Below, one piece after another: positions 1 to 64,000 of a stretch of DNA of 64,000 bases. The translations under genes and the position numbers were made by a program. Source of the stretch: Pirellulaceae bacterium. GTDB taxonomy: Bacteria > Planctomycetota > Planctomycetia > Pirellulales > Pirellulaceae. Numbering within the stretch: position 1 is the first letter of the stretch; each line of letters starts with the position of its first letter. The stretch is from contig JBGSHW010000084.1 in NCBI GenBank assembly GCA_041751975.1, positions 41,745 through 105,744 of the forward strand, given 5' to 3'. The notes beneath the pieces were generated by a model, which ran no database searches, was not told the DNA's origin, and saw only the letters and a program-made list of their open reading frames with translations.

Positions 1-1088
1 ACGAACTCGGCGATGCTCCCATCGGCTTGATACTGGACACCATAGGGCACATGCTGCACGTTTCGCAGGAATACGTAACTCTCCGGAATCGTCCGTGCAT
101 CGAGGACCGAGTGGGTCACGCTGAAGGCGGTCGCATTGACCGGATGAGCAAAGACAATCGCTTGGACTGCAGGATGACGACGATAGAGGGCTTGATGGGC
201 GAGCACCGCACGACTTGCCTTTTTCCCTGCCTCGCGTTGACCGCAGTTGATCAACACCAAATCCTCGAGCACCAGGGACTCACGATCTTTTTGCGTTGGG
301 GTGATCAAGAACGAATCGTTATCTACCCTTGCGGAGTAACTTCCTTCGGTACTGATCAACAGCCGTTGCCGACAGCCACGCCGGATGAACTCGCACAATT
401 GCCGTCGCAATTCCTGTTCCATGGCCGTAGCGTTTGCGGGGGTGAACGATTCAAGATCGACGCTGCGACCGGCGGCTTGCTGAAGTTGGGCGTCCGTGAG
501 GTATCGCACTTCTCCCAAGCGACTCGCTTTGATCAACGTCTTGCCCGCGAACTCAAACGCTTCGAATCGCTCGAAGGCAGAGGCCAACGCTTCGCCCCCG
601 ACCACCACGCCGTGGTTCTCAAGAATAACACTGTCGCAACCCTGCAGAAATGTCTGGGCGATATTTTCGCCAAGCTGTCGGCTGCCAGGCAAAGCGTAAG
701 GGGCAAAGCCCAAGCCACCGCACACCGCATGGGCTTGATGAAACAACCGCGTGTTGGGGACTTGCCGGCAGATACTGAACGCGACCAAGGCAACAGGATG
801 GGCGTGCACGATCGCGCGGATGTCGGGTCGGGCCGTGTAGATGGCTTGATGAAACGGAAACTCCGACGAGGCCGGATGCAAGCCATGGCTGACTCCATCG
901 GGGCTGACGCGAACAATGTCCCGGCGATTCAAACTACCTTTATCGACCCTGGCCGGTGTGATCCACACATCGCCGTGTGGATCACGAATGGAAAGGTTGC
1001 CGCCGGAGGTGGTCGTCATCCGATAACGATAAATGCGCTCCATCGTGTGGATAATCTCATCGCGCGGATGAACCAAGGGGCGTAACAT
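1..1088 (-). CDS. Tandem two-domain class II aldolase/adducin family protein (fuculose/rhamnulose-1-P aldolase-like); partial, runs off the left edge
   Basis: Not in the ORF track because it is open at the edge. Manual minus-strand translation from ATG at 1088 gives [36 protein letters not shown]...[11 protein letters not shown]...IVHAHP...ENHG, followed in frame by a second aldolase-like repeat (STEGSYSAR...HQALYRRHP...FAHP). Confidence 0.88.
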
Positions 1089-1161
1089 ATTGCAATATCC
1101 GAAGGGAGTTCATAACGCGGAAAAAGGCCACCACCGCACATCGTATCCGCTGCACTGTCGC

Positions 1162-2652
1162 TCAGCCGAGTGGACGCACGACCGAGGTACTGCGATAGTA
1201 GTCGAGTAGCGTCTCGACCGACAACACACCACCTCCCATGCCGCTCTTGTTGATGCCACCGTAAGGGACTCCATGGGCGAAAACATTGTGCGCATTGATC
1301 CAGCTGTTGCCCGCGACCATCGACTCAGCCACCCGCGCAGCCCGGCTGAGGTCCTCGGTCCAGACACTATTTGCCAAACCATAGTCGGTTTGATTAGCCA
1401 TATGAATAGCCTCTTGTTCGCTCTTGAACTTGGCCAAGAAAGCCACTGGTCCAAAGATCTCTTCGCGGGCCGCTACGTTATCGAGCGAGCCAGCCAAGAG
1501 AGCTGGCTTCACGTACTGCCCCTCGTAGCCCTCGACGGTTGCCAAGCCTCCTGCGAGCACACATGTAGCCCCAGCCGCTTGCCCTTTCTCCAAATAGCCA
1601 ATGACGCGCTGACGTTGTTTGGCGTTGACCACCGGGCCCATCTGCGTGTTCGGGTCGAGTTGATGCCCAATGCGGACCTTCTTCAAACCCTCGACACACA
1701 GCGCTACAAATTCATCGTAGATAGATTCGTGCACCAGCCAACGCGTGGCATCGCAGCAGACTTGACCGCTGTGGAACGTAATTGCGTCAACTAGCTTCTT
1801 AGCGGTTCTGACAACGTCGACATCCTCGAACACCACGGCGGCCCCTTTGCCCCCCAACTCCAATTTGACAGGTACCAAGTTGCGACCACAGGCTTCAGCC
1901 ACCAGACGACCCACTTCGGGCGATCCGGTAAAGCTCATGCGTCGAATGTTTGGATTAGCCGACAAGGCGGCCCCCGTGGTAGCGCCGCGGCCGGTGATGA
2001 CATTGATTACACCGTCGGGAATGCCCACTTCGGCGGCCAGTCTCGCCAAGTAAATTGCCGACAGCGGCGTGTCTTCGGCGGGCTTAATCACTACCGTATT
2101 GCCGGCAACCAAGGCGGGGGAGATACCCCAGCCGATCAATAAAAACGGAAAGTTCCAGGGGAAGATAAACGCGCACGGGCCCCACGGTTGACGATAGGTC
2201 CACGCTTCATGTCCAGCCACAGCCAGGGTCGTTCGCGGATTGAAATGCTGCGCCATGTTGACAAAGTATCGCAGCGTATCGACAAAGTTTTGTACATCGC
2301 CTTGCGCCTGGGACTCAATCTTGCCCGCATCCAGCGCTTCGATTTGGGCGATGATCGCTTTGTGTCGCTCGACGGCGTCGGCGAGTCGCTGCAGCAACGC
2401 GCCGCGCTCGTTGACCGGGAGCCGCGACCAAGCCGGAAAGGCTGCTTGGGCCGTCGCTACCACCTGTTGCACTTCGTTCGCATTGAGCTCGTCGATCTGG
2501 GCAATCTTTTCACCGGAGCCCGGATCAAGTACCGCGATCCGCTCACCACTGGAGGCGGGGAAGGGTTTGCCCCCGACGATGCTCGCAAACGTGTGCTGCT
2601 CAAGAAAGGAAGCGACCTCTGGCAACAATTCAACGCTCGTAAGTGTGGGCAT
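1162..2652 (-). CDS. NAD(P)-dependent aldehyde dehydrogenase
   Basis: FPWNFP, KPAEDTP, FTGSPEVG, ELGGKG, GQVCC (catalytic Cys) and EEIFGPV motifs; start placed at ATG 2652 (MPTLTS) after a GGAG RBS. Confidence 0.95.
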   Translation of the reverse strand: MPTLTSVELLPEVASFLEQHTFASIVGGKPFPASSGERIAVLDPGSGEKIAQIDELNANEVQQVVATAQAAFPAWSRLPVNERGALLQRLADAVERHKAIIAQIEALDAGKIESQAQGDVQNFVDTLRYFVNMAQHFNPRTTLAVAGHEAWTYRQPWGPCAFIFPWNFPFLLIGWGISPALVAGNTVVIKPAEDTPLSAIYLARLAAEVGIPDGVINVITGRGATTGAALSANPNIRRMSFTGSPEVGRLVAEACGRNLVPVKLELGGKGAAVVFEDVDVVRTAKKLVDAITFHSGQVCCDATRWLVHESIYDEFVALCVEGLKKVRIGHQLDPNTQMGPVVNAKQRQRVIGYLEKGQAAGATCVLAGGLATVEGYEGQYVKPALLAGSLDNVAAREEIFGPVAFLAKFKSEQEAIHMANQTDYGLANSVWTEDLSRAARVAESMVAGNSWINAHNVFAHGVPYGGINKSGMGGGVLSVETLLDYYRSTSVVRPLG

Positions 2653-2768
2653 GGGGTTTCTCCAAGAGTCGTGGTTGGGGGGATGCGGGGGCGTTGGCTT
2701 GCCCACCTCAGGGCCCTTCATTGTACCCAACTTTCATCTCTTTTGTTCTGCCACTTCAGCGGCTCGGA

Positions 2769-4199
2769 CTAACCACCGCTCTTGGTTCTCACTTCCAGGC
2801 AACGCAGGTGCGCGCGGGCAACTTGCGCGCGGGCCGACCAACCCGCGGCTACGGCCGCCTGAGCGAGCGAGCGCAGGATGTGGTGATAATCCTCCAGTTG
2901 CGGAGCACCCAGGTCCCAACCGGCGCGATAGTAGCTCGCATAAGCGGCCGCGGCATCTCCGTCACGCATCTGCTGGTCACCGCTCCCTTGCCAAAAGGCT
3001 TGCACCCGTTCGAGCAGCTTGCCATCGGAGGCTTGGCAGACGATGCGCATGTAAGGGTCTTGAGCGACCAGGGAAGAATGCTCTGCCGACAATTCCGCGA
3101 GTTGCGACGTCGAGAACTTTCCATGCTGTTGATTGAACCAGTGAGTCCGCAGCCGCACAGCTTGATTGGAGAACGAGGAGGCTAAGCAACCGGCGCGGTA
3201 GATTTCAATTGCATGGGTAAGCTCGCCAACGCGCTGATGGCACCAGCCTAAGATATCGCTTGCCCACCCCAAGTCTTGCCGCTCGAGCATGACCGCTTGG
3301 CACGTTGATTTAGCAAGCTCCCAATCTTGAGCGGGCAGTGAACTGGCTGCCTGTGAAAGATACGCTGGCGCTGGAAAGGATGCGGAGTCGAATAGCCAAC
3401 GGGCAAATGCATTGGCATCGCTGGCTGGCAAGCTCGCTTGAGAGTCCAAAGCGATCTGCGCCCGCGGAAATTGCAACGCCTCCTCTACCAGATCGCAGGC
3501 CGTCGCCGCCGAGGCCCAGCCGTGGGCCAGCATCAGGTGCAAGGCGTCCGAGTAGCGACCTTGCTGCAGACTCCTGAAGATCTCCGCCAAGGTCGATTCG
3601 GCTTGGGCTCTGTCCTTAGATACCAGTGATGCACTGGCTGTCACCGCACTGGAGTCACGCGCTAGTGAGTCATGCTGTGCCAAGCCATCGACGAGCCAAT
3701 CTTGGAACTGTGGATTCTCAAGCTTGTCCGATACCCCATGCAGATGATCCGGCTCCAAAGTTTCAAAGGCGCCGCGCAACATTTGCTGCCGCAGGGGACG
3801 GTACTGGTCCACTACGTCGTGTAGCAGGGCTTGTTCCATGTTTTCCCCCACAGGAATCCAATCACCACCACCGTGGTACCAGTGAATCAACTCACCCAAT
3901 CCACCGGCCGCTGTGACGCGCGCGCAGATCCAGTCACCGTACTCGTTGCCAATGATCGGTAAGGTATCGGGGAGCATGAAGCCAGGCCAAATCACGTCGG
4001 GAGCGTCCCTGAGCAGTCGCGTGGTCGAGACAGGGGACTGAAAAGCTCCTGGAAACGACAGGTGCGGAGCCACCTCGCGAAACCAGGTTGACCAAGACTC
4101 CCCCAACTGCAATTGGTAGCGATCAGCGATATTGTCGGCAGGCTGATCCATCGAATTCCAAAACGTCAGGGCAGAGAAGAGAAGATTAGATGCGTACAA
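2769..4199 (-). CDS. SMI1/KNR4-like N-terminal domain protein with a helical (TPR-like) C-terminus
   Basis: 476-aa ORF; LPIIGNEYGDWIC...ELIHWYHGGG resembles the SMI1/KNR4 core; Ala/Leu-rich helical C-terminus. Confidence 0.5.
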   Translation of the reverse strand: MYASNLLFSALTFWNSMDQPADNIADRYQLQLGESWSTWFREVAPHLSFPGAFQSPVSTTRLLRDAPDVIWPGFMLPDTLPIIGNEYGDWICARVTAAGGLGELIHWYHGGGDWIPVGENMEQALLHDVVDQYRPLRQQMLRGAFETLEPDHLHGVSDKLENPQFQDWLVDGLAQHDSLARDSSAVTASASLVSKDRAQAESTLAEIFRSLQQGRYSDALHLMLAHGWASAATACDLVEEALQFPRAQIALDSQASLPASDANAFARWLFDSASFPAPAYLSQAASSLPAQDWELAKSTCQAVMLERQDLGWASDILGWCHQRVGELTHAIEIYRAGCLASSFSNQAVRLRTHWFNQQHGKFSTSQLAELSAEHSSLVAQDPYMRIVCQASDGKLLERVQAFWQGSGDQQMRDGDAAAAYASYYRAGWDLGAPQLEDYHHILRSLAQAAVAAGWSARAQVARAHLRCLEVRTKSGG

Positions 4200-5406
4200 A
4201 AATACGCTGCCGATAGAGCCATAATAATATCAACCACATCACCAGGAGAATAGACGAACCGAGCAGAACCGGATGCCACGCCTCACCTGCGATCGAAAAG
4301 GTCCCTTCCCCCAAATGTCGCTCCAAAAACGCTCGTATGGGTTTCTCCATCGTCCAGCTCATGACATAGGCCACAATCGAGTTGGCTCCGATCACTAGCA
4401 GTGGCCAGGCCCACATCCGCCAGCCCCGCACGTCGCAAATCAAGTGCAAGCCACCCAGCACCAGCCAGCACAGGCCGCCACTGACGAGTACCCAGGAGGG
4501 TGTCCAAATCCGTTTCACCACGGGGCAAACGCCCACCTCACCTAGTCCCCAGCCGACCGCCAGCAGGGCCGCACCGGGGAGCAGTAAGCTCAGTAACTTA
4601 CGATTGACACTCTGCGGTCGTTGCAACACCAGCCCTGCCAAACCGCCGAGGAGCATCGTCGCCAAAGTGGGAATGAAGCTGAGTGTCGAATAGCCACCGC
4701 GGGCTGCAACGTAGCCCTCTTCCTGCGCGAATAGACTCATCAACCATACTTCAAATTGATGAGCTGGATTGGTACCGATGTTCCAATGCGCTGCAAAGCC
4801 GTTCAAGAACTGAGGCCAATCGGCAGGTACATTCACTGTCCGATAATCGAAGTCTGCAGTGGGTAGTGGCCATAGAGCGAATAGTCCCCAATAGCCCACC
4901 AGTATCACAAACAGAGCTGCAATCTGGCGTTTCCAACTGAATTGTGCGAGGCAGAACAACAGAAAATAGCCCAGACCAATTTGCGTGAGCGTATCGACAA
5001 AGTAAAAGTTCGTTTGTTCTTTTCCTAAACTCCGCAGCAGCACACCGAGCACGATCAGCAGGATACTTCGCCACAGTGCGTGTGTCGCCAACTGAGACCA
5101 CGTTGCACCGGTAGCGCGTCGTGCGGCCAGCGAAAAAGGGAGCGACACACCCACCAAAAAGGTAAAGCTGGGTTGAATCATGTCATGCAGTGAACAGCCG
5201 ACCCAGGCGACATGCGTGGTATGAAAAGCCAACCATTGAGCGATGGAACTCGACGGAAACGCCGCGCTCAGGCTCATCAACTCCAGTACCTCCGCCAGCA
5301 TCAAGAACATGACCAGCCCGCGATAGGTGTCGATCGATGCAAGCCGCGGCGGTGCTTCGCGGTTAGAAGGCTCATAAGGCGCGGTGAGGCCAACTGGAGT
5401 AGACAT
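4186..5406 (-). CDS. Heparan-alpha-glucosaminide N-acetyltransferase-like (DUF5009/HGSNAT-type) membrane acyltransferase
   Basis: RLASIDTYRGL, HVAWVGCSLHDMIQPSFTFLVG, VVKRIWTPSW and GANSIVAY motifs; multiple TM helices. Confidence 0.82.
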   Translation of the reverse strand: MSTPVGLTAPYEPSNREAPPRLASIDTYRGLVMFLMLAEVLELMSLSAAFPSSSIAQWLAFHTTHVAWVGCSLHDMIQPSFTFLVGVSLPFSLAARRATGATWSQLATHALWRSILLIVLGVLLRSLGKEQTNFYFVDTLTQIGLGYFLLFCLAQFSWKRQIAALFVILVGYWGLFALWPLPTADFDYRTVNVPADWPQFLNGFAAHWNIGTNPAHQFEVWLMSLFAQEEGYVAARGGYSTLSFIPTLATMLLGGLAGLVLQRPQSVNRKLLSLLLPGAALLAVGWGLGEVGVCPVVKRIWTPSWVLVSGGLCWLVLGGLHLICDVRGWRMWAWPLLVIGANSIVAYVMSWTMEKPIRAFLERHLGEGTFSIAGEAWHPVLLGSSILLVMWLILLWLYRQRIFVRI

Positions 5407-5442
5407 CGCTTCATTTCTCATAGTGTGAACGGGTTTGATCCC

Positions 5443-5922
5443 TTACGGCTTGCGCGTCGCCAAGTAGACGCGCGTTAAACCAGCCTGACGCGCCCAATCG
5501 TAAACGGTAACAACATCGGCGGCTTGCACCAACGGCTCGGGATCGATGATGACCGGTACATTCGCGCGCACTCCACTCATCGTTAACAAGCGTTGCCGCA
5601 GATCTGCCAACTGCACCAAGGCAACGCCGTTCAGTTTCGCAATGGCGCCCGACTCGGCGTATTCCAACTTAACGACTACTTGCTCCAGCACATCGTCGCT
5701 CGGCTCGGGTGGTGGCGATTCGCTGGCGCCTGCGGCTGGACTCAACTTGGATACATTGCTCGGCATCAACTGTTCGACGATCTGGAAACTGCTCGTTGCC
5801 AGGAAAAAGACCAGCAACAGAAAGATCACGTCGATCATCGGGGTCATCATGATTTCAATCGGTCGCCGTGGTCGCTGGCTACCTCGCCGCCCGCGAGTGC
5901 TGAGCGCGTATTCGGTTCTCAT
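5443..5922 (-). CDS. exbD: ExbD/TolR family biopolymer transport protein
   Basis: [17 protein letters not shown] segment with the conserved Asp. Confidence 0.92.
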
Positions 5923-6347
5923 CGCTGCCGCTCCTCGTAAACCGAGAAGACGATATCGCCGATCCCCAGTTCGCTGGCGGTTCTCAGGAGGGGTTCAATT
6001 CTCTCGTAAGGGACCGTTTTATCCGTGCGGATTTTCAGCTGCAGCGGTTCGCCGGCTGTCATCTGACCACGGCGCAGGGCGTTGCTCAAACCCTGCTGGT
6101 CGACATCGATCCCGGCGATCCGCCATCCGCCGGTTGCCAGGATATTGACCACCAAGGTGTCCCGTTCTGTCACGTCCGCCAGCCCCGATTGGGCCTTGGG
6201 CAAGTCCAGCTGGACGTTGTTTTCTTGTTTGGCCATGTGGCTTGAGACTAAGAAAAAGATGATCAACAAGAAGACCACGTCGATCATGGGGGTCATGTTG
6301 ATCAATGTCCCGCCGCTGGCCAGTAGTTGCGGACTTTTCATGTTCAT
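5919..6347 (-). CDS. exbD: ExbD/TolR family biopolymer transport protein (second paralog)
   Basis: [17 protein letters not shown] and IRTDKTVPY motifs; 4-bp overlap with the downstream exbD. Confidence 0.93.
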
Positions 6348-6393
6348 GCTGCTCCCAAGCGAGGTACACCCGTTGAACGAAGAGCAACCGCCA

Positions 6394-7197
6394 TTAAGTG
6401 CGCGGCGGTGTTGGCGGAAGCGTTGGACGCGGCGCGGCTACTTTGGACGCGCGACGCCGCACCGGTGCAAACACATGTTGTGAGACATAAGCGGTCTCGG
6501 CGATCAGTTGATCGATGCGATTACGGAAGACAGCGAAAGCGCCCAGCGATGGGATGGCCACGACCAAGCCAGCCACCGTCGTGACCAGCGCCGAGTAAAT
6601 CCCTTCGGCGAGATCTCCAGCTCCGGCCATCCCCTGCGAAATGGCCACTTGTTGAAAGGCGAAGATCATTCCGGTTACCGTGCCCAACAAGCCGCACATG
6701 GGGGCCAAGTTACCGATCACGGACAGGTACTCGATCTTGCGGTACAGCTTGGCCGCCTGCTCAGCCACCGCATCTTCCATAGCTTTCTCCATCGACTGCC
6801 AACCGAAATCGATCTCGGACAACCCACTGATCAATACGAAGGCCAGTGGGCTCGGTTGCTTGCGACAGGCAGCCTCCGCCTCGGGCAATCGACCTTGCGA
6901 AAGAAGTTGCCGCACTTCGTCGGCCAGTCCCGTTGGCATCACTTCGCGCTTTCTCAGAATCAGCGTCTGCTCGACAATCAGATAGACCGCCACGAGCGAC
7001 AACAGCATCAGCGTCAAGACGATCGTGATACCGATCCAGCCACCACTGAACAAGATATCCAGAAATCCGCGGACTTCGACCGTTGTCGCGGCGGTTGACT
7101 CGGCAGTGGGGGGCTGCGCGGCCGCCGTGCTGGTCAAGAGCAACAGCGTTGCTGCGAACCACAGGCATTTTAAGAGCTGACCGGGTAAATGATTCAT
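6394..7197 (-). CDS. exbB: MotA/TolQ/ExbB proton channel family protein
   Basis: LSVIGNLAPMCGLLGTVTGMI and GIYSALVTTVAGL motifs; start set at the ATGA overlap with the upstream gene. Confidence 0.92.
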   Translation of the reverse strand: MNHLPGQLLKCLWFAATLLLLTSTAAAQPPTAESTAATTVEVRGFLDILFSGGWIGITIVLTLMLLSLVAVYLIVEQTLILRKREVMPTGLADEVRQLLSQGRLPEAEAACRKQPSPLAFVLISGLSEIDFGWQSMEKAMEDAVAEQAAKLYRKIEYLSVIGNLAPMCGLLGTVTGMIFAFQQVAISQGMAGAGDLAEGIYSALVTTVAGLVVAIPSLGAFAVFRNRIDQLIAETAYVSQHVFAPVRRRASKVAAPRPTLPPTPPRT

Positions 7198-8309
7198 TGG
7201 CCTTCCAGTTCCTCGATCCATGTCTCAATCTTCGTGGCTTCCTTCGTCCGACCCGCCCGCGTTAGGCTGGCTGCAGCGGCGCTTAGCGCCTTGCGCGTGC
7301 GATCGTAACGGTCCGCATGCAGCGTGGCAATCCGCATCCACTGCTCCAGCGCTAAATCGGTCTCGCCGACGCGCTGCAAGCGATCGGCCAAGAACTCGGT
7401 GGGCCCCAGTTGCAGCGGCTGTAGCATCCGATCGCGGAAGGCCAACCAAGCGTCCAACTGTTTGAGCGTTGCAGGTGGTGCCACCAGGCGCCAAGCTTGA
7501 GCGGCCGCCAATTCGGCGACCAGCGGGTTCTTGGAAGATTGCAACTGCGAAAGTACTTTGCTCGCCAGCTCGCGCTCGGGTCCGAGCAGCAACCAACTGG
7601 CGCCGAGCAATTTGGCATCTTCAGCCTCGCTTGCCAGCCATTGTTTGGCCGAATCCATTGTAGGCTTGTCCACATCTTGGACCGTCCAGCACAGAGGCAT
7701 GTCGGCGTACAGCAACGGAGGTGGTTGGCTGGCTGCAAGATCCAGGAATAGGATGCCAGCGGTTCGCGTATTGCCCATTGCGAGTGCGGCTTGAATGATA
7801 TGCCCGATCACGAATTGTTGTTGCCAACGCGGCGTGTTCGTCTTCCGTGCTTCGTTCAAGGCCGTGATCGACTCGCGGTAGTTCCGCTGCGCGAACAGTT
7901 CCAAGGCGGCCGTAACCTCCGCATTGCTCCACTGAAAACGAACCGCTTGGACCTCTAAGCTATCGATCGACCGCTGGCTGCCGTCGGAGGCAAGGAGCGT
8001 CAACGTGGCGCGGTCAAAGGTCTGCACGCGGCCACGCAACTCAATGGATCGTGACTGCATCCAAGATGCCGTGTCTTTAGTCGCGGCTGGACGCAGCGTC
8101 ACGCGATCCTCGTTATCCGGGTTGCGGTCGGCGACCGCGTTATCTTCGTTGACCGCTTTGTCTTGGTTGACCGTGTTTCCGCCCGATTGGGTTTCAGATG
8201 CCGGAGCGTCGCCAACCGGCGGCTGCGCGGCGGCTGGGGTTGTGTTCCACAGGCTGCCGAGCAGGTAAACGCTTGCGAGGAATCGTGGGAACGTTGACAT
8301 GCGATTCAA
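7194..8309 (-). CDS. Exported hypothetical protein with helical (TPR-like) repeats, first gene of the exbB-exbD-exbD unit
   Basis: 371-aa ORF with a signal-peptide-like N-terminus ending AAA-Q; overlaps the exbB start. Confidence 0.7.
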   Translation of the reverse strand: MNRMSTFPRFLASVYLLGSLWNTTPAAAQPPVGDAPASETQSGGNTVNQDKAVNEDNAVADRNPDNEDRVTLRPAATKDTASWMQSRSIELRGRVQTFDRATLTLLASDGSQRSIDSLEVQAVRFQWSNAEVTAALELFAQRNYRESITALNEARKTNTPRWQQQFVIGHIIQAALAMGNTRTAGILFLDLAASQPPPLLYADMPLCWTVQDVDKPTMDSAKQWLASEAEDAKLLGASWLLLGPERELASKVLSQLQSSKNPLVAELAAAQAWRLVAPPATLKQLDAWLAFRDRMLQPLQLGPTEFLADRLQRVGETDLALEQWMRIATLHADRYDRTRKALSAAAASLTRAGRTKEATKIETWIEELEGQ

Positions 8310-8354
8310 ACTGCACCAGGCATCGGCAAGAGAGAAGAGCCCGCGGTTGCCGGC

Positions 8355-9329
8355 TTATTTGAGATCCCATGCATCAAGCCACTCAGTTTTCACCGGCTGC
8401 ATGCCGTAATCTTCAACCAGCGTTTTGTGCATGTCTTTCAAATGGCCTGCGCCGTAAAAAATCCCCAGCTTCTTTTTGCCACTTTCGATCTCGCGATCCA
8501 TGACTTGAAATGCTTTGGCATTGCGTTCGGTGATCAGCGTGCTCTTGCCATCTTCGCCGGTGATCGCTGCCATTTGGCCATCCATGGATCCCATTTGTTC
8601 TGCCAGGGAGCGACGCAGGGCGCGGCCGCGGTTCTTGGACATCAGGGCCGAGATGAGATCGAGATCACTGCTTTTTCCAGAGCTCTGCATGGCCAAGCCG
8701 GCACCCATGGAACGGAAAAGCAATTGCAGCATCCCTTCCTTGCGCGTCTCCATCGTCGTGAAGAACTCTTCGGGGGTCATGTCGGCATGCACAAAGTTCT
8801 CGGCTTTGTAGTCGATCTCATCCAACTGAAAAGCGAGCTCGAGCGCGTCCTTCATGCCAACCTGAATCGAGCTGATCGGACTGACTCCCCGTTCTTCCGG
8901 ATCGGGAAGCCCCTGCTCCGGATCGGCGACCAATTCGTAAAGCAACGCATCGAAGCCCATGAACATCTGGTTGAGCCGACTGTAGTAGGTCGGTTCGCCA
9001 ATGTGCACGGCACCGATCAGGGTGACTTCCACCCCTGCGTCGTCCCCTGGCTTGCGATAGGTAACCGAAGCTGTTTGTAAGGCTTGCAGTTGCTTGTCGA
9101 CCTTGTGCACTCGCACGAACTCGGGCGGTTTGGGCTTCTTGGTCTTCTTGCCAATTTTTTCCGAGGTCGCATCTTTTTCCGAGGTCGCATCGACCGCTAG
9201 AACCACCGCTGGCTCGTCGGCCGGGGCGACCAGCGTCGTTTCTTGTGCGGAGAGCGAGCGCGAGACGGATATCGCGACGACCATCGCGACGCATGAGGCG
9301 AACCCGAGTTTTTTCGACACACGTGCCAT
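8355..9329 (-). CDS. TraB/GumN (TIKI-like) family exported protein
   Basis: Signal peptide; IGAVHIG...LLYELV, ITERN and FYGAGHL motifs. Confidence 0.65.
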   Translation of the reverse strand: MARVSKKLGFASCVAMVVAISVSRSLSAQETTLVAPADEPAVVLAVDATSEKDATSEKIGKKTKKPKPPEFVRVHKVDKQLQALQTASVTYRKPGDDAGVEVTLIGAVHIGEPTYYSRLNQMFMGFDALLYELVADPEQGLPDPEERGVSPISSIQVGMKDALELAFQLDEIDYKAENFVHADMTPEEFFTTMETRKEGMLQLLFRSMGAGLAMQSSGKSSDLDLISALMSKNRGRALRRSLAEQMGSMDGQMAAITGEDGKSTLITERNAKAFQVMDREIESGKKKLGIFYGAGHLKDMHKTLVEDYGMQPVKTEWLDAWDLK

Positions 9330-9425
9330 AGGGCCAATTCCTTAGTTTCGTAGAGTGACTCACCTCGCCAATGTGCTCAAGGTACCCGTTAATGCGAGGT
9401 GCAACAAGCTTCCCTTCATTCTACG

Positions 9426-10217
9426 CTACCGGGTAGTCCGGAGCAGGCTGTCGGATAGAGTTGCTTGGAGCGGGTCAAAGCCCGGTGAGGAAAGCCCCAA
9501 GTGAATGTGCTGCCGCCAACCCTCGGCCAGCTCAAAACGACCGCTCAGTCCGCCCACTTCGCGGTTCAGCTCTTCCATGGTGGTGAGATAGGAGCTGAGT
9601 TGTTGTGTTTCGTCTAGCCATTGATCTTGGCTGGCATGTGCGGAGAGTAGTCGCCGTTTCGTCGCCAGATGGTGGGTTACATCGACAAAGTGGGTCGGAA
9701 TCACCATGTTTCCGAGTGGATCGCGGTTGCCATGCGGCTGTGCATGGTAGACCGCCACCTCCCCATCGTAGCTGAGCACCGCTGGCGTCGTCACAAAGTT
9801 GGGCATGCCCCTGACGAAAGCCCCCCCCACGGCCAAGCGCGCTGCGTTCTGGTGATCTTCCATGTAATCGCTCAGGGCATGGGTCAGGACGATCGTCGGC
9901 TTGACTTGCCGCACCACCGCAGCCACTCTTGCGTGCAGTTCGGGGTTGTAAAAGACCTCTAGGTCATTGCAGATCGGCGCATGGAACGTGGCGGGAATCA
10001 AGGCGGCCGCCGTTTGAGCTTCGGTCAAGCGCACCGCCGCGCATTGCGCGCGGCTGAGTTGCTTGGAGCCGCAACAGCCGTTGGCCAAGTTGAAATAATG
10101 GATCCCCCAACCGCGTGCGGCCAGTTCCAGCAGCGTCCCCGCCATCACGAACTCGATGTCGTCTGGATGGGCTGCAATTGCCAAAACGGTGGGTTGAGTC
10201 GCGGTGGGGTGTACCAT
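9426..10217 (-). CDS. PIG-L/LmbE family N-acetyl deacetylase
   Basis: AAHPDDIEF metal motif; THALSDYMEDH second motif. Confidence 0.9.
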   Translation of the reverse strand: MVHPTATQPTVLAIAAHPDDIEFVMAGTLLELAARGWGIHYFNLANGCCGSKQLSRAQCAAVRLTEAQTAAALIPATFHAPICNDLEVFYNPELHARVAAVVRQVKPTIVLTHALSDYMEDHQNAARLAVGGAFVRGMPNFVTTPAVLSYDGEVAVYHAQPHGNRDPLGNMVIPTHFVDVTHHLATKRRLLSAHASQDQWLDETQQLSSYLTTMEELNREVGGLSGRFELAEGWRQHIHLGLSSPGFDPLQATLSDSLLRTTR

Positions 10218-10272
10218 ATTTTTCTAGCGTTGAACGCGTTTGGTATTTGTCTATCGTTGTGAACGCGATTGT

Positions 10273-11352
10273 CTAGCGTTGAACGCGAGCGGAGCCGCCC
10301 GCAGCCACCGCTTCGACCTCTGGCAGCTTGGCCATCGTCGTATCACCCACAAATGTGGTCAGCAGCGCGCCGTGAGCCCAGCCGAGCCGTAGGGCTTGCT
10401 CCGGTTCTTTACCGGCCAACATGCCGTAAATCAGACCGGAGGCAAAACCATCGCCGCCCCCAATGCGACAGATCACATCGAGCTTCAGCGTGGGGCTGAC
10501 ATACCGCTGGCCGTTGTACCAGACGACTGCCGCCCAATCGTGTCGATTGGTCGAATGCACTTCGCGGAGGGTGGTGGCCACCAACTTCACGTTCGGGAAT
10601 TTCTCCACCACTTGCTCGATCATCTTGAAGAATTGTTCGGGATCCAACGTCGATTTGCTTTCGACATCTTGCCCTTTCATCCCCAGTCCCTTTTGCAGAT
10701 CTTCTTCGTTACCGATCAAGACATCGCAGTGCGAGGCGATTTTGCGGCACATCTCTTGCCCCTTCGCTTCATCGCCGATCGTCTTCCACAACTTGGCGCG
10801 ATAATTGAGATCAAAGGATGTCACGGTGCCAGCTGCTTGGGCCGCTTGCATCCCTTCCACAATCAATTCGGAGGTTGTAGGTGAGAGGGCAGCGAAAATC
10901 CCGCCGGAGTGGAACCACTTAACTCCGCTGGCAAAAATCGACTTCCAGTCGAAGTCGCCTGGCTTGAGCATCGCCCCTGCTTCGTTGGCTCGATTGTAAA
11001 AAACCACGGGCGCCCGCACCCCAGCTCCTCGATCGCTGTAGACGGTCGCGATGTTGGGTCCCCGCACCCCATCGTGTTCGAACCACTTGTAAAACGGCTT
11101 GACTCCCATTTCGCGAACCGCGCGTTGGATGATCTCACCGACCCCGTAATCAACCATGGCGGTTGCGACGCCGGTCTTTAGGCCGAAGCAATCGGACAAG
11201 TTGGCCGCCACGTTGTATTCGCCACCGGAAACATGCACCTCAAAGGACTTGGCTTTGCGAAAAGGGATTGTGCCTGGATCAAGCCGATGCACGAGGGCCC
11301 CAAGTGACAAGAAATCGAGCTCAGCGGTTGGTTTGATATTCAGAGTAGCCAT
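10273..11352 (-). CDS. kdgK: PfkB family sugar kinase, 2-keto-3-deoxygluconate kinase-like
   Basis: GGEYNVA, SFDLNYRAKLW and RIGGGDGFASG PfkB motifs. Confidence 0.85.
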   Translation of the reverse strand: MATLNIKPTAELDFLSLGALVHRLDPGTIPFRKAKSFEVHVSGGEYNVAANLSDCFGLKTGVATAMVDYGVGEIIQRAVREMGVKPFYKWFEHDGVRGPNIATVYSDRGAGVRAPVVFYNRANEAGAMLKPGDFDWKSIFASGVKWFHSGGIFAALSPTTSELIVEGMQAAQAAGTVTSFDLNYRAKLWKTIGDEAKGQEMCRKIASHCDVLIGNEEDLQKGLGMKGQDVESKSTLDPEQFFKMIEQVVEKFPNVKLVATTLREVHSTNRHDWAAVVWYNGQRYVSPTLKLDVICRIGGGDGFASGLIYGMLAGKEPEQALRLGWAHGALLTTFVGDTTMAKLPEVEAVAAGGSARVQR

Positions 11353-11405
11353 GTGAATTCCCAGCTTGGTAGGTGGTGTCTTTGGTGTAAGTAGTTGTTA
11401 GTGGT

Positions 11406-12218
11406 TTAGATCGTTGTTGAGGAGAAGCCGCCGTCGACCACGATGTTTTGGCCGGTGACAAAAGAAGCAGCTGCGTGTGAGGCAAGCCAGCAGGCGGCCC
11501 CGCCCAGTTCCTTGGCATCGCCAAAGCGACCCATGGGGGTGTGGCCGATGATTTGACTGCCGCGTGGCGACAAGCTGCCGTCGGCGTTGTACAGCAAGGC
11601 ACGGTTCTGTTCTGCTGGGAAAAAGCCGGGGCTGAGCGCGTTGACTCGCACACCGCGGGTTGCCCATTCTCGGGCGAGGAACTGGGTCAAGTTGATCACG
11701 GCGGCTTTGGCGGCCGAGTAGGCCACGACGCGGGAGAGTGGGATCATGCCCGACATCGAGGCGATGTTGATAATGCTCCCGCGCTCCGCCCCTAGCATCG
11801 ACTCTCCAAACACTTGGCAAGGCAACAGCACGCCACCCACTAGGTTTAGATCGAAGACTTCGTTCCAGGCCTCGCGCGGCAATTTGCAGAAATCGCTCCC
11901 CGGCGGCAAGGTCGCTTCGGGACGATTTCCACCGGCTGCATTGACAAGCACCGTGACGGTCCCCAAAGCAGCTTGGATGGCATCCCGCGCGGTGCTTAAT
12001 GAATCGCGGCACATGGCATCGGCCGACTGGAAAATGGCTCGACCACCGGCGGCTTCGATTTCAGACACGCGGATCGCTCCTCGTTCGGCACTTCGCCCGA
12101 CCACCGCGATGCGGGCGCCGCAGGCTGCCAGGGCATCCGCCATCGCGCCCCCCAAACCGCCCGTTCCGCCAATGACCACCGCGACGTCATTGCTTAAATC
12201 GAAAAGTCCGCCAGCCAT
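11406..12218 (-). CDS. SDR oxidoreductase, D-mannonate oxidoreductase (UxuB)-like
   Basis: GGTGGLG, NAAGGN, YSAAK catalytic motif and GFFPAEQNRALL...HTPMGRFG typical of UxuB-type SDRs. Confidence 0.82.
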   Translation of the reverse strand: MAGGLFDLSNDVAVVIGGTGGLGGAMADALAACGARIAVVGRSAERGAIRVSEIEAAGGRAIFQSADAMCRDSLSTARDAIQAALGTVTVLVNAAGGNRPEATLPPGSDFCKLPREAWNEVFDLNLVGGVLLPCQVFGESMLGAERGSIINIASMSGMIPLSRVVAYSAAKAAVINLTQFLAREWATRGVRVNALSPGFFPAEQNRALLYNADGSLSPRGSQIIGHTPMGRFGDAKELGGAACWLASHAAASFVTGQNIVVDGGFSSTTI

Positions 12219-12487
12219 ACCGTTTCCCGCCTGCTTGAGTCAGTTTTACGAGCTCTAAAGCATCGTCGTTACGTGGCGTTTGTTCAAGGCGGGGTGCTTT
12301 CTCAGCAAGCTGCTTGTATCGCGTAACGCACGTGCGACCACCCCGCTCGGCAGGACAATTGTTCTGCGCCCCGAGTCGCGATATATTGACCGAGTCGATC
12401 GATAGTGCGTGGCTTTCAGCTTTGCTGGATCGCAAACTAACTGCCGGATCGCAAATTTATTTCTTTCAAAAACTAGGATTCACCAGC

Positions 12488-12949
12488 ATGTCGGCCGAAG
12501 AACGCTTGACGAAACTTGGACTTGAGCTTCCGCCGGCTCCGAAACCGATCGGGTTGTACAAACCGGTGGTGGTGGTTGGCAATCTGGCCTATCTTTCCGG
12601 ACACGGCCCGCTCAAGAGCGATGGCACGTTGATCATCGGGCGATTGGGGGACGGCATGACGTTGGAAGAAGGCCAAGCGGCCGCGCGTCAAACCGCCTTG
12701 GCCATGCTAGCCACCCTCCGTTTCGCCCTCGGCACACTCGATCGCGTCTCACGACTGATTAAAGTACTCGGCCTGGTCCGCTGCACCGAGGCCTTCGACC
12801 AACAGCCAGCGGTGATCAACGGCTGCAGTCAAGTCTTCGCGGATGTGTTTGGACCCGATCAAGGGATCGCGGCGCGCAGCGCCCTGGGAACCAACGCCCT
12901 GCCGGGTGGCATCGCCGTGGAGATTGAGGCGATTTTCGAAATCCTGTAG
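12488..12949 (+). CDS. RidA/YjgF family protein
   Basis: LPPAPKPIGLY, YLSGHGP, ARSALG and VEIEAIFE motifs; start moved to ATG 12488. Confidence 0.9.
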   Translation: MSAEERLTKLGLELPPAPKPIGLYKPVVVVGNLAYLSGHGPLKSDGTLIIGRLGDGMTLEEGQAAARQTALAMLATLRFALGTLDRVSRLIKVLGLVRCTEAFDQQPAVINGCSQVFADVFGPDQGIAARSALGTNALPGGIAVEIEAIFEIL

Positions 12950-12958
12950 CGGTGGAGC

Positions 12959-13318
12959 TCATTCAGCTGGGTACTTAATGCGGTTTTTGACCATCTTGTT
13001 GGCGATCGAAGTCGACAAGTCCAAGCCCAGGGCGTTGGCCAGCGAGAGGGCATAGCAGGTGACGTCGGCGAGTTCTTCGGCCACCTCGGCCAGTTCAAAA
13101 CCCTCGCCAGCGACGACTTGTTCGGTGGTCAACCACTGAAAATGTTCCATCAACTCCCCCGCTTCGATGGCCAACGACATCGACAGATTTTTCGCATTGT
13201 GGAACTTCTCCCACTGCCGTTCCACCACAAACGCGCGCATCATCTGACGTAATTCGTCGACAGTTGTCACCGAATCGTTGAATGGGATGGGGGTTGCGTC
13301 CGGTTCGGGGGGTGGCAT
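12959..13318 (-). CDS. MazG-like nucleotide pyrophosphohydrolase (dCTPase-like)
   Basis: WEKFHNAKNLSMSLAIEAGELMEHFQW and EELADV motifs. Confidence 0.92.
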   Translation of the reverse strand: MPPPEPDATPIPFNDSVTTVDELRQMMRAFVVERQWEKFHNAKNLSMSLAIEAGELMEHFQWLTTEQVVAGEGFELAEVAEELADVTCYALSLANALGLDLSTSIANKMVKNRIKYPAE

Positions 13319-13670
13319 ACTTTTTCTCGGGGTTCAGTGAAGAGTTCAATCGCCATTTCACAGCAATCTCGGCAATAGGGCTCGATCGGGGATCTGAAGT
13401 GGAAGTGAAAGCCCCAAGCTAGGAATCCAAGTAGCGACGTGCGGTCAGGGACACTCGTCAACTTCTGGGCGGGGTGTTAATCTATGGATACTTCAGTACA
13501 CCCACGTAGCGGGCAAACTTCGCCAGCCGCCAGCTTTGAAAAATTCAGCCGATGGGCATTAAACATACACAAACATACACGATTGACGTTCCTTCAGGGC
13601 CCCGGCATTTCGAGTTCGCCCGCTGCTTTTTTCGACAAACACCTTTAATTCCTAATTTGGGAGTCACGAC

Positions 13671-14264
13671 ATGAGCGTACTAGTAACGAAACCCGCACCC
13701 GACTTCAAGGCTCAAGCGGTGATGGAAGATGGCTCGTTCAAGGAAATCAGCCTGAGCGACTACAAGGGAAAGCACGTCATCGTGTTCTTCTATCCCCTCG
13801 ACTTCACCTTCGTCTGCCCCACCGAAATTATCGCTTTCTCGGATCGCGAGAGTGAGTTCAAGAGCCTCGGGGTGCAGTTGATCGGCGTCAGCGTCGACAG
13901 CCACTTCAGCCACTTGGCCTGGCGCAATACGCCGCGCGATCAAGGTGGTTTGGGAAGTATCGCATATCCGCTCGTAGCTGACTTGAGCAAGCAAATCGCT
14001 CGCGATTACGACGTGCTCATTGGTGAGACCGTCGCTCTACGTGGTCTGTTCTTGATCGACAAAGGGGGTATCGTGCGACATGAAGTTGTCAACGATTTGC
14101 CACTTGGACGAAGCGTCGACGAAACGTTGCGGATGGTTCAAGCCCTCCAGTACTTCGAGCAACATGGTGAAGTTTGCCCAGCCAACTGGAAAGAAGGGGC
14201 ACGCACGATCAAGCCTACCGTGAACGATAGCAAGTCGTTCTTCTCGGCTGAGTACTCGTCGTAG
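13671..14264 (+). CDS. ahpC: 2-Cys peroxiredoxin (AhpC/Prx1)
   Basis: [13 protein letters not shown] and GEVCPANW motifs. Confidence 0.96.
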
Positions 14265-14425
14265 TCTTCGTCGCAGAGCTCGTCCTATTGCGTGATACAA
14301 GCTTAACCGTGGGAGAAGGCACTGTGAGACCGTTAGGTCTGGCCGTGCTCTTCTGCGGGTTGGGATTCGGGTTGGGATGGGGCGGTCCCTGCTGACGCTA
14401 CGGGTTGGGCTAGAGCTCAAGCTCT

Positions 14426-14959
14426 TTAACCCTCTCTGCTGACCGCGTCCGCCTTGGCACTATTGGCTTGATACTCGGTCAGCTTCATGCCGGCGGTAAC
14501 CGGCCGTGAACGGGGCAGGAACGCATGGCTGGAGACGAGCGTTACGATTTTGCCCGATTGAACGCATTCACCCCGCTGATTGACCAACGTGCGAGCCCAA
14601 ACGACTTCCCCGCTGCGTCGTCCGCGGGGAGTAATCGACTCGACCAGGGTGACGGCATGAACGGTGTCGCCGACGTACATCGGTCGGTGGAACTCCCAAC
14701 CGTCAATGCGCACGAAAGCCAGTGTGCGAACGCGGGGGCAAGTGCTACTTAGCCCGGCCATCAGTGACAGTCCCAGTAGGCCGTGGGCGATCGGCTTGCC
14801 GTAGGGAGTCGCTGCGGCAAACTCGTGGTCGACGTGGAGCGGGTCGTAATCACCCGTCATGCCAGCAAATGAAACGATGTCCGTTTCGGTGAGCGTCCTT
14901 GCTGGACTTGTCCAGCAAGAGCCTGGTTCTAGATCTTCCAGGTACAAGCTTTCCGACAT
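14426..14959 (-). CDS. MaoC-like dehydratase (hotdog fold)
   Basis: FAGMTGDYDPLHVD and IAHGLL motifs. Confidence 0.9.
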   Translation of the reverse strand: MSESLYLEDLEPGSCWTSPARTLTETDIVSFAGMTGDYDPLHVDHEFAAATPYGKPIAHGLLGLSLMAGLSSTCPRVRTLAFVRIDGWEFHRPMYVGDTVHAVTLVESITPRGRRSGEVVWARTLVNQRGECVQSGKIVTLVSSHAFLPRSRPVTAGMKLTEYQANSAKADAVSREG

Positions 14960-15283
14960 ACGGTTATCTCCTTGCAAGCGTCGGTGAGCAGCTCAACCGA
15001 CTGGTAGTTTGGGGCATCGACCGATTCTGCGATCGCCCTCGCAGAGAAGAATAGCCATTTTCGCGGAATCGCTCAAGCAAGATCCCAGGTTTAATGACTC
15101 GATTACCCATGACTTCAGTGGATAACCAGTATAGAGCAATTGTCTTAACAGTTGGCGACGCTGTCCCCCGCCCATTTATGTGGGAATCAACCTAATGCGT
15201 TGTCACCGCTTGATCCCCTAGGAAAGTTGGCGTCCTGCTTAAAATCACCGGACGGTTTGCACGCCCTACCGCTGAGTTGATGC

Positions 15284-15622
15284 TTACTTGATCAGTTTGA
15301 GAGTCAGTGGGTACTGCCACAATTCTCCGCTGTTGGCTTTGATGCCACCGATGATCGGAAAGATGATACCGATGGCAGCCAGGGCAAGCATCAGAATGAA
15401 GCCGATGAACACGAAAGCCAGAATGACGCTTACGACCGAATAGATCAGCAGCGAGATGATGAAGTTCAGCACCATTTTGCCGTGCGCGTCGATCTCGGGC
15501 AGTTCTTCCTTCTTGAGTTGCCAAATAATGATGGGAGCTATGAGCCCGGCAAAGGGGACGGCCAGCCCGAGGAGTACGGAAAAGTGTAGCAGCATTGCCC
15601 AAGTACGCGTCTCTTTGTCCAT
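15284..15622 (-). CDS. DUF4870-like small membrane protein
   Basis: WAMLLH...PIIIWQLKK...HGKMVLNF...WQYPL pattern, three TM segments. Confidence 0.85.
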   Translation of the reverse strand: MDKETRTWAMLLHFSVLLGLAVPFAGLIAPIIIWQLKKEELPEIDAHGKMVLNFIISLLIYSVVSVILAFVFIGFILMLALAAIGIIFPIIGGIKANSGELWQYPLTLKLIK

Positions 15623-15913
15623 GCGTTGTCTCCCCAGGATAATTAAAACTTATTCGACGAATCGCCCTAGTGCTTGTCCGGTATTCGCAAAAGAAGCATG
15701 CAACATTGGCGAAGATTCTAACAAATTCCCGGTACTGTTTAATCCGAGTGCAGCCAGAAAAGGCCATCGGAGCAGGCCATCGGGGAAGCTGACCTACCGA
15801 AAACTAAACAGCCACGATATCTTAAAGCCCCGTTGAAAGCTGTGTAGATTGCCTTGTTGTGCCGATCCGCAGACTTCAGCCAAGTCCATTCATTACTTTG
15901 GAGAGACGCCGCT

Positions 15914-17629
15914 ATGGCGGACGAAATCAAGCTCAGTCCTGTGGAAACGATCAAGTCCGAGAGCCGCTTGTTGCGCGGTACGATCCTCGAGGACCTCAGG
16001 AACGACAGCGACGAATTCGAAAAATCGAACACGCAGTTGCTGAAGTTTCACGGTACTTATCAGCAAGACGACCGCGACTCGCGCAACCAAAAAGATGGCG
16101 AGGGAAAGGGGGCCAAGCAGTTTAGCATGATGACGCGGACGCGCATCCCCGGTGGTCGCCTGACCGCTGAACAATTCCTTGCCCACCTCGATATCTGCGA
16201 CACGTTGGGCAATGCGACCCTCAAATGCACCACGCGGCAAGCCCTGCAGTTGCATGGGATCCTCAAGAGCGATCTGCGCGAGACGATCAAGCGCATCTGC
16301 GATGTGCAGCTCAGCACGCTCGCAGCCTGCGGCGATGTCAATCGCAATGTGATGTGCTGCCCTGCCCCCTTGGCCGGTCCGGTCTACGCGGAACTGCAGC
16401 GTTTGACCGACGCCTTAAAAGAGCATCTGGCTCCGAAAACAAAGGCTTTTTATGAGCTTTGGCTGCGGGACGATGAATCCGGCGAAGAAACGCTCGTAGC
16501 CGGCGGCGAACCCGAGGAAGAGGAACCTATCTACGGACCAACCTACCTGCCTCGCAAATTCAAGATAGCAATCGCGCTGCCAGAGGACAATTGCGTCGAC
16601 GTCTACACGAACGACCTTGGGTTTTTGGCAGTCGTCCGCGATGGAAAAGTCATCGGTTACAACGTTTCCGTGGGTGGCGGTTTGGGGACCACCCCAAGCG
16701 CCAAGAAGACCTTCCCGGCACTCGCCAAACGCATGGCTTTCGTGACCCCCGAACAGGCCGTCGGGGTGGCCGAGGCGGTGGTCAAGGTGCAGCGCGACAA
16801 CGGCAACCGAGAGGACCGCAAGGTCGCGCGCTTGAAATACGTGATCGCCGACAAAGGAGTCGAGTGGTTTCGCGACCAAGTGGAACAGTATTACGGCCAA
16901 AAATTGGCTGATTGCACCGAAGATGAAGTCCATGCGGTTGACGACCACATGGGCTGGTTCCCGCAGGGGGATGGCAAGTTCTTCTACGGCTGGAATGTTG
17001 AGAACGGTCGGCTCTACGACGATGAGAGCCGGCAGTGGAAGTCGGCTTTGCGGGAGATCTGCGCCGAGCTCAAGCCCGGGATCCGACTTACCGCCCACCA
17101 AAGCATTCTGTTGACCGACCTTGAGGAGGGCGATCAGCCTCGGCTCAAGGCGATTATCAAGAAATATGGCTTGCCGCTGACCGAAGAGATTTCGACGGTT
17201 CGACGCTGGTCGATGGCCTGCGTGGCCCTTCCAACTTGCGGGCTGGCGGTCACGGAAAGCGAACGGGTCTTGCCCAGCTTGATCGATGACCTGGAAAAAG
17301 AGCTGGCCAAACTGGGGCTGGAGCGCGAAGCCTTCACGCTGCGGATGACCGGTTGCCCCAACGGCTGCGCCCGCCCTTACAATTCCGACATCGGGCTGGT
17401 GGGGAAAACCAAAGGCAAATACACGGTCTTTTTAGGTGGGCAATTGCTCGGCAAACGTCTCAATACGATCTACAAAGACTTGATTCCGTTTGAGGAAGTT
17501 GTGCCGACGTTGGTGCCTGTGTTCTTAGCCTTCAAGCAGCATCGCCAAAGCGCCGAGACGTTTGGTGACTTTTGCAATCGAGTCGGCAACGAGCAGCTCA
17601 TTAACTGGGCCGATGCCTACGGCATCTAA
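15914..17629 (+). CDS. cysI: Assimilatory sulfite reductase hemoprotein subunit (siroheme/4Fe-4S)
   Basis: KFHGTYQQDDRD, TTRQALQLHG, ACGDVNRN, LPRKFKI, CVALPTCG and TGCPNGCARP motifs. Confidence 0.93.
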   Translation: MADEIKLSPVETIKSESRLLRGTILEDLRNDSDEFEKSNTQLLKFHGTYQQDDRDSRNQKDGEGKGAKQFSMMTRTRIPGGRLTAEQFLAHLDICDTLGNATLKCTTRQALQLHGILKSDLRETIKRICDVQLSTLAACGDVNRNVMCCPAPLAGPVYAELQRLTDALKEHLAPKTKAFYELWLRDDESGEETLVAGGEPEEEEPIYGPTYLPRKFKIAIALPEDNCVDVYTNDLGFLAVVRDGKVIGYNVSVGGGLGTTPSAKKTFPALAKRMAFVTPEQAVGVAEAVVKVQRDNGNREDRKVARLKYVIADKGVEWFRDQVEQYYGQKLADCTEDEVHAVDDHMGWFPQGDGKFFYGWNVENGRLYDDESRQWKSALREICAELKPGIRLTAHQSILLTDLEEGDQPRLKAIIKKYGLPLTEEISTVRRWSMACVALPTCGLAVTESERVLPSLIDDLEKELAKLGLEREAFTLRMTGCPNGCARPYNSDIGLVGKTKGKYTVFLGGQLLGKRLNTIYKDLIPFEEVVPTLVPVFLAFKQHRQSAETFGDFCNRVGNEQLINWADAYGI

Positions 17630-17657
17630 AGTAGTCGATCGCTCCGCCGATCTCCAG

Positions 17658-17981
17658 CTACCACCCCATAACCATGTTGCTTTCGATGACTTTACGAGCT
17701 TTTTCGAGGTCGCTACCCGTTTCATGCATGTACAGGCGAATCGCGTGGACTTTATCCCCCGACGACTTCGAAAGGCAGTCGCGAGCCACGCTGCAGATAT
17801 CCATCCGCGGAGCGAGTCCCAGAACGCCTTTGGAAATCACCCAGGTATCCCGGGGGCGGCGCGTGAGACGCAGGACCTGGTCGCCAGCATATGCGTCATC
17901 GACGACATCCCTCGCCGCTTTTTCATCGGTTGCCCAAGTGATGATAATATGAGAGTCAGTTTCTATTTCGAATAATGGCAT
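17658..17981 (-). CDS. Conserved small hypothetical protein (Planctomycete-type) with an L7/L12-CTD-like C-terminal motif
   Basis: MPLFEIETDSHIIITWA... 107 aa from ATG 17981; C-terminal GDKVHAIRLYMHETGSDLEKARKVIE. Confidence 0.7.
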   Translation of the reverse strand: MPLFEIETDSHIIITWATDEKAARDVVDDAYAGDQVLRLTRRPRDTWVISKGVLGLAPRMDICSVARDCLSKSSGDKVHAIRLYMHETGSDLEKARKVIESNMVMGW

Positions 17982-18141
17982 GGCGTGCCCCCGGCTGGTG
18001 TTAACGGACTTTCCCTCTAGCATAACCCAGGGGTGGACTTTTTGGGGAGGCTATTCGCGTGAATCGCGTCTCATGTTGCAGTCTAATTCGGATTACTACG
18101 AAACCGACGATTGAACCGCTCTCATTGGAAAAATTTGACCA

Positions 18142-19011
18142 TTGACTAGACCAAAATCCAACCGTTGGCTGAACTGGCTCATTGTTATCGCGACCGTCTC
18201 GCTGGTCGCTACTCCCGTGGCGGTGGACCAATTGCGGTTGGAGATCGCCAGATGGCATCTGGCCGCCGCCACCAACGCAGTCAGCGTGTACGGTACCGAT
18301 CCTGCGAAGCATCTTGAGCGCGTCCAGGCGTTGGTCAAAGAGCCCGAGGCGATGCGAGATTATTGGCTTTTTCGCATCAAACAGGCCCTCTCCACCTCTC
18401 CGCACACCGTTCCGGACGAACTGCGGCAAGCGATTGAGGCCGATGTCAACAACGCCGAGCTGACCGGCTACGTCGCCACCTCTTTATGGGAAATCAAGGA
18501 ATTTGAGGCTCAGATTGAGGTCTTGGAGTATGGTCGCGATTTCTTTCAGTCGGTCAGCACGTCGACCCTGAATCAACTGGCCTACGCCCGCGCGCTCACC
18601 TCGCGAGATCTGCACAAAGCACTCGAGGATATCAACGCGGCGATTGAGGTGGAGCCGAATAACTTTGCGATCCGCGATACCCGCGGTTGGGTCCTATTCA
18701 AGATGGGCAAGCCGTTGGATGCCATCGAAGACGTAGAATTCGCAATTCAAGCGCTCGACAAACTGGAGCAAGGCGATTGGCTCGGTCGCGCCCTCACCTG
18801 GTTTGAACAAGCCATTCCCTCGGCAGCCTCAACCGTTTCTCCCGACGCGGTTTTGACGCGCGAGCAAGCGGGCGAGTTGTTGTGGCGTCGCGGGGCCCTG
18901 ATTTATCACCGCGCAAAAATCCTCGACGCGCTCGGGCGGGCGGACGAAGCCCAACAGGACTGGCAGTGGCTCAAGGACCAGCAACTGCCTCAGGATGATC
19001 GCATCTACTAG
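18142..19011 (+). CDS. TPR-containing membrane-anchored protein
   Basis: N-terminal TM helix; LNQLAYARA...IRDTRGWVLFKMG TPR motif. Confidence 0.82.
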   Translation: MTRPKSNRWLNWLIVIATVSLVATPVAVDQLRLEIARWHLAAATNAVSVYGTDPAKHLERVQALVKEPEAMRDYWLFRIKQALSTSPHTVPDELRQAIEADVNNAELTGYVATSLWEIKEFEAQIEVLEYGRDFFQSVSTSTLNQLAYARALTSRDLHKALEDINAAIEVEPNNFAIRDTRGWVLFKMGKPLDAIEDVEFAIQALDKLEQGDWLGRALTWFEQAIPSAASTVSPDAVLTREQAGELLWRRGALIYHRAKILDALGRADEAQQDWQWLKDQQLPQDDRIY

Positions 19012-19068
19012 CTTGCGCCTCGATCGCATCGACATGAACCCTCCCCGCGCGCGTTCAAACCGAGTTGC

Positions 19069-19731
19069 TCAAAGAATCCCATACTTGTGAAAGGTCTCGA
19101 CGGCCGACATGCCTTGGCGAATGGCGTCCCGCACCATGTTTTCGCCACTCACCTTGGCAAACGCCCGTTCGATGACCTCCGCCTCAACGGCCTGAGGAAC
19201 CACCACGATTCCGTCGCGATCGGCCATCACCAAATCGCCGGGGTTGAAGGCCACGCCGTCGATTTCTACGGGCACATCGACGTCGACGACCCGTTGCCGA
19301 TTCAAGCTGTCATACAAGCAGGTCGCGCGGGCGTAAACCGGGAAATCCATGTCGGCCATCTTGGAAACGTCGCGCACCGCACCATCCACAATCGCTCCCA
19401 CGCAGCCTCGGTTGGAGGCTGCCGTGGTGAGCAGCTCTCCCCAGATGCCAGAGCGGATCGAACCACCGGCAGCGGCGATCAGCACGTCGTCGGGCTGGCA
19501 AGCGTCGACCGCCTGCAGTTCGAGCTCGTAAGGGTGTGGATCTGGGTGATACATGTCGGTCCATAACGTTGTTTTGCAGCGTCCTACCAGCAACCGCGGT
19601 GGCAGCGCGACGGAACCCGTTTGCAACGGCAGCGAGACACGCGGCGATTGATGGGGGTAACCCAGTCCATCCAAGGCATCGCACACCACCGCACAATAAA
19701 GTTGAGAGCGCATTTCTTCCAAGTTATGCAT
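19069..19731 (-). CDS. RraA/HMG-aldolase family protein
   Basis: AVVCDALD, GIWGELL, IVDGAVRD and GDLVMADRDGIVVVP motifs. Confidence 0.9.
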   Translation of the reverse strand: MHNLEEMRSQLYCAVVCDALDGLGYPHQSPRVSLPLQTGSVALPPRLLVGRCKTTLWTDMYHPDPHPYELELQAVDACQPDDVLIAAAGGSIRSGIWGELLTTAASNRGCVGAIVDGAVRDVSKMADMDFPVYARATCLYDSLNRQRVVDVDVPVEIDGVAFNPGDLVMADRDGIVVVPQAVEAEVIERAFAKVSGENMVRDAIRQGMSAVETFHKYGIL

Positions 19732-19924
19732 CGGTTGGGTCTCTGGGGTCAATTTTTTGCTTAAGCGGGACACGGTCGTTCCCAGTCCATGTGGAAGTCG
19801 GCTGCCAATCATCGGCCGCTGGGTGTTGGATTATAGGTAATTCCGAGCCATAATGCGGGCCCGATCGCGGTTGGCAGCCTCCGAATCAACACCTGCGAAA
19901 CCTCTAACTTTACGGCGTGGCATT

Positions 19925-21478
19925 ATGCAAGTTGGTCTAAAGCGAGAAGGCACCCAGCGAGAAGGCACCCAGCGCGTGGGCATCTTGGCGTTGCTTCACG
20001 AGTCCAATACGTTTTTGGCTGAGCCGACCAGCTTAGCGCGCTTCCACGAAGATCTGTACGTGGAGGGTGAGGCGCTGCGCGAGCGGCTGGCAGAGAGTCA
20101 TCATGAAATCGGTGGCTTCTTCAGCGGTCTTGCCAACTCAGCCAACTCAGGTAACTCGGCCGGAATGCAGAACTTGGAAGTGATTCCACTGTTTGCCGCC
20201 CGCGCCACTCCCTCCGGTCCCATTGCCGCCGAGGCGTTCGATTTTCTGGTTGCGCGGATGCTGGAACTGCTCGCACAGCAACTGCCGCTGGATGGTTTAC
20301 TGGTTGCCGCGCACGGCGCGGCCGTCAGCCAGAATCACTTGGATGCAGATGGCTATTGGTTGAGCCGCGTACGGCAAGCGGTGGGGGCAGAGGTGCCCAT
20401 CATCGCTACTTTGGATCCCCACGCGAACTTGTCGCAAGCCATGGTCGACGCCTGCGATGCACTCATCGCCTATCGCACGAATCCGCATCTCGATCAACGG
20501 CAGCGGGGCGAGGAGGCGGCCAAGCTTCTGCTGGCGACGCTGGCCGGCGACGTACGGCCTTGCATGGCTGCCAGCTTTCCTCCGCTGGTGATCAATATCG
20601 AACGGCAAAGTACCGCTGAACCCCATTTGAAAAAGATTCTCGATCTCGCGGATGAACAACGTAATGAGCCGAAAGTTCTCTCCAACAGTTTGATCCTTGG
20701 GTTTCCTTATGCGGACGTCGCCGAGATGGGAGCGGCCACCATCGTGATTACGGATGACGATCCCGAGCTGGCAAAACAGTTAGCGCACGAACTATCGCGG
20801 CAACTGTGGGACGACCGCGCGCAGATGCTGGGGGTGCTGACCGACGTGGAGCAGGCGCTCGAATTGTGCGCGGCCGAGCCCGCTCAGCGCACGTGCTTGC
20901 TCGATATGGGAGACAACGTGGGAGGAGGTTCGGCGGCGGATGGAACGGTCATTGCCGCAGCGCTCTGCCGCCGGAACTTGGGCCCCGCTTTTGTCTGTTT
21001 GGTGGATCGCGCGGCGGTTGAGGCTTGCACGTTGGCCGGTGTCGGAGCCAGTTTGGAACTTTCCCTGGGAGGTCATACCGATACGCTTCACGGCGAGCCG
21101 CTCCGCGTGCGGGTCCAGGTCGACTCGTTTCACGCTGGCATCTTCCACGAGACCTTGCCCAGGCATGGCGGCATCACTCAATTTGATCAAGGGGACACGG
21201 TAATTGTGCATGCTGCGGAGCATCCGCTGACGATCATGCTCACCTCGCGCCGCATGGTCCCGTTTAGCCTTAATCAGCGCATCGCCTTTGGTGTGCAACC
21301 GGAGCAGTTTCGCGTGCTGGTGGCCAAAGGAGTGCATGCACCCTTAGCAGCTTATCGCGACGTGTGCGAGCGCTTTGTCCGCGTCAACACGCCTGGCATT
21401 ACCTGCGCCGACCTGAACCAGCTCCAATTCAACAACCGCCGCCGCCCCCTCTTCCCCTTCGAGCCAGCAGATTTTTAG
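19925..21478 (+). CDS. M81 family (MlrC-like) metallopeptidase/amidohydrolase
   Basis: HESNTF, AAHGA, TLDPHAN, YRTNPHLD, DMGDNVGGG and VAKG motifs. Confidence 0.92.
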   Translation: MQVGLKREGTQREGTQRVGILALLHESNTFLAEPTSLARFHEDLYVEGEALRERLAESHHEIGGFFSGLANSANSGNSAGMQNLEVIPLFAARATPSGPIAAEAFDFLVARMLELLAQQLPLDGLLVAAHGAAVSQNHLDADGYWLSRVRQAVGAEVPIIATLDPHANLSQAMVDACDALIAYRTNPHLDQRQRGEEAAKLLLATLAGDVRPCMAASFPPLVINIERQSTAEPHLKKILDLADEQRNEPKVLSNSLILGFPYADVAEMGAATIVITDDDPELAKQLAHELSRQLWDDRAQMLGVLTDVEQALELCAAEPAQRTCLLDMGDNVGGGSAADGTVIAAALCRRNLGPAFVCLVDRAAVEACTLAGVGASLELSLGGHTDTLHGEPLRVRVQVDSFHAGIFHETLPRHGGITQFDQGDTVIVHAAEHPLTIMLTSRRMVPFSLNQRIAFGVQPEQFRVLVAKGVHAPLAAYRDVCERFVRVNTPGITCADLNQLQFNNRRRPLFPFEPADF

Positions 21479-21491
21479 GTTATCCCGAGGC

Positions 21492-21529
21492 ACTCGTACT
21501 CCTACTCCTACTCCTACTCCTACTCGTAC
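21492..21529. repeat. TACTC(C/G) hexamer tandem array
   Basis: actcg-tactcc-tactcc-tactcc-tactcc-tactcg-tac, 14 nt after the mlrC stop. Confidence 0.92.
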
Positions 21530-21612
21530 CCCGGCTCTGCCTGGGCACGCACTGTATTGAGGCTCCTGCCTCACTTGCGAGCTCTAACGTCGCAGCGATA
21601 GCTTCCTCCACA

Positions 21613-21937
21613 CTAGTTACTTGATTCGCCCGAAACCAAGTCCCACTCTTTCGTAACAGCTAGGCGAGCCGCCCAAGTACGAAGGTATGCATAGTCGATT
21701 TTTTCACCCTGTATCTTGAGAACACTTCGAATGTCGCGAACATGCTTATCCGACGGGCCCTCTTGGTAGTACTTCAGCTTCATCAAGATGGCATCTTCGG
21801 GTGAAGCAAAGCGCACTGTCATTCCATCGAGAATTGGCAATTCGCGTGTGCGTTCCATTCTTGATTGGTTGAACTCAGACTCAGGTGCAACCATGAAATC
21901 AACTTTCAGACCCGAAGCGGGTTGAATCAAGTTCCAT
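21613..21937 (-). pseudogene. N-terminally deleted nucleotidyltransferase-like gene (C-terminal half only)
   Basis: The 105-aa remnant (IQPASGLKVDF...ASPEDAILMKL...KHVRDIRSVL...IDYAYLRTWA) lacks the N-terminal G-S...DxD core. An out-of-frame ATG GAA CT (ME...) overlapping the upstream gene stop is joined directly to TTG ATT CAA. Confidence 0.6.
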
Positions 21938-22136
21938 GCGACATCCTTTGGGCGACTAGCCTATTTTGTTCCTCTTTCGACAGGCCGGGGTTCTCCGCAG
22001 CAACGATACGTTCGATCATCCGGCGCGCCGATCGCCACATTCCCCACGCAATCTTTAGTCGCTCGGTTTCGGTTTTAGTGGCCAGGACAGCAACCATTTC
22101 AGGGGTGATGTCAGCATCGATGGCTTGTGGGTTCAT
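21927..22136 (-). CDS. Small helical protein partnered with the nucleotidyltransferase-like gene (antitoxin-like)
   Basis: 69 aa MNPQAIDADITPEMVAVLATKTETERLKIAWGMWRSARRM...RMSHGT; overlaps the downstream gene. Confidence 0.7.
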   Translation of the reverse strand: MNPQAIDADITPEMVAVLATKTETERLKIAWGMWRSARRMIERIVAAENPGLSKEEQNRLVAQRMSHGT

Positions 22137-22446
22137 GGGAAATCTAACACGTTGCAATAAGCGATAAACCGGAAGGGTGACGAGGCATTGGACTAGCGGT
22201 TCGAAGGTTTCGAGTCGATTGGGTGGTGCTTGGGCTCGAATGTCCGAGGGAGCACCGATACGAACTCGCCTCAGCCTATCAAACTGTGGGCATTTTCGTA
22301 AGTTGTCGCTTGCCACAGCCAATTGATGCTTGCCTTTAACAAGGCTCCTGCGCCCGCCTCTCTATGTAGAGATTCCCCTCGGGATGTTGTATGATGGAAG
22401 GCGAGTGCTCTATATCTAATTGGATTTTCGGGTTGCGAGAGTCGAG

Positions 22447-22503
22447 CGATTGTCCCAATCGCTTTGGAAACGATTGCTTTGGAAACGATTGGGACAATCG
22501 TTT
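22447..22503. promoter_or_regulatory. Putative multi-site LacI-family operator array
   Basis: 15-bp perfect inverted repeat CGATTGTCCCAATCG / CGATTGGGACAATCG, and four AAnCGnTT cores at 22457, 22468, 22483 and 22496, upstream of the 22581 operon. Confidence 0.55.
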
Positions 22504-22580
22504 TACACTGAAAGACGCCTACCCCCTTACCCTACCTGTCCCTGTTTCCTACCTGAATCTTTTGCCTACCGAACATTGCG

Positions 22581-25073
22581 ATGATGCTACGCTTGCTTCT
22601 ATTGCTCAGTACGATTGCATGCGCGCCGGCAACGGTGAGCGGTGATGACTTGGTTTTCAGCGACTTGGTTTTTAGCGATGATGACCTGCGGTACTTCGAA
22701 CGCAAAATCCGCCCGATCCTCGTCGAACATTGCTACGCTTGCCACTCGAGCGAAGCCGATGTGCTGCACGGTGGACTGCAGTTCGATGACCACTTGTGGC
22801 GGACCGAAGGCAGCGACAGTGGGCCGACGGTAATCGCCGGCCAGCCCGAGCAGAGTTTGCTCATCGAGTCGATCGAATACGCCGGTGGCATGCAAATGCC
22901 CCCTAAGAGCAAATTGCCTGAGGCGGAGATTCGGGAATTGACCGAGTGGGTTCGACGCGGCGCACCCTTTCCCAAAACGGATGCCGCTGCCAAACCACGC
23001 GTTCAGGTGGACTACGACGAGGGACGCAAGTTCTGGTCGTTCCAACCGGTGCAACTCCAGCCTCTGCCGGAGGTCGCCACGGCGCACTGGCCGCAGACGC
23101 GCGGCGATTATTTTGTGCTGGCCGGCATCGAGCGCGCCGGTCTGCAGCCGGCTGTTCCCGCCGACCGAGCGACTTTGATTCGTCGCCTGAGTTTCAATTT
23201 GACCGGCCTTCCACCTTCGCCCGAAGAGGTTCGCAACTTTGTCGAAGCTGGCTCTGCAGCGGCTTACGAACAGTTGCTCGATCGCTGGCTGGCTAGTCCC
23301 GAGTACGGTGAAAAGTGGGGGCGAATGTGGCTGGATTTGGCTCGCTATACCGATGAAACGGAGAGCTGGCTGTTGCAAGAAGGGCAATCGCACTTCTATC
23401 GCGATTGGGTCGTTGAGGCCTTCAACAAGGATCTTCCCTACGACCTTTTTATCCACCAGCAACTTGCCGGCGACTTGCTCCCCGATGCTCAGCCCGCCGA
23501 TCTGGCGGCGCTGGGATTCGTCGGCTTGAGTCCCACCTACTGGAAAGAACTGCAACTCCCCTGCGAAGTCATCAAGGTGATCGTGGCGGATGAATGGGAG
23601 GAACGGGTGGACGCGGTCACAAGCACTTTTCTGGGGCTGACCGTGGCCTGCGCGCGGTGCCACGACCACAAATTCGACCCGATCAGTGCCGCGGACTACT
23701 ACGCTTTGGCCGGTGTGTTCGCCAGTTCGCGTCAAGTTGGCCGACCGCTGATCGCTGAAGAATTTTACAGGCCGGTCCGCGACGCAAAAGCCGAACTAGC
23801 GAAATTGGAACCCGAGTTACCGAAACTCAACGCGGAAGTCGCCCGACTCAACAAAGAGCTTGAGCAAGTGGTTGCACCTGTAGTTAGCGAAGCTATAGTT
23901 AGCGATGCCGTGGTAAGCAATGAACAAGCTGAAAAGCTCAAGCCAACTGAGATCAAGCCAGCTGAGATGTTGCGAGCCGAGTTGGTTCAAACCGAAGAAA
24001 AGCTGGCTGAGGTGACCCAGCGGATCGCGGCGCTCAAGGCAACTCCGGAGTTCGACGCGCCCTTAACCAGCGCTTTGTCCGAAGAGTCGCTGCATGTGGA
24101 GCGGGCGGGAGAAAAGCCGCAGGATGGCACGCGGCTCGTCTATCGCCCCGAACCGCAAGATTTGCCACTGTTTTCGCGGGGGGATCCCAATCGTCCCGGC
24201 GAAATTGTCCCACGCGGTTTCCTCACGGTCCTCTCGGCCACTCCACGTCCCTTTACCCAAGGGAGCGGGCGTTTGGAATTGGCCCAGGCGATGACTACCG
24301 AAGCCGCTCCGCTGGCCGCCCGCGTGCTGGTAAATCGCATTTGGCTAGCCCACTTTGGACAAGGCATTGTTGGCACCCCCAGCAATTTTGGAACGCAGGG
24401 AACTCCGCCGACCCATCCCGAGTTGTTGGATGATCTCACCGCTCGTTTCATGGCCAACGGCTGGTCGATCAAGTGGCTGCAGCGTGAGATCTTGCTCTCG
24501 GCGACTTGGCAACAAGCGGTGGAAGCCTCACCGGCCGCCCTGGCCAGCGATCCCGGCAATCACTGGTTGTCGCACATGAATCGTCGGCGACACGACTTCG
24601 AAGCCTGGCGCGATACGATGTTAACGGCCAGTGGTGCTCTCGATCTGACTGTTGGTGGAGCGGCTGTGAATCTCGATGAAACAGGCAGCCACCGTCGCAC
24701 TCTTTACTGTTTGGTGCACCGACGCGAACTGTCAACCACTTACCAGATTCACGACTTTCCCGATCCCAATCAACACAGCCCGCAGCGCTTTAGCACCACA
24801 ACTCCTTTGCAAGGCCTGTATGCGCTCAATGGTCCCTTGTTGGCCGAGCAAGCGCAACTGCTGGTCGAACGTTTGCAACGCGAGCAGCCGCACGAGGACA
24901 CCGCGCACATCGACCGCGCTCACTGGTTGTTGTTCTCGCGCGCGGCGACAGATGACGAACAACAACTGGGGCTCAGTTACCTCGGTGACAGCCAAGGGCA
25001 GACTCGGCTCGATCGCTGGAAGCAATACGCGCATGCCTTGTTAGCCTCCAACGAAACTCTCTTTTTGGATTAA
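22581..25073 (+). CDS. PSD1/DUF1549/DUF1553 planctomycete cytochrome c domain protein
   Basis: Signal peptide; HCYACH, CARCHDHKFDP, RVLVNRIWLAHFGQGIV and THPELLD motifs. Confidence 0.94.
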   Translation: MMLRLLLLLSTIACAPATVSGDDLVFSDLVFSDDDLRYFERKIRPILVEHCYACHSSEADVLHGGLQFDDHLWRTEGSDSGPTVIAGQPEQSLLIESIEYAGGMQMPPKSKLPEAEIRELTEWVRRGAPFPKTDAAAKPRVQVDYDEGRKFWSFQPVQLQPLPEVATAHWPQTRGDYFVLAGIERAGLQPAVPADRATLIRRLSFNLTGLPPSPEEVRNFVEAGSAAAYEQLLDRWLASPEYGEKWGRMWLDLARYTDETESWLLQEGQSHFYRDWVVEAFNKDLPYDLFIHQQLAGDLLPDAQPADLAALGFVGLSPTYWKELQLPCEVIKVIVADEWEERVDAVTSTFLGLTVACARCHDHKFDPISAADYYALAGVFASSRQVGRPLIAEEFYRPVRDAKAELAKLEPELPKLNAEVARLNKELEQVVAPVVSEAIVSDAVVSNEQAEKLKPTEIKPAEMLRAELVQTEEKLAEVTQRIAALKATPEFDAPLTSALSEESLHVERAGEKPQDGTRLVYRPEPQDLPLFSRGDPNRPGEIVPRGFLTVLSATPRPFTQGSGRLELAQAMTTEAAPLAARVLVNRIWLAHFGQGIVGTPSNFGTQGTPPTHPELLDDLTARFMANGWSIKWLQREILLSATWQQAVEASPAALASDPGNHWLSHMNRRRHDFEAWRDTMLTASGALDLTVGGAAVNLDETGSHRRTLYCLVHRRELSTTYQIHDFPDPNQHSPQRFSTTTPLQGLYALNGPLLAEQAQLLVERLQREQPHEDTAHIDRAHWLLFSRAATDDEQQLGLSYLGDSQGQTRLDRWKQYAHALLASNETLFLD

Positions 25074-25132
25074 GCACCATGCACCATCAACGAGTTGGCA
25101 GTCGCTGCGTTCCAACAGACGGAGGAAACGGG

Positions 25133-26545
25133 ATGCCGGTGGACGCGTTCAATCGTCGCCAACTGCTGCAGCAGTTCGGTGGCGGCATGGGCTTGCTCGG
25201 GGCCGCGGCCTTGCTGGCTTCCGGCGGTGAACTCGCCATGGCGGACCCCAGCAATCCAACTGCTGCGAAAGCGACTGCGGGCACGAATCCTGCGACCCAT
25301 TTTCCGCCGCGGGTTAAGCGGGTCATCCACCTGTTCATGAATGGCGGACCCTTTGGCGCCGATTTGTTCGACCCCAAGCCAGCGCTAGCCAAGTTCGAAG
25401 GGCAAAAACCAGCCGGGGCTGATCTCTTGACCGAGCGTCCCACCGGCGGACTGCTCGCCTCTCCGTTTAAGTTCAAGCGGCATGGTGAAAGTGGATTGCA
25501 GATCAGCGAATTGTTGCCTTACCTGAGTCGCCACGCCGATGATCTGTGCGTGCTCAACGCAATGCATGCCGATAATCCGAACCACGGACCCGCGTTGTTG
25601 CAAATGAACAACGGGACCATTACGCCGACGCGACCAAGTATGGGGGCCTGGATGCTGTATGGACTGGGAACGGAGAACCAGGATTTGCCGGGCTACATTG
25701 TGCTCTGTCCAGGGCGGCCGGTCCGTTTCTCCATTTTGTGGAACAGCGCGTTCCTGCCATCGGCCTATCAAGGTACTTACATCAATCATTCCACGATCGC
25801 ACCGGAGCGAATGGTGCCGCATCTCCGCAACGCGCAATGGGATCCGAGTACGCAGCGGCAGCAGCTCGATCTGTTGCAGCAGATGAACGCGAACCACAAA
25901 GCCACTCGGCCAGGTGATTCGGTCTTGGATGCGCGGATCGCAGCCATGGAGACTGCCTACCGTATGCAATTCCAAGGGAGTGAGGCGTTCGATATCTCGC
26001 GTGAGTCGACTGCCACGCGGGAAGAGTATGGCAGCGGACACTTTGCCAACGGCTGCTTGCTCGCGCGGCGTTTGGTGGAACGCGGCGTCCGTTTTGTGCA
26101 AGTCTACTACGGCGATGGCCAGCCCTGGGATACGCACTCGGGGCACAACGAATCGGTCACCAAGCTATGTCTAGACATCGACCGACCAATCGCTGCTTTG
26201 CTGGCTGATCTGAAACAACGCGGCTTGTTGGAGGACACGCTGGTGGTGTGGGGTGGTGAATTCGGTCGCACACCGACTTCGGAAAACGGCAACGGTCGCG
26301 ACCACAATCATCATGGATTTAGCATGTGGATGGCCGGCGGTGGTGTGCGGGGCGGGATGACTTATGGCGAGACCGATGAGTTCGGTTTTAAAGCGCAAGT
26401 GAACAAGATGCACGTGCACGATTTGCACGCTACCATATTGCATCTGCTGGGACTCGATCACCAGCGATTGACCTTTCGACACGCCGGTCGCGACTTCCGC
26501 TTGACCGATGTACATGGCCATGTAGCCCACGAGATTCTTGCATGA
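25133..26545 (+). CDS. DUF1501 family protein (Tat-exported, sulfatase/phosphatase-like fold)
   Basis: NRRQLL Tat motif; VIHLFMNGGP, LARRLVERGVRFVQ, WDTH and GEFGRTP motifs; strong GGAGG RBS before ATG 25133. Confidence 0.94.
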   Translation: MPVDAFNRRQLLQQFGGGMGLLGAAALLASGGELAMADPSNPTAAKATAGTNPATHFPPRVKRVIHLFMNGGPFGADLFDPKPALAKFEGQKPAGADLLTERPTGGLLASPFKFKRHGESGLQISELLPYLSRHADDLCVLNAMHADNPNHGPALLQMNNGTITPTRPSMGAWMLYGLGTENQDLPGYIVLCPGRPVRFSILWNSAFLPSAYQGTYINHSTIAPERMVPHLRNAQWDPSTQRQQLDLLQQMNANHKATRPGDSVLDARIAAMETAYRMQFQGSEAFDISRESTATREEYGSGHFANGCLLARRLVERGVRFVQVYYGDGQPWDTHSGHNESVTKLCLDIDRPIAALLADLKQRGLLEDTLVVWGGEFGRTPTSENGNGRDHNHHGFSMWMAGGGVRGGMTYGETDEFGFKAQVNKMHVHDLHATILHLLGLDHQRLTFRHAGRDFRLTDVHGHVAHEILA

Positions 26546-27495
26546 AGCTGGCTTCTGTACTGACACCGCTTTCCCACACCAACATGCGTTTGGCGGCCCA
26601 GTGCGGCGTGGAAGGGGTGGTGATCCGCTACCCAGGTAGCACACGGGACGCTTTGTTGGCGGCCAAACAAGTGCCCGAAGCGTACGGGCTGGAAGTCTAC
26701 GCAGTGGAAGGCTATTTGCCGATCGAACGCATCAAACTTGGGGCGGCTGGCCAGGATGAAGACCTGCAAGCGGTCAAGTATCTGATTCGCCACATGGGCT
26801 CCGTGGGCATTCCGCTGCTCTGCTACAACTTCATGGCCGGTACCGATTGGGTCCGGACGCAAATGGATGCACCTGAGCGGGGTGGTGCCAAAGTAACCGC
26901 GTTCAATTTAGCCGATGCCCAGCGCGCGGTCTCACTGAATTCACAAGCCCAGATTGAGTTGACCACGATCGAGGCACCCGAGCTGTGGAACCATCTAGAG
27001 CGATTTTTGCAGGAGGTGATTCCCGTGGCCGAAGCGGCTGGAGTTACTTTGGTCATGCATCCCGACGATCCTCCGTTGCCCCTGTTTCTCGGCAAGGCGC
27101 GGATCATGAACTCGGTGGAGAACTTTGAGCGGTTGATGCAGTTGGTACCTAGCCCGCGGAATGCGATCTGTTTTTGCCAAGGGACGTTTGCCACATTGGG
27201 TGTCGATATTCCCCAGACGATCCTTCGCTTGGGAAAGCACATTCAATACGTTCACTTTCGCGACGTCCGCGGTACGGCCGAAGCGTTTGCGGAAACTTTT
27301 CACGACAATGGTCCAACCGACATGGCCGCCGCCATCCGTGCGCTGCGCGAAATAGGCTTTAATGGTCCGCTCCGCCCCGACCATGTTCCGCAATTGGAAG
27401 GTGAGGATGAGGGGGAGCCCGGTTACACCATGCTGGGACGACTGTTCGCATACGGTTACATCCGCGGTCTGCTGCACGCAACGGAGCCGGTGTGA
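26542..27495 (+). CDS. uxuA: Mannonate dehydratase
   Basis: CYNFM, MHPDDPP, FCQG, HFRDV, FHDNG and RPDHVP motifs; ATGA overlap with DUF1501. Confidence 0.9.
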   Translation: MKLASVLTPLSHTNMRLAAQCGVEGVVIRYPGSTRDALLAAKQVPEAYGLEVYAVEGYLPIERIKLGAAGQDEDLQAVKYLIRHMGSVGIPLLCYNFMAGTDWVRTQMDAPERGGAKVTAFNLADAQRAVSLNSQAQIELTTIEAPELWNHLERFLQEVIPVAEAAGVTLVMHPDDPPLPLFLGKARIMNSVENFERLMQLVPSPRNAICFCQGTFATLGVDIPQTILRLGKHIQYVHFRDVRGTAEAFAETFHDNGPTDMAAAIRALREIGFNGPLRPDHVPQLEGEDEGEPGYTMLGRLFAYGYIRGLLHATEPV

Positions 27496-27870
27496 CTCGA
27501 ATTCCTACTCGAACTCCTACTCCTACTCCTACTCCTACTCGAACTCCTACTCCTACTCCTACTCGAACTCCTACTCCTACTCCTACTCCTACTCCTACTC
27601 CTACTCGTACTCGTACTCGTACTCGTACTCGTACTCCTACTCGTACTCGTACTCCTACTCGAATCGTTCAACCTACCATCAACTGCGAATACCGCTGGGC
27701 GGATTCCGAGTACGGCTACGAAAACCGAGTACGAGTAAGAAAACCGAGTACGGCTACGAAAACCGAGTACGAGTAAGAAAACCGAGTACGAGTAAGAAAA
27801 CCGAGTACGAGTACGGCTACGAAAACTGCGTACGAGTAGGAAACGCGAGTACGAGTACGAGAGCAAAAAC
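27496..27870. repeat. Bipartite low-complexity inverted array: (TACTCC/TACTCG/AACTCC)n arm, about 40-nt spacer, then a 19-nt-period CCGAGTAC..GAAAA arm
   Basis: Left arm about 27496-27665 of hexamers; right arm 27706-27870 of CCGAGTACGGCTACGAAAA and CCGAGTACGAGTAAGAAAA units whose CGAGTA cores are complementary to TACTCG. Confidence 0.96.
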
Positions 27871-27900
27871 CAGATCCAAGAGAGAATTTAGATAAGCGAT

Positions 27901-29154
27901 ATGCCCCGCATCACTGCCATTGAAACAGCGATTCCCGACGCGATCATGCCGAACCTGATTTTGGTTCGGATTCATACCGACGATGGCCTGATCGGCTGCG
28001 GAGAAACGTACTACACGCCGCACGCCATCGAGGGTTTGATCCACGAGTGGATGGCGGAACGTTTGTTGGGAGCCGAAGCGACGGACATCGAGGCGCATTG
28101 GCGGTTCTTGTACGAACGCTGCACACCCTTTGGTGCTCCCGGCGCCGAGATGCGGGCCCTGTCGGCGATCGACGTGGCGCTGTGGGACATCCTGGGGCAA
28201 ATGTGCGGACAGCCGATATGGAAATTGCTCGGTGGTGCAGTGCAGCCACGCGTTCGCATTTACAACACGTGTGGTGGTCCAGGCTATGGAGCGCTGCATG
28301 CCCCCGCTTCTTCCGCTGTCGCCAGCAGTGCCGCACCGCGCGCTGTAAAGCATGCCGGCTGGCCCGGCTACGGCGATGAAGGGCAAGCTGGCCCGTTGCA
28401 GGACAATTGGGCATCTTTTCATGCCGCCGGCGACTTGGCGGAGGGGCTGGTCGCTGAGGGAATCACTGGGATGAAGGTCTGGCCGTTCGATCGCTACGTG
28501 CAGCGAGGTGGTTTGTACATCTCAGCCGCCGACGTAGAAGCAGGAATGCAGCCGCTGCGCGAGATTCGCAAGCGGGTCGGAGATAAGATTGAGATCATGA
28601 TCGAAGGGCATGCATTCTTTCAACTGCCGTCGGCGTTGCGGGTGGCGGAGGCGCTGCGAGAGATTCGTCCGTTCTGGTTGGAGGATGTGCTGCGAGTCGA
28701 CCATATTGGGACGCTGGCCGATTTTCGTCGGCAATCGCGTCTGCCGATCGCTGCCAGTGAAATGTTGTTGGGACGCAGTAATTATCTAGCGGTGTTGCAA
28801 GCGGGTGCGGCCGATTATGTCATGATCGATCCCACGTGGGCGGGTGGGATCAGCGAATCGCGGCGGATCATCGATATGGCCCAGACGTTTAATATCCCGG
28901 CGACGATGCATGATTGCACTGGACCGATGACACTTTTCGCTGGCCTGCATTTGTCGGTCGCTTCGGCCAACGTGGTCTTGCAAGAGACGGTCCGCGCCCA
29001 CATCCGGACCTTTTATGAACGCTTGATCGATCGGCAACCGGTGATCGAGCAAGGTTTTCTATTGGCACCGGTCGACCCGGGGCTCGGTACCACTTTCCAA
29101 AGTAGCCTTTTCGAGTCGAGTAGCAATCGCTGCCGGCGTAGCCAAGTGAGTTAA
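27901..29154 (+). CDS. Mandelate racemase/muconate lactonizing enzyme family (enolase superfamily) sugar-acid dehydratase
   Basis: GCGETY, SAIDVALWDILG, MKVWPF, IEGH, WLED, ASE and HDC motifs. Confidence 0.92.
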   Translation: MPRITAIETAIPDAIMPNLILVRIHTDDGLIGCGETYYTPHAIEGLIHEWMAERLLGAEATDIEAHWRFLYERCTPFGAPGAEMRALSAIDVALWDILGQMCGQPIWKLLGGAVQPRVRIYNTCGGPGYGALHAPASSAVASSAAPRAVKHAGWPGYGDEGQAGPLQDNWASFHAAGDLAEGLVAEGITGMKVWPFDRYVQRGGLYISAADVEAGMQPLREIRKRVGDKIEIMIEGHAFFQLPSALRVAEALREIRPFWLEDVLRVDHIGTLADFRRQSRLPIAASEMLLGRSNYLAVLQAGAADYVMIDPTWAGGISESRRIIDMAQTFNIPATMHDCTGPMTLFAGLHLSVASANVVLQETVRAHIRTFYERLIDRQPVIEQGFLLAPVDPGLGTTFQSSLFESSSNRCRRSQVS

Positions 29155-29181
29155 GCCATTCCATCCAACGTTCGTCATCAT

Positions 29182-30456
29182 GTGATCGGCGCCACCACGC
29201 TGGCGGCCGTCATGCTGTACTTGGACCGCATCTGCATCGCTGAAATTGCGAAGGAAGATGAGTTCAAAAGTGCGCTGAGCTTAAGTGAACAGCAAACGGG
29301 GGCTTTCTTATCTGCCTTTTTCTTTAGTTACGCACTGTGCCAAGTGCCCGCTGGCTGGTTATCGGACCGTTTTGGTGCGCGGCGGATGTTACCACTTTAC
29401 ATCTGCATTTGGTCGCTATGCACGATCCTCACCGGCATGGCCACCGGCTTCTTGATGTTGATCATTGCCCGCTTGTTGTTTGGGATATCGCAGGCCGGAT
29501 GTTATCCGACGGCTAACATCTTGATCAAGAACTGGGTGCCGTTGCCGCGCCGCGGAACGGCCAGCAGCATTGTCTCGTTTGGTGGACGATTTGGAGGCGC
29601 GATCGCCCCCTTGCTGACTGCCTGGTTGCTCAAAGATTTCTTGTCGTGGCGGTGGGTGCTGGTGCTCTACGGCTGCGCGGGCTTTATCGTCGCGCTGCAC
29701 TTTTGGCGGATCTTTCGCGAGACCCCCGAGGAGCATCCGCAGGTCGATGAGGCCGAGCGGGCGTTGATTGCGATGGATCCCTCGCTCCCGTTTCGAGATG
29801 CGGTGGGAGAGACTGAGTCGCGGAGCCGAACGCCGGCTAATTTTCCGCCCATTGGATTGTTATTGTGCAGCGGTTCGATGTGGTTGATGAGTGTGCTGCA
29901 GTTCGGGATCAACGTCGGTTGGGTCTTCTTGGTGACCTGGCTCCCAACCTATCTCAAGGATGTCAAGCAAGTGGATCCTAAAATTGGAGGGCTGATGTCC
30001 ACGATCGTCTTGACTGCCGGTATTGTGGGGATGTTATGTGGTGGGCCGTTGACCGACTTTGCCACGAAGCGGCTCGGTCGGCGTTGGGGTCGTACATTGC
30101 AGATGGTGGTCTGTTACAGCATCGCCATCGTCGCCTATCTATCTTGCTTGCGGCTCGAATCGGCTTGGGCGTTCATTGCCGCCGCTGCGTTGATTGCCTT
30201 TGTAACCGACATGAGTGTCCCGGCGATCTGGGCTTACATGCAAGATGTGGGTGGCAAGAACACCGCCGCCGTTTTTGGCTGGGGAAACATGTGGGGTAAT
30301 TTGGGGGCTGCGTTGATTCCGGTGTCCGTCCCTTATGTGCTGAAGCATTGGGACACGAACGGTGATTGGCACGAAGTGTTTTGGCTCTTTTCGTTAGGCT
30401 ACTTAGTCGCCGCCTTGGCAGCGCTCGGCATCAACGCCAATCGCCGCATCGAGTAA
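29182..30456 (+). CDS. MFS transporter (anion:cation symporter / sugar-acid type)
   Basis: YLDRICI, GWLSDRFGARR, NWVPLPRRGTA and FGWGNMWGNLG motifs; about 12 TM; true start uncertain. Confidence 0.93.
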   Translation: MIGATTLAAVMLYLDRICIAEIAKEDEFKSALSLSEQQTGAFLSAFFFSYALCQVPAGWLSDRFGARRMLPLYICIWSLCTILTGMATGFLMLIIARLLFGISQAGCYPTANILIKNWVPLPRRGTASSIVSFGGRFGGAIAPLLTAWLLKDFLSWRWVLVLYGCAGFIVALHFWRIFRETPEEHPQVDEAERALIAMDPSLPFRDAVGETESRSRTPANFPPIGLLLCSGSMWLMSVLQFGINVGWVFLVTWLPTYLKDVKQVDPKIGGLMSTIVLTAGIVGMLCGGPLTDFATKRLGRRWGRTLQMVVCYSIAIVAYLSCLRLESAWAFIAAAALIAFVTDMSVPAIWAYMQDVGGKNTAAVFGWGNMWGNLGAALIPVSVPYVLKHWDTNGDWHEVFWLFSLGYLVAALAALGINANRRIE

Positions 30457-30845
30457 AAGGGAGCGGTCGCCGCGAGCCCCGCTTGCCAGTGTCGGGTTTA
30501 TCACGACTCAGCCGAACGACTTGGGAACGTCTGCAGTGGTCAGCATTCTGTTATGATTTGGAAAACCAATCCATCTGTGAAACCCAAACGCAGGTCGACA
30601 GGCGGGTTGGCGTGAGGGGGTGCAAGCATTAGATTGAGGGCACGGCCTTTGCCAACTGAGATTCCAATCATGGGGATGCCGTGGTTGGCGCCATGTTGGA
30701 TTGCCCAACCGCGACTTCCAAAGTCGAGCTGCCATTTTCCAGTTAGCGCGTCGTTGGCGTTTTGTGCGTCCCCTGTAAACGAGTTGCAGTTAACTCCACG
30801 TAGCGTTCAACGCTCAGTTCATTGTCCTTTAAGTAGTCGATTTGT

Positions 30846-31820
30846 ATGAGTTTAGATGCAGTTGATATCGATGGAGTAAGGCTCAAGCTGGCGTCCGCGA
30901 TGGCGAATCGGGCCGAATGGATTGGCCAAAAGGAGGTGCTCAAGCAGTTGTTGGCGTGTTGGTTGGTGGTAGATGAGGTCGATCTACCCTTGACGCCGCG
31001 CTTGGTGGGAGTCCCCGGTATTGGAAAAACTGCCTTGGCCATGGCAGCTGCTGCGACCCGCGGTCAAGAATTGTATGTATTTCAGTGCACGGCGGACACG
31101 CGTCCGGAAGATTTACTCGTTACGCCGGTACTTAGCCAACAAGGGACGATATCCTATCACGCATCGCCGCTGGTAACGGCCATGCTTCGCGGCGCCGTCT
31201 GCGTGTTGGACGAAGGGAATCGGATGAATGAGAAGTCTTGGGCCAGTTTGGCCCCACTTTTCGATCAACGCCGATATGTCGAGTCGATTGTGGCGGGGAT
31301 TGTCATTCACGCCAATAAAGATTTCCGTTGCGCGGTGACAATGAATCAAGACGATTCGACGTACGAGATCCCCGATTACATCCTGAGTCGTCTTCAACCG
31401 ACGTTGCCGCTTGGCTTTCCCAATCGTCAAGATGAATTGGCGATTTTGCAGTATCACCTCCCTTTTGCCGAAGCGGACATGTTGGCCATGACGGTCGAGT
31501 TTCTGCAGCGGTCGCATGAATTGCGGTTGGATTTTTCAGCGCGTGATGGCCTAAATCTCCTTCGCTTTGCACTGAAACGCTTAGCCCAAGATCCGACCCA
31601 TCCGCTCAGCAAAGATGCAGCCTGGCGTGAGGCGCTGGAGTTTTGCCTGGGCGAGGATGCGGTTAATCTGGAAGCCTTGGCGGAACGTAAGCGGGGGAGT
31701 CTCGGGGGCAATGCGCTTCCTTTGGGGTTGGGCGATTTCTTTTTCGATCCGGACGATCCACTGCACCCTGACTTTGACGGCGATGATGATGACGATGACG
31801 ATGACGACGAGCGCTACTAA
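30846..31820 (+). CDS. MoxR-like AAA+ ATPase
   Basis: Walker A GVPGIGKT, Walker B VLDEGNR; poly-Asp C-terminal tail. Confidence 0.88.
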
Positions 31821-31893
31821 GGCCCCGTCCCCTTTCTCGCAACCACACCACGACACCCGTCAAAGTTAGTCCGGAAGCTCTACGAAAGACACT

Positions 31894-32703
31894 ATGCCTC
31901 ATTGCTTTACCACATCCGACATTCGAGGCGAATTCGTGTTGCTGGGGACGGGGACATCGGTAGGGGTACCTGCCATCGGTTGCGGCTGCGATGTCTGCCG
32001 CAGCACCAATCCGAAAAACAAGCGAACGCGGTCCTCGGCCATCGTGGGATTACCCGAGGGGAACTTGCTGATCGACACGGCCCCCGAGTTGCGTCTGCAG
32101 TTGGTGCGCGAGAATATCGGAATTGTGCATGCCGTCGCTTATACGCACGAGCACGCGGACCACATTTTTGGTCTCGACGACCTGCGGTTGTTTCCGTTTT
32201 TGTTGCGCGGCCCGGTACCATTGTACTGTGAACCGAATGTCGAACGGCGAATTCGCCACAGTTACGACTACGCCTTTAGCACCAAGCCTCAAACGCATCC
32301 TGGAGCCATCCCGCAGCTCGAACCTCGCACAATTGGCCTAGCACCGTTCGATGTACTGGGAGCCACAATTCGACCGATGCGTTTGCAGCATGGTCCTAAC
32401 TATCATGTGCTCGGCTTTCGCATCGGTAATGTAGCCTACTGCACCGATACGAATTTTATTCCGACGGAGAGCTATAGGATTTTGGATGGCGTCGAGTACT
32501 TTATTGTGGACGCATTGCGTTACGAACCGCATGCCACCCATTTTCATGTCGAAGGTGCGCTGGAGGCGATCGCACGCGTGCAGCCGCGGCAGGCTTATCT
32601 AACCCACGTTTGCCATGATTTGGACTACGATAAAACCTGTGCCGCTCTGCCAAGCAACGTCGAACTCGCGTACGACGGCTTACGCGTCCCGCTTGAGTTA
32701 TAA
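31894..32703 (+). CDS. MBL-fold metallo-hydrolase (PhnP-like phosphodiesterase)
   Basis: GTGTSVGVP, CGCDVC, THEHADH, YCTD and THVCH motifs. Confidence 0.92.
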   Translation: MPHCFTTSDIRGEFVLLGTGTSVGVPAIGCGCDVCRSTNPKNKRTRSSAIVGLPEGNLLIDTAPELRLQLVRENIGIVHAVAYTHEHADHIFGLDDLRLFPFLLRGPVPLYCEPNVERRIRHSYDYAFSTKPQTHPGAIPQLEPRTIGLAPFDVLGATIRPMRLQHGPNYHVLGFRIGNVAYCTDTNFIPTESYRILDGVEYFIVDALRYEPHATHFHVEGALEAIARVQPRQAYLTHVCHDLDYDKTCAALPSNVELAYDGLRVPLEL

Positions 32704-32813
32704 TGGTCGGCGGCCGAGCAACTACAATAATCTCTAACCGACCCATTCCGAGTTACTGCCACCCTTCTCAACCTCGACTTTCCCCGCCGAAACAACTTTA
32801 AGGATGCTGTTCC

Positions 32814-35800
32814 ATGAACAATCCCCCACCACCACGCCCCCCGAAACTATCGCAAACTATTGCCCAGTCGCCCGTTGCCCGCGTCATTTTGGTTTGCGGC
32901 ATGCTGTGCGCGATGTTCAACCAACTGCCTGCGCAGGAATCTCTGGGTAACACTGCCAAGTGGGTGTGGGTGGGTGAAGCGGCCAGCAATCAATCGGTTG
33001 CCCTACGCAAAGTGTTTGAGCTGGAGGGCGAAGTCAAAGAAGCTCAAGTGGCTGTCACAGCGGACAATTGGTGCCAAGTCTTTATCAACGACAAGCTTGT
33101 GACCAGCTCTGACGATTGGGGACAACTAGCAACAGCCGATGTGTCCAAGTTGCTCAGAAAGGGTACGAATGTCATTGCCTTGTTGGCTAAGAACGAGGAC
33201 AGTGCCGCCGGGGCCCTGGCGTATCTGCGTGTTAAAATGGACGACGGTCAACAGTTGGAGGTGGCAACGGACGGCAGTTGGTCCGGTTCGCTGAACACCG
33301 CTGGAGGATGGCAGGAGTTAGCATTCGATGCGAGTGGTTGGGATAAGGCTCGTGAACTGGGGAGCATCGGTCAAGCTGGGTTGCCTTGGTCGGGGCAAGT
33401 TGGGGTCGACGCGCTGGTGGAGGCTTTTCGTAATAACAATGCCGGTGAATACCTGACGCACGTTGCCGAAAACGCCCAAGTACCAGAGGGCTTTAAAATC
33501 GAAAAGATCTATCAAGTCCCACGCTCGATGGGCTCATGGGTGGCACTCACGACCGACCCACAGGGACGTCTCATCGCCTCCGATCAAGGTTCTGCGGGAC
33601 TGTTCATGATTACCCCGGGTCATGGCGACACACCGACGAAAGTAGAACGACTACCGGTAGATCTTAGCGGCGCCCAGGGGCTGCTATGGGCCTTTGATTC
33701 GCTGTACGTTGTCGTCAATGGTGGTGACAAATCAGGCCTGCATCGCTTGACCGATACCGACGGCGATGGACTCGTCGATCACGATGAACATTGCATGTTT
33801 GTACCTGGCGGAGGCGAGCACGGTCCGCACGCAGTTATCCTAAGCCCTGATGGCCAATCGCTATATGTGGCTGCCGGAAATCACACCAAGTTGCCGGATG
33901 CCATTGTCGGCAGTCGCATTCCACAGAACTGGCAAGAAGATCTCTTGTTGCCCCGTCGCTGGGATGCTAACGGGCATGCCGCCGGTATTCTGGCTCCAGG
34001 GGGTTGGATCTGCAACGTCGATCGGACCGGCAAGGAATGGACCGTGTTCAGCATGGGCTATCGCAATCAATATGACATTGCATTCAACGCCGATGGCGAA
34101 CTGTTCAGTTACGATGCCGACATGGAGTGGGATTTTGGCTCCCCCTGGTATCGACCGACCCGCGTGGTGCATGCCACCAGCGGCAGCGAATTTGGCTGGC
34201 GGAGTGGGACTGGCAAGTGGCCCACCTATTACGAAGACTCACTCCCCCCTGCGGTTGACATCGGTCCTGGTTCGCCCACGGGCATCGTGTTCGGAAAGGG
34301 AGCCAAATTCCCGGCCAAGTACCAACGAGCGTTGTTCATTCTCGATTGGACTTACAGCACCATTTACTCGATTGATTTTGCACCTGCGGGTGCGAGCTAC
34401 GTCGGGACCAAGCAAGACTTTGTGACAGGTTCGCCGCTACCGGTCACCGACGCGACGATCGGCCATGACGGTGCATTTTATTTTGCGGCCGGCGGGCGTG
34501 GCACCCAGTCGTCTCTTTTTCGCGTCACGTACGAGGGAAGCGAATCGACAACGGCAGCTGAACTAAGTGACGAAGCGGGGAGCGACTTGCGCGGGTTGCG
34601 TCAACAACTCGAAAGCTACCACGGGACAGTGGATGGTGAGCTGGATACGATCCTCAAGCAACTCGGTCACTCCGACCGTTTCCTTCGTTATGCAGCCCGG
34701 ATTGCCCTGGAAAGTCAGCCCCTTTCTTCATGGCGCGAAACGGTCCTGAAGCTCACCGAGCCCCAAGCGGTGCTCAACGGCATGCTCGCTCTCGCCCGCC
34801 AAGGAGAGCTCAACGACCTAGAGCCCATCGTTAAGAAATTGCTTGAGTTGCCCTATGCAGAAATGGACTTGCAACAACGGCTGACCGGTCTGAGAGTCCT
34901 ACAGGTTGCCTTCGCACGGCGTTCGGATCCGGGGGCGGATGGCAACGGCCAGACAAAGCCAGCACTAGCGGCTGTGTTGCGCGGGCGACTGTTGAAGTTA
35001 CTGGAGAGTGCTTATCCCAACAGCGCATACGAACTCAACGCCGAATTGGTCCAACTACTTGTGTACCTGGAATCGCCGGTCGTGGTAGAGAAAACGCTGG
35101 CCCTCATGCAGCAGCTTGGCGATGAACCGATTCCTGACTGGAGTTATCTTGTCTCCCGCAACGAGGGCTATGGCGGCACCGTGGGCGCGATGCTCGACAA
35201 CATGCCTCCGGCCCGCGCCATCCACTTGGCAGCTGCCCTGCGGAACGTAAAAACCCCTTGGACCCTTGGGCAGCGGGAACAGTACTTCGAGTTCTTTATT
35301 GCGGCGGCCAAACACCCGGGCGGTAACAGCTATGCCAAGTTCTTGGAGCAATTTCGCGACGATGCATTAATGACCTGCAGCGATGCCGAGAAGATTGTAC
35401 TTGAACCGCTGACTGGCCAATCGTTGCTTGCTGCACCGATTGAGTCGACGCCGCCCGAAGGTCCCGGAAGAGTTTGGACCACCAGCGCTGCCTTGGCAGA
35501 GGTGGGCGATAAATTGTCGGCAAGAAATTTCGATGCGGGTAGAAACCTTTTTCATGCGACCAGTTGTGCCAAGTGCCATCGACTCGCCGGCGAAGGTGGA
35601 GCCATCGGCCCCGATCTATCCACCGCTGGCAAAAAGTTCTCGATCCCCGATATGCTCGACGCACTCATTGAACCGAGCAAAGCCATCTCGGACCAGTACG
35701 GTTCACAACAGGTGTTAACCAGCGACGGCACGGTGCTGATCGGACGGGTTGTAGAAATTGGCAAGCAGACGTACGTCTACACGTCCGATCCCGCCGCCAA

Positions 35801-35966
35801 ACCGATCGTACTCTCAAAAGAGGACATTGAGCAAATCCAACCTTCAACTGTTTCGCAAATGCCAGCCGGTTTGATCGATACACTCAACCCCGAAGAACTG
35901 CGGGACTTGATGGCCTACATCATGTCCGCAGGCGATCCGCAGGCAAGCGTCTACCGCAAACGCTAG
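32814..35966 (+). CDS. PVC-type heme-binding putative dehydrogenase (beta-sandwich + propeller + HEAT-like + cytochrome c)
   Basis: GYRNQYDIAFN...YDADMEWD propeller; CAKCH heme motif; GGAIGPDLS. Confidence 0.88.
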   Translation: MNNPPPPRPPKLSQTIAQSPVARVILVCGMLCAMFNQLPAQESLGNTAKWVWVGEAASNQSVALRKVFELEGEVKEAQVAVTADNWCQVFINDKLVTSSDDWGQLATADVSKLLRKGTNVIALLAKNEDSAAGALAYLRVKMDDGQQLEVATDGSWSGSLNTAGGWQELAFDASGWDKARELGSIGQAGLPWSGQVGVDALVEAFRNNNAGEYLTHVAENAQVPEGFKIEKIYQVPRSMGSWVALTTDPQGRLIASDQGSAGLFMITPGHGDTPTKVERLPVDLSGAQGLLWAFDSLYVVVNGGDKSGLHRLTDTDGDGLVDHDEHCMFVPGGGEHGPHAVILSPDGQSLYVAAGNHTKLPDAIVGSRIPQNWQEDLLLPRRWDANGHAAGILAPGGWICNVDRTGKEWTVFSMGYRNQYDIAFNADGELFSYDADMEWDFGSPWYRPTRVVHATSGSEFGWRSGTGKWPTYYEDSLPPAVDIGPGSPTGIVFGKGAKFPAKYQRALFILDWTYSTIYSIDFAPAGASYVGTKQDFVTGSPLPVTDATIGHDGAFYFAAGGRGTQSSLFRVTYEGSESTTAAELSDEAGSDLRGLRQQLESYHGTVDGELDTILKQLGHSDRFLRYAARIALESQPLSSWRETVLKLTEPQAVLNGMLALARQGELNDLEPIVKKLLELPYAEMDLQQRLTGLRVLQVAFARRSDPGADGNGQTKPALAAVLRGRLLKLLESAYPNSAYELNAELVQLLVYLESPVVVEKTLALMQQLGDEPIPDWSYLVSRNEGYGGTVGAMLDNMPPARAIHLAAALRNVKTPWTLGQREQYFEFFIAAAKHPGGNSYAKFLEQFRDDALMTCSDAEKIVLEPLTGQSLLAAPIESTPPEGPGRVWTTSAALAEVGDKLSARNFDAGRNLFHATSCAKCHRLAGEGGAIGPDLSTAGKKFSIPDMLDALIEPSKAISDQYGSQQVLTSDGTVLIGRVVEIGKQTYVYTSDPAAKPIVLSKEDIEQIQPSTVSQMPAGLIDTLNPEELRDLMAYIMSAGDPQASVYRKR

Positions 35967-35996
35967 TTTTGAAGTTGCGCTAATTAGTTGTCAATC

Positions 35997-36070
35997 GTAC
36001 TCGTACTCGAGGCGCATGCGTCGAGTGCGAGTACTGCGGGAGTTGGGGTTCGAGTTCGAGTTCGAAAACC
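35997..36070. repeat. TACTCG-family hairpin plus a GTTCGA repeat tail
   Basis: gtactcgtactcga-ggcgcatgcg-tcgagtgcgagtac (14-bp stem with one G-U pair), then gttcgagttcgagttcgaaaacc. Confidence 0.82.
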
Positions 36071-36262
36071 ACAGGATTTCATGAGTTTCGGTCAACCGAT
36101 TTTCATCTTACGCATCTTCAAAAGCCGCTAGTGCCGGATCAGGCTACCCGCTTGCGAGACGCGGGCGGGGGGCCGACAATGAGGGCCTTAACCTCGGTGG
36201 TCCACTGTGTACCACCAGCCAACCGTTTTTCACCATCCCACTCGTAGCTCGAGAATCTCACG

Positions 36263-37132
36263 ATGCCATCCGTCGAAATCTATATCAATGGCACCTATTA
36301 CCCCAAAGCAGATGCGAAAATCAGCGTCTACGACCACGGTCTGCTTTACGGGGATGGCGTGTTCGAGGGGATGCGGGCTTATTCGGGGCGGGTCTTCCGC
36401 CTGACCGAACACTTGGAACGGATCTTTGAATCGGCCAAGGCCATTATGCTCACCATTCCGATGCACATCGATGCCTTGGCGACGGCCGTCAATGAAACGT
36501 TGGCCCACAACAATTTGACCGATGCTTACATCCGCTTGGTGGTCACTCGCGGTGCCGGTTCATTGGGGCTCGATCCCGCCAAGACCTCTGATCCGCAAGT
36601 GATCATCATCGCCGATCATATAGAACTGTACCCCAAGCACCTCTATGAAACGGGACTTGAAATCATCACTGCTGCGACCATGCGGAATCATCCGGCTGCG
36701 ATGAGCTCCCGCGTGAAGTCGCTGAATTATCTGAACAACATTATGGCCAAGATCGAAGGAAAGCTTGCCGGTTGTTCGGAAGCACTCATGCTCAATCATC
36801 GCGGTGAGGTGGCTGAGTGCACGGGGGACAATATTTTTATCGTCCGTCGCGGCGAATTGCTTACACCGCCGATCGATGCGGGTATTCTAGAGGGTATCAC
36901 GCGCAACGCGATTATCGAGTTGGCGTCGACTCTGGGGATCGTTTGTCATCAAATCCCATTCACTCGGCACGATATTTATGTGGCCGAAGAGTGCTTTTTG
37001 ACCGGGAGCGCGGCCGAAGTGATTCCGGTGATCAAGCTGGACAGCCGCCCGATTGGTACAGGAACTGTCGGAGATGTAACTCGCCGCCTAAGCCAGGCCT
37101 TTCATCAGCTTGTTCGTCAAGCACCTGCCTGA
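36263..37132 (+). CDS. ilvE: Branched-chain amino acid aminotransferase
   Basis: YGDGVFEG, VKSLNYLNN (PLP Lys), ECTGDN, GITR and GSAAE motifs. Confidence 0.94.
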   Translation: MPSVEIYINGTYYPKADAKISVYDHGLLYGDGVFEGMRAYSGRVFRLTEHLERIFESAKAIMLTIPMHIDALATAVNETLAHNNLTDAYIRLVVTRGAGSLGLDPAKTSDPQVIIIADHIELYPKHLYETGLEIITAATMRNHPAAMSSRVKSLNYLNNIMAKIEGKLAGCSEALMLNHRGEVAECTGDNIFIVRRGELLTPPIDAGILEGITRNAIIELASTLGIVCHQIPFTRHDIYVAEECFLTGSAAEVIPVIKLDSRPIGTGTVGDVTRRLSQAFHQLVRQAPA

Positions 37133-37169
37133 CACTGACTGAGTCAATCCAAAGAAAAGAGTTGGGACC

Positions 37170-38021
37170 ATGAAGTTCGTCGACCTGCACGCTCGCTTGT
37201 GGCCACATCTGCTCAACGGCCTCCTCGGAGCCTTTATTGCCTGCGCACCCAGCATGCTCATTGCCAGGTCGGTGGCACAGGAACAGCCAACGGCACAGGA
37301 GCAGCTGGAACGCAAACAAGCAACTCAGGAAACCAAAGGAAATATCAACTCAGTTGACGAAGATAGCATTCCACCGGCCCGGAAAACTTACCTGGGTCGG
37401 CGCATTGCGGAGACCATGGGTTATGGTGGCGCTCAGTGGCTCATCCGACAGAACCGTGAGGACGAGGAGCGTTCGAGTGATGTCATGAAGCAACTGGAAC
37501 TCAAGCCCGGGATGGTGGTTTGCGATCTCGGTTGTGGCAACGGTTACTATTCGTTGATGATGGCCAAGGAAGTCGCCCCGGATGGAAAAGTACTGGCTGT
37601 TGACATCCAACCGGAAATGCTGCATTTGCTCGAGCTCCGCGCGAAAGAACTGGGGACCGACAATCTTGAACCGGTCCTGAGCTCCGTGATTGATCCGAAT
37701 CTACCCGCCAACACGATCGATCTGTTATTGATGGTCGACGTTTACCACGAGTTCTCGCATCCCGAACAGATGCTGGCGGGCATCCGTCAGAGCCTCAAGG
37801 ATGACGGCCTGGTTGCGTTGGCAGAGTATCGGGAAGAAGATCGCAACGTTCCGATCAAGCCGCTGCACAAAATGAGCAAGCGGCAGATCATGCGCGAGTA
37901 TCAAGCCAACGGCTTTCGACTTGCCAAACAGTACGATGGACTGCCATGGCAGCACCTGATGTTCTTCGAACGCGATCCGAACTGGAAACCACCGACCGTT
38001 AGCGGCCCGAGTGACCAATAG
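37170..38021 (+). CDS. Class I SAM-dependent methyltransferase (exported-type N-terminus)
   Basis: DLGCGNG, AVDIQPEM and VDVYHEFSHP motifs. Confidence 0.9.
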   Translation: MKFVDLHARLWPHLLNGLLGAFIACAPSMLIARSVAQEQPTAQEQLERKQATQETKGNINSVDEDSIPPARKTYLGRRIAETMGYGGAQWLIRQNREDEERSSDVMKQLELKPGMVVCDLGCGNGYYSLMMAKEVAPDGKVLAVDIQPEMLHLLELRAKELGTDNLEPVLSSVIDPNLPANTIDLLLMVDVYHEFSHPEQMLAGIRQSLKDDGLVALAEYREEDRNVPIKPLHKMSKRQIMREYQANGFRLAKQYDGLPWQHLMFFERDPNWKPPTVSGPSDQ

Positions 38022-38042
38022 CCTACGTCAGTTCAACAAGCT

Positions 38043-38624
38043 TCATACACCATCAAAGTTGACATTTTCCCTCCGGTAACCGGCCTCGCGAATGGCGGTT
38101 TCTAATCCAAGCATCTGGGCCTCGGAAAATGTCGGGTTGGAGGCAGCGATAGCCTGTTGCGCCAGGGGATCCGCTTTTTCGTGGATGGTCCTCGCGGCGA
38201 GGCTACTGTCATGGACATGCCTCCCGGTGGCCAGCCGATGGTAAATGTTCTGCGGTAGGTAAGCAGCGGCTTCGGATCTAACTCGGTCGAGCGTATGCCC
38301 CTTTATGTCTTGGATGGCGTGCACGCACTCATGGAGCAAAACCGAGCGACGCTTCCAAGTCGTGAGATTGATGCGGCGAATGATAATTTTATTGGCACTC
38401 GACCCACTATCATTCTTTGGGTTGTAAACCGCGAGTCCAGAATCTCCCACGATGGGATCGTAAAGCACACCGATCTTTTCTTCGTCGATGCATTGTTTGA
38501 CTTTCCAGAACCAGCCCCAGTTGATCTCCTGGCCTCGATAGACAAAGTGGACGTGGGTAACGTGTGGACCAAGCAGGACGCCCAACACGGCCAAGCGGCC
38601 CACCTCCTCAATGTCATCGTCCAA
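38043..38624 (-). CDS. Hypothetical HExxH zincin-like protein
   Basis: LLHECVHAIQD followed by RVRSEAAAY; TTG start, 35 nt after the transglutaminase gene. Confidence 0.6.
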   Translation of the reverse strand: MDDDIEEVGRLAVLGVLLGPHVTHVHFVYRGQEINWGWFWKVKQCIDEEKIGVLYDPIVGDSGLAVYNPKNDSGSSANKIIIRRINLTTWKRRSVLLHECVHAIQDIKGHTLDRVRSEAAAYLPQNIYHRLATGRHVHDSSLAARTIHEKADPLAQQAIAASNPTFSEAQMLGLETAIREAGYRRENVNFDGV

Positions 38625-38658
38625 ATCAATGAGTGGTGGTAGCGGAGCGCCAGCCAGC

Positions 38659-41208
38659 TCATCGCGTCTTGATAGTCACCGACGCGCTGAAAAGTGCCAG
38701 CGGATCGCCTCGCTCGGCCAGCGTACGAGCCAAATTGGCGATAGTGCGGACCGCCTGACCATGAAAGACTTGTGTCTCGCCCACCGTAATCGTTACCGGT
38801 TGTTCCAAATCGAGCATATCATCGCGTAGCAGCACAACTAACTCTGAGGGATCCGCCTTCTCAATCGCGATCTGGTTGCCATTGCGAACCGCCACCACTT
38901 GGCTGCCCCCATTGACTTGATCGGCCGGGACAGACAGCCAATAGTATCGAGAGTGAGTCACGTCATCTTGCAACCACACGATACGTTCTGGCAGCAAGTT
39001 GCGGTTGAACTGCAGCATCCATGTCACTCCCTCAGCATCTTGGCGGTCCATCCAATGGCCCTTGCCCTCATGGACCTTGGCCCAGTGCTCGTACCCTTGC
39101 GGATCTTCGCCCCGCAACGCCGCCAGCTTTTCTTTCCACTCGGCGGCTAGAGCGTTGCGGTTGTAGGCGGAATCATTGCCGCCGACATGCAGGGTGAACG
39201 GCAGATTGCGCAGCCCCAGCGGCTGCGTTTCGTTAGGGTGCCCCGCCATCATGGCAGCTGCGGCCAATTGATCGGCCATCCGCGGCGCAAGTTGATACAC
39301 TCCATCCCCACCCGCCGAGTAGCCAGTCAGATAGATACGGTTGGGATCAACTCCTTCGAAGGCGATCATATTGGCGATGATCCGCGTAAAGAACTGATCG
39401 ATGTGTGCCTCATGCCATAGATTCCAGGTATCGGTCGGCCCGCGGGGAGCAAGATAGATCCCTTCTGCGAGTTCATACAAACGCTTTTGATTTTCCCATT
39501 GTTGCTCGTTGACCCGTGCTGGGGCTCCACCGCCGCCGTGCATCGAGATAACCAGGCAATGTCCCGCTGCGGGTCGCTCACCAAAGACGCGCGTCTCGTA
39601 TTTCATCGTCAGCTCACCGAGGACGATCCGCTTGGCCGCATGTTCCTCGCGACGTGCACCTTCCATCAAGTTCTGGTAGTGGCCGATCAAGATTTCCTGA
39701 GCTCTAGCAGCTTGTTCAGCGGTCAACGCCTCCTGCGCGAAGGCCTGATCGGCGATTTCCGCAACCGCCTCAGGCTGCGCGTCGGCCTGAGCGTCGCAAT
39801 ATGCCTGCAACCGTTGCAGAGGATCAGCGCTGGCTGCGTCAGCCGTTGGCTCATCGGCGACCAGCGAGATGAGTTGCCCGTTTTCCCCCGCAGTGACTTG
39901 TTGCCGCACGACACCGTTGGCGGTGCGAAGTTCGAGCGAGTACTCTCCGGGCGGCAGTTTGGCGGTCAAGTGATCGTTGGCATCCGAGCGTTCATCTTTG
40001 GTTTGCCCACGGAAGACGACTTGGCCAGCTTGATCGCTGATCACCAAATTGGCTTGACAACGGTTTGCACCTGGAGCCTGAAGGGCGCGGAACTGGAGTT
40101 CTACCAAGCCCGGCACCGATTTTTGAGCCTTCGCGTAGCGCTCTGTGACTTCCACTGCAAAAATTTCATGTTCGCCACGTAGCCAAACCAACGGGAATTT
40201 CTGCTCCGTGCGTTGGTAACTCACCGCGAAGATGCCATGTTTTTCACCGGCTGTCGACTTGGCCGCGCGATCGGTGAACCAAGCTTGATTCAGGTTGGAA
40301 CCGGTCGGTTCGGCCGCCCCGGTGAATTGCCAGCCGTCATCCCAAATCTCAACCCATGAATGATTACCGCTGCCGTCGGACCAAAGTGGTGTCCCGACGA
40401 AACGCGCTGGAATACCGCAAGCGCGGCAGGCATCGATCAACAGGATGGATAATCCCGTGCATGAAGCCAAGCCAGTCTCCATCGATTCACGCGGTCCTTG
40501 ATCGGCCCGTCGACGCTGCGTCGAATATTTGACATTGAGTTGCTGGAAGACTTCGTGGTTTAGTTTGGCAGCCGCTTCCGATGGGGATTCCAGCTCTTGC
40601 ACGGCAGGCCAGAAGCGATCCCGCAAATCACTGCGGACATCGTCGCGTCGCTCATTGACATTTGCGTAGGGGAGCACTTCGTTGAAAAAAATGGCATCGG
40701 GGATACGCGCTCCCCATTTCGCAGCTTGCTTGGCTTTAAAAGCCAGCTCGACGTGCCGAATCAGGAAACCGTGGTCGAGCGACTGCAAATCGTCAGTTGG
40801 CATGTAGGCGATGAGAAACTTCATTGCGGCCAGCTGTGTATCTGCGATTCCGTCCAGTGCCTTGTCGAGTTCCGCACGGTTTGCCCCCGCATTGGCCAAG
40901 GACTGTTTTAGTGCTTCTTCAAGTGCAACCGCTGGGGTGGGGTCGGTGGACAGGGACGCCGCCAGCGCTTCTTGAGGCTCATCTCCCCTAGCGTTCCCCG
41001 CAGTACCGCAGAGAAGGGACACCAACAGCAGCCAGCTCAAAACGTTGGAAAACAGTCGCGGGAGCTGAGAACCCCTAAACGCTCGATGCATACCGAGGAG
41101 GTGCAAGCAGATGATTCGGGGATTCATTGGCGCTCGCGAGTCAGTCGTAGACATAGTTGCAGGCACGGGCGCCCTCTTCAAAATGGGAATAGTAAGAGTT
41201 AAGCTCAA
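38659..41208 (-). CDS. Transglutaminase-like domain fused to a C-terminal alpha/beta-hydrolase
   Basis: ASCTGLS...GNHSWVEIWDDGW (transglutaminase-like core); SMHGGG and GYSAGG (nucleophile elbow). Confidence 0.85.
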   Translation of the reverse strand: MSLTLTIPILKRAPVPATMSTTDSRAPMNPRIICLHLLGMHRAFRGSQLPRLFSNVLSWLLLVSLLCGTAGNARGDEPQEALAASLSTDPTPAVALEEALKQSLANAGANRAELDKALDGIADTQLAAMKFLIAYMPTDDLQSLDHGFLIRHVELAFKAKQAAKWGARIPDAIFFNEVLPYANVNERRDDVRSDLRDRFWPAVQELESPSEAAAKLNHEVFQQLNVKYSTQRRRADQGPRESMETGLASCTGLSILLIDACRACGIPARFVGTPLWSDGSGNHSWVEIWDDGWQFTGAAEPTGSNLNQAWFTDRAAKSTAGEKHGIFAVSYQRTEQKFPLVWLRGEHEIFAVEVTERYAKAQKSVPGLVELQFRALQAPGANRCQANLVISDQAGQVVFRGQTKDERSDANDHLTAKLPPGEYSLELRTANGVVRQQVTAGENGQLISLVADEPTADAASADPLQRLQAYCDAQADAQPEAVAEIADQAFAQEALTAEQAARAQEILIGHYQNLMEGARREEHAAKRIVLGELTMKYETRVFGERPAAGHCLVISMHGGGGAPARVNEQQWENQKRLYELAEGIYLAPRGPTDTWNLWHEAHIDQFFTRIIANMIAFEGVDPNRIYLTGYSAGGDGVYQLAPRMADQLAAAAMMAGHPNETQPLGLRNLPFTLHVGGNDSAYNRNALAAEWKEKLAALRGEDPQGYEHWAKVHEGKGHWMDRQDAEGVTWMLQFNRNLLPERIVWLQDDVTHSRYYWLSVPADQVNGGSQVVAVRNGNQIAIEKADPSELVVLLRDDMLDLEQPVTITVGETQVFHGQAVRTIANLARTLAERGDPLALFSASVTIKTR

Positions 41209-41418
41209 TCGCTTTGCGACTGGAGACCCCAGCCATCATAAATAGGATTCGCCCTGTTTTGGAGAGTACTGCGTGATTAACCTGCCCGATTTGCAATGAC
41301 AACTTGCTCGATGATCCCCATTCTGTGACTCCCGATGCTGGCAGCGACCTACTTAAATGACTATGCTCAGGCGTCACTCAATCTTGATCACATACCACGT
41401 GTTGCCATTGTCTGAACA

Positions 41419-41458
41419 CAGCGGCAGACTTCAGCGGCAGACTTCAGCGGCAGAGTTC
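41419..41458. repeat. 13-nt tandem repeat x3 (CAGCGGCAGACTT)
   Basis: Two perfect copies and one with a single mismatch, in the divergent intergenic region. Confidence 0.92.
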
Positions 41459-41508
41459 AACAACTGGGCTCAAGGTCGTCAGATGAAAAAGTTACGTTTG
41501 GGGATATC

Positions 41509-42879
41509 ATGAAAACCAATTGCAAAATGCTGCTTTGTTTGATTTTTACTTGCTGGGTGGTTCCGTTTGGGGCCGCAGTCCAACCCGCTGCGGCTCAGGA
41601 GACTAAGGACATGGAGTGGGCAGTAGCGATCCATGGTGGGGCAGGCGATCCACGCGGGTGGAAGGCTGAGCAACAGCAGGTGCGGCGCGATGGCTTATCC
41701 GCAGCCCTCAAGGTGGGCAGCGAAATGTTGGCGGCGGGCAAACCGGCGCTGGATGCTGTTGAGGTGGTCATTCGCCTACTTGAAGATGATCCAAATTTCA
41801 ACGCAGGTCGTGGCGCCGTGCTCACCGCTGACAGTCGCGCTGAGCTCGATGCCTCGATCATGGATGGTAGCTCGCGGAGTTGCGGCGCTGTGGCAGGGGT
41901 CACCACCGTCAAGAATCCAATCACCCTCGCGCGGCGCGTTATGGCCGAAACCAAGCACGTGCTCCTGGCCGGAGAAGGCGCGGAGGCTTTTGCCGAAGCT
42001 CAGAAGCTGCCGCTCGTCGACCCAAGCTACTTTTTGACGTATCAGCGTCCCCCGACAGCCCAGGAATATATGGGGACCGTTGGTTGCGTGGCTCGCGATA
42101 AGCACGGTAACGTGGCCGCCGGAACCAGCACCGGCGGGACGGCGAGGAAACTCCCTGGCCGCATCGGTGATTCGCCCATCGTGGGGGCGGGTACCTACGC
42201 CGCCAACGACTCCTGCGCAGTCTCCTGCACCGGGGTGGGGGAAGAGTTCATTCGCAATTCCATCGCCTTTGATATCGCCTCGCAAATGCGTCACGCCGAT
42301 CGAAGGCTGGAGCAGGCGGTCGATCAAGCCGTGCGGCTTACCTTAAAGCCCAATACGGGCGGTCTGATCTCTGTCTCATCCACCGGAGAAATCGCCCTGC
42401 AGCACAATACGCCCGGTATGAGTTGCGGTGCGGCCGATAGCAGCGGCCGATTCGAGGTGCACTTGCAACTGAGCGATGGCAAGTTATCAACGGCCGAAGT
42501 GAGCCAAGAACCGCAAGCTTTGGTGGCCGAAATCCTTCAAAAGCAGGTCGAGGCTTGGAATCGCGGCGATGTCGTGGGCTTCATGGATGGTTACTGGCAA
42601 AGCGATTTATTGACTTTTTCTTCGGGTGGCGCGATCACCCGTGGCTTTGCGAGCACACTGGCCCGCTACCAGCAACGTTATCCCGATGCTAAGACGATGG
42701 GGCAGCTGACCTTCAGCGAAATGGAGTATGTGCCGCTCGGCGATTCCGTGATGCAGGTGCTGGGTGTCTGGTCGCTGGAACGCGAAGAACAGCCGGTGAG
42801 CGGGCGTTTCACCCTGGTCGTCCGCCTCATCGATAACCAATGGAAGATCGTCCACGACCACACCTCCACCACCGAGTGA
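41509..42879 (+). CDS. Isoaspartyl peptidase/L-asparaginase (Ntn hydrolase) fused to a SnoaL/DUF4440-like domain
   Basis: AIHGGAG, ELDASIMDG, GTVGCVA (Thr nucleophile) and GRIGDSP motifs; C-terminal AWNRGD...WKIVHDHTS NTF2-like domain; signal peptide. Confidence 0.9.
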   Translation: MKTNCKMLLCLIFTCWVVPFGAAVQPAAAQETKDMEWAVAIHGGAGDPRGWKAEQQQVRRDGLSAALKVGSEMLAAGKPALDAVEVVIRLLEDDPNFNAGRGAVLTADSRAELDASIMDGSSRSCGAVAGVTTVKNPITLARRVMAETKHVLLAGEGAEAFAEAQKLPLVDPSYFLTYQRPPTAQEYMGTVGCVARDKHGNVAAGTSTGGTARKLPGRIGDSPIVGAGTYAANDSCAVSCTGVGEEFIRNSIAFDIASQMRHADRRLEQAVDQAVRLTLKPNTGGLISVSSTGEIALQHNTPGMSCGAADSSGRFEVHLQLSDGKLSTAEVSQEPQALVAEILQKQVEAWNRGDVVGFMDGYWQSDLLTFSSGGAITRGFASTLARYQQRYPDAKTMGQLTFSEMEYVPLGDSVMQVLGVWSLEREEQPVSGRFTLVVRLIDNQWKIVHDHTSTTE

Positions 42880-42887
42880 GGGAACGG

Positions 42888-43907
42888 TTAGCGCAATGCA
42901 GTGCGGTGCGGTAGACGTTCCATCAAGTATCCCAAGCAATCTTGGCGAATGACGTCGAGATTGCGAGTGAACATCGACGGCATGGCTGGCTTGTTCAAAC
43001 GCAGATACTCCGCAGACGTCGTCAGGTACTGCAGCGTCACATCTTGTCCCGCATCGTCCTGCACCACAAAACAATCTTCCAACTGTCGCCGTAGCTGGCC
43101 CAACGGCTCGCCGACGTTGAGCTCCACGAAATTGAGCGCGTCGATGTCATCGCGGAGCACCACGTCGGTACCGTGGCTGAACCCAAAGGTACATCCCTCG
43201 CGGAGTTTGATGCGGGCCACGGTGTGAAACAAGTGCACATCCCCGTCGGGTAAGTCGTGGTGCGGGAACTCGTCAATATGCAAACAGGCGTCGATCAACT
43301 CAGCTGCCCGCTGCACTCCTGTCTCGTCACCGATCTGCCCGCATTCACAAGTCAGCGCAGGGCAGTGCCCCGTAAAGGCTTGGGTCTGCACCCCGCGCGG
43401 ACGGGTAAAGTAGACGACCGTGCGACTGAACATCGATGCCAAATAGATCTGCTCGGGGGCGGTATCGCAGATACAACCATAAATCGGATTGCGGCCTGTG
43501 TTGTTGTGCAGATCAAGACTAACGAACACACCGCGTTCGATCACCGTGTGCACGACTTGCCTCATTAAGTTGTGCTCGGGGGTAAGCGGTAACTCCGAGC
43601 CGGGCCAAACTCGATTGTAGTCCGGTTGGTGTGGCAAGAAGCGAACGGCCGACTCGCATGCCTCCACGTTGCCTATGAAAATCATGAGGTCACGGGGGAG
43701 TTGCCGGTCGGCGTAGCGACGGAGAATTTCCTGGACAGCCAAGAGCCCCACATCTTCGTTTCCGTGCAACAAGATGCTCACAAACACCGCCGGCTGCCTT
43801 CGCCCCGGTAGATGGATCAAGGTCGGCCGCGGACACACCTGACGAATCAGCCGCGCCGCACAGGTAAGCAAACCAACCGGCACTTCATGCAGAACATCGA
43901 ACATCAA
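42888..43907 (-). CDS. M14 family succinylglutamate desuccinylase/aspartoacylase-like Zn amidase
   Basis: LLHGNE, DYNRVW, LDLHN and ECG motifs. Confidence 0.87.
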   Translation of the reverse strand: MMFDVLHEVPVGLLTCAARLIRQVCPRPTLIHLPGRRQPAVFVSILLHGNEDVGLLAVQEILRRYADRQLPRDLMIFIGNVEACESAVRFLPHQPDYNRVWPGSELPLTPEHNLMRQVVHTVIERGVFVSLDLHNNTGRNPIYGCICDTAPEQIYLASMFSRTVVYFTRPRGVQTQAFTGHCPALTCECGQIGDETGVQRAAELIDACLHIDEFPHHDLPDGDVHLFHTVARIKLREGCTFGFSHGTDVVLRDDIDALNFVELNVGEPLGQLRRQLEDCFVVQDDAGQDVTLQYLTTSAEYLRLNKPAMPSMFTRNLDVIRQDCLGYLMERLPHRTALR

Positions 43908-43958
43908 TGAGCTTTATGGGTTAAAGGGGGGGGCATTCGCAGGTCTCGTCAGGCAACA

Positions 43959-45368
43959 CTAGGCCCAGGTGTGCACTGGATTTCCCAGCGCTTGGTGCTG
44001 CACATATTCCATCAGCAGCTTTTGCACGTCGCCATGAAATTCGGCAAATTTCCGTCGCTGCCAATTAGCTCCATTCTGCCGGGTTTGCACGCGCCCCGCC
44101 AGGACATCACCTCCACTTTGCGCAAACGTATCGTCGATCTCCAGCCGTTTCCAACTTTCGCTTAGACGAGGAAGCAGCTGCTCGAGCAACAAGTCGCTCA
44201 CATTATAGCTCGCGCCATCAATCCACTGCAGTTGGGCATCGAGCCCGTAGCGGGCGGAGCAGTAGAAGTTTTCCTTGGCCTGTTCGAAACTCAGTTTCTG
44301 CTCCGGTGGCTCAGGTAAAGTAGCCAGCGCATGGGTCAAACCGAGGAATAGCAACGTATCGGCAAATAGGTCCGCCAGCGTCGGGCTGGCCGACATGGGA
44401 CGATGCTCGATCCGCAAATGCGGCTGACCATCCGACTCGAAGCCGACCAAGGGACGATTCCAACTCCAGATCGTTCCATTGTGCATCCGCACGTAAGGCA
44501 ACTTCGACGGCGGCTCATCCAACTCAGCTGGCAGCAGCACTCGGTGGTTCCGCACGTTCCCTTGAAAGTACTCCAAGAGAGACGACTGCATATAGCCCGG
44601 GCCAAAGCTCACGCGCGGCGCCGGGCCGGCCGTGTCAACAGCCTGTTCGAAAAGCGTAATCCGCGTGTCTTCCCACAAGCGTTTGCCAAACAAAAGCGGA
44701 GCATTCGCCGCCACCGCCAAAGTCACTGCGGAAGCAATCACCGCTGCATTGTAGTAACGGACCGCTTTGGCTTCAGGAACCTTGAGATGGACCTGAGCCG
44801 ATGTGGCGGCTGACTCGAGCATCAGATCGGTGTGCGTACTGCTTAAATGATCTTGTCCCTCGATGGTCAAGCGGATCGGTTGGCCTTTGCGGAGTCGCAA
44901 CACTTGCGCGTTCAACGCCGCATACCGCCGCAAGGGAGACATATTCTGCAGACATAACATCGAGTCGCGAACGGTCGGCAGGATACCGATCGTCACAATG
45001 CGATGCTTGAGTTCAGCGGCCACTTGATCACAACGCATCCAGGTACTGGTCAACTCGGCCTGCATATTGGCAAGGCCATCACCGCGTAGGTACTGAGGGT
45101 TGACGTTGAATTCGAAGTTGAACTTGGCTAGTTCAGGCACTACCGATTGACGATCGAGGGTTGTCAAGAACAAGCTGTTGTCGGGGGCGGGCAAACCGTT
45201 TGCATCAATGAGCCAAGCTTCAAGTTCAAGACCGCATTGCAAATCATCACTGGCAAATTTGTGCCCCTCGAACCAATGGTTGAGCAACTCCATCTCGGCC
45301 TGCAAGTGCCGCTCGAAGACTTCGAAATCTTGCCGCGTGAAATCATCTTGAGTAATTTCTTGTCCCAC
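43959..45368 (-). CDS. Glutamate--cysteine ligase family 2 (GCS2-like carboxylate-amine ligase)
   Basis: GLELEAW, PELAKFNFE, AQVHL, WSWNRP and RIEHRP motifs; GTG start at 45368 after GAGGAG. Confidence 0.85.
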   Translation of the reverse strand: MGQEITQDDFTRQDFEVFERHLQAEMELLNHWFEGHKFASDDLQCGLELEAWLIDANGLPAPDNSLFLTTLDRQSVVPELAKFNFEFNVNPQYLRGDGLANMQAELTSTWMRCDQVAAELKHRIVTIGILPTVRDSMLCLQNMSPLRRYAALNAQVLRLRKGQPIRLTIEGQDHLSSTHTDLMLESAATSAQVHLKVPEAKAVRYYNAAVIASAVTLAVAANAPLLFGKRLWEDTRITLFEQAVDTAGPAPRVSFGPGYMQSSLLEYFQGNVRNHRVLLPAELDEPPSKLPYVRMHNGTIWSWNRPLVGFESDGQPHLRIEHRPMSASPTLADLFADTLLFLGLTHALATLPEPPEQKLSFEQAKENFYCSARYGLDAQLQWIDGASYNVSDLLLEQLLPRLSESWKRLEIDDTFAQSGGDVLAGRVQTRQNGANWQRRKFAEFHGDVQKLLMEYVQHQALGNPVHTWA

Positions 45369-45457
45369 TCGCCGCACTCCTCGATTGAGTTCCAAGGCTG
45401 AACAAACGGGAAGTCTGACTCACTCAGGTTACGCGGCACGTGCCTGCAGTCAATTCT

Positions 45458-45883
45458 CTACACGCTCGCTTCCGCGTAAGCCTCCTCGGTCTCCCAGATC
45501 CGCACTGAGGTGGCGTGCGCGCCGGTCCCAGCCAAAACTTGTGGACAAACCTCTTCGAGCAAGTAGCGAGCCATATTTTCCGCCGTTGGATTATAGGGCA
45601 TTTTGAAGAGCCGCATGGGCTGCACCATTGTCAAAGCGACGATCGCGTTTTCGTCCGCCTCGTACACCAAGAAGCTGTGATCCCAATTGTCATCGATCCA
45701 GCCTTTGGTACGGGCCTTGAGATCGGCGAAGTCGAGAACTCGGCCAACCGAATCCACTTCGTCACCTGTGACAAAAAAATCGGCTACGTAGTTGTGACCG
45801 TGGAAGTGCTCACACTTTCCGCCATGCTTGTAGAGACGATGACCGGCGCAAAACTTGATCCGCCGCATGATAGTCAGGCTCAT
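45458..45883 (-). CDS. queD: 6-carboxytetrahydropterin synthase
   Basis: FCAGHRL, HGHNY, WDH, PTAENMA and IWETE motifs. Confidence 0.9.
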   Translation of the reverse strand: MSLTIMRRIKFCAGHRLYKHGGKCEHFHGHNYVADFFVTGDEVDSVGRVLDFADLKARTKGWIDDNWDHSFLVYEADENAIVALTMVQPMRLFKMPYNPTAENMARYLLEEVCPQVLAGTGAHATSVRIWETEEAYAEASV

Positions 45884-45973
45884 ATCTTTAAATCTTCTCA
45901 AAATCATCAATGAGGATCAGCGCTACTCGTTCAGAAGAACTCTAACACGTTCATCGCTTCGCTCGCGCTGGAA

Positions 45974-46360
45974 TCAACGAAGCTTGGGGTTTTCAAGATG
46001 ACGTGTGGCGTCCCGCTCAGTTTTCTTCAGCAGATTCTGTGTGAAGGCGGAAGTTAAATCGACCCCCGTCTGATTTGCCAAGCAGATCAACACAAAGAGT
46101 ACATCGGCCATTTCATCTTGAAGGTTGCATTGCTCCCGCTCGCCCGGCTTGAAACTCTGTTCGCCGAACTGTCGAGAAATTACTCGGGCTAGCTCGCCGA
46201 CTTCTTCCATGAGTTGGGCCAAGTTGGTCAACTCGGAGAAGTAGCGGCGGCCAAAACTTTTTATCCACTCGTCAACGGCTCGCTGGGTGTCTGCCAACGT
46301 TAGCGGCTGCTCCACACGGGTGGAAGGTTTGTTCATCAAATTATCCAAAGGACTCGTCAT
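45974..46360 (-). CDS. MazG-like nucleotide pyrophosphohydrolase
   Basis: YFSELTNLAQLMEEVGELAR and DEMADVLFV motifs. Confidence 0.92.
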   Translation of the reverse strand: MTSPLDNLMNKPSTRVEQPLTLADTQRAVDEWIKSFGRRYFSELTNLAQLMEEVGELARVISRQFGEQSFKPGEREQCNLQDEMADVLFVLICLANQTGVDLTSAFTQNLLKKTERDATRHLENPKLR

Positions 46361-46773
46361 TTAATCTTTTGATTGGCCACTTGTTATGGCCGTCCGATCG
46401 TCGCACCATCGTGGTTTTTGCTCCGCCTTCATTGTATCCAGGTACCAAGCCCACGTTAGCTGCCCTGCAGCATCGCGTCAGTAGGAGTTCAGTGGAACCA
46501 AGTCGTTTCGCCACCCCCAATTTGGGAGTCGAGCGTGGGGTCTTGGCCAACTGTCCAAAACACTCTTAGGCTTCTGATCGTTACAAGCCGCTCACAGCCG
46601 CTGACGCGCGCTTGCGGCCCCTTTTCGCCAGCTGCTAGAACCCATAGACATCCACTTTCAGCTGAAGCATATGAGCTCTCCACCGGCCCGCCGCATGTTC
46701 CAAGCTTCACCCAATGGATCTTGTTGCTATACTTGCAAAAGTGAACTAGGTTTTGGATAGGGGAGCTACCGAC

Positions 46774-47526
46774 ATGGGTTCGGATCAACATTTAGACTAC
46801 CTGCTGAACGTGTGGCCATTTGAGCCAGAATCGCTCTGCGTCCGGTTGCTCAAAGGGGCTGACGGCCGCGACGTCATCCAGTTACGCGTCGACCTCGGAA
46901 TCCTGCAGCTTGAGACGACTGGCCGTCCAGATGGGGTGCATCCAGAAGGGCACGCAACGATGCTCGACTGGCTGTGCCACCTGGAGGCCCGTGACCCCGA
47001 TTTCGAGCTGGACGATGAAACTTGCGTCGAAATCGATCGCGAGTTTGTGCAGTTTTACCACCGCAGGGTCGCTTGGCTGCGACTTCAAAAGTTTACCAAC
47101 GCGGTGCGCGATGCCGATCACACGCTGGCTTTGATGGACTTCTGCCGCGAACACTCCCAGTGCGAAGATTGGACGCTGCAACATGAGCAACACCGCGCCT
47201 TCGTGATCTTCCACCGAAGTCAAGCGGCGGCCTTGCAAGCCATCGAAGAACAATCGGCTGCCAACGCCATCGCAGCTCTTAACGAGGGACTCGAACTGAT
47301 CGAAGAAAATTTTGACGAAATGGGCTGGGAAGACCAGTTCGATTCCGACGAACTGGTAAACCGCTTAATCGACCTGCGCGAGTCGCTGCGGCAGGACTTC
47401 GACATCGGCAAAAGCCTTAAAGAACAATTGGCGGAAGCGGTCGAGTCAGAGCAATATGAACTGGCCGCTCAACTGCGAGACGAAATGGCGCGTAACGAAC
47501 CGGCAGGACTCGAGGGCGAATGCTGA
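46774..47526 (+). CDS. UvrB/UvrC-motif-containing protein (Planctomycete type)
   Basis: IQLRVDLGILQLE...GRPDG; C-terminal AVESEQYELAAQLRDE UVR motif. Confidence 0.85.
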   Translation: MGSDQHLDYLLNVWPFEPESLCVRLLKGADGRDVIQLRVDLGILQLETTGRPDGVHPEGHATMLDWLCHLEARDPDFELDDETCVEIDREFVQFYHRRVAWLRLQKFTNAVRDADHTLALMDFCREHSQCEDWTLQHEQHRAFVIFHRSQAAALQAIEEQSAANAIAALNEGLELIEENFDEMGWEDQFDSDELVNRLIDLRESLRQDFDIGKSLKEQLAEAVESEQYELAAQLRDEMARNEPAGLEGEC

Positions 47527-47583
47527 ACGATGGCGCCGTTCTGAGACGAATGCCTTGCGAGTTCGGGTTGTCGCAACAGCCTG

Positions 47584-48237
47584 CTAGCGGCGTGGATCGA
47601 AAAAGAATTGCCTATCCGAGCTTGGGTCCAGCGGCGGTGCGGATGGGTAAGTCCCATCGAACCACGGCTGGTTCTGATACTGCGGTTGCAATGGAAAACC
47701 GTTGGGACCACCCCATGAACCTGGGCCAAACTGCCCTGGGCCAGCTTGTCCGGGACCAGCTTGTCCGGGCATTTGTTGCGGAGGATAGCCTGGGTTGTGT
47801 TGCATCGGTGGTGCAATACCACCGCCAAAGCCGAAGTTACCATTGATGATGCCATAGGGGGCTTGCGGCCCCCAGGCGCCGTAGGGAACCGAATAGGGGC
47901 GGTATGGGAATCGCCATTCCTCGTACGGCACTATCGGACGTCCCCACTGCTCAACGATGTGCAGGTTGTCTGCCGACAATCCAGCTTGCAATGTGCTTCG
48001 GGTATGTCGGAAGCCGCTACGCTGAAAATCTTCGCGGTACGGCGCCACGGGATCGACTGGCATCGCGTATTGGTCAACCCGTTGCCCGGTGAATGGCTCA
48101 TGTGTATACGTGGATGTCCAGGTCATCCAATCGTCTGCGAATAGTGGCTGTGGGACGAACCCGTCAAGCAGCGGACTGAGGACGCAGAGGAAGATTAACC
48201 AGCCAGCTCGTTTCGGATTAAAAATTGTGTTTTGCAT
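47584..48237 (-). CDS. Exported Pro/Gly/Gln/Tyr-rich hypothetical protein
   Basis: Signal peptide ending LFA-DDWM; PGQAG repeats; start set at ATG 48237. Confidence 0.7.
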   Translation of the reverse strand: MQNTIFNPKRAGWLIFLCVLSPLLDGFVPQPLFADDWMTWTSTYTHEPFTGQRVDQYAMPVDPVAPYREDFQRSGFRHTRSTLQAGLSADNLHIVEQWGRPIVPYEEWRFPYRPYSVPYGAWGPQAPYGIINGNFGFGGGIAPPMQHNPGYPPQQMPGQAGPGQAGPGQFGPGSWGGPNGFPLQPQYQNQPWFDGTYPSAPPLDPSSDRQFFFDPRR

Positions 48238-48578
48238 AGCTCTTAGCCTAATTGCCGGCTTAAAAAATTCTCCCTCGATGCTTCCCCGGGGGAAGAAAAA
48301 TTGGCGAAGCTGATGGTTTGTAACGAGCGCACCGATTTTCACGTTATGTGCGTGCTGAGCGATAGCGGGCGGAGCCACAATCGCCCCTCCGCGACATGAC
48401 GCCGCCTCGAAATCGCGAGTACAATTGAGCGGCGGCGAGGGTGAATTTGGGAGACGGGTTGAATCCCCTTAGGCTCCCCGCCAACCTGCAAGCGACGCAC
48501 TACTTGTCTTCTGCGCAGTTCCCTGCGAACTATCAATGAGGACCACTGAAGCCAACTCGGCATTGGATCCAAATAAAG

Positions 48579-49001
48579 ATGTACCGTAAATTCCTGCGTT
48601 CCAAAATCCACCGCGCCACCGTCACCCAAGCGGACCTCGACTACGAAGGTTCACTGACGCTCCCCCCGAATCTGATGCGAGCTGCCGATATTTTGCCCCA
48701 TGAGGCAGTGCATGTGTGGAACGTAACGCGTGGCACGCGGCTAGAGACCTACGCTATAGAAGGGGACGAAGGGAGTTTGGACATTTGTGCCAATGGGGCC
48801 GCAGCGCATTTGATCCGTCCTGGGGACGTGGTCATTGTCGCCACCTTCAGCTTTCTGGTCGACTCGAGCATCAAGCCGCCAGTTGCTGAACCCCGGGTCG
48901 TCTTTGTCGATAGCGAGAACAAAATGCTGCGAGTGGGAGAAGAAATTGCAGGCCCGCGGCGACGTGGCGTGCCCACCAAGACGGCCGATAGTTGCTGCTA
49001 G
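48579..49001 (+). CDS. panD: Aspartate 1-decarboxylase
   Basis: SKIHRATVT, YEG|SLT autocleavage site and ICANGAAAH motifs. Confidence 0.96.
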   Translation: MYRKFLRSKIHRATVTQADLDYEGSLTLPPNLMRAADILPHEAVHVWNVTRGTRLETYAIEGDEGSLDICANGAAAHLIRPGDVVIVATFSFLVDSSIKPPVAEPRVVFVDSENKMLRVGEEIAGPRRRGVPTKTADSCC

Positions 49002-49115
49002 CGAGTCGCGGCGCAACTCGCTCAGGAACGAAAAAACGAGTGTCGATTTCGACACTCGTCTCGGTTTGCTTTTTGATTTCGTCCGGTTTTTCTCTTTGCC
49101 GATGGCTGACAGCGA

Positions 49116-50051
49116 TCAGCCACCGTTTGAAAGAGCTGCGTCGGTATCGCTTGAAGTTGTGCTTGTGCTTGTGCTTGTGCTCGTGCTAGACGATTCCAGA
49201 GAGTTCTGATAGTTCTCATATTCGCGTTGAATTAGAGTCGACATCTGGAAAGCTGACTGCAGTTCCACAGGGTTGAACCAACGCACGTTTCCGGTGAACT
49301 GCGACTCAATACGGTTCTTGGCGGACAGTTCGTTCCAAGATAGACCGTTTGCCATGTGCCATGCTGCAGCCTGGGCCGTATTTTGTGCAAGCCGTCCTTC
49401 TCCCAACAGCTCACAGAGCTTCGCAACACGTGGATCGTCGTTGATTTGTTCAATCGGAACAATTTTGTATTTCATGCGCGGATTGGGATCTTGCTTGCCA
49501 TGCTCGAGGCAGACGCAGGTAACCTTCAGTTTGCCAGCACGATCGGGTGAGACGCGGAACATCCCACCTCCCATTCCTCCCATGCCACCACCCATGCCAC
49601 CCATGCCACCCCCCATGCCACCCATGCCACCCATGCCACCACCCATACCTCCCATGCCACCCCCCATTCCTTGACCGCCACCCATACCACCCATGCCGCC
49701 ACCCATACCACCCATGCCGCCGCCCATACCCCCCATGCCCCCGCCCATGCCACCCATGCCGCCCATGCCCATTTGCCCCAAAATATGCACGGCACCAAAA
49801 GCTTTAGGCATTTGAACGTCAAGCATAGCGTCCGTTTTGTTGCGAATAATTACGGTAGCCTGCGAGGCATCTTTAGGAACAAACTGGACCTCAATAGTTC
49901 CTTCGTCAATGGCTTGGAACAGCTCGACCGTCTTGACCGGTTCGTCCGATTTCTTCTTGTCTTTGCCTCGCGTTGGCTCGGTAGCGAGAGCACTCGTGGA
50001 GAGCACAAACAGCGACATAATGCTTAGGAAAGACCAAACATTGAGTTTCAT
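49116..50051 (-). CDS. Exported hypothetical protein with an approximately 70-aa GGM low-complexity insert
   Basis: Signal peptide; (GGM)n tract; CVCLEHGK motif; ST-repeat tail. Confidence 0.85.
   Translation of the reverse strand: MKLNVWSFLSIMSLFVLSTSALATEPTRGKDKKKSDEPVKTVELFQAIDEGTIEVQFVPKDASQATVIIRNKTDAMLDVQMPKAFGAVHILGQMGMGGMGGMGGGMGGMGGGMGGMGGGMGGMGGGQGMGGGMGGMGGGMGGMGGMGGGMGGMGGGMGGMGGGMFRVSPDRAGKLKVTCVCLEHGKQDPNPRMKYKIVPIEQINDDPRVAKLCELLGEGRLAQNTAQAAAWHMANGLSWNELSAKNRIESQFTGNVRWFNPVELQSAFQMSTLIQREYENYQNSLESSSTSTSTSTSTTSSDTDAALSNGG
49564..49778. repeat. CCCATGCCA/CCACCCATG 9- and 12-nt coding repeat (GGM/GGGM)
   Basis: Degenerate tandem array encoding the Gly-Met tract. Confidence 0.9.
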
Positions 50052-50468
50052 AACCAGCCTCTAAAGTTTCTCAACCAGGGGTTCTCAAACCAGGATTTGC
50101 GATGGCGCTACGACGCGACTTAGCGGAAAGAAGGACCGCGAAAAGATCGAAGCGGAATAGAGCCTGTTTTAATGGTAGTCGATTTGCTAACACTTTCCAA
50201 GCAATTTTCGCCGCTGAGCCCCTCCCTGCGAGCGGATTTCCGATTATTTCCGCCCTTAAGTGAGCCGTTTCACAACTAAAGGGGAGTCTGAGGCGTTGAC
50301 CGCTTGCATTCGAATAGCCGTTTGGTAACTTTTCACCTGCCCGGGCTGAACCCAATCTGAGTACCCTACCGTCCCGCGGCGCCGCTTTGTCGAACTTGAA
50401 CTAACTGTCAAGTCTGGCTCGGCAGCGGGACTCAACCATGACCCACTTTGTATTTAGAGGACGTTTGT

Positions 50469-50972
50469 ATGTCGCTTTTTGTTGGAGAATCTTTGGTCGG
50501 CGAAGGTAATGAAATTGCCCACATCGACCTGATGATTGGTAGCAAGACCGGCCCTGTTGGTGCCGCGTTCGCCAATGCGCTTTCGACCCAAAGCGCCGGC
50601 CACACCAATCTGTTGGCCGTGCTCGAGCCCAACTTGGCCGTCAAGCCTTCCACTGTGATGATCACCAAAGTGACCATCAAGGGGATGAAGCAAGCAGTTC
50701 AGATGTTCGGCCCAGCTCAGTTTGCGGTTGCCAAGGCAGTTGCCGATTCGGTAGCCGCTGGAGTTATTCCTGCGGATCAAGCCGAAGACTTGGTCATCGT
50801 GTGTGGTGTATTCATTCACCCAGCCGCTGAAGACAACGCTAAGATCTACAAGTACAACTACGAAGCCACCAAAGACGCCATCGCCAGCGCCATGCACAGC
50901 AAGCCATCGGCGCAGGAAATGGTCTCCAAGAAGGACACGGCCGCTCACCCATTCAAGGGCTTTGACGCGTAG
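50469..50972 (+). CDS. fae: Formaldehyde-activating enzyme (5,6,7,8-tetrahydromethanopterin hydro-lyase)
   Basis: GEGNEIAHIDLMIG, KVTIKGMKQAVQMFGPAQ and VFIHP motifs. Confidence 0.96.
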   Translation: MSLFVGESLVGEGNEIAHIDLMIGSKTGPVGAAFANALSTQSAGHTNLLAVLEPNLAVKPSTVMITKVTIKGMKQAVQMFGPAQFAVAKAVADSVAAGVIPADQAEDLVIVCGVFIHPAAEDNAKIYKYNYEATKDAIASAMHSKPSAQEMVSKKDTAAHPFKGFDA

Positions 50973-51041
50973 TTGCCCGCCGTGGCCGTCAAGCTCATCG
51001 CAGCCCTGCCACAGCCATCCCTGTTAATCGCATAAACCTAG

Positions 51042-51074
51042 AAGCCGCAGCCCAACACTGGCTGCGGCTTTTTT
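51042..51074 (+). terminator. Rho-independent terminator after fae
   Basis: AAGCCGCAGCC-caacact-GGCTGCGGCTT followed by TTTT. Confidence 0.88.
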
Positions 51075-51224
51075 CAATTTGCGGGCCACGTATACTGTAA
51101 GCATTATTGGCTTAGCGAAGTCCTTGTGGGCAGCAATCGGGCGCTACCGCGCTCCGACTAACTCAATCAACGGACCAACGCCTTAGCAAATCACACGCGC
51201 TCTAGCCTTGTTCCTGGAGGCTCC

Positions 51225-52118
51225 ATGGATCACCCTCGCATCTTGATTCAATTCGATTCCGACAAACATCCCAGCGTCTTCGATTCGGTGGTCGCCATCG
51301 ACTCTCAAATAGCGCACTTGCTGCAGTACGCAAATGTTGATCCTACTCAGGTGCAACAATTAGTGCATGGAGCCATGTTCACCCGGGGTCCGGCCCAGCT
51401 GCACAACACGGCCATCTTTGTGGGTGGTTCCGATGTCGGCACGGGCGAAGCCATTGCCCAGCAGATTCGAGATACATTTTTTGGTCCCATTCGCGTGTCG
51501 GTGATGCTGGATGGCAACGGCTCCAATACCACTGCCGCTGCTGCCGTCCTGTGCGCCGCCCGACACGTCGACTTATCGCAAGCCCAAGTGGTGGTGCTGG
51601 GTGGAACCGGTCCGGTAGGTCTGCGGATCGCGCGACTGTTGCTGGGCCAAGGTGCCCAAGTGCATTTGGCGTCGCGCCAATTGGAACGCGCTTCCCGAGC
51701 TTGCGACGACTTGCTTGCAAAACTCGAGCGACCGCCGGAGATACCTCGCTTGCTAGCGCTCGCAACAGCAGACAAATCGGCTTTTGACAACGCGTTGCAA
51801 AACGCCACGGCGGTGTTCAGTTGTGGAGCTGCTGGGGTGGAACTGCTGAACGCCGACCAACTTTTGCAAGCGGCGAAACTGCAAATCGCCATCGACCTGA
51901 ATGCCGTTCCACCTGCGGGGATTGCCGGAGTTGCCGCTACAGACAAAGCGGTAACGCGAGGAAATCGAGTCGACTATGGTGCCATCGGCGTCGGCGGGCT
52001 TAAAATGAAGATTCATCGTCAAGCCATTGCAACGTTGTTCACCCGAAACGATTTATTCCTCGACGCCGAGCAGATTTTTGAGATCGGGCAAAGCCTAGAA
52101 AACGCCTCAAAAGTCTGA
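51225..52118 (+). CDS. mtdC: NAD(P)-dependent methylene-H4MPT dehydrogenase (Planctomycete MtdC type)
   Basis: SVFDSVVAID, GAMFTRG, NGSNTTAAAAV, GGTGPVG and DLNAVPP motifs; adjacent to fae. Confidence 0.88.
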   Translation: MDHPRILIQFDSDKHPSVFDSVVAIDSQIAHLLQYANVDPTQVQQLVHGAMFTRGPAQLHNTAIFVGGSDVGTGEAIAQQIRDTFFGPIRVSVMLDGNGSNTTAAAAVLCAARHVDLSQAQVVVLGGTGPVGLRIARLLLGQGAQVHLASRQLERASRACDDLLAKLERPPEIPRLLALATADKSAFDNALQNATAVFSCGAAGVELLNADQLLQAAKLQIAIDLNAVPPAGIAGVAATDKAVTRGNRVDYGAIGVGGLKMKIHRQAIATLFTRNDLFLDAEQIFEIGQSLENASKV

Positions 52119-52281
52119 TCTGCAGCACCTGCCAAACAACCCTCACTGACCGAGCCCACTCGCTTCGGTTGGTGATTTTCCGTGATAAAATTCATGGAAC
52201 ACAACTAAGTCAACCGCCCGCGAGTGCCAATCGGGCTCGCTCGCGGACTGTGCCACTACTTTGAAAACTGGAATGTGAACC

Positions 52282-55200
52282 ATGTTTCGTTTCGCTCTCG
52301 TTTTTTCGCTCGCCATCGCGTTCTTTTGGAGCCCCAACGCTACCGCGCAGTCTCCGCATGCACCTTCGACAGCCCCCGATTTGCTCGTCGACGATCCAGT
52401 CGCCGCCGCTGCAGCGCAAGGAAAGCTCCTGTCCGATGTTCGCCAATTGACCTTCGAAGGCAAACGGGCGGGCGAGGGCTACTTTTCCAAAGATGGTCGG
52501 CAACTGGTCTTTCAAAGCGAACGCGAACCCGACAATCCGTTCTTTCAAATCTACTTGATGGATCGAGAAACGGGCGACGTCCGGCGCATCTCACCCGGGA
52601 TTGGCAAAACCACTTGCGCTTGGATCCATCCCGAGGGGAACAAAGTGTTATTTGCTTCCACTCAGTACGATCCCGAAGCAACGCAGAAGCAGGCCCGCGA
52701 GCTCGAAGTTCGGGCCTCGGGCAAAGCCTCGCGTTACAGCTGGGATTACGATGCGACCTACGACATGGTCGAGTTCGATGTCAAAACGCAAGAGTATCGA
52801 CAGCTGACGACGGAAGAGGGTTACGACGCCGAGGGCTCCTACTCGCCCGATGGCCAGTGGATCTGTTTTGCATCCAACCGCCGCGCCTATGCAGATGACT
52901 TGACGGCCGAGGAGCAGGAGTTGTTCGAGGTCGATCCAGCTTCGGCCATGGACATTTACATGATGCGCAGCGACGGCTCGGACGTGAAGCGGCTAACGAC
53001 CGAGGTGGGCTACGATGGTGGCCCTTTCTTTTCTCCCACAGGGGATAAAGTCTGCTGGCGACGATTCACAACCGATGGCGCCGTCGCGGAAATCATGGTT
53101 ATGAATATCGATGGCAGCGATCAACGGGCGATCACGCAGCTCGGCGCGATGAGCTGGGCACCGTTTTTCCATCCCAGTGGCGACTACCTGATTTTCGCCA
53201 CCAATCTCCACGGCTTCTCCAACTTCGAACTCTACCTGGTTGACGCCCGCGGACAACGCGAACCACAACGAGTCACTTACCGTGCGGGCTTTGACAGCCT
53301 CCCAACCTTTACTCCCGATGGCCAGGCACTGGTTTGGACCAGCAACGGCGGTAGTTCGCAATCGCAACTCTTCGAGGCAACCTGGAATGACGCGGCTGCC
53401 CGCGAATTGCTCAAACTGAACGAAGCCCTCGATAGCAATACGACCCTTGAGCTGGCGGAAGCGGCTGAGGCAGCCCAAGCAACGCGTGCAGCGTCCATCC
53501 CAGGCTTTTCCGCCGCCGACGTAGGACGCCATGTCGACTACCTGTGCCGACCCGAACTGGGTGGCCGCCTAACGGGTACCGAGGGCGAACGCCGCGCGAC
53601 CGCCTATGTGGCCGCTTATTTGGAAAGCCTGGGCGTGCAACCCGCCGGGCAAGATGGAACTTTCTTTCACGAGTTTCAGTTCGTGTCGGATGTCGCCTTG
53701 GGTAGCGACAACGCATTGCAGCTCGGTGCAAGTGAATTCAAAGTCGACAAAGATTGGCGGCCTGTCTTTTTCTCCAAAGAAGGTTCTGTCGAGCCAACCG
53801 AAATCGTTTGCGCTGGGTACGGCATCGTCGCACCGGCGGAAGAAAAGCAGGAGGAGTATGACAGTTACGTGCACTTGGATGTTAAAGACAAATGGGTACT
53901 GGTCTTCCGGCAAATGCCGCAAGATGTCACGCCCGAGCGTCGGCAGCATCTCGCGCGGTATAGCGGCGCACGCTACAAAGCCATGGTGGCCCGCGAGCGA
54001 GGCGCCCGCGGCTTGATCTTTGTCAGTGGCCCGAAAAGCCAGCTCCGCACCGAGTTGATGCCACTAGAACTGGACGGCTCCATGGGCGCTGGCAGTCTGT
54101 CGGTCATTAGCGTCAGTAACGACTTAGCGGCTCAAATGCTCACGACCGCCGGTCAAAACTTGAACGAGCTGCAAACATCGCTCGACAGCGGTGAACCGCA
54201 AATGGGATTCTTGCTGGCCGATGTTAAGCTCGCGGCGCAAATCGACGTGGAACCGGTTACCAGCCGTGGTCGCAACGTGCTCGCCCTCCTCCCCGCCGCC
54301 GCTCAACCCACCGAACAGATGATTGTTATCGGCGCCCATATCGATCACCTGGGGACGGGCAGCGGCGGCAATTCGCTCGCCAAAGCCGAAGAGATCGGGG
54401 GCGTCCATCGCGGCGCTGATGATAATGCCTCCGGTGTGGCCTGCATGCTGGAAGTCGCCCAATATCTGTCGGACGAAATCTCTGCGGGACGCCTTGAAAT
54501 GAAACGCGATGTGCTAATCGCCGCCTGGAGCGGTGAGGAACTCGGCCTCCGCGGTTCGCAAGCTTTTGCAGATGATTTCACTAAGCTGTTTCCTGAACGA
54601 GCGGCTGCACACGCGCTTGACCATCACGCCGCAGTTGAAGGCGATCCACACGCTGATCCACACGCTGATCCACACGCAGCGCTGCGCCAAGCAGCGCTGC
54701 GCCAAGCAGCGTCGGCCGCTGCGGCACGGGCGGCACAACGGCCTGACAATCTCTACCCGCAGATTGCTGGTTGCTTGAACCTGGATATGGTCGGACGCCT
54801 CCGCGAGAACCTGGTGCTGCAAGGTATCGGGTCGTCACCCTACTGGGCCGGAGCAATCGAGCGCCGCAATTCGGTTGTCCGCTTACCGCTGATCTTGCAA
54901 AACGATTGCAACTTACCGACCGATGCCAGTACCTTTTTCTTGCGTGGAGTGCCAATCCTTTCCGCCTTCACCGGCTCGCACTCCGAGTACCACACGCCGC
55001 GTGACGTACCGGAATTGTTGAATTACGAAGGAGCCGCCAAAATCTCGCGGTTGATGGCTCTGATCACCCGCGACCTGGTCACCGCCGATTCGGCCCCAGA
55101 GTACCAAGAACAGGAAGCTCAGCCGGAGATGCGGGCCAATCTCACGGCTTACATGGGAACCGTACCCGATTATGTGCAAACCGACATCAAAGGTGTCAAG

Positions 55201-55410
55201 CTGAGCGGCGTTACGAAAGGCGCTCCGGCTGATAAAGCGGGCGTGCAGGCTGGTGATATCATTGTCGAGCTGGCTGGTAAAACGATCGAGAATATCTACG
55301 ACTACACCTATGCCATCGAGGCCTTGAAGGTCGGTCAACAGACGACGGTCAAAGTCCAACGCGGTAGCGAAGTGATCGAACTCGAGATCACTCCCACCTC
55401 CCGCCAATAA
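52282..55410 (+). CDS. M28 family peptidase with TolB-like PD40 repeats, PA domain and C-terminal PDZ
   Basis: PD40 repeats (GSYSPDGQWI, FSPTG, FHPSG); GAHIDH, GADDNASG, GEELGL and HSEYH motifs; SPA/AGVQAGD-type PDZ. Confidence 0.92.
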   Translation: MFRFALVFSLAIAFFWSPNATAQSPHAPSTAPDLLVDDPVAAAAAQGKLLSDVRQLTFEGKRAGEGYFSKDGRQLVFQSEREPDNPFFQIYLMDRETGDVRRISPGIGKTTCAWIHPEGNKVLFASTQYDPEATQKQARELEVRASGKASRYSWDYDATYDMVEFDVKTQEYRQLTTEEGYDAEGSYSPDGQWICFASNRRAYADDLTAEEQELFEVDPASAMDIYMMRSDGSDVKRLTTEVGYDGGPFFSPTGDKVCWRRFTTDGAVAEIMVMNIDGSDQRAITQLGAMSWAPFFHPSGDYLIFATNLHGFSNFELYLVDARGQREPQRVTYRAGFDSLPTFTPDGQALVWTSNGGSSQSQLFEATWNDAAARELLKLNEALDSNTTLELAEAAEAAQATRAASIPGFSAADVGRHVDYLCRPELGGRLTGTEGERRATAYVAAYLESLGVQPAGQDGTFFHEFQFVSDVALGSDNALQLGASEFKVDKDWRPVFFSKEGSVEPTEIVCAGYGIVAPAEEKQEEYDSYVHLDVKDKWVLVFRQMPQDVTPERRQHLARYSGARYKAMVARERGARGLIFVSGPKSQLRTELMPLELDGSMGAGSLSVISVSNDLAAQMLTTAGQNLNELQTSLDSGEPQMGFLLADVKLAAQIDVEPVTSRGRNVLALLPAAAQPTEQMIVIGAHIDHLGTGSGGNSLAKAEEIGGVHRGADDNASGVACMLEVAQYLSDEISAGRLEMKRDVLIAAWSGEELGLRGSQAFADDFTKLFPERAAAHALDHHAAVEGDPHADPHADPHAALRQAALRQAASAAAARAAQRPDNLYPQIAGCLNLDMVGRLRENLVLQGIGSSPYWAGAIERRNSVVRLPLILQNDCNLPTDASTFFLRGVPILSAFTGSHSEYHTPRDVPELLNYEGAAKISRLMALITRDLVTADSAPEYQEQEAQPEMRANLTAYMGTVPDYVQTDIKGVKLSGVTKGAPADKAGVQAGDIIVELAGKTIENIYDYTYAIEALKVGQQTTVKVQRGSEVIELEITPTSRQ

Positions 55411-55441
55411 TCGAGCGACGACCTATGTCGCACGTTCGTTA

Positions 55442-55512
55442 GGGTCAGGCCTTGTGTTCGGTGTTCGGCAGTTCACGGATTATCAGTGAACACCGAACAC
55501 AAGGCCTGACCC
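55442..55512. repeat. 25-bp perfect inverted repeat (REP/MITE-like) between convergent genes
   Basis: GGGTCAGGCCTTGTGTTCGGTGTTC - 21-nt loop - GAACACCGAACACAAGGCCTGACCC. Confidence 0.92.
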
Positions 55513-55517
55513 CTAAG

Positions 55518-56669
55518 CTAGCGCCAATCGAGGCGACAGTTGATGCGAATGTCGGTACCGATCGGCGAGTACTTCACCTCTTGGCAACGCGGACCATCAG
55601 CGACGTGCCCGATCCCTAGACCGCCAATCGGCGAGGGAGCTCCTGTACCGCCGAGCAACTTGGGAGCGACGAAGACATCGCACTCGTCGATTTGCTTGAG
55701 CTCCATCAAGCTCCCCAACAACTTGGCGCCTCCTTCGACGAGCACCTGCGTCGCCTGATGCTTGTCGACCAAGTAACGCAACAGAGCATCGAGCCGATTC
55801 GCCGGATCGGCCTCATCGCACAACTCGACTTCGCAGCCAGCATCGCGGAGGGCAGCCATCTTTTGGCGATCCGCCTGTGGCCCAGCCCAGACGAGCGTCG
55901 GTATGAGCCGCGCGCTTTGCACCAGCTGACTCTCGAGCGGCAGTCGCAGCTGTGAATCGGCTACGACGCGTCGCGCGCGCCGTGGCGGTCGTTCAACGCG
56001 TGCGACCAGACGCGGGTTGTCGGCCAGAGCCGTTCCGCTGCCAACCAAGATGGCATCCACCCGACCCCGCAACTCCTGCACCGCCTGGCGACTCTCCGGA
56101 CAAGAGATCCACTGGCTCTGGCCGGTGTGCGTCGCGAGCTTTCCATCCAAACTCATCGCCCACTTGGCAATCACCCAGGGCCTTCGGCTCTGGAGCCGTT
56201 TGAGGTAGGGAGCGTTGAGACGCTTGGCCTCGGACTCGAGCAGTCCCAACTCCACCGCGATGCCGGCTTCGACGAGTTCTTGCAGCCCCATTCCGGAGAC
56301 TTGTGCAAACGGATCGAGCATGGCCACGATCACGCGCCCGACGCGAGCTTCGATCAATGCTTCGGTGCAGGGTGGTGTCTTGCCGTGATGACAGCACGGT
56401 TCGAGGGTCACGTAGGCGGTGCAACCGGCCAGCCGCGCCGCGTGCCCCCGTTCGATGGCATGGGCGATGGCTGCTCGTTCTGCGTGTGCCTCCCCGAACT
56501 TTGCATGGTATCCTTCGCCAATGACTTCGCCTTGGGCAACCAGCACACAACCCACCAGCGGATTCGGCTCAACCCACCCCAGTCCGCCTTGGGCCAAACG
56601 CAGCGCCAACGCCATCTGTTGAAGGTCGTTGGCGCGCAAGTCTTCACCACTTGCGTTTGAGCTGGGCAT
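55518..56669 (-). CDS. ribD: Bifunctional riboflavin biosynthesis deaminase/reductase
   Basis: PNPLVG, HAER, TLEPCCHHGKTPPC, AMSLDG and VEGG motifs. Confidence 0.97.
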   Translation of the reverse strand: MPSSNASGEDLRANDLQQMALALRLAQGGLGWVEPNPLVGCVLVAQGEVIGEGYHAKFGEAHAERAAIAHAIERGHAARLAGCTAYVTLEPCCHHGKTPPCTEALIEARVGRVIVAMLDPFAQVSGMGLQELVEAGIAVELGLLESEAKRLNAPYLKRLQSRRPWVIAKWAMSLDGKLATHTGQSQWISCPESRQAVQELRGRVDAILVGSGTALADNPRLVARVERPPRRARRVVADSQLRLPLESQLVQSARLIPTLVWAGPQADRQKMAALRDAGCEVELCDEADPANRLDALLRYLVDKHQATQVLVEGGAKLLGSLMELKQIDECDVFVAPKLLGGTGAPSPIGGLGIGHVADGPRCQEVKYSPIGTDIRINCRLDWR

Positions 56670-56687
56670 GCTGAAGTTACTCGCCGT

Positions 56688-58823
56688 CTAAGAACCAGGA
56701 AGCCAAAGTTTACTTTCGCTGGGGGCCGCGGTGGCTTGCCCAGGTAGCACGAGTCCACTTTCGCTTTCAGCCGACCGGTTTGCATTCTGCATCATCCGCT
56801 GCGCCAATGGATCCGCCATTCCTGGGCCACCCTGGCTCGCCTGACTTTGCATAGCGTATTGCATGAAGTTGAGGAGATAAGGATCTTCGGGATACTTATT
56901 GACTGCCTCCACCATGGCGGCTTGGCCTTCTTCTAGGCGGCCGAGTGCATGCAGAAGTCCCACACGCTGCAATACGAGCTTGCCGACGGGGGCCTTGAGT
57001 TCCACTAGCTTCGCTTCGAGCGCATGGCCAATCTCCAGCTTCTTCTCCAACGCGGGCTCGATGTTGAGTAAGCTGGAGAGGGCTAGGACTTGCAGTTGTT
57101 GATCGTCGGCCAGTTCTTGGGCGGCGATGATTGCTTGCGAACAACGGTAAAGGACCCGTGACGCCCCAAGGCCCAACACTCGCAACATCATACCCCGCAA
57201 CTGCAGTGGGCTAACTTGATTGATGTGGATACGCTCTAGATCCAAAATGCTCAGCAATTTTAGCGACTGAGCTTCGCGATTCACATCCACGCGGGGTCGC
57301 TCAAGGTGCAGTCGCTGGTAGATACCATCGATCGTCTCTGCGGGCAAAACAAAGGACTGCTCTCCCTCGAGGTGCGACAACAAGCCCAGCAATGGGAGTT
57401 GGTATTTCTCGTCATCGATCACATCGGTGGGGGACTTGAAATCCAGCGCGGCGATCGGGAGTGCGAGGAACTCGTCGCTGAAGACCTTGCCGAAGACTTC
57501 CACTGGTAAGGCAGCCTCTGGGCTACCCGGCTTGAGCCGCTGACGCTGGAGGAACTCCACGTAGTTGTTGGCGATCGGGAGTTCCGCGTCCGAAGCGGGC
57601 GCCCCCAACTGCAGCGCAGCGAGCGTCTCAGCAATTAGTGCTTGGTATGCGGGAATATCGTTGACCATGAACAGAGCCCGCGCTGGTCGATCGGTCTGCT
57701 TGGCGAAGATGGCCACCGACCCAAAGGAACTGATCGTTGGGCTTTGCTCGTCGAACTCCGCCAAATCGGTAGGCAGAGCGTTATCGAAGAGATTGTAGAG
57801 CCGGCGGGCCGGGACTTCATCTTGGACCATGGCGGCAAAATAACGTCGAGCGGACTCGATGTTTTCCCCCTCCGCCAACACCGCGAACTTCAACTGTTCA
57901 AACGCTTCGACCACTCGTTCTTCCGAGTCAATCTCGCAGTAGCGAACGATCATGGGGGTCCGCAGCGATTTTTGCTCCGGTTCGAGCTCAAGGGCCACAG
58001 CGGCAAAATAGGCGCGGTCGACCAGCGAAATACCGCTGTGCTCAGCCAGTTTTCTGGCAGTCGTGACGGCCCCCTGCTGGTCGAGCTGTGCGTACTGAGC
58101 TCGCAATAAGTGCGACAGTGGACCGGGCTGATTTGGGAAGTCGCGCAAGATGGCTTGCAGCTTCTTCTCGGCTTGATCGTAACGGAAGGAACGGGCCAAA
58201 ACCAAGACTTCGGCCAGTCGTTCTTTCCAAGGTGACCCGGCTGGGTCTTCGATGATCTTGGCAGGCGCCTTGGCGATTAGGTTAAGTGATGGATCGAGCA
58301 GCACGGACTCCTCTTGCGGTCCGTTCTCCGATCCGATCAGGGCAGCATAGGCATCAGCCCAATAACCAACCATCGAGAGCTTGCCGCTGTTTTCTAGGGC
58401 ACGCATCAACACCTGCATGGCCGGTAGCGCGAGAGCCGGTAGCGATTCACGCGATTCGGCCATCCCCTCCAACAAGTAGCGGGCGGCGTTTTCGAGAGGT
58501 TGCCCGTTAAAGGCACATACTATTGACTGCATGATCAAAGCCAGCGGGTTATCGGGCTTCAGCTTAAGGAACCGATTCGCCGTATCGCGAAACGTGTCGA
58601 GCTCCTGCATCCCCAAAGTAAGCTCCCCTTTGACGGCTAGCAACCAAGCTGCGTTGGGAGTCTTCTTGAGCAACTGATTGATACGATCCAAGGCGGCGAC
58701 CTCTTGGCCACCTTCGATCAATCGCACTAACTTCTCGAAATCCTGCGGATTGTCGACGCACTTGCAAAACTTCAGCTTCTTGCCGCTACCGCAAGGACAC
58801 GGTGAATAATGGTCGAGGGCCAT
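56688..58823 (-). CDS. SEC-C motif protein with helical repeats
   Basis: N-terminal PCPCGSGKKLKFC; TPR-like helices. Confidence 0.85.
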   Translation of the reverse strand: MALDHYSPCPCGSGKKLKFCKCVDNPQDFEKLVRLIEGGQEVAALDRINQLLKKTPNAAWLLAVKGELTLGMQELDTFRDTANRFLKLKPDNPLALIMQSIVCAFNGQPLENAARYLLEGMAESRESLPALALPAMQVLMRALENSGKLSMVGYWADAYAALIGSENGPQEESVLLDPSLNLIAKAPAKIIEDPAGSPWKERLAEVLVLARSFRYDQAEKKLQAILRDFPNQPGPLSHLLRAQYAQLDQQGAVTTARKLAEHSGISLVDRAYFAAVALELEPEQKSLRTPMIVRYCEIDSEERVVEAFEQLKFAVLAEGENIESARRYFAAMVQDEVPARRLYNLFDNALPTDLAEFDEQSPTISSFGSVAIFAKQTDRPARALFMVNDIPAYQALIAETLAALQLGAPASDAELPIANNYVEFLQRQRLKPGSPEAALPVEVFGKVFSDEFLALPIAALDFKSPTDVIDDEKYQLPLLGLLSHLEGEQSFVLPAETIDGIYQRLHLERPRVDVNREAQSLKLLSILDLERIHINQVSPLQLRGMMLRVLGLGASRVLYRCSQAIIAAQELADDQQLQVLALSSLLNIEPALEKKLEIGHALEAKLVELKAPVGKLVLQRVGLLHALGRLEEGQAAMVEAVNKYPEDPYLLNFMQYAMQSQASQGGPGMADPLAQRMMQNANRSAESESGLVLPGQATAAPSESKLWLPGS

Positions 58824-58935
58824 GTTTGATTACTTTCAGTTGTCTCTATAGCAACATCTAAACGGGGAGCGAGGCTGTGTATGAACAAACCATGCCCAAG
58901 AGGTGGGGTGCCAGCCACGGGCCAGTCGTTTACTC

Positions 58936-59004
58936 CATCCATTCATGGAAATACATCCATTCATGGAAATACATCCATTCACGGAAATACATCCATTCAC
59001 GGAA
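58936..59004. repeat. 18-nt tandem repeat x3.8 with an internal palindrome (CATCCATTCA(T/C)GGAAATA)
   Basis: Units start at 58936, 58954, 58972 and 58990; TCCAT-TC-ATGGA dyad in the first two. Confidence 0.93.
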
Positions 59005-59019
59005 GAAAGCGGCCTGGCT

Positions 59020-59052
59020 AAAAAAAAGGAGTCTCAACGCCGCGTTGAGTCC
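59020..59052 (-). terminator. Candidate minus-strand intrinsic terminator about 200 nt upstream of the SEC-C gene
   Basis: Minus strand reads GGA-CTCAACG-cgg-CGTTGAG-AC-TCC-TTTTTTTT. Confidence 0.5.
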
Positions 59053-59268
59053 GTATGCTGTTTTCAGATACAAGATTCTATCAGACTTGTTCTCCGTTGG
59101 CGACTCCGATGCAGTCGGTGAAAGTTGCGGATAGCCCCGGGTTAATAACTCTCCAGTAGCCTAATCGCGCGTTTTAGCACCGGCCAAGGTCGGCCGGTAC
59201 TCGACCCGCCTGCCGTGCGATAGAATGACGTTCACTCACAGCGATTTCTTTATTCAAGAGCCTCACGT

Positions 59269-60603
59269 TTGCGAAGCACACTCTTTTACATACCCCACGA
59301 AATCGCGGGAGTCCCGCTGTTCGGGTTCGGGCTCCTGCTGGCCGTGATCGTAGTAGCACTTGTCGGCTGGACAGCTTGGCAATGGCTGCGGCAACGGCCC
59401 CTGTCTGAAACCTTGAGCGCTGCCCCGTTCTGGTTGATCACCGCCGCGGTTGTGGTGTGGGTACTCCCTAACGTTGAAGCCCGCTGGCCCGATGGTACTC
59501 CCATCGGATTACCGATTCGAGGCTACGGCGTAATGGTTCTGCTGGGCTTGCTCAGTGGCATCGGCATCTGCGTCGTGCGTGGGAAACAACTTGGGATCCA
59601 CCCCGACACGATTATTGGACTCGGCTTCTGGATGATGCTTGGCGGCGTGCTGGGAGCTCGGCTCTTTTATGTTGTGCAGAAGTGGGAAGAGTTTAGGCTA
59701 CAGCCCGCCAGTATCCTGATGCTGACCGAGGGGGGATTGGTGATCTATGGTGGCGTGATCGGCGGCCTGGTGGCAGGCGCGATTTATTGCTACCGACATC
59801 AATTGAACGTCGCCGCCACCGCCGACTTGGTGGCCCCGGGATTCCTGATTGGTTACGCGCTCGGTCGAATCGGCTGCCTACTGCACGGCTGTTGCTTCGG
59901 GGGCATCTGCGCGAGTAATCTACCGGCCATTGAATTTCCTCACGGTAGCGGACCTTACCAAGCTCAAGTGGCCAGCGGTGCATTGCTCGGACTGGAACTG
60001 AAACAAAATCACTTGCCAACACGCGTCACACGCGTCAGGCCGGCTAGCCCAGCCGACATCCGAGGAATCGCAGTCGGGGACTTGATCGAGGCGATCAAAT
60101 TGCATCAACTGCCACCGGAAAAGGGAAGCGACCCCACCGCCCCGGAACGACTGGTTGTCGATTTTCAAGTCAGCCGTATCAGCGATGGTTCGAGCCGCAG
60201 CGACCGCATCACACTTTTTCCGGAGAACTTGCCTGAACGCAGTCTGCCAGTCCATCCTTCGCAAATCTACGCGGCCATCAACGGACTGCTGCTGTGTCTC
60301 CTTATAGGGTTGCTGCAACCGTTCCCCCAGCGAGATGGCATGGCATTCTTGACGGCGATTTTGCTGTACGCCGTTTCCCGATTTCTATTGGAGGGAATTC
60401 GCAGCGACGAGGCCGGTCAGTTAGGGACCGAATTCACCATCGCGCAGCTCATCGCGCTCGCCAGTGGAACTGTGGCTGCAATCGGGCTGATAGGCCTGGC
60501 CCTGCGCCCTGGGCAGCGGGTGTGGAACTGGAAGGGTGCCCCGCAGCCGCGGCAACCGGATGTTCTACAAATAGCGAAAATGAGCAAAAAACTCCGATCT
60601 TAG
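59269..60603 (+). CDS. lgt: Prolipoprotein diacylglyceryl transferase (Lgt) with a soluble insertion
   Basis: RGYG, GARLFYV, GGLVIYGG, GRIGCLLHGCCFG, HPSQIY and RFLLEGIR motifs; TTG start. Confidence 0.88.
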   Translation: MRSTLFYIPHEIAGVPLFGFGLLLAVIVVALVGWTAWQWLRQRPLSETLSAAPFWLITAAVVVWVLPNVEARWPDGTPIGLPIRGYGVMVLLGLLSGIGICVVRGKQLGIHPDTIIGLGFWMMLGGVLGARLFYVVQKWEEFRLQPASILMLTEGGLVIYGGVIGGLVAGAIYCYRHQLNVAATADLVAPGFLIGYALGRIGCLLHGCCFGGICASNLPAIEFPHGSGPYQAQVASGALLGLELKQNHLPTRVTRVRPASPADIRGIAVGDLIEAIKLHQLPPEKGSDPTAPERLVVDFQVSRISDGSSRSDRITLFPENLPERSLPVHPSQIYAAINGLLLCLLIGLLQPFPQRDGMAFLTAILLYAVSRFLLEGIRSDEAGQLGTEFTIAQLIALASGTVAAIGLIGLALRPGQRVWNWKGAPQPRQPDVLQIAKMSKKLRS

Positions 60604-60797
60604 CGACGGACAGCCCAGGAACGATGTTGCATTATTGGTCATTTCGGATTGACATCTGCCAAATATTGCAACGCACAACCCAGTAGGGGGTGTTTTAGCA
60701 GGTCGCTGAGCGGTAGATTGTGTGCATCGTCAGGGAAGCATCAGCGCCTACCTACATTTGTATCCGCCCCTACTCGAAGAGAGAGTACCACATATCG

Positions 60798-61574
60798 ATG
60801 TGTCTACTGGCCGTTCTCTATCGTCTTGTTCCTGAAAGTCCGATCCTGGTTGCTGCAAACAGGGAAGAATATTACGACCGACCTTCGCAGTCCCCCTCCA
60901 TTCAATCCGGCAAACCACGCGTGCTTTGCGGTATGGACCAACGGGCTGGCGGGACGTGGCTGGGGGTCAATCAGCATGGCATGTTTGTTGGCTTGAGCAG
61001 TCGCCGTGGGACATCCGATCCCATTGGAGCCCGAGCTCGTGGCTTGCTGGCCCGAGAAGTGCTCCGAAGTAGCAGCGCTCGCAAAGGGGTCGACAAGGCC
61101 ATGGAAGCTTTGATGACCGATCGCTACGAGGCTCTCAACCTGATCGTATGCGACGCGGAAAGTGGCTGGGTCATTCACAGCGATGAAGAACAGGAGGTGG
61201 TACCGCTTGAGGATGGACTTAATATCATCGGCAATCAAAACCTGAATGACCCGAATGATGAGCGGGTGAGGTTAGCCCATCGCTTGTTAACGTTGCAGAT
61301 GCTCGACTCTCCGGTCAAGTTCTTGGCGGTAGCTAGCAAAGTGTTCGCCCGGGCTCCAACCCCCCAAGGCCGACCCAGCATGATTGTCCGTGGCCGCGAT
61401 TATGGAACGGTCAGCAGCACGTTGCTGGCACTCAGCCCCAAACCGCGCGACGCCATTTTCCAGTTCTCTTCCGGCGCGCCGGACGAAGCCAAGTACGAGG
61501 ATTACTCACCCATGCTAAGAGATATCCTCAGCCGCGGCTTGCGAGAAGCGCGCTCCAAGGTCAAGGCGAACTAG
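60798..61574 (+). CDS. NRDE/TANGO2 family protein
   Basis: MC N-terminus, AANREEYYDRP, GGTWLGVN and YGTVSST motifs. Confidence 0.92.
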   Translation: MCLLAVLYRLVPESPILVAANREEYYDRPSQSPSIQSGKPRVLCGMDQRAGGTWLGVNQHGMFVGLSSRRGTSDPIGARARGLLAREVLRSSSARKGVDKAMEALMTDRYEALNLIVCDAESGWVIHSDEEQEVVPLEDGLNIIGNQNLNDPNDERVRLAHRLLTLQMLDSPVKFLAVASKVFARAPTPQGRPSMIVRGRDYGTVSSTLLALSPKPRDAIFQFSSGAPDEAKYEDYSPMLRDILSRGLREARSKVKAN

Positions 61575-61604
61575 AAACGATCCACTTCGCCTAAACGCAA
61601 ACCC

Positions 61605-61628
61605 TGAGCGAGTCCATCGACTCGCTCA
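61605..61628. terminator. 10-bp perfect hairpin between convergent genes
   Basis: TGAGCGAGTC-catc-GACTCGCTCA; no U-tract, so terminator function is uncertain. Confidence 0.45.
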
Positions 61629-61695
61629 TGCGGCGGCGGACTGTTGATCGCGGACTGTTGACCTGCTTAGGGATGACACGCAGCATGAATTTCGT

Positions 61696-62757
61696 TCACC
61701 TTCCGATTCTTGGCTCAAGGGTCACGTGATTTCCCCCCACATGCTTTGAGGCATACAGGAGTTGGTCGGCGCGGTTGTACCAACTTTCACGAGTGTCGCC
61801 AGCCCGCAGCAAGGCGATCCCAATTGAGATGGTCACCTTGCCCAGCTCCTGACCGGTCCGATTTAGAAGCAACGACTGCTGAGCGAAGTGCTGTCGCAGC
61901 TCATTACCCAGATCGGCCGCATCGTCTGCCGAAGCAACGTGACTCAAGACGGCGAATTCGTCCCCGCCAATCCTCGCCACCGTCCCCTCGGCTGACCGTT
62001 GCTTTAATTCACCCCCCACGTAAACCAGCAGGTCGTCACCGGCACTATGTCCGAATCCGTCGTTGACCCGCTTGAATTCATCCAGGTCGATCAAAATCAG
62101 AGCGGTCAAGCCAACGGCATCTGGCTCCACACGCGCACGAGCGATGATCGATTCGAGGGTCGACTCGAACATGCGCCGATTACCAATCTGAGTAAGGCTA
62201 TCGGTCAACATGGCTTTCTGTGACCGCAGCAGTTCTTGCCGCAGGTCCTTGATTTGCGATTCCGAAGCTTCCAGGCGTTGATTGGTTCGCTTCAACTGCT
62301 GCTGCATCGCTTCGTTGCTCAATAAGACCGCAGTGATGCATTCACTCAGTACTTCTTTGGACGATTCGTCTTGAGTCAATTCATTGCCAGCATCGACCAG
62401 GGCGTCCTGAAGCTCTTTTCCAGCGTCAAATTGAGTGCGCAACGTGGTTTGAAGCTGCTGGACTTCCCGAACCAGTGTTTCGCTAGCGCGCTGCTGAAGC
62501 TCTGCGTCCATCGATGGAGGAAAGTATCGTTGCCGGATGTCTGCAATGCGCTGCTCACTCACATCGTTAGATTCAATTGCCCGCCCGAGCTCTTTGATTA
62601 AATCCGAATGGGTACCCTCCGCGTATCGGTACCAAAGTTCGTAGATTTGCGGTGTGGGTGGGGTCTGAAAAGTTCCCACGTGCCTCAGCGCTTCTTTGGC
62701 GATGGCAAAAGCCTGCTGGAAAGCGGGAGCCGCAGTGGCTGAATGAATCGGTTTCAA
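61696..62757 (-). CDS. Diguanylate cyclase (cytoplasmic, coiled-coil N-terminus)
   Basis: PTPQIYELWYRY N-terminus; TDSLTQIGNRR, IDLDEFKRVND and GGDEF motifs. Confidence 0.95.
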   Translation of the reverse strand: MKPIHSATAAPAFQQAFAIAKEALRHVGTFQTPPTPQIYELWYRYAEGTHSDLIKELGRAIESNDVSEQRIADIRQRYFPPSMDAELQQRASETLVREVQQLQTTLRTQFDAGKELQDALVDAGNELTQDESSKEVLSECITAVLLSNEAMQQQLKRTNQRLEASESQIKDLRQELLRSQKAMLTDSLTQIGNRRMFESTLESIIARARVEPDAVGLTALILIDLDEFKRVNDGFGHSAGDDLLVYVGGELKQRSAEGTVARIGGDEFAVLSHVASADDAADLGNELRQHFAQQSLLLNRTGQELGKVTISIGIALLRAGDTRESWYNRADQLLYASKHVGGNHVTLEPRIGR

Positions 62758-63163
62758 CGATGACTCCCAAGTAATGTAGAGAATTCGATGATTGGGATGC
62801 TGCGGGTTGAAAACGGTTTATACGCATTATTACTTGTTAATAAAAGTCGCATATTGCGTTTAAATCGTCGAATTGGGGATCGACAGATCTTATTTGATAG
62901 AACACGCGAAGACACTACTTATTTCGAGGGGCGTAGAAAAAATTCGCGAGGGTGCTTTTGTCGATTGGACGGGGCCGTGCCACAGCAAACTGAGGCTTTA
63001 GGGAGATGTTGACGTTTCGAGGGCTGGTATTCGTCGGTCAGTCCGATCGCAAACAGTGGCAGGCGCGGGGGTGCACTCGGTGACTCGAGGTTGCGGTGAA
63101 CTCCGAAAAATCCTATACGACAGATCGAAGAAACTTGGCCCGTACCTCTTGCAACGTTCCGAC

Positions 63164-64000
63164 ATGCTGCAGATCAACCCACCTCTGATTGAAGTAGAAG
63201 GCGCCTATTTGGCGTACGGCGACCTCCAAGCGCTGGCTGGATTGTCACTCGAGCTGCATGCTGGCGAGTTGTTGGGCTTGCTTGGCCCCAACGGTGCGGG
63301 CAAGACGACGCTGATCAACTGCCTGGCCAGTCGGCAGCAACTCGACCGCGGCCGAATTCGGATGGGGTTGGCTGGCCGGTTGTCCGATCGATTGGGCATA
63401 GTCCCCCAAGAAATTGCCGTTTATCCTGACCTAACGGTGCAGCAGAACTTATCGATTTTTGGTCGCTTACATGGCCTGTCGGGTAGGGAACTTAGGCAGC
63501 GCATCGCCGAAGCCCTGGATTGGGCGAAACTTGTACCACGCTCCAAGACCCTGGTGCACACGCTCTCCGGCGGCATGCAACGACGGCTGAACATTGCTTG
63601 CAGCGTGCTCCATCATCCGCAAATCTTGCTATTGGATGAGCCCACCGTTGGGATCGACCCGCAAAGTCGGGAACGCATCTACGCGATGCTCGACAATTTG
63701 CTCGAGCTCGGAACCGCCATCCTCTTGACCACCCACCAACTTGACGAAGCCCAATCCCGCTGCGACCGCATCGCCATCATCGATGGAGGACGCATCATAG
63801 AATCGGGAACTTACGAAGAGCTACTGGAGCGAACGATTGGCTCGACACAACAGCTAAGCCTGAGATTCGCGGAACCGCAGACCAATGTTCCAGCACCACT
63901 GACATTGAGCGAATCGGGTTTGGAAGCACACGGTGTGATACCGGGCGGCAATGGACAACTCCCGCACTTACTCGCCCAGTTCCTGGCCGCAGACGTCTAC
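63164..64000 (+). CDS. ABC transporter ATP-binding protein (ABC-2 exporter type); partial, runs off the right edge
   Basis: Manual translation from ATG 63164 gives GPNGAGKTT, LSGGMQRR, LLLDEP and TTH motifs. Confidence 0.95.
   Translation, partial: MLQINPPLIEVEGAYLAYGDLQALAGLSLELHAGELLGLLGPNGAGKTTLINCLASRQQLDRGRIRMGLAGRLSDRLGIVPQEIAVYPDLTVQQNLSIFGRLHGLSGRELRQRIAEALDWAKLVPRSKTLVHTLSGGMQRRLNIACSVLHHPQILLLDEPTVGIDPQSRERIYAMLDNLLELGTAILLTTHQLDEAQSRCDRIAIIDGGRIIESGTYEELLERTIGSTQQLSLRFAEPQTNVPAPLTLSESGLEAHGVIPGGNGQLPHLLAQFLAADVY

Follow-up and report, generated by a model that had tools for sequence, protein, structure and literature searches.

Hexanucleotide arrays behind stop codons belong to a hairpin-forming repeat family of Planctomycetota and are probably gene-less relatives of a four-helix-bundle gene cassette

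What are the short TACTC(C/G) arrays that recur just past stop codons in a stretch of planctomycete DNA, and how did they get there? The window, meaning the whole stretch of 64,000 nt that was analysed, encodes PSCyt1/2, PSD1 and DUF1501 domains, which mark it as planctomycete, and no rRNA was found in it. The initial annotation had noted arrays after three stops and read them as a REP-like family that may mark insertion sites for small cargo genes. The arrays themselves are clear: TACTCSTACTCS, with at most one mismatch, has 38 matches in the window against 0.30 expected (a level reached by 0 of 100 shuffles), all within three elements, and the TACTCS arrays start 8-30 nt past the three stop codons.

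Element 1 (21492-21529, + strand) is a solo left-type array, ACTCG(TACTCC)4TACTCGTAC, of 6.3 TACTCS units, 14 nt behind the stop of an M81/MlrC-like gene (19853-21478); 21523-21577, directly after it, is part of another dispersed repeat. Element 2 follows a UxuA-like gene (26542-27495), whose stop lies 8 nt before the hexamers. Its left arm (27496-27660, + strand) contains 26 hexamers at 27503-27660, namely TACTCC, TACTCG and a GAACTC variant; a 45-nt loop (27661-27705, + strand; GAATCGTTC...GCGGATTC) leads to the right arm (27706-27861, + strand), in which inverted CGAGTACGAGTA units alternate with AGAAAAC or CGGCTACGAAAAC spacers at a 19- or 25-nt period, and an enolase-family gene starts downstream at 27901. 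Element 3 lies 30 nt past the stop of a gene (32814-35966) for a 1050-aa cytochrome-c-domain protein and consists of a hairpin (35997-36034, + strand; arms GTACTCGTACTCGA / TCGAGTGCGAGTAC, 14 bp with one U.G pair on the + strand, 10-nt loop) and extra right-type units (36040-36070, + strand), (GAGTTC)4, which end in CGAAAACC. GAGTTC is complementary to GAACTC, the variant unit seen in element 2's left arm, and CGAAAACC occurs three times in the window, always in elements 2 and 3.

These two elements carry complementary arms, as had been noted, and form hairpins. Element 2 is predicted to fold as a single hairpin, long but with interruptions (-136 kcal/mol, z -8.3), and element 3 as the 14-bp hairpin (z -4.4), while element 1, without a complementary arm, gave no fold (z about -1). 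The arrays had no match in Rfam.

The three arrays do belong to a repeat family of Planctomycetota that forms hairpins. Its arms are tandem TACTCG / CGAGTA hexamers, and it extends over many Planctomycetota and some Verrucomicrobiota: among 120 genome loci with (TACTCS)3 matches, 46 are from the former and 9 from the latter phylum. A left arm followed by a right arm within 200 nt was found at 24 of the 46 Planctomycetota loci and the reverse order at 2, so that the TACTCG arm comes first in nearly all family hairpins; in other phyla, the left-then-right hairpin was seen at 4 of 65 loci. Planctomycetota have several hairpin loci per genome, with loop sequences common to the copies within one genome in both orientations, and in metagenomes the word depth over the arms is 70-1000x that over the flanks. 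A dispersed family with expandable arms near 3' gene ends, as first suggested, is supported. Its arms are frequently interrupted by a mini-hairpin spacer, TACTC-A-GCGAAGC-GG-TACTCG, of which we collected 15 distinct 10-nt sequences, 100% paired, with covariation at both pairs (GC, GU/AC and AU types) at a score reached by 0 of 500 shuffles. The mini-hairpin is conserved as a structure while its loop varies, and longer stems occur elsewhere (GCCC/GGGC, GTCC/GGAC, GGCG/CGCC). At three loci (L073, L005, L105), composite units repeat with a 21-nt period, about two helix turns.

Copies get in by insertion just past stop codons, and the empty orthologous sites expected of a mobile family were found: the uxuA-enolase gap measures 6-18 nt in syntenic relatives versus 405 nt in the window, and 349 kb of syntenic relatives contain zero arrays versus three in the 64-kb window. 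The arrays then change fast in length and composition. Relatives that are ~95% identical have another array, differing in both respects, at the uxuA site and 12 nt fewer at the third site, where one of them is short of two of the extra units; such change in copy number and hexamer type probably reflects replication slippage, and assemblies are broken at the arrays. Across 32 elements, the gene contexts (11 convergent, 15 co-oriented, 6 divergent) do not depart significantly from random, and within co-oriented pairs the upstream stop is the closer gene end for 12 of 15 elements. We recognised no target-site duplication and identified no transposase for the family, and the window copies are non-autonomous, as had been supposed.

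The full-length member of the family is a cassette of ~0.5 kb, which comprises, in order, an outer inverted repeat, (TACTCG)n with the covarying hairpin spacer, a ribosome-binding site with ATG, a PF05635 ORF and the right arm. The left arm lies directly before the start codon of this PF05635/TIGR02436 four-helix-bundle gene, which we take to belong to the '23S rRNA IVS protein' family and to be Avd-like. The right arm, (GAGTAC)n-CGC-xxx-GCT-(GAGTAC)n, is itself translated as a C-terminal EYEY..RxA..EYEY tail (...EYEYEYRDAEYEYE), and translation stops within the outer repeat. This plan was constant in the 7 cassettes, from 6 genomes, whose DNA architecture we checked. The ORF of one cassette, L101, matches TIGR02436 (E 2e-18), and 2GSC is a relative in the PDB. 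More than 7900 homologues were retrieved; among the best 120, which are 81-99% identical, an EYEY-like tail is present in 112 and (EY)n-xxx-(EY)n in 98, with a freely variable middle codon (RDA 78, RGA 8, RKA 4, others). Over-long ORF calls start with ..VLVLSATVLVLVLE.., the translated left arm. The RNA of one cassette (L243) is predicted to form a terminal stem of ~52 bp around the ORF (-201 kcal/mol, z -8.2). Nine of 12 cassettes are co-oriented with the upstream gene, at a distance of 100-260 nt, and all 12 contexts, like the three window sites, lie between protein-coding genes, none in an rRNA helix.

The proposed link to small cargo genes holds for the full form, which encloses the PF05635 gene, and is not supported for the toxin-antitoxin-like pair at 21613-22322 to which it was first applied: an array is present on one side only, and the deletion breakpoints in relatives fall inside the ORFs rather than at the array.

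Three observations connect the window elements to the cassette. In X1, the window's own sample, L101 is matched with 0 differences by a contig whose depth, 18.8, lies within the 18.6-19 of the contigs that carry the window. The right arm of element 2 has four copies of the lineage signature GAGTARGAAAMSS, which elsewhere, among 263 loci, is present in the right arm of L101 only. This common signature and the matching depth point to a single genome for L101 and the window. Other contigs of X1, likewise at a depth of ~19, contain diverged cassettes and cassettes with internal deletions, and complete as well as partly deleted cassettes are very probably present in the organism of the window too. 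Loss of the ORF by internal deletion is possible, as the gene-less hairpin L073 demonstrates: its loop is ATGACCGAACCAATTTTC, which keeps the first six codons of the gene (MTEPIF, the protein N-terminus), fused to the right arm. Most stem-only hairpins are likely to have arisen from cassettes by such ORF loss. No four-helix-bundle ORF or remnant was detectable in any of the three window elements, so that their descent from a cassette is argued solely from the arms.

As judged from sequence, the cassette is laid out like an intervening sequence (IVS) of 23S rRNA, but lies behind protein-coding genes. Since the full form encloses a four-helix-bundle gene as such intervening sequences do, the window arrays look like gene-less leftovers, and we consider it reasonably probable that they are gene-less members (one solo arm and two stem-only hairpins) of a family whose full form is this cassette, itself probably a mobile, little-studied element. 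The cassette was found at 1 of 46 array-seeded Planctomycetota loci, so the gene-less hairpin could also be the original element, with the gene riding along as a passenger.

Several other readings have to be weighed. Plain hexanucleotide microsatellites, arising by independent slippage at each site and neither mobile nor functional, would account for the variable copy number and hexamer type among ~95% identical relatives, for the unpaired array of element 1 and for the broken assemblies. The present data already argue against this highly improbable reading, given that the hexamer, the arm order (24:2), the covarying spacer and the genome-specific loops recur across phyla, that a structured insert of 405 nt replaces a 6-nt intercistronic gap, and that the relatives lack arrays altogether over the 349 kb compared. 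Host-selected transcription terminators or attenuators at 3' gene ends would be consistent with stable stems directly past stop codons and with the upstream-stop bias in co-oriented pairs; moreover, canonical terminators are not in excess over shuffles in the region, so other 3'-end signals must exist. Yet neither strand has a U tract after the stem, the flanks are rich in pyrimidines 5' of it and in purines 3' of it, and no terminator-like site was found on the + strand at any of the three window elements. Element 2 sits within a gene pair that is tightly coupled in relatives, contig depth in an RNA run is equal upstream (23.4) and downstream (21.7) of it, and 6 of 32 elements lie between divergent genes, all of which makes a terminator role very unlikely.

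A REP/REPIN-type element, recognised as single-stranded DNA hairpins and mobilised in trans by a RAYT or other HUH-Y1 transposase encoded elsewhere in the genome, would share the extragenic multi-copy inverted doublets, genome-specific variants and empty sites. Mini-hairpins of the d(GCGAAGC) type are exceptionally stable in DNA. Mismatches in the seven cassette stems show no bias towards G.U pairs on the sense strand (17 vs 24), so that RNA-level selection on that strand is undemonstrated and a role as single-stranded DNA or cruciform fits equally well. Rhodopirellula baltica has been reported to have many tyrosine-transposase genes with flanking repeats (PMC3733652). Against this stand the absence of the GTAG/CGTC tag and the outcome of jackhmmer searches with the E. 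coli RAYT (checked against 4ER8) and IS608 TnpA, which found no HUH-Y1 homologue in 1.6 Mb of loci and window. The class-3 TnpA(Y1) REPs published for Planctomycetes (CnGA foot, CCGAGCCGCGACCGTAAGGGAGCGGA) differ in sequence, as do the GTAG-20/21 repeats of R. baltica, and the gene bracketed by the arms is a four-helix-bundle gene, not a transposase. The REP/BIME-RAYT assignment of the initial annotation is accordingly not upheld, and we regard it as unlikely. Finally, the arrays might be putative binding sites for a sequence- or structure-recognising protein, such as the four-helix-bundle protein of the cassette, acting on DNA or RNA with the hairpin secondary. The 21-nt composite period and a mini-hairpin kept as structure while its loop varies would suit this, as would the nucleic-acid binding of Avd-type four-helix bundles in diversity-generating retroelements (PMC10053308); the right arm of element 2, however, repeats every 19 or 25 nt and is without the mini-hairpin, and this reading seems to us quite unlikely.

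For the cassette family that we favour, we infer a mode of movement and an effect on RNA as follows. The cassette, which has no evident promoter of its own, would be transcribed by read-through from the upstream gene, and in the RNA its two arms would anneal to give a long double-stranded stem. RNase III would be likely to cleave such a stem and 3' exonucleases to be blocked by it, so that the cassette mRNA could be cut out and a protective stem left on the upstream mRNA. Gene-less copies would retain this RNA-structural effect alone, or none. Tentatively, the cassette might be kin to the rRNA intervening sequences but free-living, as a selfish element without a promoter that enters behind stop codons, depends on host read-through for its expression and is released by RNase III, with an Avd-like protein aiding the element's spread via RNA or single-stranded DNA and gene-less hairpins as MITE-like offspring. 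This fuller picture is possible, though doubtful.

Where rRNA intervening sequences and their S23p/PF05635 ORFs come from, how they move and what they do are questions that have stood for more than 30 years (PMC4990558). Here, an intervening-sequence architecture occurs in large numbers outside rRNA; a single sample, and very probably a single genome, contains complete cassettes alongside partly deleted and gene-less ones, and orthologous sites are known in both the empty and the filled state. These numerous copies, coexisting forms and site pairs make the questions testable by comparative genomics and simple RNA or protein experiments in culturable Pirellulaceae. In practical terms, the arrays break short-read assemblies, and in planctomycete annotation they lead to ORF calls that are too long or artefactual, with EYEY tails or VLVL leaders.

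Among known systems, intrinsic terminators differ in the U tract that the window stems lack. Cyanobacterial STRR are likewise dispersed, hairpin-capable short tandem repeats (7 nt, versus 6 nt for TACTCS) in intergenic or intercistronic positions, for instance between hupS and hupL, with a proposed role in transcript stability or translational coupling (PMC2670836); they differ in phylum and sequence, a heptamer consensus of heterocyst-forming cyanobacteria versus a planctomycete hexamer, and no gene cassette is associated with them in that study. MITEs and BOX-type modular repeats also include deletion derivatives that keep terminal inverted repeats and vary in internal module number, as seen for L073 and a partly deleted X1 cassette; unlike them, our family shows no recognisable target-site duplication, its parent encodes a four-helix-bundle protein alone, and the window copies hold no remnant. 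REP/BIME/REPIN elements with their RAYTs are similarly extragenic, multi-copy, non-autonomous hairpins near 3' gene ends, often in inverted doublets with genome-specific variants, but the units here are GTACTC in a TACTC-A-[hairpin]-GG spacer context, without GTAG/CGTC or a RAYT in the 1.6 Mb searched, with microsatellite arms and a bracketed gene that is not a transposase. The nearest known architecture, by gene content and layout, is instead the 23S rRNA intervening sequence, with the PF05635 four-helix-bundle gene as the family's cargo. Its precedent measures 428 nt, with a terminal stem of 28 bp, an S23p ORF in the loop and an RNase III cut (PMC4990558), the stem being the RNase III substrate (PMC4990558; bioRxiv 10.1101/2024.02.27.582315). 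The TACTCG elements differ in lying behind protein-coding genes rather than in an rRNA helix of 23S or 16S, in stems of tandem hexamers with a covarying mini-hairpin and a translated right arm, and in being numerous and often gene-less, with RNase III cutting as a prediction. The two nevertheless agree, for the intervening sequences with an S23p/PF05635 ORF of Coxiella and Leptospira, in a size of ~0.4-0.5 kb, in a long stem built from terminal inverted repeats, in having no transposase, in the existence of ORF-less forms, and, in the full-length relatives as opposed to the three window elements, in a PF05635 ORF carried in the loop.

Our analysis places the three gene-less TACTCS arrays of the window as ordinary members of a repeat family that itself merits follow-up. 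Their positions behind stop codons agree with the initial annotation, and their occurrence is not due to chance: allowing at most one mismatch, TACTCSTACTCS has 38 matches in the window against 0.30 expected, none of them outside the three elements. Tandem Repeats Finder describes element 1, after the mlrC-like gene, as a 6-nt array of 6.3 copies (21492–21529); element 2, after the uxuA-like gene, as a left array of 26.3 copies of a 6-nt unit (27503–27660) and a right part with repeats of 19–63-nt period (27706–27861); and element 3, after the cytochrome-c-domain gene, as short hexamer arrays at 35995–36009 and 36040–36065. The upstream open reading frames (ORFs) end at 21478, 27495 and 35966, so that the arrays start 14, 8 and 30 nt past the stop codons; PSCyt1/PSCyt2/PSD1 and DUF1501 domains occur in neighbouring genes and identify the source as a planctomycete. 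The previously suggested hairpin potential was borne out for two of the elements, with the RNA of element 2 predicted to fold into a single long interrupted hairpin (−136.4 kcal/mol, z −8.3) and element 3 into a 14-bp hairpin favoured on the + strand (−39.1 versus −29.5 kcal/mol), but not for element 1, which is a solo, unpaired array. No Rfam family matched the window at the gathering threshold.

Scanning one genome per species for (TACTCS)3 yielded at least 120 loci; Planctomycetota account for at least 46 and Verrucomicrobiota for at least 9, and some genomes contribute several. In these two phyla, the motif takes the form of a hairpin, (TACTCG)n-loop-(CGAGTA)n. Among the matches listed from Planctomycetota, 24 of 46 loci have a right arm no more than 200 nt after a left arm and 2 have the reverse order; the 65 loci of other phyla gave 4 and 2, respectively. 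The loop sequence is common to copies of one genome, in both orientations, which argues for dispersal of a defined element rather than for independently born microsatellites. Arms are frequently composite, (TACTCG)n TACTC-A-[mini-hairpin]-GG-(TACTCG)n, and composite units also occur in tandem with a 21- or 27-nt period (L073, L061 and L005). The mini-hairpin stem covaries (GCGAAGC, GTGAAAC, ATGAAAT, and longer stems GCCC/GGGC, GTCC/GGAC and GGCG/CGCC); across 15 distinct 10-nt spacers all cells are paired, both pairs vary on both sides, and none of 500 shuffles reached the observed score. Arrays in other phyla, as well as two further loci (L019 and L051), resemble coding acidic repeats; for the intergenic arrays, a coding origin is ruled out by 10–16-nt spacers (not multiples of three) together with the covarying stems. 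Two loci binned as Verrucomicrobia (L014, 3816–4109; L048, 2797–2903) hold the same composite unit with a longer mini-hairpin, GCCC-GAA/GCA-GGGC, and a DUF1501 gene is carried by L032, a contig binned as Chitinophaga that probably comes from PVC and was mis-binned. Rfam returned no match for eight canonical hairpin loci, with Clostridiales-1 at E 0.4 only, which is noise, nor for four cassette loci, and a full-text literature search for the repeat sequence found nothing relevant; we did not find the family described in the literature or Rfam as searched.

The full-length form of the family is a cassette of ~0.5 kb. In locus L101, a left arm precedes an ORF whose 3' end holds the right arm, and the encoded protein is a TIGR02436 'four helix bundle protein' (E 2e-18). 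More than 7900 homologues were found at E ≤ 1e-5, of which the best 120 clusters, used for the tail counts, are 81–99% identical and all PF05635, the named ones being from Pirellulaceae or Planctomycetota. An EYEY-like tail is present in 112 of these 120 clusters, and (EY)n-xxx-(EY)n, mostly with RDA, in 98. This tail is the translated right arm, (GAGTAC)n CGC-xxx-GCT (GAGTAC)n, in which R and A represent the stem halves of the mini-hairpin; since the freely varying middle residue corresponds to the loop and R/A to the stem, the constraint acts on nucleic-acid structure, not on protein. Likewise, over-long ORF calls starting with ..VLVLSATVLVLVLE.. contain the translated left arm. Six genomes share one plan, with 5'-GTTCGTCAGG..CG(TACTCG)2TACTC-AGYGCAAYGG-(TACTCG)1-5-RAARGATCGnnn-ATG on the left side and ORF..ATC(GAGTAC)2-3CGCGATGCT(GAGTAC)2..CCTGACGAAC-3' on the right. 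The outer 10-mers pair as well, the stop codon lying inside the right one, and the RNA of one cassette is predicted to form a terminal stem of ~52 bp round the whole ORF (−201 kcal/mol, z −8.2). The sole PDB relative by sequence is 2GSC, which a published review takes as the PF05635 representative with homology to the Avd protein of diversity-generating retroelements (PMC10053308).

In L243 (10001–11038) and L268 (2430–3432), cassettes stand in tandem as pairs, and each cassette has a separate set of arms; the surrounding genes, among them a group II intron reverse transcriptase, integrases and ParE/ParD, look accessory. A second conserved hairpin, CAACGGAGCGGAAATGGCG…CGCCATTTCCGCCCGCTGATCG, lies just 3' of cassettes (L243, 10452–10530; L255, 10445–10475) and can also be recognised, in translated form, at the C-terminal ends of over-long protein calls (P0017 and P0052, for example).

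Several observations connect the cassettes to the gene-less copies. In X1, the sequencing run holding the window, the window contigs have a depth of 18.6–19 with no differences, and an 8.5-kb contig at depth 18.8 equals L101, again with no differences. Element 2 has four copies of the right-arm signature GAGTARGAAAMSS (0 expected), which among 263 fetched loci is confined to the right arm of L101. Like depth and shared signature point to one MAG; further X1 contigs at depth ~19 carry diverged cassettes, one of them internally deleted, and the window organism is thus very probably the MAG containing L101, in which full, decaying and gene-less elements occur together. That a cassette can lose its ORF through an internal deletion is seen directly in L073, a gene-less hairpin: its loop, ATGACCGAACCAATTTTC, corresponds to codons 1–6 (MTEPIF) of the bundle gene and is fused to the right arm. 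Among gene-less loops the ORF start is kept only there; no remains of the ORF were found in the element 2 loop, and masked blastn of all loops against the cassettes gave no match.

Empty orthologous sites were found for element 2 among 80 metagenome relatives of the UxuA-like protein. The uxuA–enolase gap is 6–7 nt in two syntenic relatives (L124 and L132), 18 nt in a third (L129) and 405 nt in the window, indicating that element 2 was inserted secondarily where two genes had been closely spaced. Arrays of at least two units are absent from the UxuA-relative loci (349 kb), the 64-kb window has three array loci, and amplification of the family has taken place in certain lineages. In ~95% identical relatives the uxuA site is filled, differently: in one of them, X3, (GAGGCT)3-4 stands where the TACTCS array has its initial 121 nt (window 27485–27605), and 127 nt of the right arm are absent. 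In X3, this position is thus taken by a second type of hexamer. At the site of element 3, two GAGTTC units are absent in one relative, and a low-depth contig is without the element entirely.

Placement was assessed with heuristic gene calls at 32 PVC loci with two callable flanks, of which 11 are convergent, 15 co-oriented and 6 divergent, not significantly different from random. By the same heuristic calls, the element is nearer the upstream stop in 12 of the 15 co-oriented cases. Cassettes are co-oriented with the upstream gene in 9 of 12 contexts, at a distance of 100–260 nt. No U tract follows the stems, and the region shows no enrichment of canonical terminators.

The REP-like assignment made initially for this post-stop family was not supported. 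The elements have no GTAG or CGTC tag, jackhmmer searches with E. coli RAYT (checked against 4ER8) and IS608 TnpA found no RAYT/IS200-type match in 1.6 Mb of fetched sequence, and the published planctomycete REPs (class-3 TnpA(Y1); R. baltica GTAG-20/21) have other sequences than the TACTCG family. A phage hallmark was rejected, as 41 exact matches lie in viral contigs and the hairpin form is found only in L205. The proposed toxin-antitoxin-like cargo, two small overlapping ORFs on the − strand (21613–22322), was rejected as such: it has an array on one side only, with no second arm; two ~95% identical relatives carry internal deletions of 541 and 592 nt whose breakpoints fall inside the ORFs, not at the array, and the pair is intact in others. 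NCBIfam gave nothing for the pair; only one of its ORFs has a match, weak and sub-threshold, to Rv0078B-antitoxin.

Other repeats accompany the elements in the window. Directly next to element 1, at 21523–21577, lies a dispersed repeat of another kind (…CCCCGGCTCTGCCTGGGCACGCACTGTATTGAGGCTCCTGCCTCA…), which matches many contigs from four metagenomes in both orientations, one RNA contig reaching depth 252. Upstream of a PSCyt gene, the hairpin GATTGTCCCAATCG…CGATTGGGACAATC (22438–22509), whose loop includes a 15-nt tandem repeat, is dispersed too (word depth 234 in the RNA run). Further along are a long CCACCCATGCC-type repeat with 9-, 12- and 21-nt periods (49539–49790), whose − strand would encode a Gly/Met-rich stretch, a perfect 25-nt inverted repeat, GGGTCAGGCCTTGTGTTCGGTGTTC, with a 21-nt loop and a 7-nt tandem repeat within (55442–55512), and an 18-nt tandem repeat of 3.8 copies, 98% identical (58936–59004).

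We infer both the mobility of the cassette and its role in RNA. Without a promoter of its own and in the same orientation behind a stop codon, the cassette would be transcribed by read-through. The equal metatranscriptome contig depth either side of element 2 (23.4 and 21.7) is consistent with read-through, though weak as evidence. Pairing of the cassette arms would then give a long double-stranded stem comparable to that of the intervening sequences (IVS) of rRNA; such a stem could plausibly be cut by RNase III and hinder 3' exonucleases, and gene-less copies would retain only the RNA-structure effect. Since wobble pairs in seven cassettes show no strand bias (17 versus 24), the arms or stem may also have a role at the DNA level.

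The closest known architecture to that of the cassettes is the S23p-bearing 23S rRNA IVS. In Coxiella, this is a 428-nt sequence with a 28-bp terminal stem and the S23p ORF in the loop, excised by RNase III (PMC4990558); terminal stem and ORF in the loop are alike in both systems, whereas the TACTCG cassettes lie between protein-coding genes in 12 of 12 contexts. In behaviour, the family is closest to REPIN- or MITE-like repeats and to the STRR arrays of cyanobacteria, which also form intercistronic hairpins (PMC2670836).
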